Shown piece after piece: positions 1 through 64,000 of a DNA stretch of 64,000 nucleotides. The stretch is from assembly GCA_965216215.1 (NCBI GenBank), contig CBDCFO010000006.1, positions 208,626 to 272,625 of the forward strand. Direction: 5' to 3'. The notes beneath the pieces were generated by a model. The model had not been told where the DNA came from and did no database searches. It was given only the letters and a program-made list of their open reading frames with translations. The stretch is from Bryobacterales bacterium. GTDB taxonomy: Bacteria > Acidobacteriota > Terriglobia > Bryobacterales > UBA6623. The position numbers and the translations under genes are program-made. Position 1 is the first letter of the stretch; each line of letters begins with the position of its first letter.

Positions 1-121
1 TTGCGTGAGTTCGGGCCGGAGGTGACACAGACGGTGAATGCGTTTGCCGCGAGTTCAGACCCCGTGCCTGCGGTTCCACTCGGACGGGAGGCGGAGCGGT
101 AAGGAAGATTGGCATTTGGAC

Positions 122-3100
122 ATGAAGCGAATCTGGAAACACGCCTTGTCCGGGGTGCTCTGGCTGGCAGCCGGGGCGCAGGTCCTCGGCGCATCCGAGA
201 TTTTCGGCATAGTCTGGGACTCGACCGGTTCGGTCTTGCCCCATGTCCAGATCACAGCCTCGAACACAGAGACAGGAATCCAGCATAGGACTGAGTCTGG
301 CAAGACCGGCGGCTACAGCATTCCGTTCCTGAAGCAAGGCACCTACCTCCTTTCGGTTCGGAAGGCGGGTTTCATGATCAGCACTGTTCGGCACATCGCC
401 CTCGACGCCGAACAGCAGTTGCGAATCGACGTCACGTTGCTGCTGGCGGTAGTGTCGGAGTCCATTCACATCACGGACATGGCCCTCTTGGATACCTCCT
501 CGTCCGAGCTCGGCGAGACGGTTTCCGGAAATGTGATTCGGGAACTGCCGCTGAATGGCAGGAATTTCACGGAACTTCTGTCGACCGCCCCGGGAGTCAC
601 GCCGGTCAGCAGCGCCCAGGGCTCATCGCCGGGGACGACTGACGCAGAGCCGACCGGGATTCCTGGCTCGCGCGTGCTCAAGCCGTCGTTTCATGGGCAG
701 CAGAACCGGTCAGTGATTTACTATCTCGACGGAATTGTGAATACCGACTTCCGCGTCACGACATACGGTTACCTGCCGAATATCGACCTGCTGGACTCGA
801 TGCGGGTGCATGCGCATTCAGACAAGGTGGAGTGGGGGGGCGTCACCGGAGGGGTGGTCAGCCTCGCATCGAAGTCCGGGACCAACACGTTTCGAGGCAC
901 GGCATTCTCGTTCGTTCGCAACAGCGCCTTCGACGCGAGGGATCCGTTCAAGGACGCCAACAGCGACGGGCCCGCTCCGTTCCGCCAGAACCAGTTCGGT
1001 GTCACGTACAGCGGCAGGGTCGTTCGCAACAAGAGCTTCTTTTCCGCTGGCTACGAAGGCTGGCGGTACCGCAAGCCCACTCAGTCGCTGGCACGCGTCC
1101 CCACCCCGGAGGAACTCGCGGGCGACTTTTCCAACTCGGTAATCGGCCAGACCATCTTCGATCCGTTCTCTACCAGGCTGGACGCTGCCGGCAACCAATT
1201 CAGGACGAGCTTCCCCGGAAACCGCATTCCCGGAGCATTGCTTTCCCGCCAGATGCGCGGTTACTTCGAGGCGTACGAGGAGCGCCCGAATCTTGTTGAT
1301 CCGGTGTCGAATTTCATCAACAGCGCTCCATCAGTCGACGACGCGAATTCGCTGCAGGTCAAGGTCGACCACCGATTCTCTGACGAGGACAGCATATTCG
1401 GCCGCTGGAGCCGGATGGCCCGCCAATCGGTCGAGCACATAGGCCAGAAGTCCAGCGACGGGAGCGATATGGTCGCAACGAACTTCGGGGGCGGCTGGAT
1501 TCACGTATTCGATCCCACGGTGGTGCTGGGCCTTCGTGGCGGGGCTGCGCGAAGGGACTTCCTTTTCGACTTGCAGACGCATGTCGAGGGCGTGGACGGC
1601 CTGGCCCGGCTGGGGTTTCGCGACGCCGAACGGTTCGGAGGGCTGCAGGTGGCCTTGACCAGTCCCTGGGGAACGTCCGGAATAGCAGGGGCCGCCCCGC
1701 GCGAGAACCCGACCTTCAACGTCGCGGGCGACCTGACGGTCGTGCGGGGCCGTCACACGTTCAAGATCGGCGGCCAGTGGTTGGCGGTCGAGCGGTTCCA
1801 GAACAACACCTTCCAGGTCTTCCGCTTCGCCGACCAAGTGACCGGCGACCCGCAGAACCCGGGCGTGACGGGCGCCTCGCTGGCCTCGGCCCTGCTGGGC
1901 CTGCCGTCCAGCTTCGACGGCTTCCAGCCGAACGAAGGCACGATCCATTTCCGGATTCCGACCTACTCGGCATACGTGCAGGACGAGTGGCGCGCTGGCT
2001 CGCGGCTCACTCTCAACTACGGGGTGCGGTTCGACTACAGCCGGCCTGCGACGATTCTCAACGACGGGCTGATGGGCGGCATCGACATCGACCGGCAGGT
2101 CTGGCTCATCGGAGCGCAGTCGATGCCCGGGGACTGCAGCCAGACGGGCCGCGCGCCGTGCATTCCGGACGGCGTGCCGCATCGGGACCGCATCGTGCTG
2201 GCGAACCCCACGAACTTCCTGCCCAACCCGGTCAGGGACAACTGGGGGCCGCGCATCGGCGCGGCCTACCGGGTCGACGACAGCACCGTTTTGCGAGGCG
2301 GGTACGGGCTGTACTGGGACGCGCTGACCAGCAACAGCCAGTACACGCAGCACAATGTCAGCACCTGGCCGGTGGCGAGCGGGTTCAGCGGCAAGGCCAA
2401 CGACCTGGGCGACGCCCCGCAGTCCATTTCGGACCTGGAGGGGAACTTCCCGGCAGTCCTGCCGGCGGCGAACCCGTGGGTGCTCGACATGTGGAGCAAC
2501 GATCCGGCGCGCAAGAACGGATTCTCGCACCAGTGGCACGTGGAACTGCAGCGGCAGGTGACGGACCAGTTGATGGCCTCGGCGGCGTACGTGGGCAGCG
2601 CGAACCGGCGCGGCGAGTACTCGGGGCTGGGCAACAGCGCGACGGTGTCGGGGCCGGGGACGCCGGAGGAGGTGAACGCCAGGCGGCCGTTCCCGCAGGC
2701 CGGCGGGGGAACCTTCTACGGCCGGAGCATCGGGGAGTCGAGCTACCACGCGCTGCAGCTGAAGGCGCAACGGCGGTTCTCGGACGGGTTCCAGATGCTG
2801 CTGTCGTACACCTGGTCGAAGTCGATGGACAACGGATCGAGCGGGTGGTTCGGAGCGGAGAACGGGCCGGGGGGAAGCTCGGCGGCGCAGAACTATCACG
2901 ATCCGGACTCGAACCGCAGCGTGTCGAGCTACAACATCCCGCACTTCCTGAGTTTCTACTCGGTGTACGAATTGCCTGCAGGGAAGGGCAAGCGGCACTT
3001 GAGTTCGGGACCGGGGGCGTGGTTGCTGGGCAACTGGCAGGCCAACGTGATCCTGCAGTGGAGGTCGGGCCAGCCGTACAACCTGGAGGTGCCGGGAGAC

Positions 3101-3478
3101 GTGGCGAACATCGGGAACTCGGTGGCGTGGTGGAACTACGCGCGGCCGAACCTGGTGGGTGACCCGCAGGCGGGCAGCCGGACGGCGGAGCGCTACTACA
3201 ATCCGGACGCGTTCGACGTGCCGAGCATGGAGTACGGGGATTTCGGGCGGAACGTGCTGTCGAGCGACCCGGTGTTCAACGCGGATTTCTCGCTGTTCAA
3301 GCTGGTGCCGCTGGCGGACCAGAGGAGGCTGGAGATCCGCCTGGAAGCGTTCAACGTGTTCAACCACATCGACTGGGCGTCGCCGGGGACGCTGGTGGGC
3401 CGGGCAGGGGCCGGCCGGGTCTCGTCGACGGCGCACGCTCCCCGCATCCTGCAACTCGGTCTGAAGCTGCACTTCTGA
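122..3478 (+). CDS. TonB-dependent outer-membrane receptor with N-terminal carboxypeptidase-regulatory-like domain
   Basis: ORF 38..3478. The ATG at 122 gives signal peptide MKRIWKHALSGVLWLAAGAQVLGA. This is followed by a CarboxypepD_reg-like segment (GIVWDSTGSVLPHVQITASNTETG...GGYSIPFLKQGTYLLSVRKAGF), a plug-like NGRNFTELL motif and a long beta-barrel ending LQLGLKLHF with a terminal aromatic residue. Confidence 0.85.
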   Translation: MKRIWKHALSGVLWLAAGAQVLGASEIFGIVWDSTGSVLPHVQITASNTETGIQHRTESGKTGGYSIPFLKQGTYLLSVRKAGFMISTVRHIALDAEQQLRIDVTLLLAVVSESIHITDMALLDTSSSELGETVSGNVIRELPLNGRNFTELLSTAPGVTPVSSAQGSSPGTTDAEPTGIPGSRVLKPSFHGQQNRSVIYYLDGIVNTDFRVTTYGYLPNIDLLDSMRVHAHSDKVEWGGVTGGVVSLASKSGTNTFRGTAFSFVRNSAFDARDPFKDANSDGPAPFRQNQFGVTYSGRVVRNKSFFSAGYEGWRYRKPTQSLARVPTPEELAGDFSNSVIGQTIFDPFSTRLDAAGNQFRTSFPGNRIPGALLSRQMRGYFEAYEERPNLVDPVSNFINSAPSVDDANSLQVKVDHRFSDEDSIFGRWSRMARQSVEHIGQKSSDGSDMVATNFGGGWIHVFDPTVVLGLRGGAARRDFLFDLQTHVEGVDGLARLGFRDAERFGGLQVALTSPWGTSGIAGAAPRENPTFNVAGDLTVVRGRHTFKIGGQWLAVERFQNNTFQVFRFADQVTGDPQNPGVTGASLASALLGLPSSFDGFQPNEGTIHFRIPTYSAYVQDEWRAGSRLTLNYGVRFDYSRPATILNDGLMGGIDIDRQVWLIGAQSMPGDCSQTGRAPCIPDGVPHRDRIVLANPTNFLPNPVRDNWGPRIGAAYRVDDSTVLRGGYGLYWDALTSNSQYTQHNVSTWPVASGFSGKANDLGDAPQSISDLEGNFPAVLPAANPWVLDMWSNDPARKNGFSHQWHVELQRQVTDQLMASAAYVGSANRRGEYSGLGNSATVSGPGTPEEVNARRPFPQAGGGTFYGRSIGESSYHALQLKAQRRFSDGFQMLLSYTWSKSMDNGSSGWFGAENGPGGSSAAQNYHDPDSNRSVSSYNIPHFLSFYSVYELPAGKGKRHLSSGPGAWLLGNWQANVILQWRSGQPYNLEVPGDVANIGNSVAWWNYARPNLVGDPQAGSRTAERYYNPDAFDVPSMEYGDFGRNVLSSDPVFNADFSLFKLVPLADQRRLEIRLEAFNVFNHIDWASPGTLVGRAGAGRVSSTAHAPRILQLGLKLHF

Positions 3479-3756
3479 GGAGGGCAGTCACCGAGCGTCC
3501 ACCGTTTGCAGGTTGTCCGCCGTGCCAATGCATGTGCAGCTTCCGGCTTGGGAGTGCCCCGCTGCCATTGCCGAGACAAGCACCTTTGCGCGGCCGATTC
3601 CAGTTCAGTGCGTCTCAGCCAGTCTCCAAGGGCGCCGGGCCATTGCAGCCAGCCGCTTTCCGCAAGCGGTGCTGCGATATCGTTCCCGACTCCGCGCCAC
3701 CGCGGAGCCTGCCGAAGGGAAAGAACGCGTCAACCGTGGTAACCGTGCCTACCGAG

Positions 3757-5520
3757 TCACTCCGGCTCGGTGACCGCAAGAACCTGTCCGGAAGACACAT
3801 CTTCGAGGCTCTGCACCTTGCCGCTGGGCCAACGAATCTCAACCTGTCGAATGGTGCGATCGTCCCCAATGCCGAAATGCAAGCGCTTGTCGGAAGAACT
3901 TGCGTATCCGACCGCAGTTGTGGCGTGACTGTATTGCTTCCGACCGGACGCATGGGTCAATTCGACCCGGGCACCGATTCCGGAACGGTTGCTCGCGGTT
4001 CCTTGCAGGTCTAGCGTCAGCCACTGGCCTGCCTCGGACTGGTTGAACAGGACCGCGGCCTCGGCACCGATTGCGGACACGACCACATCGACCCTGCCAT
4101 CGTTGTCGAGGTCGCCGAATGCGGCGCCTCTGTGTGCCTCCATCCGAGCCAGGGCCGGCCCGGCCTGCGGCGCGACGTCTCGATAGGTGCCGTCAGCGGC
4201 CTTCTGGAAGATCGCGTTCGGTAGCCGGTAGGCCTGGTCGCGGTAGGACTCGATGTTCTCGCTTACATGCGAATTGGCGGTGAAGACTTCCCGCACGCCA
4301 TCGTTGTCGAAATCGATTGCTGCGACGCTCCATCCGGACATCCTGAACGAGGCGAGCCCGATCCCCGTTCGGTATGTCGCGTCCGAGAACACGCCGTCAC
4401 CGCTGTTCAGAAACAAGGGATAGGTCTCGTTGGCCAGCGCCGTGATGACAGCATCCGGAAGGCCGTCTCCGTTGAGGTCGCGAAAGTCCAGACCCATGCT
4501 GGAAACCGGAATGCCGTCCGCGATGAACGCTATGCCGGACTGTACGCCCACCTCTGCGAAGCGCTTTCCTTGCAGATTGTGGAAGAGGAAGTTTCGCACC
4601 GAGTCATTGGTTACCAAGATGTCCATGAACCCGTCGCCGTCGTAGTCCGCCACTCCGGCGCTCATGCCCTTGCCGACATGGTCGGCAATCCCGCTCTCGC
4701 GGCTCACATCGTCGAAAGTGCCGTCCCCGACGTTCCGGTAGAGGGCATTGGGAAGACCCTCGTAGTAGGCCGGTGAGCAGGACAGGCGGCGGCCCGGATC
4801 GCCACAAACGCGGTTTGCATTCCATGACCAGTCCAAGTAGTTCACGACAAACAGGTCCAAGTCTCCGTCGTTGTCATAGTCCAGCCATGCGGCTGCGACA
4901 GACCAGCGCTGGTTGCTCGATCCTCCGACACCCGCCCCATGTGTGACGTCTGAGAAACGGCAGTCACCGTCATTGTGGTAGAGGATGTTGCGATCGACTC
5001 CGGCGACGAACAGGTCTATCCTGCCGTCGTTGTCATAGTCGCCCGCCGCCAGGCCCATGTTGTACCCGGCACCCTCGACTCCGGATTGACGCGTGATGTC
5101 CTCGAATTGCCGATCGCCCAGGTTGCGATACAGGCGGTTGTGAAACGATTCGTCCGCCTTCTCGAAGTCCGGAAAACGTGCGCCGTTCGCGAAGTAGATG
5201 TCGAGTAGCCCGTCGTTGTCGCAGTCCAGCACGGCGACCCCGCCCAGAGTTGAGTCGGGCATCGGCTTTTCGTCGACCGTTCCGTTGTCGAGCACGAAAT
5301 CAACACCTGTCCCGGGGTCTTCGAAGCGGATCTGGCGGATGGCCTCGGGAGCCAGGCCTGTCGGCGGTGAATCAGGCGTCCCGAACCACACTGCTATGGC
5401 GACAAGAAAACCCAGGGTCGCGTACGCCAGGTGGCGGCCGCGGATTCGCCGGGGGGGCGGTTCGGGCCGGACGGACGGCTTGGGACGGTTTCCCGATGCC
5501 GAGCGATTTCTCTTGCTCAC
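3757..5520 (-). CDS. CRTAC1-family protein (FG-GAP/VCBS repeats plus ASPIC/UnbV C-terminal domain)
   Basis: 587-aa ORF with an N-terminal TM/signal segment (LAYATLGFLVAIAVWF), repeated D.D.DG..D(L/I)(F/Y)V.N calcium-binding FG-GAP motifs, and a C-terminal UnbV_ASPIC-like GIGARVEL...GYASSSD..LHFGIG motif. Confidence 0.85.
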   Translation of the reverse strand: MSKRNRSASGNRPKPSVRPEPPPRRIRGRHLAYATLGFLVAIAVWFGTPDSPPTGLAPEAIRQIRFEDPGTGVDFVLDNGTVDEKPMPDSTLGGVAVLDCDNDGLLDIYFANGARFPDFEKADESFHNRLYRNLGDRQFEDITRQSGVEGAGYNMGLAAGDYDNDGRIDLFVAGVDRNILYHNDGDCRFSDVTHGAGVGGSSNQRWSVAAAWLDYDNDGDLDLFVVNYLDWSWNANRVCGDPGRRLSCSPAYYEGLPNALYRNVGDGTFDDVSRESGIADHVGKGMSAGVADYDGDGFMDILVTNDSVRNFLFHNLQGKRFAEVGVQSGIAFIADGIPVSSMGLDFRDLNGDGLPDAVITALANETYPLFLNSGDGVFSDATYRTGIGLASFRMSGWSVAAIDFDNDGVREVFTANSHVSENIESYRDQAYRLPNAIFQKAADGTYRDVAPQAGPALARMEAHRGAAFGDLDNDGRVDVVVSAIGAEAAVLFNQSEAGQWLTLDLQGTASNRSGIGARVELTHASGRKQYSHATTAVGYASSSDKRLHFGIGDDRTIRQVEIRWPSGKVQSLEDVSSGQVLAVTEPE

Positions 5521-5829
5521 GTTTCAATCAATCAATCCGTCAGCGCCAACGCCGGCAGTATCAGGGACTGTCTGCTGCTACCACGGAGCGCGCCAACGCC
5601 CTGGCGGCGCTAACCGAAGCCCTCGGAGCCCCTTACGACTCGGATGGGAGCAGTTTAGCACCGGGTTCCATCGGGCTGGACTGGGCCGAGGCGGAAGACG
5701 GGTCCACTAGCTGGTGGTGCCTGCGAGCTAGCCGACGAGCCGTGCCGGGGTGATCACGGGAATACCGCGCTTGGAGGTGTTTGAGTCGGCTGGAATCAGA
5801 ACTAGCGCTAGACTATGACCTCGGGTTGA

Positions 5830-6690
5830 ATGCAAATCGTGCGCGCCAGGGCATGCCGATATCTGATCGGGTTGACGCTCTGTTGCGTTGCCAGTTCGAG
5901 CTTGCTGGCTGGTTCGTGCCTCGGCGTTGAAGAGGGCCTGTCAGCTACGCGTGAGCTGCTATCCCAAGGGCGGTTCCCCGACGCCTGGGACAAGCTGTCG
6001 GCGCTTTCCGCGAGCCATCCGGACTGTGCGGAGGTCGTCTTGATGGACGCTCGGATGCACGCTGGTCGAGGCCAGCCTCAGGACGCGGAGAAGCTCTTCC
6101 TGCGAGCCTGCCAGCTTGCTCCTTCAGAGCCGGAGCCATTCTTCCAACTCGGAGTGTTCTACGACGGGAGGCAACAGCATGGACGAGCGGCGGAACAGTT
6201 TCGGAAGGTCCTTCGATTGACGCCTGGGGATCCTCACGCCTATGACTATCTCGGCTTGAGCCTCGAAGCGCTCGGAAACTTTGACAAGGCCGAATCGGCC
6301 TATCGCATGGGCTTGGCCCGCAACAGCGGAGATCGTTTCGATCCCATGCTGCACTACAACTACGGTCGATTCCTCGTCAAGCAGAACCGTTTCGACGCCG
6401 CGCAGGGTCACTTGGACAAGGCGCTGGAGCTTGCTCCGGACGTGCGCGCTGTGCACTACGAGCGGGCGAAACTTGCCGAGAGGCTCGGCGACACCGAGGG
6501 TGCGCGCTTCTACGCCGAGACAGCCCTGGCTCTCGCAGACCCCGAGGGGGTCATTCTTGACATGCAAGTCCACTATCTCCTGTCACGGATCTATCGAGAC
6601 CTAGGCGAGGCTGATCTTGCCGCCAAGTACACGGCTCTGAGCCAGAAGGCCGAACTCCCCTTGCGAGCTCGCCAGCGATCCGGGCGCTGA
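5830..6690 (+). CDS. TPR-repeat protein (secreted)
   Basis: 286-aa ORF with a signal-like N-terminus (LIGLTLCCVASSSLLAGSC) and multiple 34-aa TPR-like units (AEKLFLRACQLAPSEPEPFFQLGVFY, AEQFRKVLRLTPGDPHAYDYLG, etc.). Confidence 0.75.
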   Translation: MQIVRARACRYLIGLTLCCVASSSLLAGSCLGVEEGLSATRELLSQGRFPDAWDKLSALSASHPDCAEVVLMDARMHAGRGQPQDAEKLFLRACQLAPSEPEPFFQLGVFYDGRQQHGRAAEQFRKVLRLTPGDPHAYDYLGLSLEALGNFDKAESAYRMGLARNSGDRFDPMLHYNYGRFLVKQNRFDAAQGHLDKALELAPDVRAVHYERAKLAERLGDTEGARFYAETALALADPEGVILDMQVHYLLSRIYRDLGEADLAAKYTALSQKAELPLRARQRSGR

Positions 6691-6732
6691 GGATTCGCCC
6701 GCGCGGGCAGTGGTCCGAGCGTGAGGTTCGTG

Positions 6733-8391
6733 TCAGTCGCGCTCTTCTTCGACAACCCGCAATACTTGGTTCGGCTGGATATTCCGAACGGTCTGGATCG
6801 TGCCCGAGGGCCAGTGCACGGTCAAGGACTCCACGACCGATGCGTTCCCGATCCCGAAATGGACCGGTCCGGTGAACGACGACGCGTAGCCGCCGCTTGA
6901 GGTCGCCGTATTGAACTGGTTTCCGCTCCGGGCCGTCAGTTGCACGACAGCACCTAGTCCGTCGCGATTCGACTCAGTGCCCTCGAGTTCGACTGCAAGC
7001 CAGCGGTTGCCTCCGGAGCTGTCGTTGCACCAAACCTCGGCAGGTGCGCCGAGCGCCGTGACCACCAGGTCCAGCCGGCCGTCGCCGTCGAGATCGCCCA
7101 GCGCCGCGCCGCGATGCCGCCTGGCAGGCGCCGCGTCAAAGCCAGCTTCCGCTTGCAGCGCGACGAAGCGTCCGTTGCCGTCATTCCGGAACACGGCATT
7201 GAGATGGACCACAGGGAGGCTCGGATTGACGGGATTTGACTGGACATCGCCTAGCGAGAAGAACAGGTCTTTGCGCGTGTCGTTGTCCAGGTCCGCGATG
7301 ATCGCGCCGTAGCCTGCCATGTCGCGAGTTTGGGCCGCTAGTCCGCTGGTCCTCGTGATGTCAACGAAGTAGCCGTCCGAAGTGTTCTGCATCAGCGGGA
7401 ACGTCTCACCCGGCAATGCGGCATAGACAACGTCTTCCAGCCCATCGCCATCGATGTCTCGAGCATCGAGTCCCATTCCGGATATCTCGCGACCGTGTTC
7501 CGGGAGCGCTATCGTCGCCTCGAATCCAACCTCCTCGAAGCGGCCGTCGCCGGAGTTGCGAAACAGGAAGTTCGGGAGCTTGTCGTTCGTCACGAAGACA
7601 TCCACGAAGCCGTTTCGGTCGAAATCGGCCACGGACGCACCCATCCCCTTGCCAACACTGGATCGAATCCCGGAGGATGCGGACAAATCCTCGAAAGTGC
7701 CGTCTCCGTTGTTGCGATAAATCCGGCTCGGAGTGCCTCCGTAGTGCTTAGGGTGGCAATAGTCCCTGGTGCCAGTCGCATCGCATACGGGATCTACGCC
7801 CGGTGCCCAGCTCAGGTAGTTGACGACGAAGAGGTCCAGCAACCCGTCCCGGTCGAAATCGAGCCATGCGCCGGCGATGGCCCACAGAGCGCCGAACTCG
7901 TCGTCGGCAGCGCTGATGCCCGCAGTTTGCGTGACGTCCGAGAAATTCTCGCCGCGCTCGTTGCGATATAGGAAATTCCGGTGCAGCCCGCCAACGAAGA
8001 TGTCTTGATCGCCGTCATTGTCATAGTCAGCGACGGCCACGCCAAACGCGAAGGCCTCTCCTCGGAGCCCGACGCGATCTGTCACGTCGGTGAACTCAAA
8101 TCCTCCGTCGTTCCGGAACAGCCTATTGCTGTAGCGGTCCGAGGTCTTCTTGTTCGCTGGCAGTTCGGCGCCGTTCGCGAAGAAAACGTCAAGGTCCCCG
8201 TCGCTGTCGTAGTCGAACAGGGCAACTCCCCCCGCCATGGTTTCGGGTGCGTAGCGGTTCGCCGACTCGGAGTTTTCCAGGGTGAAACCAATGTCTCTGT
8301 GAGTGAAGTGGATTGAGGCTCCCGACAGCAGCGCCGTGGGAACGGCAATCCCGATCAATAGCCAGGGCGAATGCGGTCGGAATGCGTCCAT
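6733..8391 (-). CDS. CRTAC1-family protein (FG-GAP/VCBS repeats plus ASPIC/UnbV domain), paralog of 3757..5520
   Basis: 552-aa ORF with the same D.D.DGD.D repeat pattern and the C-terminal GLGAVVQL...GGYASSF..VHFGIG motif. Its start lies 3 nt downstream of the TPR gene at 8394..9599, suggesting an operon. Confidence 0.85.
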   Translation of the reverse strand: MDAFRPHSPWLLIGIAVPTALLSGASIHFTHRDIGFTLENSESANRYAPETMAGGVALFDYDSDGDLDVFFANGAELPANKKTSDRYSNRLFRNDGGFEFTDVTDRVGLRGEAFAFGVAVADYDNDGDQDIFVGGLHRNFLYRNERGENFSDVTQTAGISAADDEFGALWAIAGAWLDFDRDGLLDLFVVNYLSWAPGVDPVCDATGTRDYCHPKHYGGTPSRIYRNNGDGTFEDLSASSGIRSSVGKGMGASVADFDRNGFVDVFVTNDKLPNFLFRNSGDGRFEEVGFEATIALPEHGREISGMGLDARDIDGDGLEDVVYAALPGETFPLMQNTSDGYFVDITRTSGLAAQTRDMAGYGAIIADLDNDTRKDLFFSLGDVQSNPVNPSLPVVHLNAVFRNDGNGRFVALQAEAGFDAAPARRHRGAALGDLDGDGRLDLVVTALGAPAEVWCNDSSGGNRWLAVELEGTESNRDGLGAVVQLTARSGNQFNTATSSGGYASSFTGPVHFGIGNASVVESLTVHWPSGTIQTVRNIQPNQVLRVVEEERD

Positions 8392-8393
8392 GG

Positions 8394-9599
8394 CTAGTCA
8401 GGCGCATGGTCCAGCGCGATATATAGTGCCTTGGTCGCGTCCACGTCCCCGGGAGCCATTCGGAGCACTTTGCGAAGCCTGGCCTTGGCCTCGTCCCACC
8501 TCTCGAGGCGGCAAAGCGCAAGAGCGGCGTTCCTGTGGAAGTCGATATTCCGGGGCGCGATGGCTGCGGCCTCCTCGTATCGCCGAAGGGCCAGTTCGAT
8601 GTTCCCGGCGGATTGTGCCTCAAGGCCCAGGTTGTTCAGCCGGCCCGCTTCGTTGATCTTGGATTCATGCAGGATGCGTCGTGAAGCAGCCGCGGCAAGG
8701 CCCGACAGGACATCGCGGGCTTCGTCCGCCTTGCCGGCCGCCCGCAGCGCTCTGCCGAGAGCGTATCCCGCAATCTGATTTGAAGGCTCGAGTTGATTTG
8801 CGCGCCGCAATGGCTCCACGGCGGCTTCGGGATTGCCGTTCCGCAAGAGTTGAGAACCGTACAAGTGATGTGCTTCGAAGCTGTCCGGCATCAGATTCGC
8901 AGCTTTCCGCAGGACGGTCTCGGAGGCGATGGGGTCTGTGCCTCCCGCGAGGCTACGGCCCCATTCCAAGTACGCTGCGCCGAAGGTCGGTTGCAGCCCA
9001 GCCGCTGTCTCGAAGTCGGTCACCGCCATTTCCAACTGGTCCCGTTGGGCCCGAGCCTTCCCCCGCAAGTAGTGGAGACGGGCGCGCGCGGAATCCTCGG
9101 CGGCGTGTTCGATTGCCGCCGTGAAGTGCGGCAGCGCTTCCTCCAATGCTCCTTCCAGTGCCAGCGAAAGAGCGACTCCCTCGTGCGCTGGACTGAGCTT
9201 GGGGTCAAGCTCGATCGCCGCGCGGAAAGCGTTTCGAGCCCGCTCGTGCTCTCCGAACTGAGCCAGGCCTTGGCCGAGTGCCAGTTGATTTGCTGGATTC
9301 CCAGGCTGGAGCTGAACCGACCGGCCAAGGGCTCCGAGCGCCGCAGACCGCTGGCCCAGCAGCGACAGCGCTACACCGAGCAGGCGGTGGCCGTCCGCGC
9401 TTCCGGGATTCTCGGTGACGTAGTGCCGGAGCGCATCAGCCGCGGTTTGCGGAGATCCGCTGACGATTGCCTCGCTTGCCTCGAAGAGAGGATCCTGAGC
9501 CCACACGACACTTGCGTGCGACAGTGAAATGCCAATCGCAAGGCTGGCCGACCTGATCCAGCATCCGGTTCGTGTCTTGCACAACACCAGTTTGTCCAC
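8394..9599 (-). CDS. TPR-repeat protein
   Basis: 401-aa ORF with a signal-like N-terminus and about 9 TPR-like units (ALGALGRSVQLQPGNPANQLALGQG, ARNAFRAAIELDPKLSPAHEGVALS, etc.). Confidence 0.8.
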   Translation of the reverse strand: MDKLVLCKTRTGCWIRSASLAIGISLSHASVVWAQDPLFEASEAIVSGSPQTAADALRHYVTENPGSADGHRLLGVALSLLGQRSAALGALGRSVQLQPGNPANQLALGQGLAQFGEHERARNAFRAAIELDPKLSPAHEGVALSLALEGALEEALPHFTAAIEHAAEDSARARLHYLRGKARAQRDQLEMAVTDFETAAGLQPTFGAAYLEWGRSLAGGTDPIASETVLRKAANLMPDSFEAHHLYGSQLLRNGNPEAAVEPLRRANQLEPSNQIAGYALGRALRAAGKADEARDVLSGLAAAASRRILHESKINEAGRLNNLGLEAQSAGNIELALRRYEEAAAIAPRNIDFHRNAALALCRLERWDEAKARLRKVLRMAPGDVDATKALYIALDHAPD

Positions 9600-9693
9600 A
9601 GTCTATAACCACAGTCATGCAACCGCTCGGACGAGCGATCCGACCGAACCGAAGGCTCGAATGGAGATGAAATCCTTGAGCTTCCCCTGTCTG

Positions 9694-10038
9694 CTACCGA
9701 TGGCTACCAGTCAGTATCCTCGATCTGCGCTGCATGCCGCTCCACCCGAACTCCCGGGTTCCGGCCACTTCACTGATGGCTGGATACACCTGAAACTTGA
9801 GCAGCACCAGCGCAACGGCCGCTGGCAGGCCCACCGCTGTGACCGCCCACTGACGATCGACTCCGAGGGCAAGCCCCACCGAGAGCGCGGCCGTCGCGAT
9901 GCTTGCCCCGCCGATGCCCATGAAGACATCTCCGGCCGACAAACCAGGCCAGGCCCGGGTGCTCCCGTCGGCCAAGGCTGCTGGCAGGAGTGCCCCTGCC
10001 AGCGGAACTAGCAGCAGCGAGCCCGCCGCAGCCCAGAG
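9694..10038 (-). pseudogene. C-terminal fragment of an integral membrane protein, 5'-truncated by the TIR element
   Basis: The reading frame is open from the TIR boundary (10038) and gives the hydrophobic segments LWAAAGSLLLVPLAGALLPAAL...GIGGASIATAALSVGLALGV...VTAVGLPAAVALVLL. There is no start codon or N-terminal part. Confidence 0.35.
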
Positions 10039-10272
10039 TGGAGTGGCTACGGAATGGTGGACTGGTAGGGGTGCGGTAGCGCTCTTTCTGGCACACCCCG
10101 CAGACCGACATTCGCAGTCCGAGATGAGGGGTGTCCGAATACCGCCTGCAGCAGCTCGCCTTGCTCCGCCGCCCTGACTTTTCCGACCTCCGCCGCCATC
10201 ATGGTGCCGCCCTCTTCGGAGTCGCTACCCTCTGCCGCACCCTCAACTGTCCACCACTTCGTAGCCACCCCA
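10039..10272. repeat. 234-bp MITE-like element bounded by ~50-nt terminal inverted repeats (TGGRGTGGCTACGRARTGGTGGAC...)
   Basis: The left arm at 10039.. reads TGGAGTGGCTACGGAATGGTGGACTGGTAGGGGTGCGG. The right arm at 10218..10272 is the reverse complement of TGGGGTGGCTACGAAGTGGTGGACAGTTGAGGGTGCGGCAGAGGGTAGCGACTCC. A third, solo copy lies at 39711..39765. Confidence 0.5.
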
Positions 10273-11330
10273 TATCTGCGGCGGACGACGGGGCTGTCGC
10301 GATCGCAGGTGACCAAGCTGGTGGGGCGCAGCCAGCGGGAGCAGCAACTGCGGGACCGGCGGCGGCCGGGGCGGCCGTTCGCCAGCAAGTACACGCGGGC
10401 GGACAGCGCGGCGCTGGCGGAGCTGGACGGAGAGCACGGGAGGCTGTCGGGGCCGGCTACGCGCAAGCTGTGCCAGCGGGCTTGGGAGGTGTACGGGGAC
10501 GGGCGCTACGAGCGCCTGGCGGGCATCTCCAACGGGCATGTCTACAACCTGCGCAAGACGGTCGCCTACCGGTGCCGGCTGGCCAGCGTGGAACCGACGC
10601 GCCCGCGGCAGGTGGCGATCGGGGAGCGGCGCAAGCCGCGCCCGGAGGGGCGTCCGGGCTTCGTGCGGGTGGACACGGTGCACCAGGGCGACCTCGACGG
10701 GGTCAAGGGGGTCTACCACATCAACGTGGTGGACGAGGTGACGCAGTACCAGGCGGTCGGCTCGGTGGAGACGATCAGCGAGCGGCACCTGCTGCCGGTG
10801 CTGGAGCAGCTGCTGGCGGCGTTCCCCTTTGCCATCCTGGGCTTTCACTCCGACAACGGCTCGGAGTATGTCAACCGCCGCGTGGCCAAGCTGCTGGAGA
10901 AGCTGCGGGCGGAGTTCACCAAGTCGCGGCCGCGGCGCAGCACCGACAACGCGCTGTGCGAGGGCAAGAACGGCTCGGTGGTACGCAAGCACCTGGGCTA
11001 CGGGCACATCCCGGGCGCTTCGCGGAGCCGTTGAACCGCTTCAACCGCGAGGTGCTGACGCCGTACCTGAACTACCACCGGCCGTGCCTGTTTGCCAGCG
11101 AGCGGGAGGATCCGCGGACGGGCCGGGTCCGCAAGCACTACCGGCACCGGGACGTGCGGACGCCGTACGAGCGGCTGCGGGATCTGCCGGGCGCCGAGCA
11201 GTACCTGCGGCCGGGCGTGGACTTTGCCCAGCTGGACGCACAGGAGCGGGCGCTGACGGACCTGGAGGCGGCACGACGGCTCAATGCGCAGCGCGACGCG
11301 CTCTTCCGGGAGCTGCGCGCCGCGGCCTGA
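10273..11330 (+). pseudogene. DDE (rve/integrase-core) transposase, N-terminally truncated and frameshifted
   Basis: Frame 1 (ORF 10201..11034) carries an HTH (TGLSRSQVTKLV) and the rve core (VDTVHQGDLDGVKGVYHINVVDEVTQ...GFHSDNGSEYVN...KSRPRRSTDNALCEGKNG). Homology continues in another frame from about 11010 (FAEPLNRFNREVLTPYLNYHRPC...TPYERL). The frameshift lies near 11005..11012. Confidence 0.8.
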
Positions 11331-11964
11331 GCCCGGGCTGTGGACCAACCGCGAAACGGGTGGGCGCCCGGCCGGGCGCCCACCCCGCGGGCCGCCTCCA
11401 GCACGCCCGGCCCGGCCTGCCCAGTGCCGGCACGGGGGCCCCAGATAGGATGCTGATGATCACACCCACCAACGGAATCTGGGGCTCCCGTTGGTCGCCC
11501 TTTCGCCCCCCTCAGTGGCGATCCCCGCCGCTTTCCACGGACACCCTATAATGCCCTAGTCTCTCTTCCCCTCCTGGAGCCTCGTCCAGGCTTCTATGTT
11601 GGTCAGGGTGCACCGTGGACCTAGTCTTTGACTACTCTGGACTGGGTTGCGAAGCCCGGCGTCCAGCTCCGTTGGATGGCCGGGGAGCCATCCGCACCCC
11701 CTGCGGCTTAGCGGGCGGCGGGTCGGACCGTTTCGGGCTGGATTCGAGGAATCGGAAATGAGCTTGGTCGGCCCGCCGCAACCATCCCCCCGAGGCCTGG
11801 ACGAAAGGTTGGGCGCGAGGCCCGGATTGACGAGAAGCCAAGGCCGGGGGATGACTCGTATTCACTGTACTGTCCAGCGACAATTAGAAATTCCGGGTAA
11901 CGACAATTAAAAGTTCCGGGTGAGCCTCGTAGTTGGCGGCTAGACTCGACCCTTCCCAGGGAGG

Positions 11965-13464
11965 GTGGAGGCGTTGATCAAAAACCAACAAGTGAGGCTA
12001 CTGATGAAGGAACTAAGAAGGAACAAGCCGCTGGCAACGGCGGCGGCGAAAGCGGGCATGAGCGAGCGCACGGCTCGCAAATGGCGCGATAGCGGGAAGC
12101 TTCCGAGCGACCCCAGTCCAGCGCGGCACTGGCGGACGCGGGAGGATCCGTTGGAAGCGCTGTGGCCAGAGGCGGAGGCCCTGCTGCGAGCGGACCCGGG
12201 GCTGCAGGCGAAGGTGGTGTTCGAGGAGCTGCAGCGGCGCCATCCGGGGCAATTGCAGTCCGGGCAGTTGCGGACGTTGCAGCGGCGATTCCGGGCCTGG
12301 CGCGTGCGGCAGGGTCCGGACCGGGAAGTCTATTTCGAGCAGGAGCGGGAGCCGGGGGCGCAGTGCCAGTCGGACTTCACCGACATGGGCGCGCTGGGGG
12401 TGACGATCCGGGGCGAGCGGTACAAGCACCTGGTATACCGTTTCGTGCTGCCGTACTCGAACTGGGAGAGCGTGGCGATCGCGAGCTCGGAAACGTTCGA
12501 GGCGCTGGTCGGCGGACTGCAGGAGAGCCTGTGGGAGCTGGGCGGGGTGCCGCGGGAGCACCGGACCGATAATCTGTCGGCGGCGACGCACGAGTTGCGC
12601 CAGTCCGGCGGGCGGGCGTTCAACCGGGCGTACGAGGAGTTCCTGGCGCATTACGGGCTGGCGGCGAGCCGGAACTATCCGGGCAACGCGCACGAGAACG
12701 GGGACGTGGAAGCGGCGCACGGGCATTTCAAGACCGCGGTGGACCAGCGGCTGCGCCTGAGCGGGACACGCGATTTCAGTTCCGTGGAGCGCTACGCGCG
12801 GTTGCTGGACGAGATCGCCGGGCAGCGCAACAGCCGGCGCGGGGAGCGGCTGGCGGCGGAGCAGGCGGCGTTGCGGCCGCTGCCGCCGCGGCGGCTGCCG
12901 GTGTACCGGGAAGAGCGGCGCACGGTGACGCGCGGGAGCGTGGTGCGGGTGGCGAGCAAGGCGTACTCGGTGCCGTCGCGGCTGATCGGGGAGCAGCTGA
13001 CGGCGCGGCTGTACACCGATCGCGTCGAATTGCACTACGGCGGGAAACTGGTGGCGCGCCACGACCGGGCGCTGGGCAAGCAGCCGGGCCGGGTGGACTA
13101 CCGGCACGTGGCGCACGCGCTGTTGCGCAAGCCGGGGGCCTTCGCGCAATACCGCTACCGCGAGGAGATGTTTCCGTCAGAGGCCTTCCGGCGGGCCTAT
13201 GACAAGCTCTGCGAGGGGCGCTCGCAGGGGCACGCGGATCTCGAGTACGTGCGCATCCTGCACTTGGCGGCGACGACGCTGGAGACCCGTGTGGAGGCGG
13301 CCCTGCAGGGCTGCCTGGAGGCTGGCGAGCGGCCGTCGTTCGAGCGCGTCCGGGCGGCCGCGGCACCGCCGCGGCCGGAGGCGGAGGTGCCGGAGGTGCG
13401 CATCGCGGAACCAGACCTGGACGTCTACGACGAGTTGCTGGCGGACACGCGGGGGCTGTCGTGA
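11965..13464 (+). CDS. istA: IS21-family transposase IstA
   Basis: 499 aa with an N-terminal HTH (AAKAGMSERTARKWR) and a DDE core (QCQSDFTDMG...VLPYSNWE...HRTDNLSAA...NAHENGDVE). Its stop overlaps the istB start (13461..13464). Confidence 0.9.
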   Translation: MEALIKNQQVRLLMKELRRNKPLATAAAKAGMSERTARKWRDSGKLPSDPSPARHWRTREDPLEALWPEAEALLRADPGLQAKVVFEELQRRHPGQLQSGQLRTLQRRFRAWRVRQGPDREVYFEQEREPGAQCQSDFTDMGALGVTIRGERYKHLVYRFVLPYSNWESVAIASSETFEALVGGLQESLWELGGVPREHRTDNLSAATHELRQSGGRAFNRAYEEFLAHYGLAASRNYPGNAHENGDVEAAHGHFKTAVDQRLRLSGTRDFSSVERYARLLDEIAGQRNSRRGERLAAEQAALRPLPPRRLPVYREERRTVTRGSVVRVASKAYSVPSRLIGEQLTARLYTDRVELHYGGKLVARHDRALGKQPGRVDYRHVAHALLRKPGAFAQYRYREEMFPSEAFRRAYDKLCEGRSQGHADLEYVRILHLAATTLETRVEAALQGCLEAGERPSFERVRAAAAPPRPEAEVPEVRIAEPDLDVYDELLADTRGLS

Positions 13465-14231
13465 AGGGGCCGGAGCTGGCAGCGCTGCCAGGACGCCTGA
13501 AGGAGTTGCGCCTGCCGTCGTTCGCGGCGCATTGCGAACGGCTGGCGGAACAGGCCCGCAAGCAGGCCTGGGACCCGTTGCGCTACCTGGCGGAACTGGC
13601 CGCGGTCGAGACGGTCGAGCGGGCCGACCGGCGCGTGGCGCGACTGGCCAAGGAAGCCCGGCTGCCGCGGGGCAAGACGCTGGAAACGCTGGACTTGCTG
13701 CGTCTTCCCAAAGGCGTGAGGGGCCGCCTGCCAGTGCTGTGCGAGGGGGATTTCCTGGCCGACGCCGTCAATGTGTGTGTCTTCGGCAATCCGGGCGCGG
13801 GCAAGACCCATCTGATGGCGGCGCTGGGTGCCGAACTGGTGCAGCGTGGCCACTCGACGCTGTTCGCCCCGGCGCGCGCGCTGACCGAGCGCCTGGCCGG
13901 GGCCAAGCGCGAACTACGGCTGAGCCGCGAGCTCGACCGCCTCGACCGCTTCGAGTGCCTGCTGCTCGACGACATCGGCTACGTCCGGCAGGACCGTGCC
14001 GAGATGGAAGTGCTCTTCGAACTGCTGGCGCAACGCTACGAGCGCCGCAGCGTGATGCTGACGAGCAATCTGGTCTTCTCGCAATGGCAGCGCATTTTCC
14101 CTGACAAGATGACCGCGGCGGCGGCGGTCGACCGGGTGGTGCACCACTCGGTGATTCTGGAACTCGATATTGCCAGCTACCGGGCCGAGCAAGCGCGCCG
14201 GCGCCAGGGCGAGGCAAGCGAGAAGAGGTAG
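13461..14231 (+). CDS. istB: IS21 helper ATPase IstB
   Basis: 256 aa with Walker A GNPGAGKTHL, Walker B LLLDDIGY, and the typical IstB C-terminus (RRSVMLTSNLVFSQW...DRVVHHS). Confidence 0.9.
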   Translation: MKGPELAALPGRLKELRLPSFAAHCERLAEQARKQAWDPLRYLAELAAVETVERADRRVARLAKEARLPRGKTLETLDLLRLPKGVRGRLPVLCEGDFLADAVNVCVFGNPGAGKTHLMAALGAELVQRGHSTLFAPARALTERLAGAKRELRLSRELDRLDRFECLLLDDIGYVRQDRAEMEVLFELLAQRYERRSVMLTSNLVFSQWQRIFPDKMTAAAAVDRVVHHSVILELDIASYRAEQARRRQGEASEKR

Positions 14232-14552
14232 CCGTGCAGCGCTTCCAGCAATGCCTCCAGCCGGGGCGGTTCCACAGCGCGCGCGCTTTCCCCGCTATGG
14301 CGGTCACACGATCGCCAAAAAAGCAGCCGACCAACGGCGCCGAATTCCGGGCCAGGGGGCTCGCCCCCTGGCCCCTCTCGCACTGCCGACTGCCTTGCTC
14401 TCCCAGAGAGGGGGAGGCTGCGCTTCCCCCTGCTACCCCCTCCCTCTGCTACTATCCGAGGGCTGCATTGGTCGCCCTTCGGGCTCCCTCTGCCGCCCTC
14501 CAACTTACGGAGCACAACCGGCAATTCTAGTTGTCGCCACCGGCAAGAATAG

Positions 14553-15572
<1,020 letters not shown>

Positions 15573-15739
15573 ATACTGGATCGCTCCCGACCGGCCCTCC
15601 GCCCAGCGGCCCGAGGCGTAACCGAAGACCGAACATCCGAGCCGTACAGAACACGCAAGCTAGATTCTTTCTGGCAATCCCCGAAATATCCCTTGACATC
15701 GAACACGAAAGCTCATCTCTGGTTTGGAAAACACTCGAA

Positions 15740-15768
15740 CTGTTCCCCGCACACGCGGGGATGAACCC
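15740..15768 (+). CRISPR. Orphan type I-E CRISPR repeat (single copy)
   Basis: CTGTTCCCCGCACACGCGGGGATGAACCC matches the 62051.. array repeat at 28 of 29 positions. It lies 27 nt downstream of the IS110 copy-1 right end. Confidence 0.6.
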
Positions 15769-15789
15769 TCCCGCGACCTGCAGGCGCTG

Positions 15790-16337
15790 GCGGGGCTGGC
15801 GTCGCTCCGGACGGTCGCGGCAGAGTTCGATGCAGGCGTCACTTGATCGTCGGGAAGGGCCGTTCCTCTCCGCGAACGCGCCGCGGCAGGGGCGTGGGTC
15901 TTCCCGGCGCGGCGACCGAAGAATAGCCTGTCGGGACGCAGAAACCGGCCATTCTCGAGTTCCTGACAAATCCTCGGGGCTTCCCAAACCAGCTGAAACG
16001 CTAAATCGGGCGTTTTCGGTCGGGTCCACGCACCGGGAAAGCTCATAGACGGGTTTTGGAGCCTGCGGCGGTCCTCCGGGGCGCCCGAAACCGTCTGTGA
16101 GGATGTCTCCCGAAAAGTGCCCTTTGCGCGGTGGTGGAGGGGTAGTCCCAGTGGGCCAGGTCCGCGGGCGCGGCCCACCGCTCCTCGCAGGTGCACCGTA
16201 GGCCATCGTGCTTCCGGACAGTCTTGATCCACAAGCGCCGTTCGGAGACCAAGCGCCTCCGCAGCCACGGCGAGGTTGATAGCGAGCGTGGTCTTCCCCG
16301 TGCCGCCCTTCTGCGCGATCAACGTCACTGTATACAT
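15790..16337 (-). pseudogene. parA: ParA/MinD-family partition ATPase, heavily decayed
   Basis: The N-terminus MYTVTLIAQKGGTGKTTLAINLAVAAEALGLRTALVDQD is a deviant Walker A. Beyond about residue 40 the frame loses ParA similarity, and only scattered ParA-like pieces (e.g. AFAE) appear in other frames. Confidence 0.5.
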
Positions 16338-16452
16338 ATTGACTACCCTATGTTTCGAGCAGTTAGTTGTCGAGCACTCGAGGGTTCGATTCCTATCGAG
16401 GCCGAGCGAAAGCCGAGGGTCCTATTTCTCCGGCGGCGATTCTTCCCGGCAC

Positions 16453-16761
16453 TCACTCGTCAGCCACCTCTAACCCGTCCCACGCAGAGAGCGCCTTCTC
16501 AAGATCCTCCGGCAGCCGGAGCGCCGTTGCCTGGAGAATCGTCTCGATCGCCTCGTCGGGATCCAGGCCGTCAAGCCAGTCAGGGGGCGCTCCCAGCGCC
16601 TGTCCGATCGGCCCGAGAAGGACGTTCCGCTTCCGGCGGGATCCGTAGTTGTGGACTATCAGGCCGACTGGATGGCCTCGAAGGCCGGGCCGGCGAGGTT
16701 CCGGCGATGTCAACGCCCAGCAGCCTCGATGGAGCTCTCGATCCGTTTTGATGATAGACAT
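16453..16761 (-). CDS. Hypothetical protein (102 aa), upstream of parA remnant
   Basis: The call rests on the ORF alone. I recognise no family. The acidic C-terminus reads DPDEAIETILQATALRLPEDLEKALSAWDGLEVADE. Confidence 0.3.
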   Translation of the reverse strand: MSIIKTDRELHRGCWALTSPEPRRPGLRGHPVGLIVHNYGSRRKRNVLLGPIGQALGAPPDWLDGLDPDEAIETILQATALRLPEDLEKALSAWDGLEVADE

Positions 16762-16778
16762 AGAGAGTCAGGCGAGTC

Positions 16779-17423
16779 ATGCGTAGATCCTCCCATTCCA
16801 ACGAATGGGTAAGTTCAGAGCACGCCTTGCAATACCTGGCCCGTGCGGACAGCGTCCCGCATCGCGGGGAGGGTGAAGCCGTCCTGCTCGAATTCGTCCC
16901 GATGGATGTCGAGCGAATTCTTGACCTGGGAACCGGAGACGGTCGCCTCCTGGCCTTGCTGCGCACTGAGCGGCCGAACGCGGAGGGCGTCGGGCTCGAC
17001 GTTTCTCCAGCCATGCTGCGTGCCGCACGAGAGCGGTTTCGCGACGACGGGAAGGTTCAGGTGCTCCAGCACGACCTGGAAGAGCCCCTGCCGGATCTGG
17101 GCCGGTTCGACGCGATCGTGTCGAGCTTTGCCATCCATCACGTCTCCGACATGCGCAAGAAAGCGCTCTATTCCGAGATCCATGCTGCCTTGTGCCCCGG
17201 TGGCGTCTTCTGCAATCTCGAGCATGTTGCATCCGTATCCGCCTCACTCCACCGGCGTTTTCTGGAGGCACTTGGAACAGCGGAGGAAGAGGAAGACCCT
17301 TCCAATCAGCTCGCTAGTGCGGAAGTCCAGTTGCACTGGCTGCAAGAGACAGGGTTCCGGGAGGTGGACTGTCACTGGAAATGGCTGGAGTTGGCGCTTC
17401 TGGCCGGGGTGAAGAAGTCATGA
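16779..17423 (+). CDS. Class I SAM-dependent methyltransferase
   Basis: 214 aa with motif I ILDLGTGDGRLL, motif post-I GVGLDVSPAML, and FDAIVSSFAIHHV plus LCPGGVF, typical of the Methyltransf_11/25 fold. Confidence 0.85.
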   Translation: MRRSSHSNEWVSSEHALQYLARADSVPHRGEGEAVLLEFVPMDVERILDLGTGDGRLLALLRTERPNAEGVGLDVSPAMLRAARERFRDDGKVQVLQHDLEEPLPDLGRFDAIVSSFAIHHVSDMRKKALYSEIHAALCPGGVFCNLEHVASVSASLHRRFLEALGTAEEEEDPSNQLASAEVQLHWLQETGFREVDCHWKWLELALLAGVKKS

Positions 17424-17677
17424 CCACTGCATAGGGGCTGTCAATGCATGGTTCGCCTGCGCTGCCCACAATATGTAGGCCCAGTGGACGAGTTTGAGAT
17501 AGCCTTGCGAGACACCTAAAGCGGTCCTCACGGCAGTTTCTTAGGAGTGCTTCGGCACCGCCTCGATTGAGACACGCCCAACTTCGAGATCCCGGCACCG
17601 ATCTGTCATCCTTATTTCATTGCGCTCTGATGGTCGATAGCTGTCGTCCACGGATCCAGCGCAAAAAAGGGGGGGCA

Positions 17678-17890
17678 ATGAGCATCCGAGTAGACATCCA
17701 AATGGATCAGGGAAGCGAATCGTTAGGGTACCTCGCAACGGCCACCGTGGAAGGAAACCGCCTACACGAAGTCGCGGTTTACGGCGGACCGGAAGCTCGC
17801 GACGAGGCGTTCAGGGAGATGGTGGCGTGGCTCAAGAAGCGAAGATACCGAGAGCCAGACCACTACTGGGTGAAGGTCTTCCCTCAGTGA
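17678..17890 (+). CDS. Hypothetical small protein (70 aa)
   Basis: The ATG at 17678 is preceded by a purine-rich AAAAAAGGGGGGG. The product begins MSIRVDIQMDQGSESLGYLATATVEGNRLHEVAVYGG. I recognise no family. Confidence 0.35.
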   Translation: MSIRVDIQMDQGSESLGYLATATVEGNRLHEVAVYGGPEARDEAFREMVAWLKKRRYREPDHYWVKVFPQ

Positions 17891-18321
17891 ACCCGGGCCT
17901 GGAAGGGGCGCTTGAAGGGGCCTTGAATATAGCTGTGGGACATGTTCCCCCTTCGGGTGCTGTTTCTCTCCACTCCAACCCGATACCAGGAACTGAGCGA
18001 CTGGGGTCCATTCAGTTTCCTCCAGGAGTTGGAGGGGCTGCGCCAAGCAAGCCTTCCGATGACGGGACTGGACCGGTGGGACTAGGCTGATTGGCGCAAT
18101 GACGGTGATGGACAATGATCCAGACCCGCTCTCCTGCGGAAGGGCCCCGCCGCGACGGCGATGAGTGCAATCGTATGCATGGCATCGGCATCGTTGCGAG
18201 CCAATCCGGGATCGGCGCTCCTGGTAAGGGGCGTGGGCACTGCCAAGGCCCCACGCAGCCACGCTGTCTGGTGTCCACCTTTCAACAGCCGGTTCCAGAC
18301 GTAAACTGGGTTCTTATCGCG

Positions 18322-18827
18322 ATGGTGATCGGTTACGCACGGGTGTCCCGGGTCGACCAGCACCTGGAGTTCCAGCTCGACGCCCTCCGCAGGGCGGGCT
18401 GCGAGCGGATCTACACCGACAAGGCGACCGGGGAGTCCGGTACGCGCTACCACCTGCGCCGGGCCCTCGACGTCCTGCGCGAGGGCGAAGTGCTCGTCGT
18501 CTGGGCGCTGGAGCGGCTCGCCCGCAACCTGAGCCGCCTGATCCGGGTCGGCAAGGACCTCTCCGACCGGGGCGTCAAGCTGCGCTCGCTCAAGAAGGAC
18601 ATCGACACCAGGACAGCGGCGCGCGCTGGGGCAAGGCGTCGGTGTTTCACGACCCGCAAGAGATCGCCTTGGCCAAGTCCCTGCTGCGGGAGGGCCAGCT
18701 GACCATGCGAGCGGTGGCCCGGCAGGTGGGGGTCCCCCACGGGACCTTCTACAAGTGGTTCCCGAGCGGGAATCCGGACGCCTTTCGCAACCCGAACATG
18801 ACGGGCCCGGGGAAGCCGCCCGCGTGA
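18322..18827 (+). pseudogene. Serine recombinase (resolvase/invertase) with internal deletion and frameshift
   Basis: The N-terminal catalytic domain MVIGYARVSRVDQHLEFQLDALRRAGCERIYTDKATG...LVVWALERLARN is intact up to DIDTRTAA. The dimerisation helix is missing. The HTH (TMRAVARQVGVPHGTFYKW) resumes in another frame (ORF 18642..18827). Confidence 0.7.
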
Positions 18828-19147
18828 CGTTGCGCGAGGCAGCCGCGGCCTACCAGCGGGACCAGACGGCGCGCAACCTGGCCAAGGGCACGCGGGCAGG
18901 TTACCGTTCGCTGCTGCTGCGTCTCGTCGAGTTCGCAGAGTCGGAGGGAGTGGAAACCATCTCCGACATCGACGCACCGCTGCTGCGCCGCTGGCGCGAG
19001 TCCTGGGAATGGAAGCCGAGCAGCCAGCGGCAGCACCTGGTGATGCTCAAGGCGTTCTTCTCCTACGCCGCCCACGAGGGCTGGGTGAACAAGTCCCCCG
19101 CGGCGGGGTTGGCACCGCCCGACTTCCGGATTCCTCATCCATCGTGA
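18824..19147 (+). pseudogene. Tyrosine recombinase (phage integrase) N-terminal SAM-like domain only
   Basis: A GTG at 18824 overlaps the resolvase stop (GTGA). The sequence AAYQRDQTARNLAKGTRAGYRSLLLRLVEFAE...LLRRWRESW...RQHLVMLKAFFSYAAHEGWV is the core-binding domain. The catalytic domain is absent. Confidence 0.5.
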
Positions 19148-19380
19148 ACGCGGAAAAGGACACTCGTGCCCATGGCCGAACACCACGATTCCACAACTTC
19201 AGTTGAGGGGTATCTGGCGTTTCTGTGTGCCAACGCAGGCGGTGGCCTCGAGACGATCACGGACCAAGACATTGGCGCAGCAGTTCTCGAACCGAACTTC
19301 AGGTCTCAGTTGGTCGCGGTTCGCAGTGTCCACGTGCGCGAACGCCCGACAGGCCGCTCGGGCCGCCGTCGGCTTGGTCG

Positions 19381-20267
19381 TCACGTCTCGCGGTCGCCGT
19401 CGACCGGGCGGTCTTCCTCGTGTGATCCGAGCACGAAGGCACGGTTGAGGGAATAACTGACGGGAACCGACATGCCCTCGCCACCTGGGGCGGCGATCCT
19501 GTTCCCGAAGTTCTGCGCGCGCTGAATGGAGGCTTCCTCCCTGTCGAAGTATGTCCGTTCCATGGCCTCTCGGTCCCGGCGTTCATCCTCCGTCTCACCC
19601 TCGACGCGGAAGAACATTGGGCAGGACATTCGATCCGCGGCGGCCAGGCGTTCTCCGACCCATTGCAGGAGAAGGGCGTGCGGGTCTGCGCCCGCCGACT
19701 TTCCCTGCCGCTCCCGCGCCATGATCGACTCTGCTTTCACCCAGGTTCTGGCGCTCTCCGGATTTCGGTCGTGGGCAGCCAGCACCGCGTCCTTGAGGGA
19801 ACCGTGCCGGTATCGGATCCCCCACCGCGACCCCTCTGACAAGAGGCCGACGAGGAACCCCGCCATGAGGGAGTAGCGGACGGCGTCACCCTCTTGCCGC
19901 GCCCTGCGCGCCTCTTGCAAGACGGCACGCATCTGCAAGAACCCGGCGTCCCAGTCGAGACCGCCCTTGCCGGCGGGCGGTCCGACCTCAGCCTGTCTAC
20001 AACCGTCCGCCGGATCCGGCCAACTTGGCCCAGGTCCCGCTTCTCGGCGGCATTGGAGATGTCATCGACGAGGGCCTTCGACTTGATCCCCGGCAGGTGC
20101 CCGGAAAACGCGAGTCCACCCGCCACCCCGAGGTGGAACATCCCCGACCGCTGAGTGTCGTGCACATCCGGACCCCCGGCAGGAGGCCGTTCCAGCCAAG
20201 AGAGAGCTTCCTCCAGCGCTTGCAGGACCATCCCGTATACGGATCGCGGTCGCTCCTCACGGTCCAT
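19381..20267 (-). pseudogene. Hypothetical ~295-aa protein, frameshifted (two ORFs 19737..20267 and 19381..19938)
   Basis: The N-terminal part is MDREERPRSVYGMVLQALEEALSWL...SNAAEKRDLGQVGRIRRTVVDRL. The continuation MQMRAVLQEARRARQEGDAVRYSLMAGFLVGLL...FFRVEGETEDERRDREAMERTYF lies in a different frame, with the switch near 19940. I recognise no family. Confidence 0.4.
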
Positions 20268-20630
20268 CCGGAGACTCCTCCGCCGCCCTTACGCCGGGGC
20301 CAAGGCGATCACTCGCAGCGGGCCTTCACGCGGGTCGACGATCTTGAGGGGGGGCGATGTGTCACAGGGCCCGTCCCGGACAGTTCGTCGAGGTTGCACA
20401 AGCTCACGAGTCCGAAGTTCCCCTTTCCGTACCGTTCCATCTCCGGCAGGCGCAACCCGCCCCGTTCCATCACCCCCACCAGTTCTTCACCCATGGCGCA
20501 CAATCCGGCTGCGGAAGGATGTAGTCATCGGCTTCATCCAAGGACTTTGCATGCGTCGCATTGCACAGCCTTACAAATATGCGCGATTTCATCCTCCCCC
20601 CTCTAGCCGCGTTCCACAGCGTCCTGTTCG

Positions 20631-20735
20631 CTGTTCCCGCACATGCGGGGATGAACCTTGCTGATTGATTGGCGGCTCGGTGCCGACTGGACTGCTCCCG
20701 CACACCCGGGATGGATGATCTGTTCCCCGCACACG
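20631..20735 (+). CRISPR. Degenerate type I-E CRISPR remnant (2.5 repeats, 1 spacer)
   Basis: Repeat a is at 20631..20658 (CTGTTCCCGCACATGCGGGGATGAACCT, with a 1-nt deletion). A spacer of about 33 nt follows. Repeat b is at 20692..20720 (CTGCTCCCGCACACCCGGGATGGATGATC). It is followed directly by the partial repeat CTGTTCCCCGCACACG (20720..20735). Orientation matches the 62-kb array. Confidence 0.6.
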
Positions 20736-20750
20736 AGGCTGGGTCAAGAG

Positions 20751-21545
20751 TCATGCTTCGCCGGAGAGATCTACGATCACAGGAGCCGCTTGAGCCCACA
20801 AGCAGCCTTGTAGCTCCTTAGTCTCTTTTCGATACTCCAGGTCAACCCAAGCTTCGTGGATCTGACTGGCAACGGCTTGCGTGCCAAGGATGCGGTGAAG
20901 CCTCGCAGAAACTGGTTTGTGAATATTGAACTCGTAGTTGCGGCCCGTTCGACTGTCCGGGTGACGGAGGCGGTATAGGTCAACGAATCCCAGGTCAAGC
21001 AGAGAGATCAACTCATCCCTTTCTGCTTCGGTACAGTTCACGGTTCTCGGTTGGGGAGGCCTGTCCGAAACGATGTTGAAGTCACCGGCCAACGCGCATG
21101 GTCCTGATCGCGCAGATCGCTCCTCGAGATGTTCGCGCAAACGCTTCATCCACGCGATCTTGCGTTGGATAGCTCCATCGACTCCGTGCTTGCTGGGATA
21201 CCCATACGGTGCATAGACCGACGAGAACTCCAGATCTTCCACGCCCACGGTCAGGAACCGCGCGCCGCGATCCTCTTGTCCGGGCAAGCCGGTCTGCAAG
21301 ATCCGCGGCTTCGGAAGCGTCTTGCGACTCAACACGGCAACTCCCCATCCATTCCGGAAATCCCCGTCCCGGGTGTCGAAGACGGATTCATAGCCGGCTT
21401 GCTGCAGTGCTTCCCGAGGGAAGTGATCACTCCTTGCAAGCGTCTTCTGGAGAGCGACGACATCGGGCTTCCGCCTACCTAGCCAATCGCAGAGGTATTT
21501 CAAGCGAGAATTGATGCCACCGACACACCAAGTCGCAATCCGCAT
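20751..21545 (-). CDS. xth: Exodeoxyribonuclease III (EEP-family AP endonuclease)
   Basis: The start MRIATWCVGGINSRL is typical of Xth (MKI.SWNVNG). The motifs VVALQKT, GWGVAVLSR, FSSVYAPYG and LAGDFNIV are present. The conserved C-terminal SDH motif is not evident. Confidence 0.8.
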   Translation of the reverse strand: MRIATWCVGGINSRLKYLCDWLGRRKPDVVALQKTLARSDHFPREALQQAGYESVFDTRDGDFRNGWGVAVLSRKTLPKPRILQTGLPGQEDRGARFLTVGVEDLEFSSVYAPYGYPSKHGVDGAIQRKIAWMKRLREHLEERSARSGPCALAGDFNIVSDRPPQPRTVNCTEAERDELISLLDLGFVDLYRLRHPDSRTGRNYEFNIHKPVSARLHRILGTQAVASQIHEAWVDLEYRKETKELQGCLWAQAAPVIVDLSGEA

Positions 21546-22581
21546 ACCCGCGATCATACATTGGCGAGTGGGGCATCAGGCACGCCCCCAGCACGCGCGA
21601 GCCGCGGCGTGCGGCCGGCCTCTGGTAGCCCTAGAAGCGGGAGTTGTTTTTTCGACTGGGAACAGGCGTGTGCGGCGCTGCAGGGGCGGCGAGCCGATCC
21701 AGCGCTCGCGCGCGGCACGATCGTGCCAGCCAGCGCCCGTCGAGCTCGGCGACACGCTGCAGGGCTGCGGCATGCCAGCCGACAGCAGCCGGTGGCCGCA
21801 GAACTTGCGGAATCCCAAATGGTGATGTTACGGGATCCTCTGCGCGCGCCACGACGAAGCAAGGGTTGCGCTGCGGATGCGAGAGAATCCCGAGCCCGGG
21901 GACGGTAGGGCGCGCAGGAAGTGGTTCCCAAGAAGCGTTTCGGGTTCGGTTGTGTTGCCAGCCATCGCCTGGATAACTGGAATTCTCAATCCGCCCGTTC
22001 CTTCGCCCGCGCGAGTGAGACCGCCCTTCGAGAATCTCTGCCGGGGCAAACCGCAATGCTCCGACCATCGTCATTCAACCTGCTTGCGGTGGCCCACCCG
22101 CGCCGTGCCCACGACCGCCGGCTTGCCCGTGGCAGCAACATTCTCGGGCCGAAGGACTCCCCCCCACGGAAAACCATGCGATCGTTCACGACGGCCAGCG
22201 CGCCGAATAGCTTGCGCTCATAGGGAGGAAACGCCCGCAGTCATGCTGGGACGGGTCACGGCCCAGGGGAAAACGTGGACAGACTCCCGACCAACATCCA
22301 GCCTTCCGATGCCCGCCTGCGACCTCGCAGACGGTTCTGCCTCCTGCGGCGTGCGAGCGTCCCGTACGCAAGCCGCTTCGAGCCAGCGTGGTGCGCAGAC
22401 CCGCTTCCGTCAGCCGTGCGATACGTTCCCGAAGTGCGACGTTCTCCTTGCGGCGTCTTTCAAGCCCATGTAATGCCCAAATAGTGCAAATCAACACAAA
22501 ACAATCACAATTCAGTCCGCGTTATCACACAAAGCACACTATGAATTGTGTATCTTGGCAGGAAGGAAGGAAACAAAAAGG

Positions 22582-23866
22582 ATGTGTGCATATTGGGAAT
22601 CGCTGCATCCATGTAACCGGGTGTTGCGCGCGGCGAGCGTTTGGCTATGCTTGTTGTTCGCGAGCGGGGTACCGCCAGCGATCGCCCAAGATGCCGATGT
22701 CTGCGGCCGCACGCAGCAAGTTCGCACCACCATCCTAACGGGCGCGGGCGAGTCGGCATGCGCGGATGTTACCGCACTCCAATTGCGCGACATTACCTCG
22801 CTGGATTTGAGCGGGCAGAGCATCGCGAGCCTCGCCGCGGGCGATTTCGACGGACTGCATACGCTGGAAACCCTCGATTTGTCGGGGAACACGCTGGCGT
22901 CCCTGCCAGCTGGTTTGTTCGACGAACTCTATATGCTCAGGACGCTGCACCTGAAGGACAACCGGCTGACGACCCTGCCTACCGGACGTGACATACCGGC
23001 TTCCACGCGGTTCCAGCAGCGTGGCGGCGCGGATCCAGATCGGTGAGGACCGGGACGTTGAGGACGACCTTACGGTGACGTGGACGCTGCAGGAGGGCGA
23101 GGGCTACACCGTGTCCGCGGAGCAGGCCTCGGCATCGGTGGTGCTGGAGGAGAGCGAGGTCCCCGAGTTCTCGGTGTCGGTCAGTCCGACCGCGATTGCG
23201 GAGGGCGAGTCGGCGACGGTCACGGTGGCAATCACCAACGGGATCAGATTCCGGGAGGACCAGACGATCAACCTGACCGTGTCGGGCACGGCATCCGGAT
23301 CGGACTACTCGGGCGTGCCCGTGACGCCAACGCTGGCCGCAGAGACGTACTCGGCGACAACGACACTGACCGCCGCTGTGGCGGACCAAGAGCAGGAAGA
23401 AGCCGAGACCGTGACGATCACGGCCTCCCACGGGGGTACGCAGATCGGCTCGGCGACGGTCACGATCGCGGCGAGCGCCGCGGCGCCGCCGCTGACGGCG
23501 GAGTTCGTGGGGCTGCCGGCGACGCATGACGGGGAGACGGCGTTCGCGTTCGATCTGCGCTTCAGCGAGGAGATCGAGATCATGAACCGCATCGAAGACC
23601 TGTGGCCGCTTGCGGGTCTGGAGGCGCTGGACCTGCGGGGCAACCCGGCGGGCAGCCTGCGCCCGCTGCGCGGGCTGGGGTCGCTGGCCTGGGTGCATGT
23701 CGGAGGGAGCGGGATCGGAGATCTCGGGCCGCTGGAGGGGCTGTCGGGGCTGACCGTCCCGAGCCGACAGGCCAGCGCTGAGTTGGCTCCGGCCTGGCAA
23801 CGGCGGCGGCGGAAGCGAGCTCGTCCAGGGGGTCGTGAAAGGAAGCATGGAAGGCGCGCTACTTGA
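22582..23866 (+). pseudogene. Secreted leucine-rich-repeat / Calx-beta domain protein, frameshifted (ORFs 22546..23046 and 22988..23866)
   Basis: The ATG at 22582 follows an AT-rich promoter region. The signal peptide is VLRAASVWLCLLFASGVPPAIAQ. LRR units read LDLSGQSIASLAAGDFDGLHTLETLDLSGNTLASLPAGLFDELYMLRTLHLKDNRLTTLP. After a frame switch near 22990 come Calx-beta-like units (VSPTAIAEGESATVTVAITNG...LTVSGTASGSDYSG) and further LRRs (LEALDLRGNPAGSLRPLRGL). Confidence 0.6.
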
Positions 23867-23872
23867 GTTCCC

Positions 23873-24607
23873 ATGACACGGCCCAATCGAAGCAAGGGAG
23901 TTGATAGTCTTCCGAGGGCCCTGCGGGTCCTCTTGGCTGACAACGAGATCAACTCGCGCAATGCATTGGAGACAAATCTCCGCATCGCGGGCTTTGAAGT
24001 CGCCGCCGTTGACGATGGCGAAGAGGCCCTGCGCCTGGCCTTGCACGTTGAACTCGACATCATCGTCTTGCGCCTGGCCCTCCCCATCAAGAACGGATTG
24101 ATGGTTTGCGAGGAACTGCGCGCCAGCCAGGTGTACACCCCTGTCGTGATGCTGTCCGCCAGGGATGAAGTGGAGGACAGGCTGAAGGCGTTTGCGGCAG
24201 GCACCGACGACTACCTGACCAAGCCGTTCGAGGTCATGGAACTGATCGCTCGAATCAGGGCGGTCATGAGGCGCACCCTCGCGCCGCCAGGTTCGGTTTT
24301 TACGCAAATCTATGAGTTTGGCGACCTGCGTGTGGACACAACCAATGCTGCCGTTTGGCGCGGAGACGAACGCGTGCGACTGTCGATGATGGAATACGCG
24401 CTCTTGCAGTTTCTCGTCAGGCACCCCGGCGAGGTCATTCCCCGGCAACGCATTCTCGCAGAGGTTTGGAATTCGGGCCCTGAAGTCGGACCTCGGGCAG
24501 TCGATATGCATGTCACCTGGCTGCGCAAGAAGATCGGGGATCCCCCGCGAACGCCCCGTTGGATCCGCACCGTCCACGGTGAAGGCTATTTGTTCGCGTC
24601 CGAGTAG
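23873..24607 (+). CDS. OmpR/PhoB-family response regulator with atypical receiver (phospho-acceptor Asp replaced by Arg)
   Basis: The REC domain reads RVLLADNE...LDIIVLRLALP...PVVMLSA...DDYLTKPF. The winged-helix domain reads LSMMEYALLQFLVRHPGEVIPRQRILAEVW...VDMHVTWLRKKI...IRTVHGEGYLF. The position of the canonical DLxxLDxxLP Asp reads R. Confidence 0.85.
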   Translation: MTRPNRSKGVDSLPRALRVLLADNEINSRNALETNLRIAGFEVAAVDDGEEALRLALHVELDIIVLRLALPIKNGLMVCEELRASQVYTPVVMLSARDEVEDRLKAFAAGTDDYLTKPFEVMELIARIRAVMRRTLAPPGSVFTQIYEFGDLRVDTTNAAVWRGDERVRLSMMEYALLQFLVRHPGEVIPRQRILAEVWNSGPEVGPRAVDMHVTWLRKKIGDPPRTPRWIRTVHGEGYLFASE

Positions 24608-24782
24608 CACGTGTGCCCAGGTGGCGGTCCGACGCCATAACGTTGAGTCCCAGCCAGCGAGTCAAGCTGGCCACGCGGCTCCGCTCCGCCGGCCTGCCGG
24701 CTTGACCAATGGACTGTCGGCGAACTAACATTCCGACCGGACCAATCAGTGGGGGCGGGTCAGTCTCAGCGATTGGCCAAGA

Positions 24783-25000
24783 TCAGATCGACTCCCATTG
24801 CTTGCGTGAGATGCCTGCCTCACGCAGGATCCGAACCAGTAGCCCACGGCTGATTTCGCCGCGGTGTGGATTCGGCAGTCTGACGGTTCGCTCGGCTCGG
24901 CGCATGAACTGGTGACGCTTGCCGGAGAACGGGCCGTGATATCCCAACGACCGCAAGAGGCCAGAAGATCGCGCCGCTTGATCGGGCCGACCGGTGGCAT
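24783..25000 (-). pseudogene. hicA: HicA-family mRNA interferase toxin, frameshifted
   Basis: The ATG at 25000 overlaps the hicB stop (TGATG). MPPVGPIKRRDLLAS is followed, after a 1-nt frame change near 24955, by LRSLGYHGPFSGKRHQFMRRAERTVRLPNPHRGEISRGLLVRILREAGISREQWESI, with a stop at 24783. Confidence 0.65.
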
Positions 25001-25218
25001 CAAGCCACTTCTTGTCGCACCGTCAAGTCAATGCCGTCGATCTCGGGGATGGACAGCCGCTCCGAAAGTCTAAGCAACAGCCACTCTTCCAAGACCTGCT
25101 CGAGTTCCGTGCGGCAATCCCCCAGTTTCTCCGCGTTCGCCCAGACTCCCTCAAGGGCTGGGATCCGACCGTAGAACGAGCCGTCGTCCTCAATGACTTC
25201 GAATACTGCTCTACCCAT
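25000..25218 (-). CDS. hicB: HicB-family antitoxin (short UPF0150 type)
   Basis: The 72-aa product is MGRAVFEVIEDDGSFYGRIPALEGVWANAEKLGDCRTELEQVLEEWLLLRL, starting at the ATG at 25218. The longer 222-aa ORF extension is Pro/Arg-rich out-of-frame material. Confidence 0.75.
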   Translation of the reverse strand: MGRAVFEVIEDDGSFYGRIPALEGVWANAEKLGDCRTELEQVLEEWLLLRLSERLSIPEIDGIDLTVRQEVA

Positions 25219-25343
25219 GGCCGCACATAAGTATTCACTGAGCACCTTCTTATGGTATCCCCCAGCGGACCACAGGCCCCTGCGGGGAGGATTGGCGAGT
25301 TGCCGCGAAGGGTCGAGCGGGCCCCTGTGGAGTGTCTGGCGCC

Positions 25344-25640
25344 TCACAGGTCCCCGAGTGTCGACGTCATATCCGGGTCGAGCCGCATTGCCTGGTCGAG
25401 GTCGGCAATGGCTTCGTCGTGCCGGCCCAGTTCCGCCTTCACCAGGCTGCGGTTCAAGTAGGCCCGGCATTGCGCGGGTCCAGGCGAATCGCCCGGTCGC
25501 AGTCGGCGGTCGCCCCTTCGTACTGCCCCTGCCTGACCTTGAGATCGCCTCGTTCCAGCCAAGCGTGGGGGTGGTCCGGGTCGAGGCGGATCGCCTCGGT
25601 GCGTTCGGCGAGCGCTTCCCGGTGCTCCGGGGAATCGGCA
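25344..25640 (-). pseudogene. TPR-repeat gene fragment with frameshift
   Basis: TPR units are split over two frames: EALAERTEAIRLDPDHPHAWLERGDLKVRQGQYEGATADCDRAIRLDPRNA, then AYLNRSLVKAELGRHDEAIADLDQAMRLDPD. Confidence 0.55.
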
Positions 25641-25985
25641 ACGGCGGCGGCAGGGTCGTGGCGGTCACCGGGTTGCGGCCCGGCAGCCACGAGTAGCGGA
25701 TTCATTGGGGCGCGTGGCCGGTGTGCATCGCCGAGGTCAGTGTTGATGCGGGGCCTCGACCGCATGGTCACGATGCCAGGAGCGAATTGCGGGCAGACGG
25801 TCGACGGGCACCGGGAGGTCCAGGGACTCGCAGCTGGGCTCGGCGAGTATGGGCAATCAGTTCCCACGGTTTCGCGAGGAATGCGGGCCGGGCAGCTGCC
25901 TGACTCATTGCTCCGTTAGACGCCGGTAGGCTGTTGTGCCCTTCAACTTGTCGTTCCCGTCAGCCAAGTCTCGCGCCAGCCTGCC

Positions 25986-27730
25986 CTAGTTGTCGCGTAC
26001 AGCAGGATCGACGCCCGCATCCAGGAGAGCCTCAATGCTTTCCGGCGAAATCCCCCATTCCGCCCTGTCATGCAGCGGCGTCTTCCCCTGCGCATCTCGA
26101 ACGTCGACCGACGCTCCCGCGTCGATCAGCGCGGAAATCAAGGTCGGATCCGTCGCGTAGAAGATCGGAGTCCTGCCGCGTCTGTCCCTTGCGTCGGGAT
26201 CGGCGCCCGCAGCCAGGAGCTTTCGCATGACATCGGGCTCTCCGCAGCAACTCGTTGCGAGATGCAAGGGAGTCTGGCCCTGCGTATCGCGAACGTCGAT
26301 TGAAGCTCCGTTCTCGATCAGCGCGACGACCGACTCCAACCGCTGGCGCCTGGTCGCCACGGCAAGGGGAGTTCGGCCAGCGGTGTCCTTGGCCTCTGAA
26401 TCCGCTCCGGATTGCAGGAGCGCGGTGATATGGCTCGAGGTGCCGCCTGTGGCAGCAACGTGGAGCGGAGTCTCGCCCGACTCGTTCCGGGCGTCAATGG
26501 ATGCACCTGCACTGAGCAGCGCCGATATGTTGGCGGGCAATTCCCCTCGTGCTGCCAGGTGCAAGGGGGACTGGCCCTTCGCATCGACCGATTCGACCGG
26601 CATCCCTGTGTCAAGCAACGCAGCAATGATCGCTGGCGTGCCACGAAGTGCGGCCCAATGAAGGGGGTCCAGCCAGTCTCGTCCCGCACCTCGACATCCG
26701 CCCCTGCCTCCACATGGTCCCGGCCAGCGCGCGCGCTTCACGCAGAGCGCCCTCTCCCGCGTCTTCGAGTCCAAGCACTTCCAGGCCCGCGTTGGTTGAC
26801 GTCGCACTCATCGCTGCCTCGTGCAACGCAGTCCGGCCGGCGCCATCCCGGGCTTCAAGGTCCGCCCCGGCGTCAAGCAACGCGGCGATGTTTCCAGAGA
26901 CCCTCAGGCGGTGCCACTCGGCTACCGGGGTATTGCCTGCGAACAGGGGTGAGAACATCAGAGCCGCGGCATTCAGCTCACCCACCGCCGCGTGCAGGGT
27001 CGTCTGCCCCGCGGAGTCCCGCGCCTTCACGTCGGCGCCTGCATCGAGGAGGGCGGCAATTTGGTCCGGTCCGCCGTTCCTGGATGCCAGGTGCAAGGCG
27101 CCCTTCGTGCTCGCGCCCTCCTCGACACACCGTCGGACGAGGGCTCCAGATGCGAATTGGAAGAAGTTGCCCTGGTTCCACTGCCCGCAATCCGCCAGGG
27201 TCATAGGGCTTGCGAGATCGGGGCCCGCCTCCTTGATCGCATCCCTCACAGCTCTGAAGACTTCGCTGGGATCAATGCTTTGTCGTCCGCCGATTCCGGT
27301 TCCGCGCCAGCCTCAAGCAGCGCCTCGATGATCTCGGGTCGCTCCGCTTGCCTGGCAACCGATAGCGGAGTCCAGCCAAGGCTCTCAACACGGGCGTTGA
27401 CATCGGCACCTGCTTCGCAAGCGCCGCAACGGCCTCCAGGCTGCGAGTTTCCGCGATGGCGTGGAGAGGAGTGAACCCAACCCGGTCGCGGGCTTTCGGA
27501 TCCGCGCCGCCCTCAAGCAGCGCCCGGACCTTTTCGAACTCCTCCTTATGACGCACATGATACAGCGGAGTCTGTTCGTTCTTGTCCCGGGCGTCAGGGT
27601 CGGCGCCAGCATCGATCAGGGCGACGATCACTTCGGCTAACCCCCATTTCGCGGCCCGGTGCAAGGGGGTCGCCCGTTCGGCGTCCTTCGCATTCGGGTC
27701 GGCACCGGCCCGAGCAAGAGCCGCAACCAT
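25986..27730 (-). pseudogene. Large ankyrin-repeat protein, 5'-truncated and split into three frames
   Basis: ORFs 27272..27790, 26611..27249 and 25986..26807 each carry canonical units (G.TPLH.AA..G....ALL.AGAD..ARD). Roughly 15 repeats are present in total. The 5' end abuts the IS110 fragment at about 27731. Confidence 0.75.
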
Positions 27731-28137
27731 CCTGTTCGGCCTCGCCCCCTTCGACCGCGACTCCGGACAGCACCGCGGCCACCGCTCCATCCGCGGCGGC
27801 CGCGCCCAGCCTCGCCATCTGCTCTACATGGCAGCCCTGACCGCGATCCGCTGGGAACCGGCCTCCCAGGTCTGCTACCAGCGCCTCGCCGCCGCCGGCA
27901 AGCCGCACAAGGTCGCCCTCGTTGCCGTCATGCGCAGACTCACCGGCCTGCTCGACACCCTCCTGCGCGAGAACCGCCTCTGGCAGCCCGCGCCGCCCGC
28001 CCGCGAACTGGAGGCCGCCGCGTGACACCGCTGCCGACCAGCCCCAGACCAACAGCCGGCTCTGTTGGGAAAACACGCATCAATTGCCCCTCGTCACCAC
28101 TTTTCCCCTAGAATCCGCTTGCCAAGAAACACGGAAG
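27731..28137 (+). mobile_element. IS110-family fragment (last ~98 codons plus right end)
   Basis: LFGLAPFDRDSGQHRGHRSIRGGRAQPRHLLYMAALTAIRWEPASQVCYQRLAAAGKPHKVALVAVMRRL...ELEAAA is highly similar to copy 2. The right end TTGCCAAGAAACACGGAAG matches the copy-2 right end. It is followed by CT (28138-39). Confidence 0.75.
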
Positions 28138-28165
28138 CTCAAGCTGCCGAACATGCTCGGCACAC
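28138..28165 (-). mobile_element. 28-nt 5' stub of a third group II intron copy, cut by the IS110 fragment
   Basis: The minus-strand sequence GTGTGCCGAGCATGTTCGGCAGCTTGAG is identical to the first 28 nt of intron B (31911 downward). Confidence 0.55.
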
Positions 28166-30037
28166 ATCGGGATAGGGGGAAGCCTCACGGCTCCACCCCT
28201 CCCACACCACCGTACATACGGGTCCGTATACGGCGGTTCGAACGGTGATGCTACTTCCGAACATGGAGGCTCGGCAGTCCCAGCGCGGTGAAATAGGCGT
28301 TCGGTAGGGCCAGAGCGAGTGCGGGACTGTTCGCCAAGCGCCAAGGTCCGTGCGCGCTGCCAGCCGCTTTGGCGGCCAGTTGCACGTTCACGCCCCGTCG
28401 GCGTAGCTCAGCATACCTCCGTCTCCCTCGTTTCCATTGCTTCCAAATCGCCGACCGCAGCCGCCTCCGGGTCCATTTTTCCAAGCGTGCCAGCACTGAA
28501 GGCGTCTCACACTTCCCGAAATAGCCGAGCCATCCCCGCCAATAGCGGGCTAGGTCCTCGACCATCCGTTCGTGGCTCACGCCCCGAGTCCGTCGCGTCA
28601 GCTCGCGCACCCGCCGCCGAAACCGCTGCACCGCTTGCGGTGCAATCCGCCGCTTCGGCTGGCCGTGTGCCGTGAAGCTGAAGCCGAGGAACTTCCGCTC
28701 CCATGGCCGCGCCACCGCGCTCTTGCTCTGGTTCACCCGCAAGCGGAGCGTCCCGGTGATGAAACGTGTCACGCTTTCCATCACGCGTTCCCCGGCGCGG
28801 CGACTGCTGACGTAGATATTGCAGTCATCCGCATACCGTGCGAACCGCAGCCCGCGTCGCTCCAACTCCCGGTCCAGTTCATCGAGCACGATGTTCGACA
28901 GCAAAGGGGAGAGCGGACCCCCTTGCGGGGTCCCCTCGTCCACCGTGCTCACCAGCCCGTCCTCCATCACACCGGCCGTCAGGAATGCCCGGATCAGCTT
29001 CAGCATCCGCTTGTCACCGATCCGTCGGGCCATCCGGGCCATCAAACGGTCGTGGTTCACTCGATCGAAGAATTTCTCCAAATCAAGATCTACCACCCAT
29101 CGCCGGCCCGCAGCCATCTGCTGCTGCGCCGCCTTGACCGCCTGATACGCCGAACGCCTCGGGCGAAACCCGTAGCTGTGTTCGGAAAACGTCCGGTCCC
29201 AGTGCTCCTGCAGGACCTGGGCCACCAACTGCTGGACGAATCGATCCAGCACCGTCGGTATGCCCAGCTTGCGCCTGCCCCCGCCCGGCTTCGGGATGTA
29301 CACCCGTCTCACCGGCTGCGGTCGGTAGGTCCCGCTCAGCAGCTGTTCCCGGATGGCCGGCCAGTGCTCGCGCAGGTGCCCGGGCAGATCGTCGACGGTC
29401 ATCCCGTCCACCCCCGGACTCCCCCGGTTTCCCCGGACTCGTGCCAGTGCCCGCTTGCAGTTGTCCCGCTCGCAGGCTCGCTCCATCCACTGTTCGTCTC
29501 TAGCCGGGCTTTCGTCCCGACGCCTCGCCGCGCTCGGTTCGGTCCCTTCCCCGGCCACTTCCGGGCCTTCACCCCTTCCATCGACCGGGAAGGCCAGCAC
29601 TAGCTGGATGTTCTGCCGCTTTCCGCTCACGAGAAACGCCGTCCTACTTGCCTCTCCGTTCGTTCAGGCCTTCGTCCTTGCCGGGACTACTATGCCGTCT
29701 GCTGACTTCTGCCGCCCGATCAGGTCGGATTGCTCCTTCCTCAGTCCAGAGTTCCGGACGGACGACAGATCTCCCGAGGTAAGCTCGTTCGCCTTCAGCG
29801 CACAACCGCCGGATTTACAACCAGCGCCCTTGATGGATCTGGACTTCGTCGTCAGTAGCCGACTCGTCCGACGCCGTATGCCTCGTATCCGGTTCTTGTC
29901 CATCGGCTCGCGCTTTTGTTCCACGCTTCCTTCAGACCCCGCCTCGCGACGACGCCCTTGCGCTTCACTAGGACTTCACCTCCATCAGGCTGTCCAAGGG
30001 ACTTTCACCCTCAAGCTAACGGGCATGCTCGGCACAC
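28166..30037 (-). mobile_element. Group II intron, copy A (1872 nt)
   Basis: The 5' end is GTGTGCCGAGCATGCCCGTTAGCTTGAGGGTGAAAGTCCC (30037 downward). The 3' end carries domain V/VI-like ...GAACCGCCGTATACGGACCCGTATGTACGGTGGTGTGGGAGGGGTGGAGCCGTGAGGCTTCCCCCTATCCCGAT (ending at 28166). An intact RT/maturase ORF lies inside. Confidence 0.8.
28251..29630 (-). CDS. Group II intron reverse transcriptase/maturase (no endonuclease domain evident)
   Basis: 459 aa with RT motifs (RRVYIPKPGGGRRKLGIPTVLDR, FSEHSYGFRPRRSAYQA, VVDLDLEKFFDRVNHD, GTPQGGPLSPLLSNIVL, RYADDCNIYV) and the maturase X domain (RYWRGWLGYFGKC). Confidence 0.9.
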   Translation of the reverse strand: MSGKRQNIQLVLAFPVDGRGEGPEVAGEGTEPSAARRRDESPARDEQWMERACERDNCKRALARVRGNRGSPGVDGMTVDDLPGHLREHWPAIREQLLSGTYRPQPVRRVYIPKPGGGRRKLGIPTVLDRFVQQLVAQVLQEHWDRTFSEHSYGFRPRRSAYQAVKAAQQQMAAGRRWVVDLDLEKFFDRVNHDRLMARMARRIGDKRMLKLIRAFLTAGVMEDGLVSTVDEGTPQGGPLSPLLSNIVLDELDRELERRGLRFARYADDCNIYVSSRRAGERVMESVTRFITGTLRLRVNQSKSAVARPWERKFLGFSFTAHGQPKRRIAPQAVQRFRRRVRELTRRTRGVSHERMVEDLARYWRGWLGYFGKCETPSVLARLEKWTRRRLRSAIWKQWKRGRRRYAELRRRGVNVQLAAKAAGSAHGPWRLANSPALALALPNAYFTALGLPSLHVRK

Positions 30038-30039
30038 CA

Positions 30040-31911
30040 ATCGGGATAGGGGGAAGCCTCACGGCTCCACCCCTCCCACACCACCGTACATACGGGTCCG
30101 TATACGGCGGTTCGAACGGTGATGCTACTTCCGGATCTGGAGTCGCGGCAGGCCGAGCGAGGCGAAGTAGGCGTTAGGCAGTGCATAAGAAAGAGCGGGG
30201 CTTGCGGCCAAGCGCCAAGGGCCGTGGGCGCTGCCAGCAGTTCGAGCCGCCAGCCCTACACGCACATCCCTGCGACGCAGTTCCACGTATCTCCGCCTCC
30301 CACGTTTCCACTGTTTCCAGATCGCCGACCGCAACCTTCGCCGGGTCCACCCCTCTAAGCTTGCCAGCACGTATGGCGTTTCGCACTTCCCGAAATAGCC
30401 GAGCCATCCCCGCCCATAGCGGGCTATGTCCTCGACCATCCGTTCGTGGCTCACGCCCCGAGTCCGTCGCGTCAGCTCGCGCACCCGCCGCCGAAACCGC
30501 TGCACCGCTTGCGGTGCAATCCGCCGCTTCGGTTGTGGGTCCGATGACAGGCTGAAGCCCAGGAACTTCCGCTCCCATGGCCGCGCCACCGCGCTCTTGC
30601 TCTGGTTCACCCGCAAGCGGAGCGTCCCGGTGATGAAACGCGTCACGCTTTCCATCACGCGTTCCCCGGCCCGGCGACTGCCCACATAAATGTTGCAGTC
30701 GTCCGCGTACCGTGCGAACCGCAGCCCGCGTCGCTCCAGCTCCCGGTCCAGCTCGTCGAGCACGATGTTCGACAACAAGGGTGAGAGCGGGCCCCCTTGC
30801 GGGGTCCCCTCGTCCACCGGGCTCACCAGCCCGTCCTCCATCACACCGGCCGTCAGGAATGCCCGGACCAGCTTCAGCATCCGCTTGTCACTGATCCGTC
30901 GGGCCATCCGGGCCATCAAACGGTCGTGGTTCACTCGATCGAAGAATTTCTCCAAATCAAGATCTATCACCCATCGCCGACCCGCAGCCATCTGCCGCTG
31001 GGCCGCCTCGACCGCCTGATGCGCCGAACGCCCCGGGCGAAACCCGTAGCTGTGTTCGGAGAACGTCCGGTCCCAGTGCTCCTGCAGGACCTGGGCCACC
31101 AACTGCTGGACGAATCGATCCAGCACCGTCGGTATGCCCAGCTTGCGCCTGCCTCCGCCCGGCTTCGGGATGTACACCCGTCTCACCGGCTGCGGTCGGT
31201 AGGTCCCGCTCAGCAGCTGTTCCCGGATGGCCGGCCAGTGCTCGCGCAGGTGCCCGGGCAGATCGTCGACGGTCATCCCGTCCACCCCCGGACTCCCCCG
31301 GTTTCCCCGGACTCGTGCCAGCGCCCGCTTGCAGTTGCTCCGCTCGCAGGCTCGCTCCATCCACTGTTCGTCTGTAGTCGGGCTTTCGTCTCGTCGTCCC
31401 GCCGTGTGCGGTTCGGTCCCTTCCCCTGTCGCTTCCGGGGCTTCACCCCCTCCGTCGACCGGGAAGGCCAGCACTAGCTGGATGTTCTGCCGCATTCCAC
31501 TCACGAGAAACGCCGTTCTACTCGCCCCTCCGTCCGTTCAGGCCTTCGCCCCTTGCGGGGCTACTATGCCGTCTGCTGACTTCTGCCGTCCGGTCAGGTC
31601 GGACTACTCCTCCCTCAGTCCGGAATCCCGGACGGACGGCAGACCTCCCGAGGTAAGTTCGACAGCCTTCAGCGCACAACCGCCGGATTTACAACCAGCG
31701 CCCTTGATGGAACTGGACTTCGTCGTCATCGGCCGACTCGTCCGACGCTGTATGCCTCGTATCCGGTTCTTGTTCATCGGCTCGCGCCTTTGCTCCACGC
31801 TTCCTTCAGACCCCGCCTCGCAGCGACGCCCTTGCGCTTCGCTAGGACTTCACCTCCATCAGGTTGTCCAAGGGACTTCCACCCTCAAGCTGCCGAACAT
31901 GCTCGGCACAC
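30040..31911 (-). mobile_element. Group II intron, copy B (1872 nt), inserted directly after a terminator
   Basis: The 5' end is GTGTGCCGAGCATGTTCGGCAGCTTGAGGGTGGAAGTCCC at 31911. The 3' end ...CCCTATCCCGAT is at 30040. Only 2 nt (TG) separate it from copy A. Confidence 0.8.
30125..31504 (-). CDS. Group II intron reverse transcriptase/maturase
   Basis: 459 aa, near-identical to 28251..29630 with scattered substitutions, and carrying the same RT and X motifs. Confidence 0.9.
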   Translation of the reverse strand: MSGMRQNIQLVLAFPVDGGGEAPEATGEGTEPHTAGRRDESPTTDEQWMERACERSNCKRALARVRGNRGSPGVDGMTVDDLPGHLREHWPAIREQLLSGTYRPQPVRRVYIPKPGGGRRKLGIPTVLDRFVQQLVAQVLQEHWDRTFSEHSYGFRPGRSAHQAVEAAQRQMAAGRRWVIDLDLEKFFDRVNHDRLMARMARRISDKRMLKLVRAFLTAGVMEDGLVSPVDEGTPQGGPLSPLLSNIVLDELDRELERRGLRFARYADDCNIYVGSRRAGERVMESVTRFITGTLRLRVNQSKSAVARPWERKFLGFSLSSDPQPKRRIAPQAVQRFRRRVRELTRRTRGVSHERMVEDIARYGRGWLGYFGKCETPYVLASLEGWTRRRLRSAIWKQWKRGRRRYVELRRRDVRVGLAARTAGSAHGPWRLAASPALSYALPNAYFASLGLPRLQIRK

Positions 31912-31913
31912 CG

Positions 31914-31938
31914 AAAAAGGGGGGCGTTTCCGCCCCCC
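31914..31938 (-). terminator. Rho-independent terminator of the lipoprotein gene
   Basis: The minus strand reads GGGGGGCG-GAAA-CGCCCCCC followed by TTTTT. It lies 47 nt after the stop at 31985. Confidence 0.8.
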
Positions 31939-31984
31939 TGAGAAACCCGCAGCCGTTGCCGGCGCGGGGTCGAGCTCCCGCGAG

Positions 31985-34900
31985 CTACGGCATTAGATCC
32001 GCTCCGTAGACACCCTCGAGAGCGTCGCCGCCCTCCACGCCAGTCACACTCCAGGTGCCGATGATGCCCAGCGGGCCGTCGATGACCTTGCCGACGAACT
32101 GGCCGGCGATGGCACCGGTCTGCGTGAGGTCCGGTTGCCGGATATCCGTGTGCCGCACCCGAGTGGCAGTGCTGTCCGTACTGATGAAGGACAGCGTGTT
32201 GCCTTCCCCGGCCCTCATCACGTTGATTGCGTCAGTCCCGAACAGGATGGTGTCCACGCCATGACCGTCAGGGTTGGTCTCTGCGACGACTTGACTCACG
32301 TACAACACGCCCTTGTCGGTCCGCAAGTTGCTGACCGAGGCGGCGATGGTGCCGACAGCTTGGTCCGACCCAGCTTCCCCGAGATCCGTCCGTCCCCCAG
32401 GTAACGTCGACCTGGATGGTGCCCTCGTAGTAGGTGTTGATATTGTCACCTACAGTGGTGGACCGGGCGATCGTCGCTCCCTCGTAGGTGGCCTTGCCGC
32501 CGAGCGGGAAGTTCGGATCGTTCACGGCGTACGCCGAGGCTGCCAGCGGGCTGTAGGCGAACCTGCCGTTGTCATCATCTTCCGCCATCGGTGCTTCGGT
32601 CGCATTGCCCGATGCGACGCGGTTCCAGGCGCCGAACCGAGTGTACGTGGTGCTCCCGTATTCGATCGTGGTCTTGGACGCGACGCGGCCGAAGATGGCA
32701 TTGAGAACAGGGGGTTTTCCTTCGACGATGGCTGAAGCCGTACCGTACAGAGCCCCGTCCTCCGCGACTGCGGTCCTGAACTTGGCGACGGAAGACAGCG
32801 CGTCAAGCACGTCGGCGATGATTTCCTTGGCGTCGGCATCGAGATCGCTGTCGTCGGCAGTGTTCGCGGCCTCGGCGTAGGTGGCGGCTGGGAAGATCTC
32901 TAAGCCGCGCTCGCCGACCACCATGTTGATCGCGGTCGCCAAAAGGCCCCAGACCGCGGTCCTACCGTTGTCAGCAGCCGTCTCGTCCTCCAGTTCGTCC
33001 AGTGCGATGAAGGCGTTCAGCCGCTCGAGCAGGCTGTTGATCTCCTTGATCGTCGAGGCGACGAAGGCGTCTCCGTCCATCACCGCCCCGCCGGTGTCGA
33101 ACAGGTCCGCGCCTTTCACTGTGACCGCTTTCACGGGTGGATCGTCATTGGGGGCCGCGGGCACGATCGTGATCACGCCAGTCTTGGCGTTCACGGCGCT
33201 GATGCCCGGTGGTAGGGTTTCGTCGTTCATGCCGAACCACGTCATGGCTATCCCGCCGCCCGAGACCGGCGGTGCCGTTTCGGGCACGTCGGCGCCTTTC
33301 TCCGCGCCGAACGCCGCGGTGAGGTTCTCCGCGTCATCGGTGCTGGCATCGATCGCCCAGGTGCCGATGGCCGCCGCGCCGTTGCCGACGAACTGGCCCG
33401 CGAAGGAGCTGCCGGATTCGTCGGTGTCGGCATCGTTATCGTCGGCCCGGTCCGCGAGAATTGTGGCCTGCGGGCTGCCCGGCTCCGCCGTGAAGACGAC
33501 CTGGCTGGTCCTCTCCGCATCCTTCATGAAGTCACCGTCGTTTCCGATGGTCGCTTCCGCGAGGATGATGGCGGCGACCGTGCCGAAGCCGTAGGTGAAG
33601 CCGTCGCCGTCCCCGTCCACCAGGTTCTCGACCAGGCCGCTCACGCGCTTGCCGCGGAACCGGACCTGGAGCGAGATGTCGCCGTTGTAGACCGTCTCCC
33701 CGTCCATGCTGATGGCCATTGTCCGGCCATTGTATTCGGCGGCACCGGCTTGGGGCAGGTCCGCGAACTTCGCGGCCTTCATCGGGCTGTAGGCGTACGC
33801 GCCCATTGAGGCGCTCGCGAGCTTGACGGCGGCGGTGTCGGTCGACTCCTTCGAGTAGACGCCGAAGCGCGTGTTCGCCGTCCGCGCCATGTGCACGGTC
33901 GCGGTCGAGGCGATGGCGTTGAATGTCGCGGTGGCGTTCTTGGCGACGGTGGCGGCGTTGGCCCCGCCGGCGGTAGAGCCCTCGAAGATTCCGTCGTCCG
34001 CGGCCGCGGCCAGGAATCCATCCTCGCTCGACAGTGCCGCAACGATCTTGTCGAGCGTCTCGATCATTTCTGCGAGCGCAGCCAGGCCGAGCCGGTTCTC
34101 CGCAAGCGCATCGATGTGGTCGTAGGCGTCGTCGGCCTCCGTGTCAGCGCCGTCGAGGTCCCCGAAGACGTCGTCGAGGGCCGTGTCGATGGCCTTCCAC
34201 TTCTCCCGGAACTGGACGCTGAAATCGGTCTGCTCGGCGAGATCATCGTCTTTGGGGTTCTCGTGCGCGTTCACGGCTCTCAGGCCCTTGATCTGGGCGG
34301 CCAGCGTGCTCACTGTCTCGAGTACGCCGCCCTTGCCGGCAATGAGGTTTTCGCCCTCGACCGTGGACTCGCCGTCCTGGAACAGGTCACCGATCGGATG
34401 CTTGTCGCCGTTGATCGTGATGATCGTGCCCGCTTCGTTGACGCCTTCGGTCTTGGCGTTGTCAACGCTCACCACGTCTTTTTTGTTGGCCACTCCAGTG
34501 CCGATGCTGAACCCCCTCGCTTTCGCGGCAGCCTGGGTGTTGATCGCCTCTTCGTACTGCACTCCCATCAGGTTGCCGTCCTCGTCCATGTGCACGCGGA
34601 AGTTGCCGTCCGGGGACATCACGTCGCCCATGCCGTTCTCGTCGAGAGTCTGGTCAGCGAGGCCCACGATGGTGTAGCCGCCGTCGTTCTCGTTGGCCGA
34701 GGCGGTCAGGTTGGTGCCAGCGATCATCATCGTGACCGGGACGTACATCGAACTCCAGCCCTCGTCGCCATAGGTCAGCGTGTAGCTGTTGCCGTTTGCC
34801 GACATGACCGTTCCGCCGGTGCTGAACGCATTGTCGGGGTCGGTCCACCATCCGCCCATCTCGTCGCGGGTCAAATCCTGCGTCTCGCCGCTCGTGCCGA

Positions 34901-36344
34901 GGTCGATCGTGGCGATGAAGTGCACGTACGCGGCACTCCAGATGCCGGTTTCGGCATCCATCGTGACGGTGTAGGTGTTGGTCCTGTCGTCAAACATGAC
35001 CATGACCTCGCCGCCGCTCATGAACACTTCGCCGTCCTTGTGCCACGTCATCTGGTCCTCCTGGAGCACCAGCATGATCGTGCCGCCTTCCGTGCCGAGC
35101 ATGACGCTGACAGGATCGGACATGTACGATGCCATGATCGTCCCGTCCTCGCCCATCATGAGCGAGTAGCCCGCACCGTTCTCGGCCTTGGCGTAGGCGC
35201 CGTCGCCGACCATCATTCCGTTGTACATGTAGCCGCCGGCTTCCACCTGCGTGACCGTGATGCTCTCGCCGCTCATGCCGAGCGTGACTTCCATCATGTT
35301 CGGCGCGAACGTGGCGGTCCACATGCCGTCATCAGACAGCATCAAGGAGTAGTTGTTGGCACCCATCGTGTACGTGTCGCCGTTGTTGGCGGGCTGTTCC
35401 GGGGCGTACCACCAGCCCCTCATTTCGTCCTGGATCAGCGTGATGGTGTTGCCGCTCCCACCGAGGGCGACGTCCACCATGGGCTTGTTGAATTCGGCCA
35501 TCCAGCCGCCTTCGCCCATAGTGACGGTGTAGGAACGTTCGTTGGCCATGACCACCGTTCCGGTCATGAACTCTGCGCCGTCGCGCATGTAGGTCATCTG
35601 GTCCTCGGCGAGAGTCAGCATGAGCTCTCCGCCAAGGTCACCGAGCATGACGGTCACCGAGCTCGGGATGTACACGACCATCGGGCCATCCGCTCCGAGC
35701 GCGACGCCGTAGGTGGCGCCGTTGGCTGCCATGGCGGTGGTGTCCGCCGTAATGGCCTCGCCGTTCAGCGAGAAGCCGCCAGCCTCCATCTGCACGATCG
35801 TGACGCTGTCGCCGCTGGCGCCGAGCGCAACCTCATGCATGGCCGGCGCGAACGTTGCCATCCACACGCCGTCCTCCATGGTCAGCGTGTAGTTGCCGTT
35901 CGCCGCGGTGTGCGTGCCACCGCTTTCAATGGCTGTGCCGTCGATCCCGTAGCCGCCAGTCTCAAGCTGCATGAGCGTGACGCTGGCGCCGCTGCCGCCG
36001 AGCGCGACATCCATCGACCCCGGCGCGAACGCCGCAGTCCAGGTGCCGCCGTCAAGGGTCAGCGTGTAGTTGCCGTTGTCCGCGGCATGCGTGTCTCCGG
36101 TAGATACCGCTTCCCCATTCAGTGTGAATCCACCGGCTTCGGTGGTCATCAGGGTAATGTTTTGTCCCGACGCTCCCAGGGCAACCTCTACGGCTTCCGG
36201 CTGGAATGGCGGTGGTGCCGGCGGTGGTGCCGGCGGTGGCGCTACGGCGACGGGTTCATCCCCACCGCACGCGACTAGGCCGAACGCGAGCAGGGCGCTC
36301 ATTAAAAGAAGCCCCATTGTGCGCTTGACTCGATTGCTGTTCAT
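31985..36344 (-). pseudogene. Giant Met-rich repeat lipoprotein with two TbpB-like beta-barrel domains (frameshift near 32390)
   Basis: The ATG at 36344 has an AAGGAG 6-7 nt upstream. The lipobox reads LLAFGLVAC|GG, followed by a PPPAPPPAPPP linker. About 8-9 tandem ~60-aa modules follow (V.LG.SG..IT....EAGG..LNGE.....T..A.NGNYTLT...G.W.A.FAP). There are two helical acidic linkers. Two barrels carry ...Y.G......G.I.L.V.F....SG....AGQFVGNGAAAIGTW...AAFGAEK and ...IAGQFVGKVIDGPLGIIGTW...GVYGADL. The last ~150 aa lie in ORF 31985..32449, in a different frame. Confidence 0.7.
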
Positions 36345-36955
36345 GCGTTTCTCCTTGTTTTCTGTGACTGTGGTTGCAGAAAGCATCCAATTTTCAATAA
36401 AACATCCGCCGCCAAACGTCCTTTATTACGCTCGAAGGCCAAGTCTTTTCATTTTGACACCGTTTTTTTTTGGATGTCAATAGCTTGGGGAACTATTTCA
36501 GGTCAAACTGTGGTGTCGGTGCGCCCGTGCCACCTGCAGCAGTCGCTGACAGGGGCAACTCCCCGGCTGCAATCCCCGCACTCGCCGCACCTAACCCGTC
36601 ACAAGCTCCGAACCCCAGAACAGACCCCGTCGCTCGACCCTCGGACCCGGTAGCGCCCGGCGCCAAGACCCTCCAGAACCGCATCATCCCCCCTTTCGCT
36701 GGACTTCCCGCGCAATTGAACTCGCAGTCGTAATGTCTACTATACAACGAGATACGGTATCTTCAGACCGTCCAGGAACGGCCATGGCCAGCACTGTTCC
36801 GGTCACTCCGGCACCGACCGTCGCCCGACGCACGCCGAGTCTGGAGAAGGCATCCTGGCGCGAAGCTCCTGCGATAACGCTCGCATTGCCTGTCACCGGT
36901 CCGCAGCCGTCCAGGGCCCGCCCCGACTCACGGCTGACCTCTGCCATTTACCGAA

Positions 36956-36979
36956 ATGGCTCGAATACTATGGCTCGAA
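36956..36979. repeat. Tandem direct repeat ATGGCTCGAA x2 (14-bp register) in AT-rich intergenic region
   Basis: ATGGCTCGAA occurs at 36956..36965 and 36970..36979. A third partial copy, CAGCTCGAA, is at 36992..37000. Confidence 0.5.
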
Positions 36980-37075
36980 ATGCAAGAATCACAGCTCGAA
37001 TTGTTGCTAATTTCTCACGAATTACCGGGATTGATTTCGCTAAAATGAGTTTATATATGTCCGAACATAAAAGAT

Positions 37076-37095
37076 GTATTTCTATATAGAAATAC
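37076..37095. promoter_or_regulatory. Perfect 20-bp AT-rich palindrome (candidate operator)
   Basis: GTATTTCTATATAGAAATAC is its own reverse complement and sits in the lowest-GC stretch of the window. Confidence 0.4.
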
Positions 37096-37649
37096 GTGGA
37101 TCGTATTCCGGACTGAGTGTGGACGCGTTCCAGTCGTGGCGATGGTTCCCGGTAGTGGCCTTCTCGGCCAGCAGTGGGCAGGCGCGAGCCGGCAAAGCCC
37201 TAGCCACGAACCAGCCAACCTGGCGACCGCGGCCCCGGAAGCGAATCCTTCGCTCCCTCATTGGCGATGTGGCGGTCTACGTGAGGCTTGCTCCCCGGGG
37301 GGAGGAATCGACCGATGCCGGGAAAACGCGGAGACGGCGGCGGAAGTATTCGTTCACATCGGCGAGTTCGACCGTCATTCGTGATGAGCGTTGCTGGATG
37401 TTCTCTCGTGTCGACTTGCTGGACGTCCCTGACGGAGCGCGAGCGGGCAGCAACGCCAACTCGTTCATGCGTTCGCGCATTGCAAGGTCGACCGGAGCGG
37501 CAACTGGCAACCCGGAGACTGACCTTGTAGACCGCCCGGACAAGAGAAGCTTTTCGACACGCCGGGCCGCGAGCGCTCTCCTCGCGTTGGTCGCAGCGGC
37601 CCTGCTCCGCGTGGTGTCCGACGCGCAGTCTGGCCATTGCCCGACCGTG

Positions 37650-38300
37650 AACTGCCTGGGTGTGCTCCGGACGGCGCCCCCCGCAGCTACTTGCGGAGAA
37701 GCTCCCATGCCCCCGGCGCCTGCGTGCCGGGGGCATGGGAGCCGTTTACCTGGCGCGCGACCTGAGTCTGGATCGCGATGTCGCGATCCAGACCCTGAGG
37801 CGCACTTCGGTCCTGCGCCTGATGCAGTTGAAGGCGGAAGCGTGGTCGATGGCGTCGGTAGCGCACCCGGCGGTCGCCCAGATCCACGGAATCGAGTCCT
37901 GGCGGGGGCGCCCATTCATGGTCGTCGAGTTCCTCTCCGGAGGCACGCTCCGGGACCGGCGCTGCGGCAGGGGCCGGTCCCGGCGGCCAAGGCCGTCTCC
38001 GCCATCGCCGAACTGGCCGATGCGCTGGCGGCGCTGCACGAGAAGGGATTCCTGCTCGGGGACATCAAGCCGAGCAACATCGGATTCACCTCGAGCGGGA
38101 CGCCGAAACTGCTGGATCTCGGCGCGGCCCGCTCGACGGACGACCCGGTCCTCGCGGGCGGCACGCTGCCCTATGTGTCGCCGACGAGGTGGCGGAGCGG
38201 GTCCGCTGCCAGCACGTCGCTCGCACTTGTGCGGTGCCGGCGCGGCCGGGGAACGCCCTGGCATTCGCCGAGGCGCTCTGCGGAGTCTGCTGGAGGGCAT
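37650..38300 (+). pseudogene. Hanks-type Ser/Thr protein kinase remnant (frameshifts; catalytic residues substituted)
   Basis: GGMGAVYLARD...DVAIQTL has Q where VAIK has the catalytic Lys. ...FMVVEFLSGGTL is followed, in another frame, by LAALHEKGFLLGDIKPSNIGF (HRD replaced by LGD) and LLDLGAAR (DFG replaced by DLG), then GTLPYVSP, after which the frame is lost. A Cys-rich zinc-ribbon-like stretch lies upstream. Confidence 0.5.
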
Positions 38301-38770
38301 AGGCCCCGTTTTTTCCGGCCGGCCTGTCCGGTTCTCGTTTCCCAGTCGTCCTCGGGATATGTGGCGTGCTCCATTGCCAAGAGAGGCCCCAAGAAGGTGG
38401 CTGACAGGATCGTCAGGAGGTTCCAGCTGGCCTTGGCCAGGAAGGAGGCCCTTGAACCCCAGGCCAGTTGCCCTGGTGACTCTTCGCCTACTGCTTCGAT
38501 CTCCGCGGCGGTCAGTCCGTTGACTGAGGGCACGGGAGCCTCGTTCACGGCAACCCCGGACAGCGCGGGATTGAAGGCCCTGACCGTGTTGGTGGGCGTG
38601 ACGGAGGACGGGGCCAGCGGATGTCGTTCGGGACAAGCATGGGACGGGTCGCCTCGCGACTGACACCTTGATTGATGGTCATAGTGCTTGAGACTGAGGT
38701 GGTAGGGGTTTTTGGGACAGTACGCTGATGTGAAACAAATCGAACCGGGCAATGAAGTTGCGTGAGCTCG

Positions 38771-39691
38771 TCAGTTGCTTGGTTGATCTGTGGCGTTTTG
38801 GGATACCAAGTTGTAGCCGAGAGTCTTCGCGGTTGCAGCGAGGTTGGCGAGAGTCCGGCTGCGGTACCGGGCTTCGTAGGCGGCCTCTCCGATGTCGACG
38901 TAGTCGTGTCCCCAGCGCAGCATGCGGTAAACCAGGGTTGCGAGCTTGCGCGCGATGCAGAAAACGGCGACCGACATGCCTTTGTACCGCGCCTTGCGCC
39001 GGAACGCGGCGCCGAGAGCCGACTTGGACCGTTGCAGCGAGACGGCGGCCATGCGCAGCACGGCGGCGATGCGCGTGGCTCCCTTGCCATTGGCCCGCTT
39101 CTTCACTGGCAGTGGTTTGCCCCCCGAGATCGCTGTGCGGGGTGCTAGGCGCAGCCAACTGACGAAGTGCTTTTCGGAGGGGTAGGCTGTCAGGTCCAGG
39201 ACGACCTCGGTGAGGATCGTCCGCGACGCCCCCACGCCGATGCCGTCGATCCGCGTCAGGTCGAACGCCGCGAAACGGTACAGCGTGGTCCGTCCGGCCT
39301 GCTCCCCGCGCGAACGCAGGGACTTTTCCTTGGCTGGGCTAGGGTGCTCTGGCGGGTCCCGCTCGCGCAATTCCTCGCAGGCCTGGGCCTCCAGCTCCTC
39401 CTCCAGGCGACGCTCGTACGCCTCGATCCGCTGCTGCACTGCGTCGTACATCGCCAGCGCTCCTTCCAGGTTGTACAGGTGCTCGTCCCGCCAGGTGCCC
39501 GTCAGGTAGGCCGCGAACTCCTCCTCCGTCTTCTTGCAGCGACCGTGCCGCAGTTCCGCCAGCCGTAGCGGATCCCGCTCTCCCCCGACGATCGCCCGCA
39601 CGATCCCCAGGCCGGTCTTGCCGGTCAGGTCGCTGACCGCCCGATGCACCTGCACGTTCATCTGGTCCAGCGCCTGCTGCATCCAATGCAC
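38771..39691 (-). pseudogene. IS110-family transposase (copy 3, different lineage), N-terminal DEDD domain missing
   Basis: The 306-aa ORF starts in mid-protein. It carries the Transposase_20 region (RIDGIGVGASRTILTEVVLDLTAYPSEKHFVSWLRLAPRTAISGGK). No VGIDVSK/TGRYH N-terminal domain is present. The solo TIR at 39711 lies directly upstream. Confidence 0.8.
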
Positions 39692-39710
39692 GAAGCGCCC
39701 GCGCTCCTCC

Positions 39711-39765
39711 TGGGGTGGCTACGAAGTGGTGGACACTTGAGCTTCCGGCAGAGGGCAGCGACTCC
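39711..39765 (+). repeat. Solo copy of the 55-nt terminal repeat of the 10039..10272 element
   Basis: TGGGGTGGCTACGAAGTGGTGGACACTTGAGCTTCCGGCAGAGGGCAGCGACTCC matches the reverse complement of 10218..10272 at about 49 of 55 positions. Confidence 0.5.
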
Positions 39766-39789
39766 GTGCGCCCCCCATATCGATCCGGC

Positions 39790-39958
39790 GGTCTCAGCTC
39801 TGTTGTCGTATCTTGGTTCGCTCGACGAGGCCTATGTAACTGGAGAGAAGCGCCGCCTAATGTCTGTGGTGAATGTCGAGGTGCCAGGGGCCGACCGAGG
39901 ATCGCTGGCCGATCTCGCTGGTTGGGCGAAAGGCCTTCCAAAGGCGTCGCAGTCGTGA
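39790..39958 (+). pseudogene. cas7: Cas7e (CasC/Cse4) C-terminal fragment of a second, divergent type I-E module
   Basis: YLGSLDEAYVTGEKRRLMSVVNVEVPGADRGSLADLAGWAKGL aligns with the C-terminus of the intact Cas7e ([39 protein letters not shown]). Its stop overlaps the cas5 GTG (GTGA). Confidence 0.5.
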
Positions 39959-40674
39959 CCCGTCGGTGGCTTGTCTTGCGGCTTGACGCACCGATGATGT
40001 CGTTCGGTGGGGTGGCCATCGACCAAGTCGGCCCGGTACGGGCATTCCCTGCAGCCTCGATGCTGACTGGACTCATCGGCAATGCACTCGGCTGGCACTG
40101 GTCGGACGGCGCTACGCATCAAGCGACCCAAGACCGGCTGGTTTTTGCCGTTCGTCGTGAGCGGGAAGGTCAATTGCTGACCGACTCGCAGAACGCGCAG
40201 CTGACCAAGAATGACAGGGGCTGGACGACTCGCGGCGTGCCGGAAGGACGTGAGGGTGCGAGCTATAGCGCTCCTCACCGGCGATTGCGTGAGTATCACG
40301 CCGATCTGTCGGCTCGTGTCGTACTACGTCTTGATCCGGCGGGAGAGACTCCGACACTCGAAGAATTGGCCCAAGCCTTCGACCGACCGGCACGGCCCCT
40401 GTTCCTGGGACGCAAACCATTCCTGCCATCGGCACCGCTGCTGGCTCGTGATCCGGCCCGCTGGGTGACCGGGGACACCGCTTACGAAGCGCTCAGCTCA
40501 GTGCCGGGCGGAGGCGGGCGCCTCCGTGCGCTTTGGCCGGTCGGACAGGGTCCAGAAGGAGGCGACGTCGTTGACCGGATCGTCGACCTAGCCGATCTTC
40601 GGAACTGGCACACCGGACTGCACGGTGGCTCGCGCCGGGTCGTGGAGGGCTGGATCACTCCTGCCGTCGGATGA
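39955..40674 (+). CDS. cas5: Cas5e (CasD), second divergent copy
   Basis: With a GTG start, the N-terminus TRRWLVLRLDAPMMSFGGVAIDQVGPVRAFPAASMLTGLIGNALG matches the Cas5e signature (compare the intact copy FVIFTLTAPMGAFGD...SAVLGLVGAALG). Confidence 0.75.
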   Translation: MTRRWLVLRLDAPMMSFGGVAIDQVGPVRAFPAASMLTGLIGNALGWHWSDGATHQATQDRLVFAVRREREGQLLTDSQNAQLTKNDRGWTTRGVPEGREGASYSAPHRRLREYHADLSARVVLRLDPAGETPTLEELAQAFDRPARPLFLGRKPFLPSAPLLARDPARWVTGDTAYEALSSVPGGGGRLRALWPVGQGPEGGDVVDRIVDLADLRNWHTGLHGGSRRVVEGWITPAVG

Positions 40675-41456
40675 CTGTGCTGAATCTGATCCGCATACCG
40701 ATAGCGACCGACGCGCTGGCACGTTGGGCCGGGGACCGCGGCTGGGTCGTCAGACACGGTGGGCTTGCCACATTCGACGAAGGCCGTGCGTTGCATCACT
40801 TGGCGGGCGAGGTGTTGGGACCGGGAACTCTTCGCCCGTTCCGCCTGTTTGTTCCGCCCCGCGGTACCGCAGGCAACCTGTACGGGTACTCTCGGCTGGA
40901 TGCTGAGGATTTCCGCGCTGCTGCTCGCACTTATGCCCTGCTGGACCATCTGAATGTTCTGTCTCCGGACCGCATCGAAAGCAAGTCTATGCCTGAAGCG
41001 TGTCGCGTCGGACAGCAACTGGGATTCGACCTTCGCGCGCGGCCGGTTCGACGGTTGCGGAACGATCTGGATATCCCGTCGCACCGGATTGGCAAGGGGG
41101 CCGAGATTGATGCGTTCCTGCTGGAAGCCTTGCGCCGGCACCCCGAGGATCCCGACGGTATGAAGAGAGAGAATCGGACGCGCGAGGCCGTTTACCTCGA
41201 CTGGCTGGCAGAACGCCTGGCACCGGCAGCCACGCTCAACCGCCAGGCATGCCGTCTCGATCGCTTCCGCCGTGTCCGTGTTGTACGTGAGTCTAGCGGT
41301 CCCGAAGGTCCAGACGCCACGATCCATGGAACCCTCGGGGTGACCAACCCGGCCGCGTTCGCCGCACTACTGGCGCGTGGAGTCGGGCGGCACTGCGCGT
41401 ATGGCTACGGCATGCTCCTGCTACGGCCACCGAATCGCCCAGTGATGCGACGCTGA
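40671..41456 (+). CDS. cas6: Cas6e (CasE), second divergent copy
   Basis: 261 aa, with an ATGA overlap with cas5. The C-terminus GVGRHCAYGYGMLLLRP parallels GFGRAKAWGCGLMLIRR of the intact Cas6e. Confidence 0.7.
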   Translation: MTVLNLIRIPIATDALARWAGDRGWVVRHGGLATFDEGRALHHLAGEVLGPGTLRPFRLFVPPRGTAGNLYGYSRLDAEDFRAAARTYALLDHLNVLSPDRIESKSMPEACRVGQQLGFDLRARPVRRLRNDLDIPSHRIGKGAEIDAFLLEALRRHPEDPDGMKRENRTREAVYLDWLAERLAPAATLNRQACRLDRFRRVRVVRESSGPEGPDATIHGTLGVTNPAAFAALLARGVGRHCAYGYGMLLLRPPNRPVMRR

Positions 41457-41840
41457 ATGCTCAAGGGTCGACTCGGCATAGATAGTGCGCACGTCCCTCA
41501 CAAGGAGCGCGCCGGATTACTCTACCTCGCGCGCGGCGCACTGACCGCGCGCGACGGCACGCTAGCTTTCCTGCAGTCGGTGATCATGCGATTCCGCTGC
41601 AGTCCGTCTCTATGATTCTGCTCGGCCCCGGCTCCACCGTCAGCCACGACGCCCTGCGCCTTCTCGCCCATGCGCGCACGGCTCTTGCCGCGGTCGGGGA
41701 AGATGGTGTGCGGCTCTATACCGCACCGCCGCTGATCCCGGATCGATCCGGTCTCGCACGGCATCAGGCGCGGTTGTGGGCCAATGAAGGTCAACGAGTG
41801 TCGACGGCGCGGCGCATGTATGCATGGCGTTTCGGAAAGG
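41457..41840 (+). pseudogene. cas1: Cas1, second copy: frameshifted and 3'-truncated
   Basis: MLKGRLGIDSAHVPHKERAGLLYLARGALTARDGTLAFLQS is followed by a frame change near 41580. The sequence then reads IPLQSVSMILLGPGSTVSHDALRLLAHARTALAAVGEDGVRLYTA...RRMYAWRFG. Homology stops at about 41840, where an IS1634 fragment begins. Confidence 0.7.
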
Positions 41841-41844
41841 TGCC

Positions 41845-41961
41845 AAGGTTGAGCAGGGTGCGCTGGCGCACCTTGTCAGCGACGCGCTGGGAGCGGACGA
41901 GGCGGAAGGTGAAGTACTCCTTGCCGTCGCGGGAGCGGGTGCGAGTGCGACAGACGAACAT
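41845..41961 (-). pseudogene. IS1634-family transposase, N-terminal ~38 codons only
   Basis: MFVCRTRTRSRDGKEYFTFRLVRSQRVADKVRQRTLLNLG is the characteristic IS1634 N-terminus. Confidence 0.6.
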
Positions 41962-42062
41962 ACCCCCAAGGGAGCACGGGGCGGGCGGGAAGTCAAGCGT
42001 CAGTCACATTTTATGGCACTACATTTCGGATTCCGGGAAGCCCCTGACGGAAAATCAACGAC

Positions 42063-42480
42063 TCATGCGCCCGGAAGGCCGGAATTCGGTCGAAATCGCC
42101 CCTCGGCCTGACAAACATCGGCTGGCAGCCACCGTTCCACCGTGAACTTCCACGACGCAATATAGCCGCGGTCCAGTTTGCCCTCCAACGCACTACGGAA
42201 TCCAGCCGTGACCGGCACGTCAATCACTCCTTGCTCAAGGTCCGGCCCGACCACTGGCGGAATACCGTCCGATAGCGACCTGAATAGCTCGAAAGTATCC
42301 GGGCGTTGGAAATGGAGCGCGACTGTGATCGGGTATTGACCGCGCATCGGCCGGAAGAACGGCATCGGGCTGTACTTGATCCGAATCCAGTCCGAATTTC
42401 GGTGCGGTCGTCGACACGGTAAGCGATGCAGGCTCTGGGCAAGAGCAAGCCTTTGCTGACCTCGATACCAGCGTTCCTCG
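42063..42480 (-). pseudogene. TonB-dependent receptor fragment
   Basis: IAYRVDDRTEIRTGFG parallels GAAYRVDDSTVLRGGYG of the receptor at 122..3478. It is split over two frames (ORFs 42224..42532 and 42063..42365). Confidence 0.45.
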
Positions 42481-42485
42481 GAGTG

Positions 42486-43619
42486 CTACCGCGATAGCAC
42501 GGCCCGATAGACCACTTCGTAGCGATCGACAAGCCCGGCCTGCCGAAAGTCTTCGGCCCGTCGGCGCGCCCCGATTTTCAGCCGTCCGTGCTGTTCCCTG
42601 TCGGCAAGGATCTCCGCTGCCTTCTCACCCATGGCCGCCACCTCCCCTACTGGAAACAAGTGGCCGGCCTCGCCTTCGGTCACAAGTTCCGGCAAACCGC
42701 CGACATTAGAGGCGATCACGGGCACGCCACAGGCCATGGCCTCCAAGGCGGCCAGTCCGAAGCTCTCCTGCTCACTCGGAAGCAGAAAGAGGTCTAGCTC
42801 CGGCAGCAGCTCCGCTGCATCCTGCTCGGAGCCTAGGAATTCGATCCTGTCCAGCACGCCCAGCTCGTCCGCCACCAGCTTTACAGCCTGCAAGTCGGGA
42901 CCGTCGCCGATCATCAGCAAGCAAGCGGGAACGTGCTGCACGATGCGGTGAAACGCCCTGACGACGTCCGGGACGCGCTTTACCCACCGAAAGTTCGACA
43001 GGTGCCCCACCAAGGCCTCGTCTCCGCAGGCGAAGCGGGACCGCGCGGTGCCGTCGCGATTGGAGGGCGAGAATCGCTCCAGATCGACGAAGTTATGGAT
43101 CGTCGTGACTTCGCCTTCGAAGTTGAAGCGAACCTTCACCTGCCGGGTAAGGTAGTTTGACACGGCCGTGACTCCATCGCTTTCGAGCAGGCTGAAGCGT
43201 GTGATCTCGTAGAAGGAATCATCGAGTCCGACCAAAGTGATGTCCGTACCGTGCAGCGTGGTCACGATCTTTGGCGCGCGGCGGCCCAGCATCTGGCAGC
43301 AGAGATACGCGCTGACGGCGTGCGGGATTGCATAATGGGCGTGGAGCACGTCAATCGGCTCTTCGCGACACAGCGCTGCCAGTTTCGTGGCCAAGGCCAA
43401 GGTGTAGGGCGGATACGTGAACAGCGGATACCGCGTGACCGGCACTTCGTGGAAGCGAACCCGCGGATGGGGCGTGGAAGTTCGGACCGGGCGCCGGTGG
43501 CTGACGATATGGATCGTGTGGCCTCTCTCGGCCAGCGCCATGCCAAGGTCCGTGGCCACGACCCCACTGCCGCCCAGAGTCGGGTGGCAAATGATGGCAA
43601 CTGTCAGCGGTCTTTCCAT
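42486..43619 (-). CDS. bshA: N-acetyl-alpha-D-glucosaminyl L-malate synthase BshA (GT4 glycosyltransferase)
   Basis: The ATG at 43619 gives MERPLTVAIICHPTLGGSGVVATDLGMALAERGHTIHIV...ESFGLAALEAMACGVPVIASNVGGLPE (378 aa). It overlaps bshB1 by 16 nt. The longer 489-aa ORF is an out-of-context upstream extension. Confidence 0.8.
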   Translation of the reverse strand: MERPLTVAIICHPTLGGSGVVATDLGMALAERGHTIHIVSHRRPVRTSTPHPRVRFHEVPVTRYPLFTYPPYTLALATKLAALCREEPIDVLHAHYAIPHAVSAYLCCQMLGRRAPKIVTTLHGTDITLVGLDDSFYEITRFSLLESDGVTAVSNYLTRQVKVRFNFEGEVTTIHNFVDLERFSPSNRDGTARSRFACGDEALVGHLSNFRWVKRVPDVVRAFHRIVQHVPACLLMIGDGPDLQAVKLVADELGVLDRIEFLGSEQDAAELLPELDLFLLPSEQESFGLAALEAMACGVPVIASNVGGLPELVTEGEAGHLFPVGEVAAMGEKAAEILADREQHGRLKIGARRRAEDFRQAGLVDRYEVVYRAVLSR

Positions 43620-44344
43620 GGCTCGTTGCTGAACAGCCCGACGAGATCGTCGACCGGAATAGGGACTTCGCTGGTGAATGGCTCGCCGTAGGCGACGCCG
43701 ATGAGCGAGCCGTAGTACGCCAAGGTCGCTTCGATGGACTTGAGGAACCGTGACGAGGCCAGGCGCACCGGGAAGTGCGCCGGCTGGTCGACGCCGAATT
43801 GCGATTCGTACACCCGGACAGCCTTCATTCGCTGTTCGAAGACATCCGAAATATCGACGACTAGCTGTGGGGCAACGGCCCGGCTGCCAAAGTGCTGCAA
43901 GAGGGCCTTGGGTCTCCACGGCGGGCTGCCCGGAGCATACTTCCTCACCCCGCACAGAAACAAGCTCTGGCGCAAGAGCTCGGCGGTTGCCATGTGATCA
44001 GGGTGGTGGTCCTCGCGCGGAGGGCCGACCACCACCTCCGGCATCAGATCGCGGACGGTCTCCACGATCAGCCTGCGGTTTGCATCGGTGTCGCGCAGGT
44101 GACCGTCCGCGAGCCCCAGGTTGCGCCGGTGCGCCAAGCCGAGGATATCACCCGCACGGCGAGCCTCGCTCAGCCGCGTTTCTGGCGTTCCGAGGCTGCC
44201 GGCTTCGCCTCGCGTCAAGTCAACCACGCCCGTCTTCCAGCCCTTGGCCGCGGCCACCAGCAGCAGGCCGCCGCAGCACAGTTCGGCATCGTCGGGATGG
44301 GCCGAGAAGACCAGGAGGTCGCAGCCCGGATCGGACTTCGCCAT
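43604..44344 (-). CDS. bshB1: Bacillithiol biosynthesis deacetylase BshB1 (LmbE/PIG-L family)
   Basis: LLVFSAHPDDAELCCGG...HPDH are the zinc-binding motifs of the PIG-L fold. The gene lies directly upstream of bshA and overlaps it. Confidence 0.8.
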   Translation of the reverse strand: MAKSDPGCDLLVFSAHPDDAELCCGGLLLVAAAKGWKTGVVDLTRGEAGSLGTPETRLSEARRAGDILGLAHRRNLGLADGHLRDTDANRRLIVETVRDLMPEVVVGPPREDHHPDHMATAELLRQSLFLCGVRKYAPGSPPWRPKALLQHFGSRAVAPQLVVDISDVFEQRMKAVRVYESQFGVDQPAHFPVRLASSRFLKSIEATLAYYGSLIGVAYGEPFTSEVPIPVDDLVGLFSNEPWKDR

Positions 44345-44536
44345 ACCCGACTAGCTTAGCCAGTCGGGCGATCCCGACCATTCGCCCCTCGCTCGCCCGT
44401 TTGGGAGTCCGGGCCATCACCCCGAAACACTGACCTGAACCAAGGTCCCAGTTCGGCGAATCCTACCCGCAGCAAATCAGCCGTGCTACATTTTGACAAG
44501 TTCTGCGCCCACGCGGGCACTCGGAGGGTTCTAAAC

Positions 44537-45100
44537 ATGAAGAAAGAATTCTCGAGGCGCGATGCGGTTCGCTGGGCGAGCGGCGCGGCGATGGCGACCA
44601 TGTTCCTGCCGTTCAGCGCCAAGTTCGCAGCTTGGTCGCATCCCACCGAAGAGCCGCTGGCGACGCTCTTGCTGTGACGCACCGGCCGGGAAGTGACCAC
44701 CTTCGGCCCGGCCGGCGGCAACCAGATCCAGTGGGACCTGCCCGGCGACGAAGCCGTGCAGATCGTGGTCAAGGCCGTGCGGGCGGGCATGACGTACCTC
44801 GAAACCGCCAACAACTATTTCCTCAGCCAAGAGAAGATGGGCATGGCTTTCGGCATCCTGAACCTCAAGCCCGGCATTGATCACAGCCTGCGGGCACGCC
44901 TGTTCCGGGCGCTGCACGCGGGGCTGGCCCGAAGGGCTGCACGAAGCGCTACGACAAGGTGCTGGAACGGCTCAAGGAACGCTACCGGCAAGTCGCCGGG
45001 CAGTATGACATTGCCGTCGAGCGCGGTAGCGGCCAGGGGCGCGCGGCGCAGCCAATGGCATTTACCGAGTGCGTGGAGCCTTAGGCCTGGTGGACTCGGA
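44537..45100 (+). pseudogene. Tat-signal aldo/keto reductase, in-frame TGA and 3' decay/truncation
   Basis: MKKEFSRRDAVRWASGAAMATMFLP is a twin-arginine-like signal. An in-frame TGA lies at 44675..44677. Then comes RTGREVTTFGPAGGNQ...DEAVQIVVKAVRAGMTYLETANNY, an AKR N-terminal motif. Similarity is lost after about 44880 and the IS4-type element follows. Confidence 0.5.
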
Positions 45101-45190
45101 GCGTAATCGCCTTGAGATCAGCAGCTTATGGCTCAGGAAAGATTTTCTTGCGAATGCGCTTGACTTTAGCGGCCAATTCTGGCAGGTTGA

Positions 45191-47443
45191 ATGGGGAGGG
45201 TAACCGCTTTGGACCCGTTGATCCAGAATCTCAAGTCCACCAGCTTCTGCGGCCGACGCCTCACCCGCCGGCAGATCGCCGACATCCAGGAGGTCGTCCG
45301 CACGTTCCCCAAACTCAGCCGCAACGAACTGGGCCAAACCATCTGCGCGCACCTGCGGTGGCAGACCCCCTCCGGCAGCAACCGCATCCAGCTGGCGATG
45401 CGTCTGCTGGAGGAACTCGAACGGCTCTCGATCCTGACCCTGCCGCCCAAGCAGCGCCCCGGACGGGGCCGGCAAGAGCCGCTCGTGCCGGGCCCGCGGT
45501 CCGCTCCCCGGCCCGCCATCGAGGTGCCCCTGGCCGCGCTCACCCCGTTGCGGCTGGAGCTCGCGAGCGGCTCTGAGGCGGTTGCGGAGTGGAACGAATT
45601 CGTCGCACGCTACCACCCGCTCGGCTACCGCCAGCCGCTCGGCCAGCACCTGCGCTACTTCCTGCGCGACCGTGACGGCCGCTCGCTGGGCTGCCTGCTG
45701 TTCGACTTCGCGGCGGTCCAACTCGGCTGCCGCGACCAGTGGATCGGCTGGCAGGGGCAGGCCCACCGCAAGTACCTGCATCTGGTGGTGCGGAATGCAA
45801 GATATCTTCTGTTCCCGTGGGTCTCGGTGCAGCATCTGGCCAGCCACGCGCTGGGGCTGGCGGCCCGCCAGCTGCCGGACGACTGGCAGCGGGCGCACGG
45901 TTCGCGACCGGTTCTGTGCGAGACCTATGTCGACCCGCAACTCCACCGGGGGACCTGCTACCGGGCGGCTGGATGGCAGTGCCTGGGGCTCACCACAGGG
46001 GCGCGCGCGACCGCCTCGCAGCCGGCCAGGACGCCCAAGCAGGTCTGGGTGCGCCCGCTGCGGCAGGACTTTCGCTCGATCCTGCTCAACGGCCCGCCCA
46101 AGCGCACCCGCCAGCGGCGCGAGCCCGCCAGCGTCGACGCCTCGTTCGTGCAACTGTGGCAGGGCCTGATCGGCACGCTGACGCGGGTGGCGTCCGCGTA
46201 CGACCGCGAGTGGGTGCGCCGCCAGCGGACGCTGAACACCCTGCTGGTGGTCCTGTTCGTGTACCGCATCGTGTTCACGCCGGACAGCCGGGGCTACGCC
46301 ACGGTGCTGGCGGAGTTGTGGGCGCAGTGCCGTGCCCTGGACCTCGCACTGCCGGAGCGGCCGGTCACGCCGGCCGCGATCTGCCGGGCCCGCGCCAAGG
46401 TCAGCGAGGAGGTCTTCCTGCGCATCCACCGCGCCGTGCTCGCCGCAGGCCCCCCGGACCCGCCCCACAGCCTGTGGCTGGGCCACCGCACCTTCGCCGT
46501 CGACGGCTCCAAGCTCAACCTGCCCCGCCCGCTCGTCGCGTCCGGCTACCGCACACCCTCCCCGACGGCTGACTACCCGCAAGGCCTGCTCAGCTGCCTG
46601 TACCGGCTGCACACCCGCCTGCCGATCGACTTCGGCCTGCACGCCCACGCTGACGAGCGCCGTGCCGCCCGGCTGCATCTCGACGCCCGCGCCCCCGGCG
46701 ACGTCGTCGTCTATGACCGCGGCTACTACTCCTTCGCCCTGCTGCACGCCCACGCCGAGCGCGGCCTGCACGCCGTGTTCCGCCTGCAGGGCAACGCCAA
46801 CACGGCGTTCAAGGCCTTCATCCAATCCGACCGCCACGAGGCGCTCGTGACCCTCGCACCGACCGCTGAGGCCCGCTGCCAGCAGCCCGCGGCCGACTGG
46901 CGTCCCCTGCGGGTGCGGCTGGTCAAGTACACCGTCGGCCAGACCGTCTTCTCGCTCGCGACCACCCTGCTCGACGCCGCCCTCTACCGGGGGCCGGACC
47001 TCGCCCGGCTCTAGCATGGCCGCTGGAGCCTCGAGGAGTACTACAAGATCAGCAAAACCATGCTCGTCGTGGAGCAGTTCCGGGGCCGCAGCGAGCGGCT
47101 GGTGCGCCAGGAGCTGTACGCCCACTTCACGCTGGCAGCGCTGTCCCGGCTGTTCGCCAACCACAGCGAGGAGGCCTTCCGGGAGGGCCCGGACGGGCAC
47201 GGTCGGCCGGCGGTGCTGGCCAACTTCCGCCATACGCTGCACACGGTCGGGCGCCATCTGGAAGGGCTGTTCCTGAAGCGCGCCAAGGCGGTGGGCGATG
47301 TGCTGCAGCGGATCCTGGACGGGATCGGGGCCAGCCGCCAGCGGCGGCGACCGGGCCGCTCCTACCCGCGCCGTTCGCGCAAGCCCGAGACGAAGTGGAG
47401 GAACCGCAAGGCAGCCGGAACCGCAAGTCCAGCTATAGCCTGA
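45191..47443 (+). pseudogene. DUF4338 (DruA-like) domain fused to IS4-family DDE transposase; single in-frame TAG
   Basis: The N-terminal half reads W.EFVARYHPLGY...LRYFL...GCLLF...RDQWIGW...VVRNARYLLFPWVSVQHLASHALGLAARQLPDDW...PVLCETYVDP...YRAAGW, which is the DUF4338 pattern. The C-terminal half is DDE_Tnp_4-like (FAVDGSKLNLP...VVVYDRGYYSF). TAG at 47012..47014 replaces the Tyr of the Y-R-E-K block (LARL*HGRWSLEEYYKISK). The frame then continues to 47443. Confidence 0.7.
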
Positions 47444-47477
47444 CACCGTCGAAAATCGAGCCCGAACCCGAATTCCT

Positions 47478-47774
47478 TTTATGTTAGAGAGGTGCCGGAG
47501 AGAGGGATGGTCGCCACTGCCTCGGACTCTCTCTCCCCAGTGCCGCAGGTGGCGATAGCCACCGCTGCGGCAGGTAACAGATCCCTCCCTGCCCCAGCGC
47601 AGGGAGGCCCCCGGTGGGGCCTGGCCAGGCCCCACCGGGGGCGACGGGCCGGACCGTTTCACCCTCGGATATCAGATCCGTACTTAAGCTTGGTCGGCCT
47701 GTCGCAGCAATTCCTGCGCGACCTGAACGGAAGCGCGGATCAGACCCGCATCGCAAAAGGATAGGTACGCAGGA
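47478..47774 (+). ncRNA. Candidate IS110 bridge (guide) RNA in the left non-coding end
   Basis: The region has no coding potential and is densely structured. It includes the hairpin GCCGCAGGTGGC-GATA-GCCACCGCTGCGGC and a 36-bp perfect palindrome at 47607..47642. It shares the conserved blocks CGGACCGTTTC and AGCTTGGTCGGCC with copy 1. Variable segments are complementary to its own insertion junction (see findings). Confidence 0.45.
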
Positions 47775-48746
47775 ATGACACCTCCCACACCCACTGTAGT
47801 CGCCGGCATCGACGTCGGCAAGGCTAAGCTCGACGCCCACATTCTCGCAGGCGGAGTTGAGCGCCAGTTTGACAACACCAAGACCGGTCGCCGCGCCCTG
47901 CGCAACTGGCTGCTCAAGCACGACGTCACCCGGGCCGTATTCGAACCCACCGGCCGCTACCATCGCAACCTTCACCAGTGCCTTGCTGAAGCTGGCTTCG
48001 AGACCGTCCTGGTCAACCCCTTGCGCTCCCGGCGCTTCGCCGAAGCCATAGGAAGGCTCGCCAAGAATGACCGCGTCGATGCCGCCATGCTCGCTCGCTT
48101 TGGCCTCCTCGACGGCCTGGAAGCCACCCCGCCCCAGCCGCACAACCTCCAGCTGCTCAATGACTTGCTCGCCCTCCGCCGCAAACTCCTCGAGCAGCTC
48201 GGCGCCCTCCGCAAGCTCGCCGCCGAACTCGACCCCGAGGCCGCCGGCTGCCTCGGCACCACCCTCAAGGCCCTGCAGGCCGACATCGCTGCCTGCGACC
48301 GCCGCATGCGCCACTGCATCGCTGCCGACGCCGCACTCTCCCGTCGCGACGCCATCATCCAGTCGATCCCCGGCTTCGGCCCCGTCAACGCCGCCTCCCT
48401 CTGCGCCGCCATGCCCGAACTCGGCAGCCTCGGCCGCCGCAAGGCCGCCTCCCTCTTCGGCCTCGCCCCCTTCGACCGCGACTCCGGCCAGCACCGCGGC
48501 AGCCGCGCCATCCGTGGTGGCCGCGCCCAGCCCCGCCACCTGCTCTACATGGCCGCCATGTCCGCGATTCGCCACGAGCCTGCCTCCAAGGCCTGCTACC
48601 AGCGCCTCACCGCCGACGGCAAACCGCACAAAGTTGCTCTCGTCGCTGTCATGCGCAAGCTTGCCGGCCTGCTCGACACCCTCCTCCGCGCAGACCGCCT
48701 CTGGCTGCCCGAGCCGCCCAACTGCGAACTGGAGGCCGCCGCGTGA
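47775..48746 (+). CDS. IS110-family (DEDD) transposase/recombinase, copy 2
   Basis: 323 aa with VAGIDVGKAKLD...FEPTGRYH...KNDRVDA, and SIPGFGPVNAASLCAAMPELG...FDRDSGQHRGSRAIRGGR. Confidence 0.9.
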   Translation: MTPPTPTVVAGIDVGKAKLDAHILAGGVERQFDNTKTGRRALRNWLLKHDVTRAVFEPTGRYHRNLHQCLAEAGFETVLVNPLRSRRFAEAIGRLAKNDRVDAAMLARFGLLDGLEATPPQPHNLQLLNDLLALRRKLLEQLGALRKLAAELDPEAAGCLGTTLKALQADIAACDRRMRHCIAADAALSRRDAIIQSIPGFGPVNAASLCAAMPELGSLGRRKAASLFGLAPFDRDSGQHRGSRAIRGGRAQPRHLLYMAAMSAIRHEPASKACYQRLTADGKPHKVALVAVMRKLAGLLDTLLRADRLWLPEPPNCELEAAA

Positions 48747-48861
48747 TACGTCTGCTGGCATCCCCCCAACCTAAGGTCGGCACTGCGAGGAAACCCCGCC
48801 TCAATCGCCTCTCATCACCACTCTTCCCCGAAATTACCCTTGACAAGAAACACGGAAGCTT

Positions 48862-49174
48862 AAGTCAATGCGCTTCTGCAACTAAGTCAATGCCATTGGC
48901 GGCGCAGCTGGCCACCGCGATCCGGATCGAGCCCAACGGCAAGCATCCGGCGCGCGACGCCCAGGCCGGCATGTACGTGCTGCGCAAACGTCTGGCCCAG
49001 GCGGGCCTACGCCCCAGTTGGGAGACGATCCACTGCCAGCTCGCCGGCTGGGTCCGCCTCACCACCTCCCTGCGCGCGGCCGACGGCCGCTGGATCCAGT
49101 GCCGCCAGGACTCCCGCCCGGACGCCAAAGCCGCAGAACTGGCCCAGGCCATCGGCCTGGTGCCGCGCCTGTAG
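48862..49174 (+). pseudogene. C-terminal tail of an IS4/IS1634-like transposase (fragment)
   Basis: ...AQLATAIRIEPNGKHPARDAQAGMYVLRKRLAQAGLRPSWETIHCQLAGWVRLTTSLRAADGRWIQCRQDSRPDAKAAELAQAIGL resembles the C-terminal tail architecture of the IS1634 transposase at 63146.. (LQTLLDHLGSLTLNQVTL...RPTPLQAKAFALLEV). Confidence 0.4.
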
Positions 49175-51060
49175 TGTGCCGAGCATGCCCGTTAGCTTGA
49201 GGGTGAAAGTCCCTTGGACAGCCTGATGGAGGTGAAGTCCTAGTGAAGCGCAAGGGCGTCGTCGCGAGGCGGGGTCTGAAGGAAGCGTGGAACAAAAGCG
49301 CGAGCCGATGGACAAGAACCGGATACGAGGCATACGGCGTCGGACGAGTCGGCTACTGACGACGAAGTCCAGATCCATCAAGGGCGCTGGTTGTAAATCC
49401 GGCGGTTGTGCGCTGAAGGCGAACGAGCTTACCTCGGGAGATCTGTCGTCCGTCCGGAACTCTGGACTGAGGAAGGAGCAATCCGACCTGATCGGGCGGC
49501 AGAAGTCAGCAGACGGCATAGTAGTCCCGGCAAGGACGAAGGCCTGAACGAACGGAGAGGCAAGTAGGACGGCGTTTCTCGTGAGCGGAAAGCGGCAGAA
49601 CATCCAGCTAGTGCTGGCCTTCCCGGTCGATGGAAGGGGTGAAGCCCCGGAAGTGGCCGGGGAAGGGACCGAACCGAGCGCGGCGAGGCGTCGGGACGAA
49701 AGCCCGGCTAGAGACGAACAGTGGATGGAGCGAGCCTGCGAGCGGGACAACTGCAAGCGGGCGCTGGCACGAGTCCGTGCGAACCGGGGGAGTCCGGGTG
49801 TGGACGGGATGACCGTCGACGAGCTGCCCGGTCACCTGCGGGAGCACTGGCCGGCCATCCGGGAACAGCTGCTGAGCGGGACCTACAGGCCGCAGCCGGT
49901 GAGGCGGGTACACATCCCGAAACCGAGCGGTGGCAGGCGCAAGCTGGGCATACCAACCGTGCTGGATCGATTCGTCCAGCAGTTGGTGGCCCAGATCCTG
50001 CAGGAGCACTGGGACCGGACGTTTTCCGAACACAGCTACGGGTTTCGCCCGGGGCGTTCGGCGCATCAGGCGGTCGAGGCGGCGCAGCAGCAGATGGCTG
50101 CGGGCCGGCGATGGGTGGTAGATCTTGATTTGGAGAAATTCTTCGATCGAGTGAACCACGACCGTTTGATGGCCCGGATGGCCCGACGGATCGGTGACAA
50201 GCGGATGCTGAAGCTGATCCGGGCATTCCTGACGGCCGGTGTGATGGAGGACGGGCTGGTGAGCACGGTGGACGAGGGGACCCCGCAAGGGGGTCCGCTC
50301 TCACCCCTGCTGTCGAACATCGTGCTCGACGAACTGGACCGGGAGTTGGAGCGACGCGGGCTGCGGTTCGCACGGTACGCGGACGACTGCAACATTTATG
50401 TGGGCAGTCGCCGGGCCGTGATGGAAAGCGTGACGCGTTTCATCGGTTGGGAACCGTGATGGAAAGCGTGACGCATCACCCGCTTGCGGGTGAACCAGAG
50501 CAAGAGCGCGGTGGCGCGGCCATGGAAACGGAAGTTCCTGGGATTCAGCCTCACGGCACACCGCAAGCCGAAGCGGCGGCTCGCGCCGCAGACGGTGCAG
50601 CGGTTCCGGCGGCGGGTGCGGGAACTGACGCGACGGACTCGGGGCGTGAGTCACGAACGGATGGTGGCGGACCTGGCCCGCTATTGGCGGGGCTGGCTCG
50701 GCTACTTCGGGAAGTGCGAGACGCCATCGGTGCTGGCAAGCTTGGAACGATGGACCCGGCGACGGCTGCGGTCGGCGATCTGGAAACAGTGGAAACGAGG
50801 GAGACGGAGGTACGCCGAGCTACGCCGCCTGGGCGTGGACGTGGAACTAGCCGCACAAACGGCTGGTAGCGCCCACGGCCCCTGGCGCATGGCCAATAGC
50901 CCTGCTCTCCACCGCGCCCTCTCGAACGCCTACTTCGCTGCGCTGGGGCTACCGGGACTCCATCTTCGGACCTAGCTCAACCGGTCGAACCGCCGTATAC
51001 GGACCCGTATGTACGGTGGTGTGGGAGGGGTGGAGCCGCGAGGCTTCCCCCTATCCCGAT
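49174..51060 (+). mobile_element. Group II intron, third full-length copy (plus strand), with disrupted IEP
   Basis: The 5' end GTGTGCCGAGCATGCCCGTTAGCTTGAGGGTGAAAGTCCC is at 49174. The 3' end ...CTTCCCCCTATCCCGAT is at 51060. Confidence 0.8.
49581..50975 (+). pseudogene. Group II intron RT/maturase disrupted by a local duplication/frameshift
   Basis: ORF 49581..50459 ends right after YADDCNIYVGSRRA. The 21-nt sequence CCGTGATGGAAAGCGTGACGC is present twice (50416..50436 and 50454..50474). The maturase part resumes in ORF 50484..50975. Confidence 0.85.
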
Positions 51061-51384
51061 TCGCATGCGCACCAGCCACGCGGCGGATGCCACGCCGTCA
51101 CCGTCTTCCACGCAATAATCCACGCCCTCGACAGATTCTGTGATGCCATAACGCCCGACCTGCATCCGCAAGTTATCTCATTTCAATCACTTGTGCTGTC
51201 TCGAATTCGAATATTTAGAGTCGGCGAGCGACGCGTTGGCCTTAGCCGGGAAGCAGTAGCTGTTTGGGGTTGTTCCTACGGCTTTCGCCATCTGTAGGTG
51301 CCTCACTGAGCTTCCTGCTTAGCTACGTTTCCGCTCCCCGCTCACCGAACCCGGCGTGCCGATTGCCGGCCCCGCTCGCTGGAC

Positions 51385-51805
51385 GTGTTGCGTGGGATCG
51401 AAGGCGCCCGCATGAAGGAGAGCTATCGGCTGGTGCCCGACAGATCGGGGTGGACTGGCACGGGCGGCATTATGACCGTGCTCGGCCAGATGGGCTGACC
51501 TACCCAATCAGGCTCTCAACCATGCTTCCAGCGCGGTCGCGGCGACCGCGACGATCCCGCAGTTGGGCTTCATCCACGAAGACCCAGGGCAGTCGTTCGT
51601 TCTTGACATCGCTGACTTGTATCGCGACGTCGTGACAATCCCATGCGCCTTCGGTGCGGCCAAGCGTGCTCAGGAACACCCTACCGAGAATATTGAACGA
51701 ATTACTCGACGTTTCACTGGGCAGACACTGGCCCGTCAACAGGTCATTCCTGCGATGATTGGCCGGATCAAGTCTCTCTTCGCCGAGCAGGCTGAGGGGA
51801 GGTGA
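51385..51805 (+). pseudogene. cas1: Cas1 (I-E type), third copy: 5'-truncated and frameshifted
   Basis: LDVLRGIEGARMKESYRLV corresponds to [17 protein letters not shown] of the intact copy. After frame changes, ORF 51563..51805 gives GFIHEDPGQSFVLDIADLYRDVVTIPCAF, corresponding to [29 protein letters not shown]. Confidence 0.65.
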
Positions 51806-51812
51806 ATGTCCG

Positions 51813-52106
51813 ATGCCGATGGCCATGGTAGTCACCCGCAACGTAGAGGCCCGCTACCGCGGATTCCTCACCTCCATCATGCTCGAAGTCTCGCCCGGGG
51901 TCTATGTGGCACCTAATCTGTCGGCGGGTGTTCGAATCCGGCTCTGGGACGTGTTGTCAGACTGGTGGGCGGCGCTGGGCACGGGATCGATCATCCTTCT
52001 GTGGGGAGACAAGAAGGCAATCGGAAGTCTCCGCATTGCGACCCTCGGGGAACCCCCGAAGGAGATCGTTGACGCGGACGGGATCCTCTTGGTGAGACGA
52101 GGATAG
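51813..52106 (+). CDS. cas2: Cas2 (I-E type), third-locus copy
   Basis: MPMAMVVTRNVEARYRGFLTSIMLEVSPGVYVAPNLSAGVRIRLWDVL parallels the intact Cas2 ([45 protein letters not shown]). Confidence 0.75.
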   Translation: MPMAMVVTRNVEARYRGFLTSIMLEVSPGVYVAPNLSAGVRIRLWDVLSDWWAALGTGSIILLWGDKKAIGSLRIATLGEPPKEIVDADGILLVRRG

Positions 52107-52167
52107 ATGCGGCTCATCTGGCATCGTGATCTTTGAAATTGTTGAAATCACAATCATTTGGCAATAA

Positions 52168-52256
52168 GGGTTCCCCCGCCTATGCGGGATAGACCCTTGC
52201 CCCGAAACCAGTCTTTCTGTATGTAGGTGGTTCCCCGCACACGCCGGGATGAACCC
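52168..52256 (+). CRISPR. Degenerate CRISPR remnant with a variant I-E-like repeat
   Basis: The first repeat, 52168..52196, is GGGTTCCCCCGCCTATGCGGGATAGACCC. A 31-nt spacer follows. The second repeat, 52228..52256, is TGGTTCCCCGCACACGCCGGGATGAACCC. A further very degenerate repeat-like stretch lies near 52295. Confidence 0.55.
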
Positions 52257-52687
52257 GTCGCCAAAGTTCAGGACCTGACGACCGGAAGCACACCGGCTGT
52301 TTCTTGCGGGCACATGCCCCCAAGAGCCAGGTCGGGCAGCGCACCGGAAGCGCCGCCAGGGAATATTGCGTGGCGATCGTCTCGACCGGGGACCTGGGCA
52401 TGTCCCTGGCGGGAAATCCGGATTCGTGCGGTTGACCGGTAGCAACGACGGTTTGCGATCAACTCTCTGGCGTGGCACACGGTAGATCACAGAAAAAACA
52501 TTAATGGAAACCAATTAACCACAGATTCTCCATCTCCCTCCTGTATTGTCTGTGAACGGGGCCGCCGCCGCGCTACTGGCCCTGGCTCTCACCCACCACC
52601 AAGCCCCAACTTGCAAGCGATCGGGTCTATCAGCGTCATCGGGAATGGTTTGTGCCACTGGCAAGGCAGAGTGAGGGGGAATCTCGA

Positions 52688-53440
52688 ATGAAGAACGCGA
52701 TTGAACTCGGCCTGCTGCTGTCCGCCTGCGCGGACAACGGGTTCGACGACGGCATTCGCATCGACGCCGAGCTTGAGCCGCTTACGGGCGGGGGCGGCCC
52801 GGTCGAGCCCGCCGTCTACGTGGGGGGGGCCTACCAAGACGACTGTCGATGGGCCAGGCCCGAGGACACGGATTGTCGTGATTGACAACGTTCCGTCACA
52901 AGCGAACCGCTTGGAGGATGCCCTTCGACACCATCGAAAAGCGACGCGCATGCCGGAATTCGTCCGGGACCTGTCGGGATTGACCGGCCTCCCGGTCCAT
53001 CTGCCACGGAGCTTGTCGAGCCTGCAGTTTCCGCACCGTAATGCCGACGGCTATCCTCGCGACGCCAGGCTCGGCGATCAAGACTTCGTCAAGACGGATC
53101 TGGGACGGTCGATTTTCGGGGCGACAGCGCAGAGGTGCGGCCCCCTGATCGCCTGGTTTCCCCAGGCGTTGCTGTACGGGTTCTGGCAGTCCCACCTCGG
53201 CAAGAAGCGAGCCAGCACCAAGCACGCCCGCGCCTGGGTGTCCGAGATCGCAGGCTGGAATCCCGGGCCAACGGATGTTGCCAGGGTTCTTGGCCTCAAG
53301 GGCGACCCGCTCAACCTGAACGCTGACGAGCGGATCACATCTAGCCCGGACAACCGCTTGGCGTGGACGTTCGGCACCGGCGCTGTCGAGGGGGGCAAGC
53401 AAGACAGGCTTTCGGAGATCGGCCACGGCCAGGCCCGCGC
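52688..53440 (+). pseudogene. Csb1/Cas7 of type I-G (formerly I-U; GSU0053 family), frameshifted and 3'-truncated
   Basis: MKNAIELGLLLSACADNG...ELEPLTGGGGPVEPAVYVGG is followed by a frame change near 52860. The sequence then reads VVIDNVPSQANRLEDAL...SSLQFPHRNADGYPRDA...FPQALLYGFWQSHLG...ARAWVSEIAGW...SEIGHGQ. These motifs (SQANR.E.AL, PHR.AD, P..L.FG.W.S, SEI.G) are as I recall them for the Csb1 family. Confidence 0.5.
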
Positions 53441-53611
53441 CGGCAGCCGAGCCGCCATTGCCTGGGATTGCTGTCGAGGCCCGGAGGGGCTCGGGAACGC
53501 CGAACCGAGGGTCCTCTCGGCCGGCGCGGCCAGGATGGGATTCGCATGCGGAGCACGAGTCGGCGGATGCTCCGCTCGAGGCCCCGAGACGCAGCTGTCG
53601 AGGTTGAATCA

Positions 53612-56215
53612 ATGAGGGGCAAAGGACCGGAACTGATCAGCGGGTGGCCCGGCAAGCAGATCGAGGGCCGCACTCATCCTGCACTCTGGCACATGCTGGA
53701 TGTGGGAGCGGTCGCCACCTGCCTGCTGGCGCGTCGGTCGCTTACCGGAGACAGGCCTGCCGACCAGGCTGCGGCTCTCCTTGTCGTCCTCCACGATCTC
53801 GGCAAGTTCAGCTTCTCCTTTCGCGCGATACTGCTTGGCCGGCCCTACACGGGTCTCCGCCATTGGCAGCATAGCTACCGGCTGCTGCAGGACCATGACG
53901 ACGCGCTCGCCGATGTGGTCGGTGCGACACCCGGTGTCCGGAAGACCCTCTATGCCGCCGTGGCCGGGCATCACGGAGGTCCGCCGCAGCACTTGGAGAG
54001 CCGCACGCATACGGCCCAGTCCGCCCAGATCGGAGCCGAGGGGTCGCGTGCCGCGAGAGAGGCAATCGACGCGATCATTCCGCTTTTCGAGGGCGCATCG
54101 CTGGATGGCATGTCCGAGCCGGAAGCGCGGAGGCTGTCGTGGGCGCTTTGCGGGCTCACGGTGCAGGCCGACTGGATCGGATCGAATCCGGAATGGTTCG
54201 GGCCGAAGGATGCCGGAACCTCGGTTGGGAACTACTGGCAACAGGCCCTGGCCCGGGCGGAAACCGCGATTTCCGAGGCGGGATTGCATCATGCCCGGCC
54301 GCTTCCCGGCGGTGCAGCGAGAGTCCTGCACGGAACCGCCGCTCCCCGGCCGATGCAGGCGGCAGCAGCCGACGTGGACCTGCCGGGAGGGCCCCTGCTT
54401 GCCCTGATCGAAGATGCGACCGGCGCCGGCAAGACCGAGGCCGCGCTGATCCTGGCCGCGCGCATGATGGCCGCCGGAAAGGGGGACGGATTGTTCTTCG
54501 CCCTGCCGACGATGGCGACTTCGAATGCCATGCTGGCGAGGCTCGAGGCCATTGCGCCGCGGCTGTTCGCAGGCCGCCCGTCCCTGGCGCTGACGCACGG
54601 AAGGGCATGCATGAACGAGCTCTTCGCCGAGATCAGGGGACGCGACGCCTCCGATCCCGGTACCGGGGCCACGTGCGGGCGCTGGCTGGCCGACGACCGG
54701 CGGCGGGTCCTGCTCGCCGACATCGGCGTCGGCACCATCGACCAGGCACTGATGGCGGTCTTGCCGACCCGTTTCAACACGCTCCGGCTCCGGGCGCTGT
54801 CAGGACGGATCCTGATCGTCGACGAGGCCCATGAATTCGGGTCCTACATGGAGGCGCAGTTGCAGCGTCTGCTGCAGTTCCAGGCCATGCTGGGCGGCTC
54901 GGCGATCGTCATGACGGCGACCTTGCCGCTGGGAATGCGTGACGGGTACGCGAAGGCGTTCCAGAAAGGCCTCCGGGTCCGCCGGCCGCGCGAGGTGGCG
55001 GGCGACGCCTACCCGATGCTGACAGTCGTCGGGCGCGGAACCGACAGCGAACGGCCCGATCCGGTTCCGGCGACTTGCCGCGACGTCAAGGTGCATCGCC
55101 TTGAGGACGAGGATGCCGCGATGACCCTGTTGAAGTCCGGAGCGGGCCGGGGCGCGGCCTGCACGTTGATCCGGAACACGGTGGACGCGGCGATCGACGC
55201 GGTCTTAGTGCTGCGTGGGGCGGGAGTCGACGCGAACCTGCTGCACGCGCGGTTCGCGGTGGTTGACCGGCTGCGGCACGAAGCGGCCCTGCAGGCTTGT
55301 TTCGGGCGGGACGGCGTCGGCAGGGCAGGACGGGTCCTGGTCGCGACGCAGGTGGTCGAGGCGTCGCTCGACCTGGACTTCGACCTGATGATTTCCGACC
55401 TGGCGCCGATCGGGTCGCTGATCCAGCGAGCGGGCCGGCTGTGGCGGCACATGGACCTGCGCCCGGCGGCGCGGCGGCCCGTGGCGGGCCCGGACCTGCA
55501 CGTGCTCGCGCCCGACCCGGATGTGGTGCCGGACGCGAACTGGCTGAAGCGCCGCCTTGGCGCAGGGGCGCTGGTCTACCCGCAGGACGTCCAGTGGCGC
55601 ACCGCCAAGGCGTTGTTCGACAAGGGATCGATCCGTTCCCCCGGCGGCTTGCGCGACTTGATCGAGGCCGTGCACGGGAGAGACTTGCATGAGGTCCCCG
55701 AGGCGCTCAGCGGAGCGGAGATTGAAACGCTGGGGCGGCAGATGAGCGAGGCGCAGCAGGCATTCAACCAGGTGCTCGACGCGGAGGATGGGTACGACCA
55801 GCCGCAGATGCAGCGAGTGTTCGACGATGACCGGTTCCCGACCCGCCTCGGCATTCCGCAGGTGACCCTGCGGCTCGCCCGGGAGGCGGGCGGGCGGCTG
55901 GTGCCCTGGGCCGGCGAGGGCCCGCTCGGCTGGCAGGCGTCCGAGGTGCGGGTCTCTGCCGCGCGCTACCGGAACCTTGCGGGCGTGGACCAGGACCGGC
56001 CCGAGATCGCGGAGGTGCGAAACAGCTGGCCCGACTGGATGCAGGCTTCGGTGCTCGTAGCGCCGGTCGGGGAAAACGGATTGATCTGCGAGGGAATGCA
56101 CTACGATCGCGCCCTCGGAATCGTGTTCAAGGGCGGCCGGGAACACTCGATAGCGTCCCGCCTTGCCTGCCAGTCGGCTGCATTGATTCCTGGATCCACA
56201 GGGGCGTCCAGATGA
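53612..56215 (+). CDS. cas3: Cas3 (type I-E; HD nuclease plus SF2 helicase)
   Basis: The ATG at 53612 is the likely start, and the 53363 ORF start is an upstream extension. The HD domain shows HMLDVGAV...LHDLGKFSFSFR...AVAGHHG. The helicase shows DATGAGKTEAAL, LPTMATSNAM, LIVDEAHEF, TATLP, ATQVVEASLDLDFD and QRAGRLWRH. Confidence 0.9.
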   Translation: MRGKGPELISGWPGKQIEGRTHPALWHMLDVGAVATCLLARRSLTGDRPADQAAALLVVLHDLGKFSFSFRAILLGRPYTGLRHWQHSYRLLQDHDDALADVVGATPGVRKTLYAAVAGHHGGPPQHLESRTHTAQSAQIGAEGSRAAREAIDAIIPLFEGASLDGMSEPEARRLSWALCGLTVQADWIGSNPEWFGPKDAGTSVGNYWQQALARAETAISEAGLHHARPLPGGAARVLHGTAAPRPMQAAAADVDLPGGPLLALIEDATGAGKTEAALILAARMMAAGKGDGLFFALPTMATSNAMLARLEAIAPRLFAGRPSLALTHGRACMNELFAEIRGRDASDPGTGATCGRWLADDRRRVLLADIGVGTIDQALMAVLPTRFNTLRLRALSGRILIVDEAHEFGSYMEAQLQRLLQFQAMLGGSAIVMTATLPLGMRDGYAKAFQKGLRVRRPREVAGDAYPMLTVVGRGTDSERPDPVPATCRDVKVHRLEDEDAAMTLLKSGAGRGAACTLIRNTVDAAIDAVLVLRGAGVDANLLHARFAVVDRLRHEAALQACFGRDGVGRAGRVLVATQVVEASLDLDFDLMISDLAPIGSLIQRAGRLWRHMDLRPAARRPVAGPDLHVLAPDPDVVPDANWLKRRLGAGALVYPQDVQWRTAKALFDKGSIRSPGGLRDLIEAVHGRDLHEVPEALSGAEIETLGRQMSEAQQAFNQVLDAEDGYDQPQMQRVFDDDRFPTRLGIPQVTLRLAREAGGRLVPWAGEGPLGWQASEVRVSAARYRNLAGVDQDRPEIAEVRNSWPDWMQASVLVAPVGENGLICEGMHYDRALGIVFKGGREHSIASRLACQSAALIPGSTGASR

Positions 56216-56282
56216 TCGGAGCGGGGAGAGAGCGCCTAGGGCGCCAGAACAAGTTGCCCGGCATCACAAGAGCGTCACGGCC

Positions 56283-57769
56283 ATGCTGAACCTGATATCC
56301 GATCCATGGATCCCCGTTGTTCGCCGCGGCGGACGCGACACCGTGCGTCCGGATCAGATCGCCGAACCGGATGTCCTGCGCCCGGACTGGCCGCGACCGG
56401 ACCTGAACCTCGCCTGCCTCGAGCTGCTGGTCGGGTTGACCTACCTAGCCCATCCTCCGCAGGGCGGCGACGACCGCGCCAGCCCTCCAGGCGCCGCCAC
56501 GCTCCGCCAGGCGATGGAGCCGCTGGCGCCAGCCTTCAACCTGCTGGGCGACGGCCCGCGGTTTCTGCAGGACCTGGAGCCGCTGGCTGCCAAGGCGAAT
56601 CCGCCCGGGATGCTCTTCATCGACAGCGCGGGGGACAGCACGGCCAAGAAGAACGCCGACCTGATGGTCCGCCGCGGGCGGTACGAAGCTCTGCCGCTGC
56701 CTCTGGCAGCGATGGCGCTGTACACGCTGCAGGCATTCGCGCCGTCGGGAGGCGCAGGCAATCGCACGTCGATGCGCGGCGGGGGGCCGATGGTGACGCT
56801 GGTGAAGCCGGCGGCTGATGGGCTCTGGCCGCTGGTCTGGGCCAACGTCCCGAGGGGAGAGCGCCTGGAGCCAGAAGATCTGGATGCGCTGCCCTGGATG
56901 AGGCCGACGGCAACCTCCAAGCCCGTTGGCAAGAAGTCCCCGATCACCGTGCCGGCAAGCGACAGCCCTTCGAGGCCCGACCCGGAGATATTCTTCGGCC
57001 AGCCTCGCCGTCTGCGGCTAGTCGCCCGGAGCAACGTAGTGACCGAGGTCATCCAGCAGCCTTGGGGCACGAATTACGAGGGCTGGAGGCACCCGCTGAC
57101 GCCCTACTACAGGACCGGTACGGAAGTCTTGCCGCGGCATCCCAAGCCCGGCGGCTTCGGGTACCGCAACTGGCGGGGCGTGATCCTCCAGAGCGAGACA
57201 GGACTGCGTCCCAGGACCCTCCTGCAGTACCTGCGGGACATTGAGGGAGCCCGCTGCAGCCTGATCGTTGCCGGCTGGGCGATGGACAACATGAAGCCGC
57301 TCGACTTCCTGTGGTCCGAGCAGCCAGTGTTTCCGCTGTCCGCGAAGGACGAAGACCGCGCCGCCGGGGCGGTCGAGGCGGCGGAGCATGTGGGCTACGC
57401 GGTCGCCGCCTGCGTGCGTGACGGCGTGGGGGAGGGCGACCTGAAGTCTGGCGGCGGGCAGCGCGCACGGGAAGCGTTCTTCGCGGCTACCCAGGGCGCT
57501 TTCGAGGAGCTGCTGGAATCGCTGTCGGCGGGCGGGCGTTTCGCGCCGGAGGAATGGGTGGCGTCCATGCGGGGAGCGGCGCTGCCGATCTTCGACGGGG
57601 AGGTCATGCCCGGGCTCGCGGACCTAGGCGAAGCGCGGCGTGAGAAGGCAACCAAGGCGAGGTCCAGGCTGATTGCCGCATTCGCCGGAAGGCCGCCATT
57701 CGGCAAGAAGACCTTCGACCCGCTCGGAATGGAAACGCCGGCGAAACAGACGAGGCACAGAGGGCACGC

Positions 57770-57773
<4 letters not shown>
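56283..57773 (+). CDS. cse1: Cse1/CasA (Cas8e), Cascade large subunit
   Basis: MLNLISDPWIPVVRRGG...RPDLNLACLELLVGL parallels the E. coli CasA N-terminus (NLLIDNWIPVR...DMELAALALLVC). The product is 496 aa. Confidence 0.85.
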
Positions 57774-60045
<2,272 letters not shown>

Positions 60046-60049
<4 letters not shown>

Positions 60050-60747
60050 CGCTGTATCTCTCGCGGCTCACGCTGAACCGGTCGGCGCCGGCTGCCGCGC
60101 TGATGCCGCTGCTGAATCCGAGCGAGCCGGGCCAGGCGGCAGACGCGCATCACCGCCTGATCTGGTCGGTGTTTTCGGACAGCCAGGACCGCCAACGGGA
60201 CTTTCTCTGGCGGCATGACGGGCGGAGCCGCTTCTTTGTCCTTTCGGGCCGCCGGCCGCGAGCCAGCGAGTTGTTCCTCCCGCCCGAGACGAAGGTCTTC
60301 GATCCGGAGCTGCGGGCGGGCGACCGGCTGCAATTCACGCTGCGAGCGAACGCCACCAAGGACCGCGCTGCCGTAAGCCGGATCGAGAAGGACGACCGGC
60401 GCGGGAAGAGCCGGCGGGTCGACGTGGTGATGGACCTGATGCGGGCGGCACCAGAGGGCGCGAGGCGGTCGGAAATCCGGAACGCCATGGCGCAGGCCGC
60501 GGCCGCGGCCTGGATGGTTCGGCAGGGAGCCGCCAAGGGGTTTGCGCCGCGCATGACGGTGGTCGAAGGCTACTCGACGATCGAGCTTGGCCGTCAGCGC
60601 CGCCAGGGGGCCACCTTCGGCATTCTTGACCTGCGCGGGGAGATCGAAGTGACCGATCCCGGCGCCTTCCTGCCTGCGCTGGCAGCAGGGTTCGGGCGGG
60701 CCAAGGCCTGGGGTTGCGGGCTGATGCTGATCCGGCGAGCGCGGTGA
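60046..60747 (+). CDS. cas6: Cas6e (CasE) crRNA endoribonuclease
   Basis: The ATG at 60046 overlaps the cas5 stop (ATGA). The product begins MTLYLSRLTLNRS...HRLIWSVF...FTLRANATK and ends GFGRAKAWGCGLMLIRR. Confidence 0.9.
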
Positions 60748-61679
60748 CGCTGCCGGGGCTGCCGCCGCCCAGGCCCATCCCGCTGAAGGAGCGGGCTGCG
60801 CTGGTCTTTGTCGAGCGGTCCCAGATCGATGTCGCGGACGGGGCCTTCGTCGCCATCGACGCCGAGGGGGTGCGCACGCATATCCCGATCGGCGGCGTTG
60901 CCTGCCTGATGCTGGAGCCCGGTGCGCGGATCAGCCACAAGGCCGTCGCCCTGGCGGCGCAGGCGGGGACGCTGGTGACCTGGGTGGGCGAGGCGGGCGT
61001 GCGGCTCTATTCGGCGGGGCAGCCGGGCGGGGCGCGTTCGGACCGGCTCCTGTGGCAGGCGCAATTGGCGCTGGATCCGGCCGCGCGGCTGCGGGTCGTG
61101 CGCAAGATGTATGCCCTGCGGTTCGGCGAGGCGGCCCCGGCTAAACGCTCGATCGACCAACTGAGGGGGATCGAGGGCCAGCGTGTCCGCCATACGTACA
61201 GGCTCCTGGCGCAGCGGCACGGCGTCGCCTGGAAGAAGCGCGGCTACGATCCCGGCGACTGGAACAGTGCCGATGTCGCCAACCGCTGCCTGTCAGCTGC
61301 CACGGCGTGCCTGCACGGACTCAGCGAGGCCGCGGTGCTGGCAGCGGGCTACGCTCCGGCCATCGGGTTCCTGCACACGGGCAAGCCGCGCAGCTTCGTT
61401 TACGACATCGCGGACCTGTGGAAGCTGGAGACGGTCGTGCCCGAGGCCTTTCGCATCGCCAGCCGCGCGCAGAAGGGGAAGCTCGACATGCCGCTTGAGC
61501 GGGCGGTGCGGCTAGCCTGCCGGGACAGCTTCCGCAAGACGGGGCTGCTGGGCCGGATCATTCCGTGCATTGACGAGGTGCTGGCTGCCGGGGAGTTGCC
61601 AAGGCCCGAGCCGCCGGCCGAAGCGTTGGGTCCGGCGTTTGAAGAGGAGCAGAGCGGCGATGATGGTCATCGCGGTTAA
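60744..61679 (+). CDS. cas1: Cas1 (type I-E)
   Basis: A GTG at 60744 overlaps the cas6 stop (GTGA). [49 protein letters not shown]...[11 protein letters not shown]...LRGIEG...[20 protein letters not shown] is collinear with E. coli Cas1. Confidence 0.9.
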   Translation: [311 protein letters not shown]

Positions 61680-61974
61680 CAACGCTCCCCCACGTCTGCG
61701 GGGACGGCTGGCGGTATGGTTGCTGGAAATCCGGGCGGGCGTCTACGTGGGGCGCTATTCATCTCGGGTGAGAGGCCGGATCTGGGAACAGGTCAGGGCC
61801 GGGATCGCTGATGGCGATGCGGTGATGTGCTGGGCAGCACCGACCGACCAAGGGTACGAATCGTTACCTATCGCTCGAGCCGCTCAGCGGATGCCCCAAG
61901 ATTTCGACGGTCTGAAGCTCGTCAGTTTCGCGGCACCGCCAACAAGGAGTGTGGTGAGGAGCGAATTGCCGTGA
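61660..61974 (+). CDS. cas2: Cas2 (type I-E)
   Basis: [31 protein letters not shown]...DGLKLVSF matches E. coli Cas2 ([28 protein letters not shown]...DGLRLVSF). Confidence 0.9.
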   Translation: [104 protein letters not shown]

Positions 61975-62050
61975 TCATCGCCGATGCGCAGAATGCCGGT
62001 AGAAATTCTGCCCCTGCGGAAGGTCTCTGCTATCAGGTACATAGCATCTA
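61975..62050 (+). promoter_or_regulatory. CRISPR leader (cas2-proximal)
   Basis: This 76-nt stretch lies between the cas2 stop and the first repeat and has lower GC (…GGTAGAAATTCTGCC…TATCAGGTACATAGCATCTAGT). The degenerate terminal repeat is at the opposite end of the array. Confidence 0.5.
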
Positions 62051-62387
62051 GTCTGTTCCCCGCACACGCGGGGATGAACCGCCCTCTTGTTACGGCACCC
62101 TTCTCGCACATGGCTGTTCCCCGCACACGCGGGGATGAACCGGGATGGAGCATCCGTGCAGCGTCTTCAAGAAGGCTGTTCCCCGCACACGCGGGGATGA
62201 ACCGGTCCTTCGAGCTGGGCTATCCTCACAAAGCCCCTGTTCCCCGCACACGCGGGGATGAACCGGCTTCGAGGCCACCCGATTCCCCCGCCTTGAACCG
62301 TTCCCCGCACACGCGGGGATGAACCGAGGCTGTTACCGCCAGCTCGGGCCATGGTGCCCTGTTCCCCGCACACGCGCACGCACCAAC
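62051..62387 (+). CRISPR. Type I-E CRISPR array: 6 repeats (29 nt), 5 spacers (32-33 nt)
   Basis: The repeat CTGTTCCCCGCACACGCGGGGATGAACCG occurs at 62051, 62112, 62174, 62235 and 62297 (the last with 1 mismatch). A degenerate last repeat at 62359 reads CTGTTCCCCGCACACGCGCACGCACCAAC. Spacers are 32, 33, 32, 33 and 33 nt. Confidence 0.95.
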
Positions 62388-62696
62388 GCCAATTTTCTGC
62401 CATAGTCCTTTTCCTATTGGCCTCTCTGACTCACGGCACCCTATCCAACCGCAGAAACTAGGATCAAGAGGATCGTTGCAGGAAAGGGAACAGACAGGTG
62501 CCGAGACACACTGGAAACCAGTAATCCTTTCTAGTGCAAAGACTTACGAGCAGTGTGAACCGGCCCTGCAGTGGTCAGGTTGTAAGCGTTCGGGCGGGCC
62601 GTGAATTGAGGAGGGTGAAAGCCGGTGGGGAGGGCGGCAAAAAAACTTGCATAAAACGCGGGACACAAGAAATGTGTTTATGGCAGCCTAGCGGAT

Positions 62697-63071
62697 GTGG
62701 AGGCGGAAAGGCAGCTGCCAGCGCAGCCGGCAGGGATGCCGGTCCAGTGCCAGTTGGAGCGGGAGCGGCCGTTGTCGTGGCAGATGGTGGAGGCGAAGCG
62801 CCAGTGGCATTACTGGCAGAGCCAGCACAAGCGGGCGAAGGAGCGCATCGAGCAGTGGCAGATGCGCTGCGGGGAAGCGCAGCAGAAGCTGGCGGCTGCG
62901 CAGCAGAGGATCGAGCAGCAGCACGAGCGGATCCAGGAGTTGGAGCAGGAGAATGCGGGCCTGAAGCAGCGCAACCAGGATCTGTTGCAGTCCCCGTTCG
63001 GGAAGCGGAGCGAGAAGCGCCAGAGCGGCAGTGAGGGGGGCAACGCGGAGCCGTCCCGCATGCACGGGTAG
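62697..63071 (+). pseudogene. IS66-family transposase, N-terminal coiled-coil fragment
   Basis: ...QQRIEQQHERIQELEQENAGLKQRNQDLLQSPFGKRSEKR matches the IS66 TnpC N-terminal pattern (leucine-zipper region followed by LFG.KSEK). The catalytic part is absent. Confidence 0.5.
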
Positions 63072-63145
63072 AGCGGTCCGGTCTAGCCTGAACTTCATCT
63101 GCCAATTACTGGTTAATCCAAGCAAGCGCAAGCAGTTACGCGAAA

Positions 63146-64000
63146 TCAACCTGCCATCGTACTGGAAACAAACTTGTCGGGATCCACCTCCAGCAGGGCG
63201 AATGCTTTCGCCTGCAAGGGAGTGGGCCTGGACAGCAACTGGAATTGATGCTGGTCGTCCTGGGGGAGCGTCACCTGATTGAGCGTCAGCGATCCGAGAT
63301 GGTCGAGCAGGGTCTGCAGGCTCTGCACGGGCAGCCCGTCCGGGGTCCGCTTCGTGTCCGCCTTGGCCTCTGCAGCGCGGGAAACGGTCGCCGGTTCGAC
63401 CGGTGACTGCCGGCGGGCCGCGGCCGCCTCGCGTTCGGCGTCCTCGAACAGCAGCGGCGCCAACTTGCGCCGCAAGTGCCATTCGACGTAGTAGGCCAGC
63501 ATGCACAGGAAGACATGCCCGCGCACGTGCTCTGCGGAGTAGACGTACACCGGCCGCAGGTGCAGCTGGGTCGTCTTCAGCGAACGGAAGGCCCGCTCGA
63601 CCCGCGCCAGGCTCTTGTACGCCGCCACCGCGGCGTCCGCCCCGAGCGCATCCTTTGCCAGGCTCGTGCGCACCACATAGATGCCGTCCAGCCGCGCCTC
63701 GGCCGCGATCCGCTCCTGCTTGCGCGACCAGCGCAGTTCCGCGTCGGTCACGACGATCTCGAAGTGCTTCTCGACCTTCTTGCGATTGGCCTCGCGGCCC
63801 ACGCGGCGGTTGATCGCGTCCCGCCCGCGCAAGGGCTTCCTGCCGCGCCGCACCTGGGCAGCGATCTTCTCCAGGAGCGCCTCGGTCGCTTGCAGCAGGT
63901 CTTCGCGCTTGCGGGCGCGCTCGGCGCGCAGGCGCGGGTTCAGGCAGGCCAGCAGGCGCTCGCCGGGGAAGTCCGGGCTGAGGATCTCGGCCACTTGGTC
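63146..64000 (-). CDS. IS1634-family transposase, C-terminal part (gene runs off the window)
   Basis: ...DGIYVVRTSL...AVAAYKSLARVERAFRSLKTTQLHLRPVYVYSAEHVRGHVFLCMLAYYVEWHLRRKL is the conserved DDE_Tnp_1/IS1634 C-terminal block. The N-terminus lies beyond 64000. Confidence 0.75.
   Translation of the reverse strand, partial: DQVAEILSPDFPGERLLACLNPRLRAERARKREDLLQATEALLEKIAAQVRRGRKPLRGRDAINRRVGREANRKKVEKHFEIVVTDAELRWSRKQERIAAEARLDGIYVVRTSLAKDALGADAAVAAYKSLARVERAFRSLKTTQLHLRPVYVYSAEHVRGHVFLCMLAYYVEWHLRRKLAPLLFEDAEREAAAARRQSPVEPATVSRAAEAKADTKRTPDGLPVQSLQTLLDHLGSLTLNQVTLPQDDQHQFQLLSRPTPLQAKAFALLEVDPDKFVSSTMAG

Follow-up and report, generated by a model that had tools for sequence, protein, structure and literature searches.

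Head-to-tail stacking of class C group II introns behind one intrinsic terminator in a Bryobacterales genome

In the 64,000-nucleotide stretch of Bryobacterales DNA analysed here (the window), two full-length class C group II introns and the 5′ remnant of a third lie head to tail directly behind a single intrinsic terminator. We consider it likely that this stack was built by separate retromobility events of class C introns at that one terminator. Along the minus strand, the terminator is followed by CG, intron B, TG, intron A and the stub (Table 1). The initial annotation had proposed this tandem order, and a re-reading of the minus-strand sequence, with which the Rfam ends agree, bore out every coordinate that it gave. 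Intron B starts with GTGTG and terminates in CCCGAT. The segment directly after intron A, GTGTGCCGAGCATGTTCGGCAGCTTGAG at 28165..28138, equals the first 28 nt of intron B and is joined to the 3′ end of intron A without a spacer. Rfam matches to group-II D1-D4 and to domain V/VI were obtained in both A and B, the domain V/VI matches stopping exactly at 30040 and 28166. The annotated inventory of A, B and the stub stood but was incomplete, as it had missed a further full-length copy, D, elsewhere in the window.

Table 1 Features of the intron stack and of associated elements in the window
Feature	Coordinates	Strand	Description and evidence
Intron B	30040..31911	-	1872 nt, full-length class C group II; Rfam RF02001, RF01998, RF00029; EBS/IBS covariation
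Intron A	28166..30037	-	1872 nt, full-length class C; Rfam matches
TG spacer	30038..30039	-	Sequence and pairing analysis
5′ stub of third copy, B-type 5′ end	28138..28165	-	28/28 identity to B 5′ end
Copy D	49174..51060	+	Full-length, 1887 nt; Rfam matches; EBS1 UAC as in A
IBS1 of intron B (TCG)	31912..31914	-	Pairs 3/3 with EBS1 CGA of B
EBS1 of intron B (CGA)	31729..31731	-	Intron nt 181-183; covariation
EBS3 of intron B (A)	31689	-	Intron nt 223; pairs with T30039 (IBS3 of B)
EBS1 of intron A (UAC)	29855-29857	-	Covariation-defined column
EBS3 of intron A (A)	29815	-	Intron nt 223 column
Intron B RT/maturase ORF	30125..31504	-	459 aa; Pfam RVT_1 and GIIM
Intron A RT/maturase ORF	28251..29630	-	459 aa; Pfam RVT_1 and GIIM
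Intrinsic terminator	31914..31938	-	8-9 bp G+C stem, GAAA loop, TTTTT
Large lipoprotein gene, host of the terminator	31985..36386	-	Two ORFs: 36386..32268 and 32449..31985
IS110-family 3′-terminal fragment, truncates stub	27731..28143	+	DNA homology; Pfam

Protein and RNA features support A and B as bona fide group II introns of class C (IIC), the protein evidence consisting of similarity scores rather than of a tree with class A-F references. Sequence and Pfam confirmed that both 1872-nt copies encode a 459-aa RT/maturase, as had been annotated: in both proteins RVT_1 covers residues 112-318 and GIIM residues 334-409/412, the protein ends ~47 aa further on, and the YADD motif is intact. An endonuclease (En/HNH) domain was absent from both 459-aa proteins, in which Pfam found RVT_1 and GIIM alone, as the initial annotation had also stated. 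In a phmmer comparison with the PDB, the best match was the GsI-IIC RT (487 bits, E = 4.7e-145, residues 49-456); scores were 294-355 bits for the E. rectale and R. intestinalis IIC maturases (E. rectale 355), 144 bits for LtrA of class IIA and 129 bits for T.el4h of class IIB. The nearest relatives in the genome collection share 62-76% protein identity and come mostly from Acidobacteriota MAGs. Codon differences between A and B comprised 61 synonymous and 44 non-synonymous changes. The elements may be active in self-splicing and retromobility, as we infer; intact ORFs with YADD, the synonymous excess between A and B and the presence of several site-matched copies are indirect signs of this.

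At the RNA level, the hallmarks of class C are a CGC instead of an AGC triad, a domain V distal stem that is 2 bp shorter, an 11-nt AGGAA bulge (epsilon′ region) and, for exon pairing, an EBS1-IBS1 interaction of 3-4 bp and EBS3-IBS3 with no EBS2-IBS2 (Toor 2006, PMC1702495). Domain V here reads CCGCCGUAUACGGACCCGUAUGUACGGUGG, with CGC at the triad position, and the Rfam alignment has a 4-nt gap in the domain V distal stem/loop; the stem is shortened by 2 bp. The RF02001 match leaves 11 AGGAA-containing nucleotides, GUCUGAAGGAA, unpaired between its first and second helix, and this bulge is conserved across the 42-sequence alignment. In the consensus fold of these 42 relatives, 65 of the 103 pairs showed compensatory changes. 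The class C assignment made initially is supported by both lines of evidence, the bit scores favouring the GsI-IIC RT over IIA and IIB proteins and the RNA carrying IIC hallmarks.

The exon-binding sites were located by EBS/IBS covariation over 76 related introns, which assigned intron nt 181-183 to EBS1 and nt 223 to EBS3. Exon positions -1, -2 and -3 were paired with nt 181, 182 and 183 in 95, 91 and 92% of cases (mutual information 1.11, 0.56 and 1.19; 5-6 pair types), and EBS1 sits in a terminal loop, G-C-NNN-U-G-A, that is also a loop in the consensus fold. The column with the highest mutual information to exon +1 was nt 223 (T-A 18, C-G 30, T-G 1, mismatch 2). This EBS3-IBS3 pair is kept at 49 of 51 single-copy sites, and three tandem cases have G at exon +1. 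Across the 76 introns, no run of columns was complementary to exon positions -4 to -15, indicating that there is no EBS2. Covariation falls exactly on exon positions -1/-2/-3 and +1, which confirms the boundaries 31911, 30040, 30037 and 28166 proposed earlier; the modelled RNA and its EBS1/IBS1 pairing agree with IIC by both consensus fold and covariation.

The terminator stem-loop is the predicted recognition element of the introns. On the minus strand it reads GGGGGGCG-GAAA-CGCCCCCC-TTTTT, and intron B starts 7 nt past its stem. With a DNA fold energy of -12.6 kcal/mol (z = -2.3), it is the sole strong terminator-like site in the 26-34 kb region. The initial annotation assigned this terminator to a large lipoprotein gene, whose N-terminus, MNSNRVKRTMGLLLMSALLAFGLVAC, contains a lipobox and whose product had no Pfam family match. 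The position of the stack agrees with that assignment, but the stop codon (TAG, 31987-31985) is reached only through a frame change near 32.3-32.45 kb, and ORF 32449..31985 is at best tentatively the true continuation of the gene. It is plausible that read-through transcripts of the lipoprotein gene would carry the introns, and the introns may be expressed from such transcripts.

The order of arrival can be read from the EBS1 of intron A. This UAC pairs 3/3 with GTG, the flank before the arrival of B, which is made up of G31912 (the -3 base of the original IBS1 of A) and the TG spacer, and pairs 2/3 with the present flank TTG. Since the EBS1 of A fits only the pre-B flank, the pairing shows that A was in place before B, which inserted between terminator and A. 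This agrees with the initial proposal of repeated homing by the terminator with newcomers on the upstream side, and the relatives follow the same logic. The accompanying claim that each arrival regenerates the site held in part: the site stays usable, but rather than being regenerated it is never destroyed, the hairpin and IBS1 lying wholly in the 5′ exon. Insertion alters the IBS3 base only; next to the stub, intron A faces a G there, which does not match the A of its EBS3.

In the proposed mechanism, IIC introns recognise a DNA stem-loop and an IBS1 of 3 nt on the 5′-exon side, but no more than a single base, IBS3, on the 3′-exon side; with recognition elements chiefly in the 5′ exon, an occupied terminator could therefore be targeted again. 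A first copy, the present stub, would have inserted at ...TTTTTCGTG|. Intron A (EBS1 UAC to GUG) would then have entered at the same bond, tolerating a mismatch between its EBS3 (A) and the G that opens the resident copy, and intron B (CGA to UCG; EBS3 A to T) would have followed 2 nt nearer the hairpin, at TTTTTCG|TG, leaving the TG spacer. Later, an IS110-associated rearrangement would have deleted the oldest copy except for ~25 nt. The stub is probably the oldest copy, although its order relative to A we can only infer, its EBS1 being lost. On read-through transcripts B would need to splice before A, because only then would A recover its full IBS1. As a counterpoint, the A|stub junction needs an EBS3(A)-IBS3(G) mismatch, so that the insertion of A is less well explained. 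The same mismatch occurs in 18 of 22 zero-spacer stacks, where EBS3 of the upstream copy is A; U was found only at one locus, L153.

The geometry of the A|stub junction is that of the tandem junction demonstrated for the IIB1 intron EcKTE56.groEL: as nearly all of its recognition sequence belongs to the 5′ exon, a second copy can enter exactly where that exon meets nucleotide 1 of the resident (Mob DNA 2025, PMC12584367). That intron targets the groEL stop codon and was studied in over-expression assays, whereas the present stack consists of class C introns at a terminator. In EcKTE56.groEL, tandem integration depends on a U at EBS3 that forms a wobble pair with G1 of the resident (PMC12584367), a pairing not found here: EBS3 is A in introns A, B and D, pairing with T for B and D and mismatching G for A. 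Unlike EcKTE56.groEL, the insertion of B escapes the G mismatch through its 2-nt shift, which makes +1 a T.

The fragment that truncates the stub corresponds to the final 413 nt, at the 3′ end, of an IS110-type element; aligned over 414 nt with the 3′ end (~48452..48864) of a full IS110, it shows 82.6% identity. The fragment ORF (27582-28025) matches Transposase_20, and the full ORF (47775-48746) matches DEDD_Tnp_IS110 and Transposase_20 in Pfam; the fragment thus belongs to the IS110 family (DEDD transposase, Transposase_20 C-terminal domain). The stub ends in CTCAAG, and these 6 nt also fall within the terminal homology of IS110, CT[C/T]AAG, so that the stub measures 22-28 nt. The annotation of a 28-nt stub cut by an IS110 fragment therefore stood for the identity and the IS110 contact, with the length now given as a range.

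Head-to-tail stacks also occur at four MAG loci (L001, L003, L006 and L020), and the same junction was found in 77 metagenome contigs with 78 junctions, 42 of them without a spacer and 22 with one T as spacer. These relatives bear on the opposite direction of growth, in which domain VI, a G+C-rich hairpin with a short tail, would mimic the terminator hairpin and newcomers would land after the previous 3′ end, making B the oldest and the stub the youngest copy. IBS3 would then be a normal 3′-exon pyrimidine without an A-G mismatch, and L005 and L006 each have an intron with EBS1 UCG behind ...CGA, the flank being a domain V/VI remnant (Rfam) at L006 and a domain VI-like hairpin at L005. We nevertheless regard downstream growth as very unlikely. 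The UAC of A would pair just 2/3 with GAT+TG, and a stub behind ...GAT would require the EBS1 AUC, which neither local allele is. In the metagenomes, GAT was not complementary to the EBS1 of any of 30 zero-spacer downstream copies, and the end of the upstream intron was mostly matched at 1-2 of 3 positions. The downstream EBS1 matched the 5′ flank plus spacer of the upstream copy better than the upstream 3′ end in 12 of 18 comparisons, equally in 3 and worse in 3. At L003, which contradicts downstream growth, the EBS1 of the full intron (AAA) fits the terminator T-run and not the end of the adjacent intron. Moreover, decayed stubs were found at the downstream end of stacks.

Zero-spacer junctions are the commonest class despite the EBS3 mismatch, which could point to a single event at A|stub, either an RT template switch from the 5′ end of one intron RNA to the 3′ end of another or the copying of a circular intron RNA. 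End-to-end template switching is a strong activity of IIC RTs such as GsI-IIC, and head-to-tail intron RNA circles are known. This origin is unlikely given that upstream copies have precise 5′ junctions, with their own EBS1 matched 3/3 in 22 of 29 stacks. It would also leave the B/A junction unexplained, at which each copy is matched to a site of its own, and would require two different RNAs, because A and the stub differ at 4 of the first 28 nt.

A single insertion followed by tandem duplication (unequal recombination or slippage), divergence and gene conversion is likewise quite improbable. Recombination readily yields tandem repeats, A and B share blocks of 99-100% identity, and L003, the only nested example, with one intron after G1 of another, resembles a duplicated composite unit with a period of 2512-2513 nt. 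Yet A and B are 9.2% different, their EBS1 alleles are unlike and each fits its own offset on the terminator tail, and the three junctions (CG|, TG| and 0 nt) differ. Copy D carries the allele of A at a matching site, suggesting that the two alleles represent independently mobile lineages. A caveat for the order of arrival is that the patchy A-B and A-D identity, with blocks of 99-100%, shows recombination among copies; in principle, such exchange might have replaced the EBS1 loop of a copy already inserted. As for a collapsed or mis-joined repeat, ~1.9 kb repeats are hard to assemble and many metagenome junctions lie near contig ends. The likelihood of such an artefact is negligible, however: an A/B identity of only 90.8% argues against an assembly duplication, the junctions are unique, and the same architecture is seen again at L003 and L020, both on long MAG contigs, and in the 77 independent metagenome contigs.

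Copy D is 100% identical to A over its first ~400 nt and 99% over nt 401-600, and its protein ORF is truncated by a stop at 292 aa. Its flank, GTA|T, pairs 3/3 with EBS1 and also with EBS3, but it has no T-run terminator and its upstream hairpin is weak, showing that a T-run terminator is not indispensable for insertion. Of 39 unique sites of relatives, 34 follow a GC-rich hairpin with 6 or more perfectly paired bp, the end of which lies 2-14 nt before the insertion point, compared with 7.3% of random positions; a hairpin followed by at least 3 T was present at 25 of the 39 and at 1.9% of random positions. A more distant subgroup has a conserved short hairpin target, GCGGC..TTCGTT|CAA. Judged from these sequences, the relatives show a lineage that targets terminators and often stacks.

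Class C introns are said to insert behind intrinsic terminators, a point for which Robart 2007 is the work cited. The class C introns B.h.I1, O.i.I1 and GsI-IIC do so as well (Toor 2006, PMC1702495), and insertion here lies 7-9 nt past the stem. The present introns share with GsI-IIC full-length protein similarity and the lack of an En domain, along with RNA hallmarks common to class C; they differ from all three in belonging to a high-G+C lineage and in placing several copies on one terminator. Group IIC-attC introns of integrons are of the same class and also target a DNA stem-loop, but no attC or integron is present at this stack. In Methanosarcina acetivorans, nested group II twintrons have been described as 'perpetual homing sites' (PMC4424553), likewise with repeated insertion at a self-renewing site outside genes that is offset by deletion or recombination. 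Those introns home inside other introns, whereas here the copies lie side by side with the host terminator as target.

The stack is thus formed by an ordinary mobile element of a known class. Its arrangement is predictable, although no description of natural IIC stacks on one terminator was found in the literature searched; rarely described as it is, the arrangement is apparently common.

The stack described in the initial annotation was reproduced on the minus strand, from a terminator followed by CG, through group II intron copies B and A separated by TG, to the 5' stub of a third copy. In both full-length copies of the stack, the Rfam models group-II-D1D4-3, group-II-D1D4-1 and domain V/VI passed their gathering thresholds, and the domain V/VI matches finished precisely at 30040 and 28166. 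Mis-assembly of one copy is excluded by the 90.8% identity between A and B. The hairpin is the sole strong terminator-like site within 26-34 kb. The large gene before it, whose product opens with a lipoprotein signal (...LVAC), has its stop codon 46 nt upstream of the hairpin. At the other end, the stub is followed by 413 nt from the 3' end of an IS110-type element, whose terminal CT[C/T]AAG overlaps the stub, so that the stub length is 22-28 nt. A third full-length copy, D, which carries an in-frame stop in its reverse transcriptase (RT) gene and is absent from the initial annotation, was found on the plus strand.

Coordinates of the intron stack, copy D and neighbouring features in the window
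Feature	Position (nt)	Strand	Details
G+C hairpin and T-run terminator	31938-31914	minus	followed by CG
Terminator-side target flank			terminator plus TTTTTCGTG, ahead of the +1 base
Intron B	31911-30040	minus	1872 nt; 5' GTGTG, 3' CCCGAT; TG spacer next
Intron A	30037-28166	minus	1872 nt; stub adjoins without spacer
Stub	28165-28138	minus	28 nt same as 5' end of B
Intron D	49174-51060	plus	
Lipoprotein gene, two frames	31985-32449; 32268-36386	minus	frame shifts about 300-460 nt before gene end
IS110-family transposase genes, full	14553-15572; 47775-48746	plus	
IS110-family 3' fragment	27731-28143	plus	
Ankyrin-repeat protein genes	25986-26807; 27272-27790	minus	beside IS110 fragment
Type I-E CRISPR-Cas	52701-61679	plus	Cas3, Cse1, Cas7/CT1975, Cas5, Cas6e-like, Cas1
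CRISPR array	62051-62376		at least 6 repeats (CTGTTCCCCGCACACGCGGGGATGAACCG), 61-nt period
Solitary CRISPR repeats	15742-15768; 52230-52256		

The assignment to a class C (IIC) type, made initially, was supported by both the protein and the RNA. The 459-aa ORFs of A and B contain RVT_1 and a maturase domain and no other domain. Class C proteins were their best matches among all solved structures, with 487 bits over the full length for the GsI-IIC RT and 294-355 bits for the maturases of E. rectale and R. intestinalis, compared with 144 for LtrA (IIA) and 129 for T.el4h (IIB). Likewise, the diagnostic IIC RNA features listed by Toor et al. 2006 (PMC1702495) are present here. The intron RNA is small, with domain I closed by nt 6-10 pairing with about nt 262-266 and an 11-nt bulge, GUCUGAAGGAA; in domain V, CGC replaces AGC and the distal stem is shorter by 2 bp. 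The consensus fold of 42 relatives comprises 103 pairs, and compensatory changes occur in 65 of these. Judged by sequence, the element is an ordinary class C intron of a lineage without close relatives in collections.

The exon-binding sites (EBS) were located by covariation among relatives. Species-representative genomes scanned with the B protein yielded 80 loci, mostly in Acidobacteriota MAGs, at 62-76% protein identity; intron ends were placed by nhmmer and the first 420 nt of 76 introns were aligned. Exon positions -1, -2 and -3 covaried with intron nt 181, 182 and 183 (mutual information 1.11, 0.56 and 1.19), being paired in 95, 91 and 92% of cases through 5-6 pair types, and positions -4 to -15 gave no comparable signal in these 76 introns. 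This indicates that EBS1, which sits in a terminal loop of the consensus fold, is 3 nt long and that EBS2 is absent. Exon +1 covaried with nt 223 (T-A 18, C-G 30, mismatches 2). Plain complementarity counts were uninformative for EBS3, given that invariant G columns pair T and C alike, and its position was settled by mutual information. As all these pairings were counted from the proposed boundaries at 31911, 30040, 30037 and 28166, their covariation confirms the four positions.

The order of arrival can be read from sequence alone by comparing each EBS1 with its flank as it stood before later insertions. B has EBS1 CGA and EBS3 A, a perfect fit to TCG upstream and T downstream of its insertion point. 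A and D share EBS1 UAC, for which the D flank (GTA, then T) is also a perfect fit. The present flank of A, TTG, formed by the 3' end of B plus TG, pairs at 2/3 positions, whereas the flank before B (TTTTTCG plus TG, ending in GTG) pairs at 3/3. A was therefore in place before B inserted 2 nt nearer the hairpin, where +1 is T. The growth direction inferred originally, with newcomers upstream of residents, is supported by the fit of this EBS1 to the pre-B flank only. For the stub, a later insertion after ...GAT would need EBS1 AUC, which neither local allele has; the stub's own EBS1 is lost. It is more likely that the stub predates A, which would then have inserted at the same bond, with the G at +1 mismatching EBS3 A.

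Class C introns, which have no endonuclease, enter DNA by reverse splicing, and their target consists of a stem-loop together with a short IBS1 and an IBS3 of one base (PMC4424553; PMC1702495). Because all recognised bases but one lie upstream of the insertion point, the site survives insertion; with recognition resting on a hairpin and three 5'-exon bases, it is never consumed. Re-use could take two forms. A newcomer may accept an IBS3 mismatch and enter at the same bond, leaving no spacer, or it may move 1-3 bases to meet a T at +1, leaving a spacer that starts with T. Tandem integration has been shown by experiment for a IIB1 intron, with an EBS3(U)-G wobble (PMC12584367). In contrast, EBS3 is A here, so the wobble explanation does not transfer, and same-bond insertion despite the EBS3 A-G mismatch is the least understood step. 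In vivo, the single-base EBS3 pair appears to be dispensed with more often than would be judged from single-copy sites. If a transcript read through the terminator, splicing out B would recreate ...CGUG, which would restore the IBS1 of A.

Terminator targeting is typical of the lineage. In the closest subgroup, a perfect GC-rich hairpin of at least 6 bp ended 2-14 nt upstream in 34 of 39 unique sites (mode of the distance 6-8 nt), and 25 of the 39 had a hairpin with at least 3 T in the tail, compared with 7.3% and 1.9% at random positions in the same loci. Members of a more distant subgroup (many loci, L040-L077; 5' GTGTGCTGGGCA, EBS1 AAC/GAC, EBS3 G) always sit at a conserved short hairpin, ...GCCGC-NNNN-GCGGC-TTCGTT/CAA (slash, insertion point), in different genomes, which points away from terminators and towards one particular repeated target, attC-like or some other element.

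Stacks also recur among relatives. Introns are arranged head-to-tail at four genome loci (L001, L003, L006 and L020), with a full copy and a 53-nt stub at L001 and four elements at L003, and an exact-pattern junction scan of metagenome contigs found 78 junctions in 77 contigs. Their spacers were 0 nt (42), T (22), G (4), TG (4) or other (6). RT template switching is a possible origin of the zero-spacer junctions only. EBS1 of the downstream copy fitted the upstream copy's 5' flank plus spacer at 3/3 positions in 11 of 18 readable cases; when the upstream intron's 3' end, again with the spacer, was taken as the alternative, the 5' flank fitted better in 12 of the 18, equally well in 3 and less well in 3. 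Among 30 downstream copies at zero-spacer junctions, not one had an EBS1 complementary to GAT. These EBS1 tests led to rejection of domain VI as a surrogate hairpin. In 8 of 55 metagenome junctions it is a decayed 5' stub that lies downstream, an arrangement also seen in the window and L001; this fits older downstream copies. The first spacer base was rejected as a direction test: it is T in 31 of 36 non-zero spacers, yet both growth models predict this.

At L003, EBS1 AAA of the full intron fits the terminator T-run, and an ORF-less intron (EBS1 CAA) follows TTTTTTTG, whose final G is nt 1 of the full intron. Behind the one terminator (4938-9962) the order is ORF-less (about 625 nt, 5' GTACG), full, ORF-less, full; both ORF-less introns are inserted after G1 of a full intron, twintron-like, and the composite unit recurs with a period of 2512-2513 nt. 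Among the metagenome loci (L081-L157), ORF-less derivatives of ~620-650 nt make up roughly 1/4 of stack members and occur in either position; a preference for the upstream position was dropped (12/47 upstream vs 9/44 downstream). L110 and L137 are triple stacks. At L005 (5578) and L006 (1508-1582), introns with EBS1 UCG lie directly after ...CGA, the L006 flank being a domain V/VI remnant of another intron with its last base missing; here an intron 3' end may have been the target, as exceptions to the rule. Relatives at L013, L046, L053 and L055 span 3.6-3.9 kb between their 5' and 3' ends and contain an additional ~1.8-2 kb, perhaps a nested element, that separates domain I-III from the RT ORF or lies elsewhere within the intron.

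Copy D is inserted between ...CGCCTGTA and T, and its first G completes the TAG stop of the upstream ORF. Upstream lies a weak hairpin with no T-run, no better than shuffled sequence (z = -1.4). A 9-nt deletion and a 24-nt duplication carrying the stop shorten its RT ORF to 292 aa. A, B and D are mosaics. Identity between A and D is 100% in nt 1-400 and 99% in nt 401-600; A matches B at 99-100% in three blocks (nt 601-800, nt 1401-1500 and from ~nt 1800 to the 3' end) and diverges by 7-30% outside them. The pattern points to exchange among the copies, through either gene conversion or template switching by the RT.

The lipoprotein gene requires a frame change near 32.3-32.45 kb to reach its stop codon, reflecting either a pseudogene or a sequencing error. 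It has many repeats of the 'ALGxSGxxxT...GG' type and no Pfam match; the 154-aa ORF matched as its continuation weakly, by one AGQFVG...IGTW motif (E = 0.05). One full IS110 lies ~430 nt upstream of D and the IS110 fragment adjoins the stub, so that IS110 and intron are co-located twice in 64 kb. The second ankyrin ORF starts inside the IS fragment and was thus probably 5'-truncated by rearrangement.

Our literature search, whose coverage is incomplete, turned up no account of IIC introns stacked in tandem in nature, and the word 'tandem' is absent from the 2015 review by Zimmerly and Semper (PMC4424553). Stacking is a predictable outcome of IIC target rules; the main value here lies in reading the order in which copies arrived and in the evidence for the wide occurrence of stacks. 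For annotation, arrays of RT genes behind one terminator should be read as stacked IIC introns and not as gene duplications. As the elements sit behind a terminator, they probably have little effect on host biology. We tentatively propose, as a possible rather than a probable reading, that occupied terminators are re-usable landing pads for the IIC lineage, a general behaviour that may be undescribed. If so, stacks of 2-4 copies would be common in soil and peat bacteria, with about 1/4 of their members ~620-650-nt ORF-less derivatives; new copies would join next to the terminator even where their EBS3 mismatches the resident's G1, adjoining copies would swap segments by gene conversion, and a splicing order would be enforced in which the upstream copy must leave before the next regains its IBS1. 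The stack itself preserves, in nature, the way in which a retroelement that targets terminators handles an already used site.

Follow-up and report, generated by a model that had tools for sequence, protein, structure and literature searches.

Insertion sequences of the IS4 subgroup in the ISfinder classification carry one unframeshifted gene for a DDE transposase with a complete Y-(2)-R-(3)-E-(6)-K motif, are 1,400–1,650 bp long, end in xAATR and make 10-bp target duplications, according to the passages of the IS4 survey that treat the subgroup, including its row in Table 1 (De Palmenaer, Siguier & Mahillon 2008, PMC2266710). Tn5 (IS50; transposase structures 1MUH, 1MM8 and 4DM0) makes 9-bp duplications, has CT ends and lacks a GNAT domain in its transposase. 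IS3 (OrfA/OrfAB) and IS1 (InsA/InsAB') use an N-terminal DNA-binding module in two ways: by itself it is a regulator, and joined to the catalytic domain it forms the transposase. The defence protein DruA of type I Druantia belongs to Pfam family PF14236 (formerly DUF4338), which has independently been termed a GNAT domain (PMC10853773).

Positions 45053–48898 of the window (the whole stretch of DNA analysed, 64,000 nucleotides) appear to be a defective copy of an IS4-family insertion sequence, 2,463 bp long without an IS110-family insert of ~1.38 kb. It shares with the IS4 subgroup the single unframeshifted gene, the DDE residues, the complete motif, the ends (CAATG) and the 10-bp duplication, whereas its length exceeds the subgroup range and its transposase reaches ~750 aa because of a ~320-aa N-terminal helical and GNAT module. 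The lineage is widespread and so far undescribed, its transposase having an extra (presumed DNA-binding and acetyltransferase-like) front half. Taken as a whole, the locus is probably best explained as an IS4-subgroup-like element with a GNAT-module transposase, present as a dead copy that carries a circulating TAG null allele. Its features are as follows.

45043..45052, + strand: left target-site duplication GCGGCGCAGC, identical to the decamer at 48899–48908
45053..45071, + strand: left terminal inverted repeat CAATGGCATTTACCGAGTG; copies L001 and L003 share homology from 45053, give or take a few bases
45156..45169, + strand: subterminal motif GCGCTTGACTTTAG, 104 bp inside the true left end and similar to the TAAGTCAATGC repeats at the right end
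45191..47011, + strand: transposase ORF, codons 1–607, before the premature stop (frame translation)
45239..45424, + strand: N-terminal helical, winged-helix-like region, aa 17–78 (AlphaFold model)
45548..46090, + strand: GNAT-fold domain, aa 120–300, the PF14236/DUF4338 "DruA" core (Pfam and Foldseek)
46478..47134, + strand: IS4-type DDE catalytic domain (PF01609, NF033592, Tn5-like model)
46688..46690, + strand: codon 500, CGC (Arg) in place of the family's invariant Leu (CTC), from alignment and codon comparison
47012..47014, + strand: premature TAG in place of Tyr608, the Y of the YREK motif; sister copies have TAT
47015..47443, + strand: remaining frame, codons 609–750 and TGA, still open and holding R611, E615 and K622
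47479..48858, + strand: IS110-family insert (~1,380 bp, boundaries placed to within 3 bp) with its transposase ORF at 47775–48746
48860..48874, + strand: subterminal repeat CTTAAGTCAATGCGC, with the IS110 insertion point at its left edge
48880..48898, − strand: right terminal inverted repeat, reverse complement CAATGGCATTGACTTAGTT (reading of the ends)
48899..48908, + strand: right target-site duplication GCGGCGCAGC, matching the left copy

The ends and the duplication were fixed by comparing copies at other loci and then reading the ends. Family elements have conserved CAATGGCATT termini and have made 10-bp duplications at many sites: CAATGGCATT is kept at both ends of 102 elements, and duplications flank 49 copies, perfectly in 43 of the 49. 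In the window, CAATGGCATT has two matches (0.08 expected), which are the two ends of the element, and the flanking GCGGCGCAGC duplication is perfect. The terminal repeats are identical over their first 10 nt and match at 15 of 19 positions overall. In-silico removal of the insertion sequence and one duplication copy yields an unbroken ORF (...GQGRAAQ/LATAIRIEPNG...). An earlier reading made from the sequence alone (the sequence-only reading) had taken GCGCTTGACTTTAG at 45156 and CTTAAGTCAATGCGC at 48860 as the ends, with a span of 45143–48884; these repeats are subterminal, and the real boundaries lie ~100 bp farther left and 14 bp farther right. TAAGTCAATGC occurs again 22 bp beyond the CTTAAGTCAATGCGC repeat, within the right terminal repeat, and GCGCTTGACTTTAG is a putative transposase-binding site.

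The transposase gene is a single frame (45191..47443, + strand) of 750 codons and a TGA, with one internal stop, much as the sequence-only reading had described it, and all six of the peptide motifs listed there occur in the translation. Its call of a DUF4338 domain followed by an IS4-family DDE half also held: once a Tyr was put in for the stop, Pfam matched aa 116–270 to PF14236 (DruA/DUF4338; E = 2.8e-27, 96 bits, cutoff 27) and aa 430–648 to PF01609 (DDE_Tnp_1; E = 4.3e-17, 63 bits, cutoff 23), and on the intact relative P0001 the NCBIfam model NF033592 (transpos_IS4_1) scored 142 bits against a cutoff of 115, its alignment beginning only at aa 373. The catalytic residues are D438 (46502–46504), D509 (46715–46717) and E615 (47033–47035), and codons 608–622 form the YREK motif, with Y608, R611, E615 and K622 spaced exactly as Y-(2)-R-(3)-E-(6)-K.

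The protein is predicted to consist of a helical region (aa ~17–78), a GNAT fold (~120–300) and a Tn5-like DDE/YREK domain (~320–720). Structure prediction of the N-terminal part (pLDDT 90.9) gave strands at 18–19 and 22–23 and helices at 26–38, 44–54 and 63–78; this region is the presumed DNA-binding part, a winged helix-turn-helix by topology only. All 50 top PDB matches of the N-terminal model in Foldseek were GNAT acetyltransferases or GNAT-domain proteins, including 3owc and SpeG (5cnp, 3tth), with a best E of 8e-5 and TM-scores of 0.5–0.64 on the target. The conserved CYRAAxW resembles, and may correspond to, GNAT motif B; canonical motif A (Q/R-x-x-G-x-G/A) is not evident in the family alignments. 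The statement that the biochemical role of DUF4338 is unknown was therefore too strong, given these matches and the published GNAT assignment (PMC10853773). The full-length model (pLDDT 86) has its best matches in Tn5 transposase (4dm0, 1mm8, 1muh; E about 2e-7, ~450–490 aligned columns including the DDE/YREK site), at modest TM-scores (0.42–0.45), and PDB chains gave no sequence-level match. The best plasmid-borne IS4 relatives match aa 322–713 only, at no more than 36% identity, and in the text-searched passages of the 2008 survey (PMC2266710) the term "N-terminal" is absent and the module does not appear.

The DruA-like label stands as far as membership of PF14236, well over its gathering score, and a shared GNAT-type core are concerned, but the module appears to be only a distant relative of true Druantia DruA. 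The PADLOC DruA model gave no match at E ≤ 0.01, DruB–E do not adjoin and, unlike DruA, the module is fused to a transposase inside a multi-copy insertion sequence that has inverted repeats at its ends and a flanking target duplication. The element is of interest as a pointer to what DruA, the related defence protein, does.

The IS4-family lineage with the GNAT module is large and active. A protein search returned 887 matches, one carrying the NCBI name "IS4 family transposase", and nearly all of the top 120 are single proteins of ~750 aa with both Pfam domains, which bears out the proposed single-ORF fusion of the PF14236 module with an IS4-family DDE/YREK transposase. Copies were found at 191 GTDB loci, with several per MAG in Bryobacterales, Amylibacter and others, and at 537 metagenome loci. 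Among 6,815 relatives in a representative search, the best 150 fall mainly into two classes, of ~300 and ~750 aa. The same ~300-aa module also lies at the 5′ end of two-ORF DDE elements, in contrast to the fusion seen here. In an Accumulibacter repeat (L061–L081; at least 2.5 kb, at least 15 copies matching identically in the scan, five compared pairwise and ~99.8% identical) it is a separate 311-aa ORF, 44–45% identical to the window module, with an ATGA stop/start overlap with an ISAs1-like transposase (PF13808 and a weak PF01609 match). On the Thiodictyon plasmid pTs485 (36% identity) it lies upstream of an IS4-family transposase, both within one insertion. As two transposase families carry the module, in a fusion or as a separate, translationally coupled ORF, the earlier suggestion that DUF4338 may serve transposition is strengthened.

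An intact element would move by cut and paste, with DDE chemistry as in Tn5 and Tn10, judging by family membership and homology. The N-terminal module would provide end recognition and regulation, comparable to OrfA and InsA; this is a functional analogy for its standalone and fused forms, as the IS3 and IS1 modules share no homology with it and lack a GNAT domain, and the window family uses no frameshifting. The helical region may recognise TAAGTCAATGC-type repeats at and near the termini, and the GNAT fold may be an acyl-CoA-binding or acetylating regulatory domain, or one for multimerisation.

The window copy is dead: no active transposase is possible because TAG608 stops translation before the catalytic Glu615, leaving a 607-aa product without it, because Leu500 is replaced by Arg and because the IS110 insertion lies 40 bp from the right end. 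The placing of the TAG at the expected Tyr of the YREK block proved exact. The residue is Tyr in all 16 aligned relatives reaching codon 608 and invariant in an alignment of 79 sequences, and sister copies have TAT or TAC, so the single TAY>TAG change that had been proposed is correct. This stop is not the only visible lesion, as had been thought, given the insertion and L500R (T>G), which the window copy alone carries among six copies compared at the DNA level; Arg500 also occurs in the 321-aa fragment P0130. Codons downstream of the stop have a GC3 of 0.88, similar to the upstream part.

Nor is the stop private to this copy. TAG608 was found at six loci (the window, L001, L003, L013, L162 and L163), and 17 distinct protein variants end in ...ARL607 across three sequence backgrounds, hence TAG608 is a null allele circulating among element copies, insertion sites and genomes. 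In the sample that also yielded L001 and L162, an intact sister (L164/P0139) has TAT and differs from L001 at five positions over 2,463 bp. Within the TAG608 lineage the ratio of nonsynonymous to synonymous changes is near neutral (10:4), and TAG608 copies seem to outnumber the intact copies of their own sublineage; L003, the sole family copy returned for one species-level MAG, is the TAG form. Rearrangements also shape the family copies, as L162 and the intact L164 have no target duplications. TAG608 could have spread by trans-mobilisation by intact TAT sisters together with gene conversion between copies. IS4-family transposases such as Tn5 and Tn10 act preferentially in cis, which makes the former route harder.

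In otherwise intact full-length copies, all six independent premature stops are Tyr TAT>TAG changes: three lie on one Bryobacterales chromosome (q246, q337, q508), and the others are q453 in L024, q608 in the lineage of the window copy and q286 in the Illumina contig L093 from marine sediment. Truncated or frameshifted copies are the only ones with ordinary W>stop and Q>TAG changes. Simple decay does not predict this pattern, which is part of the element's interest. One reading, with close to an even chance, is that TAG alleles are true nulls whose Tyr specificity comes from biased mutation or fixation (an A:T>C:G-rich spectrum and/or GC-biased gene conversion), and it refines rather than competes with the best explanation. 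Such a process would create and spread TAT>TAG, since GC rises in no nonsense change other than this one and TTA>TGA. Each TAG arose from TAT by T>G, rare amino-acid variants of the lineage include 17 T>G and 14 C>G against 12 transitions, transversions make up most of the changes private to one copy (T>G, A>C, G>C, T>G, G>C, C>T) and the transposase ORF has the highest GC3 (0.92) among the window ORFs listed. Furthermore, a conversion tract (positions 620–735) brings TAG246 into the otherwise intact-type copy L020, and the several backgrounds of TAG608 fit the same process. However, substitutions among copies in bulk show an ordinary spectrum led by C>T; two of the TAT>TAG changes are singletons (L024, L093) that conversion bias could not amplify; nonsense changes in decayed copies, one of them in a Bryobacterales genome, are the usual G>A and C>T; and a CAG>TAG of the usual kind is present in an IS66 copy on the same chromosome. 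The exclusive use of Tyr codons would also fit a leaky amber, with UAG read as Tyr by a near-cognate tRNA-Tyr or a tRNA-Tyr(CUA) suppressor and the copies attenuated yet still autonomous, which we regard as unlikely. TAT>TAG should make up only 3.5–5.6% of nonsense mutations under the bulk spectrum, or up to ~25% by our own estimate under a transversion-rich "recent" spectrum, the alleles now sit at several loci and in several genomes, and the window stop is TAG followed by C, reported as the leakiest in-frame stop context in Salmonella (PMC9122581). Against this, TAG is a common stop for coding-like ORFs, both in the window and in sequence flanking the family copies (about a quarter to half of the stops counted, under a crude composition filter), hence TAG is not reassigned and efficient global suppression is improbable. 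At low readthrough, copies with three TAGs (L023, L035) would make negligible full-length protein, no tRNA gene was found in the window or in 60 loci, and the bacterial UAG readthrough that has been reported mostly inserts Gln (PMC9122581), yet no Gln>TAG occurs in intact family copies. The TAG608 lineage evolves neutrally, the window copy also has L500R, and low dN/dS between TAG-sharing copies is accounted for by evident gene-conversion mosaics.

Errors of sequencing or assembly in long-read metagenomes, such as modification-dependent miscalls, are a very improbable source of the TAG calls. Most TAG-bearing copies do come from related ENA assemblies or MAGs, some at only 8–10× coverage, and singleton variants are oddly transversion-rich; but TAG608 is present in a 55× contig (L162), copies on one chromosome with identical 9 nt on either side are called TAT or TAG, the stops are linked with other variants in haplotypes from several samples, and the L093 event lies in a SPAdes-style Illumina contig. 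That a conserved TAG divides two genes, a DruA-like or partial transposase protein and a restarted downstream one, is scarcely credible. The sequence-only reading had held that a conserved TAG with a downstream restart would indicate separate genes rather than a fusion; the TAG is indeed common to many copies, gene callers place a 127-aa ORF just downstream (47060–47443, likewise in L001, L162 and L163) and the module is truly a separate ORF in other element families. Yet this ORF begins at Met624, past R611, E615 and K622, so neither fragment has a complete active site, and the near-identical TAT sister, the ~750-aa relatives and the invariant Y608 all speak for one protein.

The IS110-family insert matches Pfam PF01548 and PF02371 and NCBIfam NF033542 (205 bits; cutoff 140), parts the last 40 bp of the right end from the element body and is missing from L001 and L002, in which 47478 abuts 48859. 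The sequence-only reading had correctly put an IS110-family element, its copy 2, inside the right end, but of the supposed copies the one at 47479–48858 is the only complete one: 27731–28143 is an IS110 3′ fragment (82%) and 14770–15546 is a different IS110-family gene (67%).

The anatomy of the element was read from comparison with copies at other loci (L001, 99.5% identity; L002, 96.5% identity). Homology with these copies begins at or just before 45053, breaks between 47478 and 48859 and continues to 48898, giving the following layout:

45053-48898 (+): defective IS4-family element
45043-45052 and 48899-48908: perfect 10-bp target duplication, GCGGCGCAGC, flanking the element
about 47479-48858: inserted IS110-family element, with 40 bp left between it and the right terminus, bordering a subterminal TAAGTCAATGC repeat

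Both termini read CAATGGCATT, which has no third occurrence in the window (0.08 expected), and the inverted repeat formed by the two ends matches at 15 of 19 positions. The sequence-only reading had used the subterminal TAAGTCAATGC motif as the end repeat, hence its boundaries were too narrow. Minus the insert, the element is 2,463 bp long (2,405-2,503 bp in genome-derived relatives). The insert encodes a DEDD transposase of the IS110 family (PF01548 and PF02371, E 4.6e-22 and 3.8e-18; NCBIfam NF033542, 204.6 bits against 140). Removal of the IS and one duplication copy in silico gave a continuous ORF, with ...GQGRAAQ joined to LATAIRIEPNG..., and a group II intron (49174-51068) directly follows the stop of this ORF. 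As the IS4-type IS lies within an ORF, the IS110 element within the IS and the intron directly beside them, the region is a stack of nested mobile elements; with both ends, the duplicated target and the internal IS110 now placed, it can be masked correctly as such.

The transposase gene occupies a single frame of 750 codons (45191-47443, +) ending in TGA, with a TAG at 47012-47014 as its sole internal stop. All six peptide motifs quoted in the sequence-only reading were found in the translation, and both of the domains it proposed were recovered by Pfam when the TAG was read as Tyr: PF14236 (DUF4338) at aa 116-270 (96.1 bits, gathering threshold 27, E 2.8e-27) and PF01609 (DDE_Tnp_1) at aa 430-648 (E 4.3e-17). 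The TAG is codon 608 and does fall at the expected motif tyrosine, this residue being Tyr in 16/16 aligned homologues that reach the codon. A survey of other copies for an intact Tyr codon found TAT or TAC in the sisters, hence one T>G change made the stop. The spacing of Y608, R611, E615 and K622 is an exact Y-(2)-R-(3)-E-(6)-K (YREK), the region C1 signature of the IS4 family, by which the family is defined in PMC2266710. Among 79 aligned relatives Y608 and R611 were invariant, and E615 and K622 nearly so. An intact relative, P0001 (96% identical), matched NCBIfam NF033592 transpos_IS4_1 over aa 373-654 (142.4 bits, cutoff 115), and relatives encode the transposase as single ORFs of ~750 aa with no programmed frameshift. 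In an Amylibacter MAG (L036-L058), the YREK tyrosine is His (CAT) in six family copies and Tyr in two; the motif tyrosine may be dispensable, or that Amylibacter sublineage may be non-autonomous.

The fusion is widespread, in a family that is both large and active. A protein search returned 887 matches, the top 120 of which were almost all ~750 aa and carried both Pfam domains; 191 relatives came from a set of one genome per GTDB species and 537 from JGI metagenome contigs. The family is multi-copy in several Bryobacterales (Acidobacteriota) MAGs, the Amylibacter MAG and others. Its members occupy dozens of unrelated sites. CAATGGCATT marks both termini in 102 elements, the most distant at ~40% protein identity, and 10-bp duplications flank 49 copies, 43 of them perfect. 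In a plasmid collection the full-length fusion was absent and only the separate halves were found.

The xAATR ends, 10-bp duplication and full YREK motif are shared with the IS4 subgroup as characterised in Table 1 of PMC2266710 (target duplication 10-13 bp, ends xAATR, size 1,400-1,650 bp), hence we place the element in this subgroup of the IS4 family. At 2,463 bp, however, it lies outside the tabulated size range and is ~0.9 kb longer than every member in that table, owing to its N-terminal extension. The element type is an IS4-family IS with a built-in helical and GNAT (DUF4338) module, abundant in databases under generic names. Relatives appear as "IS4 family transposase" at NCBI and "Druantia protein DruA/Transposase DDE domain" at JGI, and PGAP-style names comprised only the generic "IS4 family transposase". 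The searchable literature on DUF4338 makes no mention of a transposase fusion and, as far as that literature shows, the element type is so far undescribed.

The N-terminal module (aa 1 to ~320) was modelled with AlphaFold over aa 1-330 from the 79-sequence alignment (mean pLDDT 90.9). Residues 17-78 form a predicted small helical, winged-helix-like unit, judged by topology, and for the alpha/beta domain at aa 120-300 the 50 best PDB matches were all GNAT acetyltransferases or GNAT-domain proteins. The modelled fold agrees with PMC10853773, where DUF4338 is called a GNAT domain. By eye, the loop after the central strand, where GNAT motif A (Q/R-x-x-G-x-G/A) would lie, reads PWVxVxxLAS and lacks the glycines, and a motif-B-like CYRAAxW with an invariant Tyr257 is present. 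The family profile, searched against PDB sequences, gave no match. In the full-length model of P0001 (pLDDT 86), Tn5 transposase was the best match and piggyBac the second. The module thus appears to combine a probable DNA-binding helical region with a GNAT fold. It is unusual for a transposase to contain a GNAT domain, which suggests that transposition is under the control of metabolism or acetylation.

PF14236/DUF4338 is named after DruA of the Druantia anti-phage system, but the module is very often part of DDE transposable elements. A PADLOC scan of aa 1-330, including the DruA model PDLC00002, returned no family at E <= 0.01, and a standalone form of the module from Accumulibacter reached only E 2e-4 against the DruA model. 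Unlike in Druantia type I, there is no DruB-DruE context (including the large DruE helicase), and the module sits inside an IS, as the inverted repeats and target duplication show. Next to it lie an IS110 element, a group II intron and the broken ORF. We conclude that the module is a distant relative of Druantia DruA and not a member of that system. The presence of the module in DDE elements suggests that DruA and the IS accessory module share a common origin, possibly via exaptation, and offers a concrete lead on the function of DruA, which may recognise DNA ends or repeats and couple this to a step that depends on acyl-CoA.

The module also occurs as a separate ORF beside other transposases. 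In Accumulibacter (L061-L081, for example L065 1314-3855) it is a standalone 311-aa ORF; its TGA stop and the ATG start of an ISAs1-like transposase (PF13808, with a weak PF01609 match) overlap as ATGA. This stop/start overlap led us to reject a programmed -1 frameshift. The repeat unit is at least 2.5 kb long, and within one MAG no fewer than 15 copies match identically in the scan; the five compared pairwise were ~99.8% identical. A search of 1.8 billion cluster representatives returned 6,815 module relatives, the best 150 of which fell mainly into ~300 aa and ~750 aa classes. Given both fused and separate occurrences across elements, the module is a recurrent partner of DDE transposases, fused in the IS4 lineage and coupled as a separate ORF in ISAs1-like and IS4-like elements. 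A further DUF4338-IS4 element was seen in a gammaproteobacterium, on plasmid pTs485 of Thiodictyon syntrophicum (L165, NZ_CP020372.1 278596-287438), where a DUF4338 ORF lies upstream of an IS4-family transposase within one insertion; this insertion lies in a split DUF2235 gene and was later divided by an integrase and IS91 unit.

The element has conserved termini, makes 10-bp duplications at many independent insertion sites and keeps an intact DDE/YREK in relatives, and the catalytic domain is predicted to have a Tn5-like fold. By family, transposition would be cut-and-paste. The architecture suggests that the N-terminal helical region may recognise the terminal and subterminal repeats, with the GNAT domain acting as a putative regulatory unit (acyl-CoA-binding or acetylating) or as a multimerisation unit. 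The standalone and fused forms of the module may parallel OrfA/OrfAB-type arrangements.

The window copy itself is an ordinary IS that is now dead and lies nested with other mobile elements; the value of the element type is in its relation to DruA and in the Tyr-to-amber pattern described below. Translation of this copy ends ahead of the catalytic Glu615, and the TAG is not its only visible lesion, contrary to the sequence-only reading, since codon 500 is CGC (Arg) at a position where Leu is invariant, and the IS110 insertion cuts the right terminus off from the element body. Y461D was considered as a hit on an invariant residue and rejected, as position 461 is variable and Asp occurs in the relative P0017.

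The same stop is shared by other copies. TAG608 is carried by the window copy and by loci L001, L003, L013, L162 (on a 55x contig) and L163; the window copy, L001 and L003 sit at sites unrelated to one another, and every one of the three is flanked by a perfect target duplication of its own. Seventeen distinct protein variants terminate at ...ARL607, including variants on three sequence backgrounds. An intact sister (L164/P0139) shares its source sample with L001 and L162; five positions separate it from L001, and TAT608 is among them. Differences within the lineage comprise 10 nonsynonymous and 4 synonymous changes, about the neutral ratio. One nonsense allele has thus spread over copies, sites and genomes, and the copies form a natural experiment on the death or self-restraint of an IS family. 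L162 (TAG) and L164 (intact), both full-length, lack matching target duplications, which suggests recombination between copies.

Across 160 loci, all premature stops in otherwise uninterrupted full-length copies were Tyr(TAT)>TAG, at six codons (loci L015, L020, L022, L023, L024, L033, L035, L059 and L093, together with window 47012-47014). One Bryobacterales chromosome carries the TAG combinations {246}, {337}, {337,508} and {246,337,508}; the other positions are 453 in L024, 608 in the window lineage and 286 in L093 (a marine-sediment contig of SPAdes style). Ordinary changes, W>stop and Q>TAG, were confined to truncated or frameshifted copies. TAT>TAG is expected to make up 3.5-5.6% of nonsense mutations under the bulk substitution spectrum of the copies, and at most ~25% by our own estimate under the transversion-rich spectrum of rare variants, hence the probability of six out of six is ~3e-8 to 2e-4 from the bulk to the rare-variant spectrum. 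Context-dependent basecalling error is unlikely because copies on the same chromosome with identical local context read either TAT or TAG. A CTAT-specific hotspot was rejected, since C precedes eight of the ten TAT codons anyway; in one genome three of four CTATG sites were hit (p about 0.03), the remaining events being at CTATC. Counts of 28 TAG and 2 TGA interruptions raised the possibility that in-frame TAG is in excess throughout these genomes; this too was rejected, as the interruptions were mostly in the same IS family or natural gene ends. Low dN/dS after the TAG was set aside as proof of function: singleton differences are also not neutral, and the low ratios between TAG-sharing copies cannot be interpreted, given the conversion mosaics seen in the variation table. 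In the window copy, L001, L003, L162 and L164, together with the cluster members P0121-P0157, rare or private variants were mostly transversions towards G/C, with 17 T>G and 14 C>G against 12 transitions; this unusual spectrum could reflect a mutational signature of the host, conversion bias or remaining errors of long reads.

The restriction to TAT>TAG means either that biased conversion or mutation is pushing a null allele through the copies of a repeat family, or that amber codons are leaky specifically at tyrosine. We consider it more likely that the TAG alleles are nulls whose Tyr specificity stems from mutational or conversion bias. TAT>TAG and TTA>TGA are the only nonsense changes that raise GC, no other ORF listed for the window has as high a GC3 as the transposase ORF, T>G and C>G lead among rare variants, and conversion tracts visibly carry TAG alleles from copy to copy. 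Two of the six events are singletons, however, and decayed copies carry ordinary nonsense changes, both of which count against such a bias. A mutT-like bulk spectrum was rejected as the whole explanation, as the polarised spectrum among copies is led by C>T and transversions are rich only in rare or private variants.

If UAG were instead decoded as Tyr often enough, TAT>TAG would be a near-synonymous, expression-attenuating change and TAG copies would stay autonomous. This would account for a sole type of premature stop in otherwise intact, propagating copies, arising in six independent events that span two sequencing technologies and three or more lineages. Candidate decoders would be a queuosine-free tRNA-Tyr, or a tRNA-Tyr(CUA) that has escaped recognition, encoded by the host or by a mobile element resident in the same cell. 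However, we regard such decoding as unlikely. Coding-like ORFs in the window and flanks commonly terminate in TAG, with no coding signal beyond, on which ground global TAG reassignment was rejected; copies with three TAGs exist, and no suppressor tRNA was found in the window or in 60 loci. Moreover, the one interruption examined outside the IS family, a single in-frame TAG in the otherwise open frame of an IS66-family transposase copy beside the IS on the same chromosome (L059 1-1395, OZ242039.1), is an ordinary CAG>TAG, the site (APYFQVPD) being Gln in six sister copies and Leu in one. Bias acting on null alleles is thus ranked above amber decoding.

In-frame TAGs were also seen in coding-like ORFs flanking IS copies (L041 457 and 712, L032 957, L008 888). 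One of these ORFs is a second DUF4338 paralogue, interrupted at GTCFRAAHWT*VGQT, where the family often has Tyr; another encodes a serine recombinase (NPAMGGAYA*H), and the third is membrane-like. The PDB alignment for the L032 serine recombinase ORF ends short of the TAG site.

Several further features of the mobile DNA were observed. The group II intron is present in three copies, 93-97% identical, with two in direct tandem at 28166-31911 (-) and the third at 49174-51068 (+), beginning exactly at the stop codon of the IS-interrupted ORF. An IS110 3' fragment (27731-28143) adjoins the tandem pair. IS110 relatives 80-85% identical to that of the window are nested with the same IS4-type family in other genomes; in L013 the IS110 relative lies within the IS4-type element at a position differing from that in the window, and in L024 the IS4-type element appears to lie inside the IS110 relative. 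A perfect 36-nt palindrome (...CCCCGGTGGGGCCTGGCCAGGCCCCACCGGGG...) occurs at 47607-47642 in the left non-coding part of the IS110-family element, the part of IS110 elements where the guide (bridge) RNA is encoded. Rfam returned nothing at gathering score on 26000-53000 except group II intron models.

Upstream of the IS, 44483-45052 carries the start of an aldo/keto-reductase-like protein, including a signal-like leader (weak Pfam match, E 0.003), readable until ~44900. Beyond this the C-terminal remnant interrupted by the IS runs in another frame, and the upstream side of the IS has probably seen an older rearrangement. A CRISPR-like repeat, GTTCCCCGCACACGCGGGGATGAACC, is scattered over 15728-15792, 52216-52280 and 62041-62350 (spacing 61-62 bp at 62041-62207), and together with the long ORFs at 53345-61679 between these repeats it may represent a CRISPR-cas locus split up by mobile elements.

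What the first reader, a model, noticed from the sequence alone, without database searches (positions are those of the whole stretch)
47478..47774. IS110 left ends look like programmable bridge-RNA genes: guide-like segments co-vary with each copy's own insertion junction
Two intact IS110-family recombinase genes (14595..15572 and 47775..48746) are each preceded by a non-coding left end (LE) of about 300 nt.

1. Conserved blocks. The two LEs share CGGACCGTTTC (11724..11734 and 47650..47660) and AGCTTGGTCGGCC (11761..11773 and 47687..47699), separated by divergent sequence.

2. Structure. LE-2 is densely structured. It contains GCCGCAGGTGGC-GATA-GCCACCGCTGCGGC and a 36-bp perfect palindrome at 47607..47642.

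3. Junction promoter. Both right ends carry TTGACA (15693..15698 and 48840..48845) exactly 13 nt before a CT dinucleotide. Both LEs begin CT + 2 nt + TATGTT (11595..11600 and 47480..47485). An excised circle would therefore create TTGACA-N17-TATGTT reading into the LE.

4. Right-junction complementarity. The variable 8-10 nt immediately 5' of the conserved TTGGTCGGCC is reverse-complementary to that copy's own RE-CT-right-flank junction. In copy 2, ACTTAAGC (47682..47689) pairs with GCTTAAGT (48858..48865) at 8/8 positions. In copy 1, GGAAATGAGC (11754..11763) pairs with GCTCATCTCT (15711..15720) at 8/10.

5. Left-flank matches. In copy 1, GCCTGGACGA (11795..11804) is the exact reverse complement of left flank plus core TCGTCCAGGC (11582..11591). 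In copy 2, AATTCCT (47709..47715) equals left flank plus core (47471..47477).

This is the architecture described for IS110/IS621 bridge RNAs: an LE-encoded ncRNA, a circle-junction promoter, a CT core, and separate target and donor guides. Here two diverged copies give an internal covariation test.
Basis: partly seen in the sequence, partly recalled or inferred. Interest (0 to 1): 0.75.

Follow-up and report, generated by a model that had tools for sequence, protein, structure and literature searches.

The report
IS110 bridge-RNA genes, two diverged copies
The non-coding left ends of two IS110-family insertion sequences in this window encode canonical bridge (guide) RNAs, a mechanism described in 2024, so the finding is real but is a new example of a known system.

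Summary
Both ORFs are IS110 DEDD/Ser recombinases homologous to IS621.

I tested the bridge-RNA reading on 72 close relatives (Bryobacterales MAGs) and 43 distant metagenomic relatives, and it holds.
- **Fold:** two stem-loops, each with an internal loop. 35 of 38 pairs show compensatory changes.
- **Target guides:** they covary with the flanks. No class permutation (0/5000 and 0/2000) reached the observed match.
- **Donor guides:** they match the right-end tip and the left-end start, with compensatory changes between the two window copies.
- **Promoter:** the circle junction gives TTGACA-N17-TATNNT in all relatives.
- **Copy 1:** a covariance model built without copy 1 finds it at 79 bits.

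- Copy 1's left end is separated from its ORF by a 2.7-kb IS21.
- AATTCCT (47709-15) is invariant. It is a strand of the donor-loop basal stem and pairs with the Shine-Dalgarno/start region. It is not a guide.
- GCCTGGACGA lies on conserved scaffold in the wrong orientation.
- The real left-target guides are 47658-65 and 11732-39. Copy 2's matches its own left flank only at CCT.

Verdict: a new member of a known kind, of low-to-moderate interest. No expression or activity data exist.

The parts
47476..48860 (+). Copy 2: complete IS110-group element, including the CT core at each junction (47476-77 and 48859-60)
   Evidence: In 72 relatives, sequence similarity starts at CT|TTTAT and ends at AACACGGAAG|CT, and the flanks diverge immediately outside.
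47480..47485 (+). -10 hexamer TATGTT of the circle-junction promoter
   Evidence: With TTGACA at 48840-45 it gives TTGACA-N17-TATGTT on the excised circle. TATNNT is present in 72/72 relatives, which vary only at positions 4-5.
47497..47606 (+). 5' leader hairpins 1-3 (47497-47536, 47541-47572, 47585-47606)
   Evidence: MFE fold with z = -7.2. The RNAalifold consensus shows compensatory pairs. Distant relatives have only about 70 nt of leader.
47607..47642 (+). 36-bp perfect palindrome (leader hairpin 4)
   Evidence: Confirmed. At least 12 sequence variants occur in relatives, and each is still a perfect palindrome including its apex. Many compensatory pairs are seen.
47643..47705 (+). Target-binding stem-loop: basal stem, internal loop, inner hairpin 47666-47680
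   Evidence: Covariance model R1 and RNAalifold. Helices 1 and 2 are 89-92% paired, with 18 of 20 pairs showing compensatory changes.
47658..47665 (+). Left-target guide TTCACCCT (same sense as left flank plus core)
   Evidence: This position covaries with the left flank across 23 guide classes. In copy 2 itself only CCT matches the flank GAATTCCT (3 of 8).
47681..47690 (+). Right-target guide TACTTAAG, followed by handshake bases CT
   Evidence: ACTTAAG is the reverse complement of core plus right flank CTTAAGT at 48859-65. It covaries in the family. The CT pairs with the AG at the right-end tip, as described for IS621 handshake guides.
47710..47776 (+). Donor-binding stem-loop. Its basal stem ATTCCTGCG (47710-18) pairs with CGCAGGAAT (47768-76), which contains the Shine-Dalgarno AGGA and the A of the ATG.
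   Evidence: Compensatory changes: L078 has TTCCTACG/CGTAGGAA and copy 1 has ATCCCCC/GGGGGAT. Helix 3 has 7 of 7 pairs with compensatory change.
47727..47734 (+). Left-donor guide ACGGAAGC
   Evidence: Identical to the right-end tip plus the core C at 48852-59. In distant relatives a 7-9-nt exact match lies just after the stop codon.
47755..47761 (+). Right-donor guide AAAAG, followed by handshake bases GA
   Evidence: AAAAG is the reverse complement of CTTTT at 47476-80. GA is the reverse complement of TC, the last two left-flank bases. Copy 1 has AGAAG/CTTCT and CC/GG.
47775..48746 (+). Recombinase gene (323 aa)
   Evidence: PF01548 + PF02371. NF033542 'IS110 family RNA-guided transposase', 204.6 bits. 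IS621 structure 8wt6, E = 5e-30, with the D/E/D/D/S motifs aligned.
48747..48860 (+). Right end (112 nt plus core), with -35 TTGACA at 48840-45 and donor tip ACGGAAG at 48852-58
11591..15713 (+). Copy 2's diverged counterpart, copy 1: an IS110-group element (recombinase 52% identical to copy 2), interrupted by an IS21
   Evidence: Cores are at 11591-92 and 15712-13, TATGTT at 11595-600 and TTGACA at 15693-98. The circle junction gives N17 spacing.
11711..11853 (+). Copy 1 bridge-RNA core (target and donor loops). Left-target guide 11732-39 TTCGGGCT; right-target guide 11755-62 GAAATGAG plus CT; left-donor guide 11801-07 ACGAAAG; right-donor guide 11833-37 AGAAG plus CC.
   Evidence: R1, built without this sequence, scores 79.2 bits, E = 5e-17, over its full length. 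The left-target guide matches its flank at 6 of 8 and the right-target guide at 7 of 8. The left-donor guide equals the right-end tip at 15705-11.
11871..14565 (+). IS21 (istA 11965-13464, istB 13461-14231) inserted between copy 1's bridge-RNA gene and its recombinase gene
   Evidence: Pfam hits rve/Mu-transpos_C_2 and IstB_IS21. Terminal repeats TGTCCAGCGACAA/TTGTCGCTGGACA and target duplication CTGTAC.
14595..15572 (+). Copy 1 recombinase gene (325 aa)

Best explanation
Both loci are IS110-group insertion sequences, and the left end of each encodes a canonical bridge RNA.

**Proposed cycle.**
1. Excision joins the right end to the left end across the CT core. This assembles a sigma-70 promoter (TTGACA-N17-TATGTT) that reads into the left end.
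2. The transcript folds into leader hairpins followed by two stem-loops, each with an internal loop.
3. In the first loop, the 5' side has the same sense as the left flank plus CT, and the 3' side is antisense to CT plus the right flank. Together these select the insertion site.
4. In the second loop, the 5' side equals the right-end tip, and the 3' side is antisense to CT plus the left-end start. Together these hold the element's own junction.
5. Two bases 3' of each antisense guide pair with the other DNA after strand exchange (handshake bases).
6. The DEDD/Ser recombinase then recombines at CT.

**Shown here:** the sequence anatomy, the RNA-level covariation of the fold, the covariation between guides and flanks and between guides and element ends, promoter conservation, and homology to IS621.

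**Inferred from IS621 work:** transcription, recombinase binding and catalysis.

**State of the two copies.**
- Copy 2 looks intact, but its left-target guide does not match its current left flank.
- Copy 1 has an intact RNA gene and an intact ORF, but an IS21 uncouples them.
For: - **Protein.** PF01548 + PF02371. NF033542 'IS110 family RNA-guided transposase' at 205 and 189 bits. IS621 structure 8wt6 at E = 5e-30 with catalytic motifs aligned.
- **Boundaries and core.** 72 Bryobacterales relatives diverge exactly outside CT|TTTAT and GGAAG|CT.
- **Fold.** RNAalifold finds two internal-loop stem-loops with G-U pairs valid only on the + strand. The MFE z-score is -7.2. On 36 distinct distant sequences, 91.3% of cells are paired against 36-51% when partners are slid. 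35 of 38 pairs show compensatory change, and 0 of 500 shuffles reach this.
- **Copy 1.** A model built without it recovers it at 79.2 bits.
- **Target guides.** With 23 classes, left guide against left flank matches 3.43 of 6 versus 2.18 +/- 0.23 when permuted. Right guide against right flank matches 4.14 of 6 versus 1.71 +/- 0.38. None of 5000 permutations reached these. In the distant set the mean longest shared run is 6.3 versus 3.2-3.4, with 0 of 2000. Single-base co-changes occur, such as L030 versus L002 and L091 versus L086.
- **Donor guides.** ACGGAAG in copy 2 and ACGAAAG in copy 1 track the respective right-end tips. AAAAG and AGAAG track CTTTT and CTTCT. 7-9-nt exact matches occur in distant relatives.
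- **Promoter.** TTGACA in 67 of 72, TATNNT in 72 of 72, and fixed N17 spacing. No promoter-like site is found in the integrated configuration.
- **Handshake bases.** They behave as described for IS621.
Against: - There are no expression, circle-junction or activity data.
- Copy 2's left-target guide matches its own left flank at only 3 of 8 positions. That places it in the bottom ~12% of events.
- About 10% of relatives (L018, L019, L029, L044 and others) sit in sites that do not fit their guides.
- L077's left-donor guide is degenerate.
- Alignment A4 was fitted to the model, which inflates the pairing counts somewhat.
- Rfam 15 gave no hit at gathering threshold, so there was no independent curated model to compare with.
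- In copy 1 the IS21 separates the RNA gene from the ORF, so cis expression from the junction promoter is doubtful.
Confidence: 0.9

Rival explanations
1. The left end is only a structured 5' UTR or translational operator for the recombinase. Site choice would be made by the protein reading DNA, and the flank complementarities would be incidental.
For: The 3' strand of the donor-loop basal stem contains the Shine-Dalgarno sequence and start codon in copy 2. The same holds in most relatives, so a translational role is plausible.
Against: Guide segments change in step with flanks across 23 + 21 guide classes, while the protein stays 66-84% identical. The polarity is the IS621 pattern: 5' side sense, 3' side antisense, core included. 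A translational role can coexist with guiding.
Confidence: 0.04
2. The complementarities noted in the two window copies are chance matches in GC-rich sequence.
For: Some are. The 10-nt inverted match in copy 1 arises in 1.2% of shuffles, and AATTCCT is invariant scaffold.
Against: The right-target, left-donor and right-donor matches sit at exactly the positions that covary family-wide, and no permutation reached the observed match. A model trained on other sequences finds copy 1 at E = 5e-17.
Confidence: 0.02
3. These are bridge-RNA genes by descent, but both window copies are now immobile relics. Copy 1 is uncoupled by the IS21. Copy 2 carries a drifted left-target guide, or a left flank swapped by recombination between IS copies.
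For: The IS21 lies between the RNA gene and the ORF. Copy 2's left-target guide matches its flank at 3 of 8. Chimeric flanks occur in relatives such as L029, L018 and L019. No second identical copy is present in the window.
Against: Both ORFs are full length with catalytic motifs. Copy 2's left end, right end, promoter halves and donor guides match the family consensus. A mismatch with the present flank does not stop a guide from directing the next insertion.
Confidence: 0.3

Closest known systems
IS621 bridge RNA / bridge recombinase (Durrant et al. 2024, PMC11208160; Hiraizumi et al. 2024, PMC11208158)
   Same: - DEDD + Ser recombinase (E = 5e-30 to 8wt6).
- RNA encoded in the left end upstream of the CDS.
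- CT core and a sigma-70 promoter rebuilt on the circle.
- A target-binding loop followed by a donor-binding loop.
- 5' sides sense and 3' sides antisense, with the core included.
- Two handshake bases that pair with the non-cognate DNA.
   Different: - Only distant protein similarity.
- The host is Bryobacterales (Acidobacteriota).
- The copy 2 lineage has a ~165-nt leader with four hairpins, including a 36-bp perfect palindrome, where IS621 has one 5' stem-loop.
- The copy 2 right end is 112 nt.
- The basal stem of the donor loop overlaps the Shine-Dalgarno sequence and start codon.
- Nothing has been tested experimentally.
ISCro4 transposase (PDB 9t56)
   Same: Second solved homologue, E = 6.5e-30, with the same domain pair.
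   Different: I compared only the proteins, not its RNA.
seekRNA of IS1111/IS110 elements (Siddiquee et al. 2024, PMC11187229)
   Same: The same concept under another name: a non-coding-region RNA whose short segments match the flanks of the target.
   Different: IS1111-group elements encode the RNA in the right end and have 7-17-bp subterminal inverted repeats. Here the RNA is in the left end, and the longest end-to-end inverted repeat is 4 bp.
ISPpu10 'structure-gated' bridge recombinase (bioRxiv 10.64898/2026.03.19.712850, abstract only)
   Same: An IS110-family bridge RNA with variation in its 5' architecture. It reports a target-side hairpin requirement. Copy 1's left flank ends in a hairpin, CCTGGA-GCCTCG-TCCAGG, directly before CT.
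   Different: ISPpu10 lacks the 5' stem-loop, whereas the copy 2 lineage has four. A hairpin requirement was not tested here.

Membership tests
IS110-group bridge-RNA element (IS621 type) | [quoted passage not shown] | tested here: met
   Both ORFs hit both Pfam families. Both exceed the NF033542 cutoff. In copy 2's alignment to IS621 8wt6, the D, E, D..D and S motifs are conserved.
IS110-group bridge-RNA element (IS621 type) | Long non-coding left end upstream of the CDS, longer than the right end, and holding the RNA | tested here: met
   Left ends are 299 and 303 nt; right ends are 112 and 139 nt. The model hits lie in the left end on the + strand.
IS110-group bridge-RNA element (IS621 type) | Recombination at a short core (CT) present at both junctions, with no terminal inverted repeats | tested here: met
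   Flanks of 72 relatives diverge immediately outside CT at both ends. The longest end-to-end inverted repeat is 4 bp. No empty site was recovered.
IS110-group bridge-RNA element (IS621 type) | Sigma-70 promoter reconstituted across the right-end/core/left-end circle junction | tested here: met
   This holds at sequence level only. TTGACA-N17-TATGTT is present in both copies. TTGACA occurs in 67 of 72 relatives and TATNNT in 72 of 72. No promoter-like site is found in the linear context. Transcription was not testable.
IS110-group bridge-RNA element (IS621 type) | RNA fold with two stem-loops, each bearing an internal loop, supported by covariation | tested here: met
   35 of 38 pairs are compensatory, 91% paired versus 36-51% when slid, and 0 of 500 shuffles reach this.
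IS110-group bridge-RNA element (IS621 type) | First-loop guides covary with the target: 5' side has the sense of left flank plus core, 3' side is antisense to core plus right flank | tested here: met
   At family level, 0 of 5000 and 0 of 2000 permutations reach the observed match. Copy 1 matches at 6 of 8 and 7 of 8. Copy 2's right-target guide matches at 7 of 8, but its left-target guide only at 3 of 8.
IS110-group bridge-RNA element (IS621 type) | Second-loop guides match the element's own right-end tip and left-end start | tested here: met
   ACGGAAGC and ACGAAAG equal the right-end tips. AAAAG and AGAAG are the reverse complements of CTTTT and CTTCT. 7-9-nt matches occur in distant relatives.
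IS110-group bridge-RNA element (IS621 type) | Handshake bases 3' of each antisense guide pair with the non-cognate DNA, not the cognate DNA | tested here: met
   In the target loop, CT pairs with the right-end tip AG in both copies. In the donor loop, GA (copy 2) and CC (copy 1) pair with the last two left-flank bases, TC and GG.
IS110-group bridge-RNA element (IS621 type) | RNA is expressed, binds the recombinase, and is required for recombination | not testable with these tools
   This needs RNA-seq, binding and recombination assays.
IS110-group bridge-RNA element (IS621 type) | Match to a curated bridge-RNA covariance model | tested here: inconclusive
   Rfam 15 gave no bridge-RNA hit at gathering or at E <= 10. 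I cannot tell whether Rfam holds such a family. The published IS621 model was not available.
IS1111 group (RNA encoded in the right end) | Subterminal inverted repeats of 7-17 bp, a right end longer than the left end, and the RNA in the right end | tested here: not met
   The longest inverted repeat between the first and last 50 nt is 4 bp. The left end is longer than the right end. The RNA model hits the left end.

The most novel reading that the evidence does not exclude
In this clade the bridge RNA may also act as the recombinase's translational operator. The 3' strand of the donor-loop basal helix is the Shine-Dalgarno/start region. This holds in copy 2 and in most of ~35 distinct distant relatives, so folding or recombinase binding would gate recombinase synthesis.

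In addition, the Bryobacterales lineage has added a long leader. Its 32-36-bp palindrome stays perfectly symmetric, apex included, through at least 12 sequence variants. That suggests a DNA-level or RNase III-type processing role not described for IS621.
Probability: 0.25. Interest if true: 0.45.

Novelty: new member of a known kind. Interest (0 to 1): 0.27.

Why it matters
This adds no new biology at the level of principle. NCBI already names this protein family 'RNA-guided transposase', and bridge RNAs were predicted for about 86% of catalogued IS110 elements.

The value is practical.
- It provides a validated covariance model and guide map for an acidobacterial (Bryobacterales) bridge-recombinase clade.
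- That clade shows at least 23 naturally reprogrammed guide pairs on a near-constant scaffold.
- It provides corrected guide coordinates for the two window copies.
- It raises two secondary leads: the ribosome-binding site lies inside the donor-loop stem, and the leader carries a perfectly symmetric palindrome.

Tried and rejected
- **Rfam 15 search.** Searching the whole window at gathering threshold, and the left end at E <= 10, gave no bridge-RNA family. The hits were palindrome-driven miRNA noise and a weak minus-strand sX15 hit.
- **AATTCCT (47709-15) as a left-target guide.** Rejected. It is invariant in relatives and pairs with CGCAGGAAT.
- **GCCTGGACGA (11795-804) as a guide.** Rejected. 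It lies on conserved scaffold plus the left-donor guide, has the wrong polarity, and has a 1.2% chance rate.
- **Close relatives of copy 1.** The metagenome scan returned nothing above 49% identity. A lineage-specific covariation test for copy 1 was therefore impossible, and I used those loci as a distant test set instead.
- **Empty target sites.** Searching the fetched loci for two guide classes gave no matches.
- **Exact TATGTT as a left-end marker.** This failed in many relatives because the -10 hexamer varies at positions 4-5. I used alignment instead.
- **The second R1 hit on the minus strand at 47612-47709 (26.7 bits).** This is an artefact of the palindromic sequence.

Full report
**1. 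Checking the observation**

This covers:
- the two shared blocks;
- the hairpin at 47542-47571;
- the 36-bp perfect palindrome at 47607-47642;
- TTGACA 13 nt before a CT in both right ends;
- CT + 2 nt + TATGTT at both left ends.

Both ORFs carry the IS110 domain pair PF01548 + PF02371. They are 52% identical to each other.

One statement is wrong for copy 1. Its ORF is not directly preceded by its left end. A complete IS21 occupies 11871-14565, with istA and istB, 13-bp perfect terminal repeats and a CTGTAC duplication. With the IS21 removed, the copy 1 left end is 303 nt. The copy 2 left end is 299 nt.

**2. Gathering relatives**

A genome scan with the two recombinases returned 80 loci. All came from Bryobacterales MAGs and were 66-84% identical to copy 2, with many copies per genome.

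In these loci the right end is conserved up to AACACGGAAG-CT, and the left end is conserved from CT-TTTAT onward. The sequence diverges immediately outside these points. This fixes the CT core and the element boundaries. Copy 2 spans 47476-48860 and copy 1 spans 11591-15713.

The longest inverted repeat between the two ends is 4 bp. These are therefore IS110-group elements, not IS1111-group elements.

**3. The RNA fold**

RNAalifold on 22 non-redundant left ends gives four leader hairpins followed by two stem-loops, each with an internal loop. Several G-U pairs are valid only on the + strand. Copy 2 alone folds with z = -7.2.

I built a covariance model (R1) of the last 142 nt from 24 copy 2-family sequences, excluding copy 1.
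- In the window it finds copy 2 at 152.8 bits.
- It finds copy 1 at 11711-11853 with 79.2 bits, E = 5e-17, over its full length.
- It also hits 43 of 80 distant metagenomic IS110 loci (34-49% protein identity). Each hit is on the + strand just upstream of the ORF.

On those 36 distinct distant sequences:
- 91.3% of cells form standard pairs, against 36-51% when partners are slid;
- 35 of 38 pairs show changes on both sides;
- no shuffle out of 500 reaches the observed values.

One caveat applies: that alignment was fitted to the model.

**4. Target guides**

The published rules state two things. The 5' side of the first loop has the sense of the left flank plus core. The 3' side is antisense to the core plus the right flank.

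In the close family the variable 8 nt after GGACCGT and the variable 8 nt before CTTGGTC behave exactly this way.
- There are 23 guide classes.
- Non-core matches for the left guide against the left flank are 3.43 of 6, versus 2.18 +/- 0.23 for permuted classes.
- For the right guide against the right flank they are 4.14 of 6, versus 1.71 +/- 0.38.
- None of 5000 permutations reached either value.

In the distant set the mean longest shared run is 6.26 and 6.30 nt, versus 3.2 and 3.4 for permuted classes, with 0 of 2000.

Single-base co-changes are visible. Examples are L030 versus L002 (CCCAG/CTGGG against CTCAG/CTGAG) and L091 versus L086.

| Copy | Left-target guide | Match to left flank + core | Right-target guide | Match to core + right flank |
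|---|---|---|---|---|
| Copy 2 | TTCACCCT (47658-65) | 3 of 8 (only CCT) | TACTTAAG (47681-88) | 7 of 8 |
| Copy 1 | TTCGGGCT (11732-39) | 6 of 8 | GAAATGAG (11755-62) | 7 of 8 |

**5. Donor guides and handshake bases**

| Feature | Copy 2 | Copy 1 |
|---|---|---|
| Left-donor guide | ACGGAAGC (47727-34) | ACGAAAG (11801-07) |
| Right-end tip it matches | tip plus core C, 48852-59 | 15705-11 |
| Right-donor guide | AAAAG (47755-59) | AGAAG (11833-37) |
| Left-end start it pairs with | CTTTT | CTTCT |

These are two compensatory differences between the window copies. In distant relatives the left-donor guide has a 7-9-nt exact match just after the stop codon. The right-donor guide matches about 70 nt upstream of the model start.

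The two bases 3' of each antisense guide behave like the IS621 handshake guides.
- CT in the target loop pairs with the right-end tip AG.
- GA (copy 2) and CC (copy 1) in the donor loop pair with the last two left-flank bases, TC and GG.

**6. Promoter**

The reconstructed circle junction gives TTGACA-N17-TATGTT in both copies. Across 72 relatives the -35 is TTGACA in 67. The -10 is TATNNT in all 72, with variation only at positions 4-5 and fixed spacing. No promoter-like site is found in the integrated configuration of copy 2. All of this is sequence-level evidence only.

**7.

- AATTCCT (47709-15) is invariant in relatives regardless of flank. It is the 5' strand of the donor-loop basal stem. 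ATTCCTGCG at 47710-18 pairs with CGCAGGAAT at 47768-76, which contains the Shine-Dalgarno AGGA and the A of the ATG. Compensatory changes support this stem: L078 has TTCCTACG/CGTAGGAA, and copy 1 has ATCCCCC/GGGGGAT.
- GCCTGGACGA (11795-804) lies on conserved scaffold plus the left-donor guide. It is antisense where a left-target guide must be sense, and it has a 1.2% chance rate.

**8. Caveats**

- Copy 2's left-target guide does not fit its present left flank. That places it in the bottom ~12% of events.
- About 10% of relatives show similar misfits. Some are clearly chimeric: L029 has a left flank fitting its own guide class and a right flank fitting another class. I infer recombination between IS copies, or guide drift, but this is not shown.
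- Copy 1's RNA gene and ORF are each intact but uncoupled by the IS21.
- No expression or activity data exist.

**9. Comparison with known systems, and novelty**

The protein hits NCBIfam NF033542, 'IS110 family RNA-guided transposase'. It also hits the solved IS621 and ISCro4 recombinases at about E = 5e-30.

The anatomy meets every sequence-testable defining feature of the IS621-type system (Durrant 2024, Hiraizumi 2024). Those authors predicted bridge RNAs in 85.7% of catalogued IS110 elements. The same idea was published as seekRNA.

This is therefore a new member of a known kind. Its lineage-specific features are:
- a ~165-nt four-hairpin leader, against ~70 nt in distant relatives;
- a perfectly symmetric 32-36-bp palindrome that persists through at least 12 sequence variants;
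- a Shine-Dalgarno sequence embedded in the donor-loop basal stem in most relatives.

I found no mention of the Shine-Dalgarno feature in the papers searched.

**10. Verdict**

It is not novel in kind. Interest is 0.27.

Noticed in passing
window 11871-14565: A complete IS21 (istA 11965-13464, istB 13461-14231). It has 13-bp perfect terminal repeats and a CTGTAC target duplication. It is inserted 17 nt after the end of copy 1's bridge-RNA core and 29 nt before the recombinase ATG.
   Followed up: yes
window 62055-62325; solo repeats at 15742-15767 and 52230-52255: A CRISPR array of five GTTCCCCGCACACGCGGGGATGAACC repeats at ~61-nt period, plus two isolated repeats. One isolated repeat lies 28 nt to the right of copy 1's right junction, so copy 1 may sit in a leader or in a fragmented array.
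   Followed up: partly
window ~28166-29953 (-), ~30040-31827 (-), 49258-51060 (+): Three group II intron copies, with Rfam D1-D4 and domain V/VI hits above gathering threshold. One begins ~400 nt to the right of copy 2.
   Followed up: no
window 47607-47642, and the same position in L001-L080: The left-end palindrome stays a perfect DNA palindrome, including its apex (TGGCCA, TTGCAA, CGGCCG), through at least 12 sequence variants. One lineage (L003-L007) has a symmetric central deletion that leaves the 12-bp palindrome GCCCCCGGGGGC. An RNA hairpin alone would not need a self-complementary loop.
   Followed up: partly
L005, L017, L021, L024 (left junction, around locus positions 1160-1200): In these copies the left core CT and flank are replaced by a shared hairpin-containing sequence (...TTTCATGCCGTCGGGGTGAACGGCA..CATGTGAG) that abuts TTTAT exactly. 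It looks like another repeat or mobile element joined to the IS110 left end.
   Followed up: no
L081-L160 (model R1 3' ends) and window 47768-47777: In most distinct distant relatives the start codon lies 0-6 nt after the model's 3' end. The purine-rich Shine-Dalgarno sequence is therefore the 3' strand of the donor-loop basal stem. Copy 1 is an exception: its ATG lies 41 nt downstream once the IS21 is removed.
   Followed up: partly
L018, L019, L029, L044: These copies have guides that fit one target class while one or both flanks belong to another class. This suggests rearrangement between IS copies or off-target insertion.
   Followed up: partly
window 48861-48898: Copy 2's right flank TAAGTCAATGC is followed 23 nt later by a second AAGTCAATGCCATTG. 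That sequence resembles the right flank of the L022/L026/L027/L029 insertions (AAAGTYAGTGCCATTG). The target may be a repeated motif.
   Followed up: partly
window 47641-47706 (-): A weak Rfam hit to the Xanthomonadaceae sRNA sX15, antisense to the target-binding stem-loop. It scores 25.9 bits against a gathering score of 55, E = 0.022. It is probably noise.
   Followed up: no
window 11556-11592: Copy 1's left flank ends in a hairpin, CCTGGA-GCCTCG-TCCAGG, directly before the CT core. This recalls the target-side hairpin reported for ISPpu10 (abstract only).
   Followed up: no
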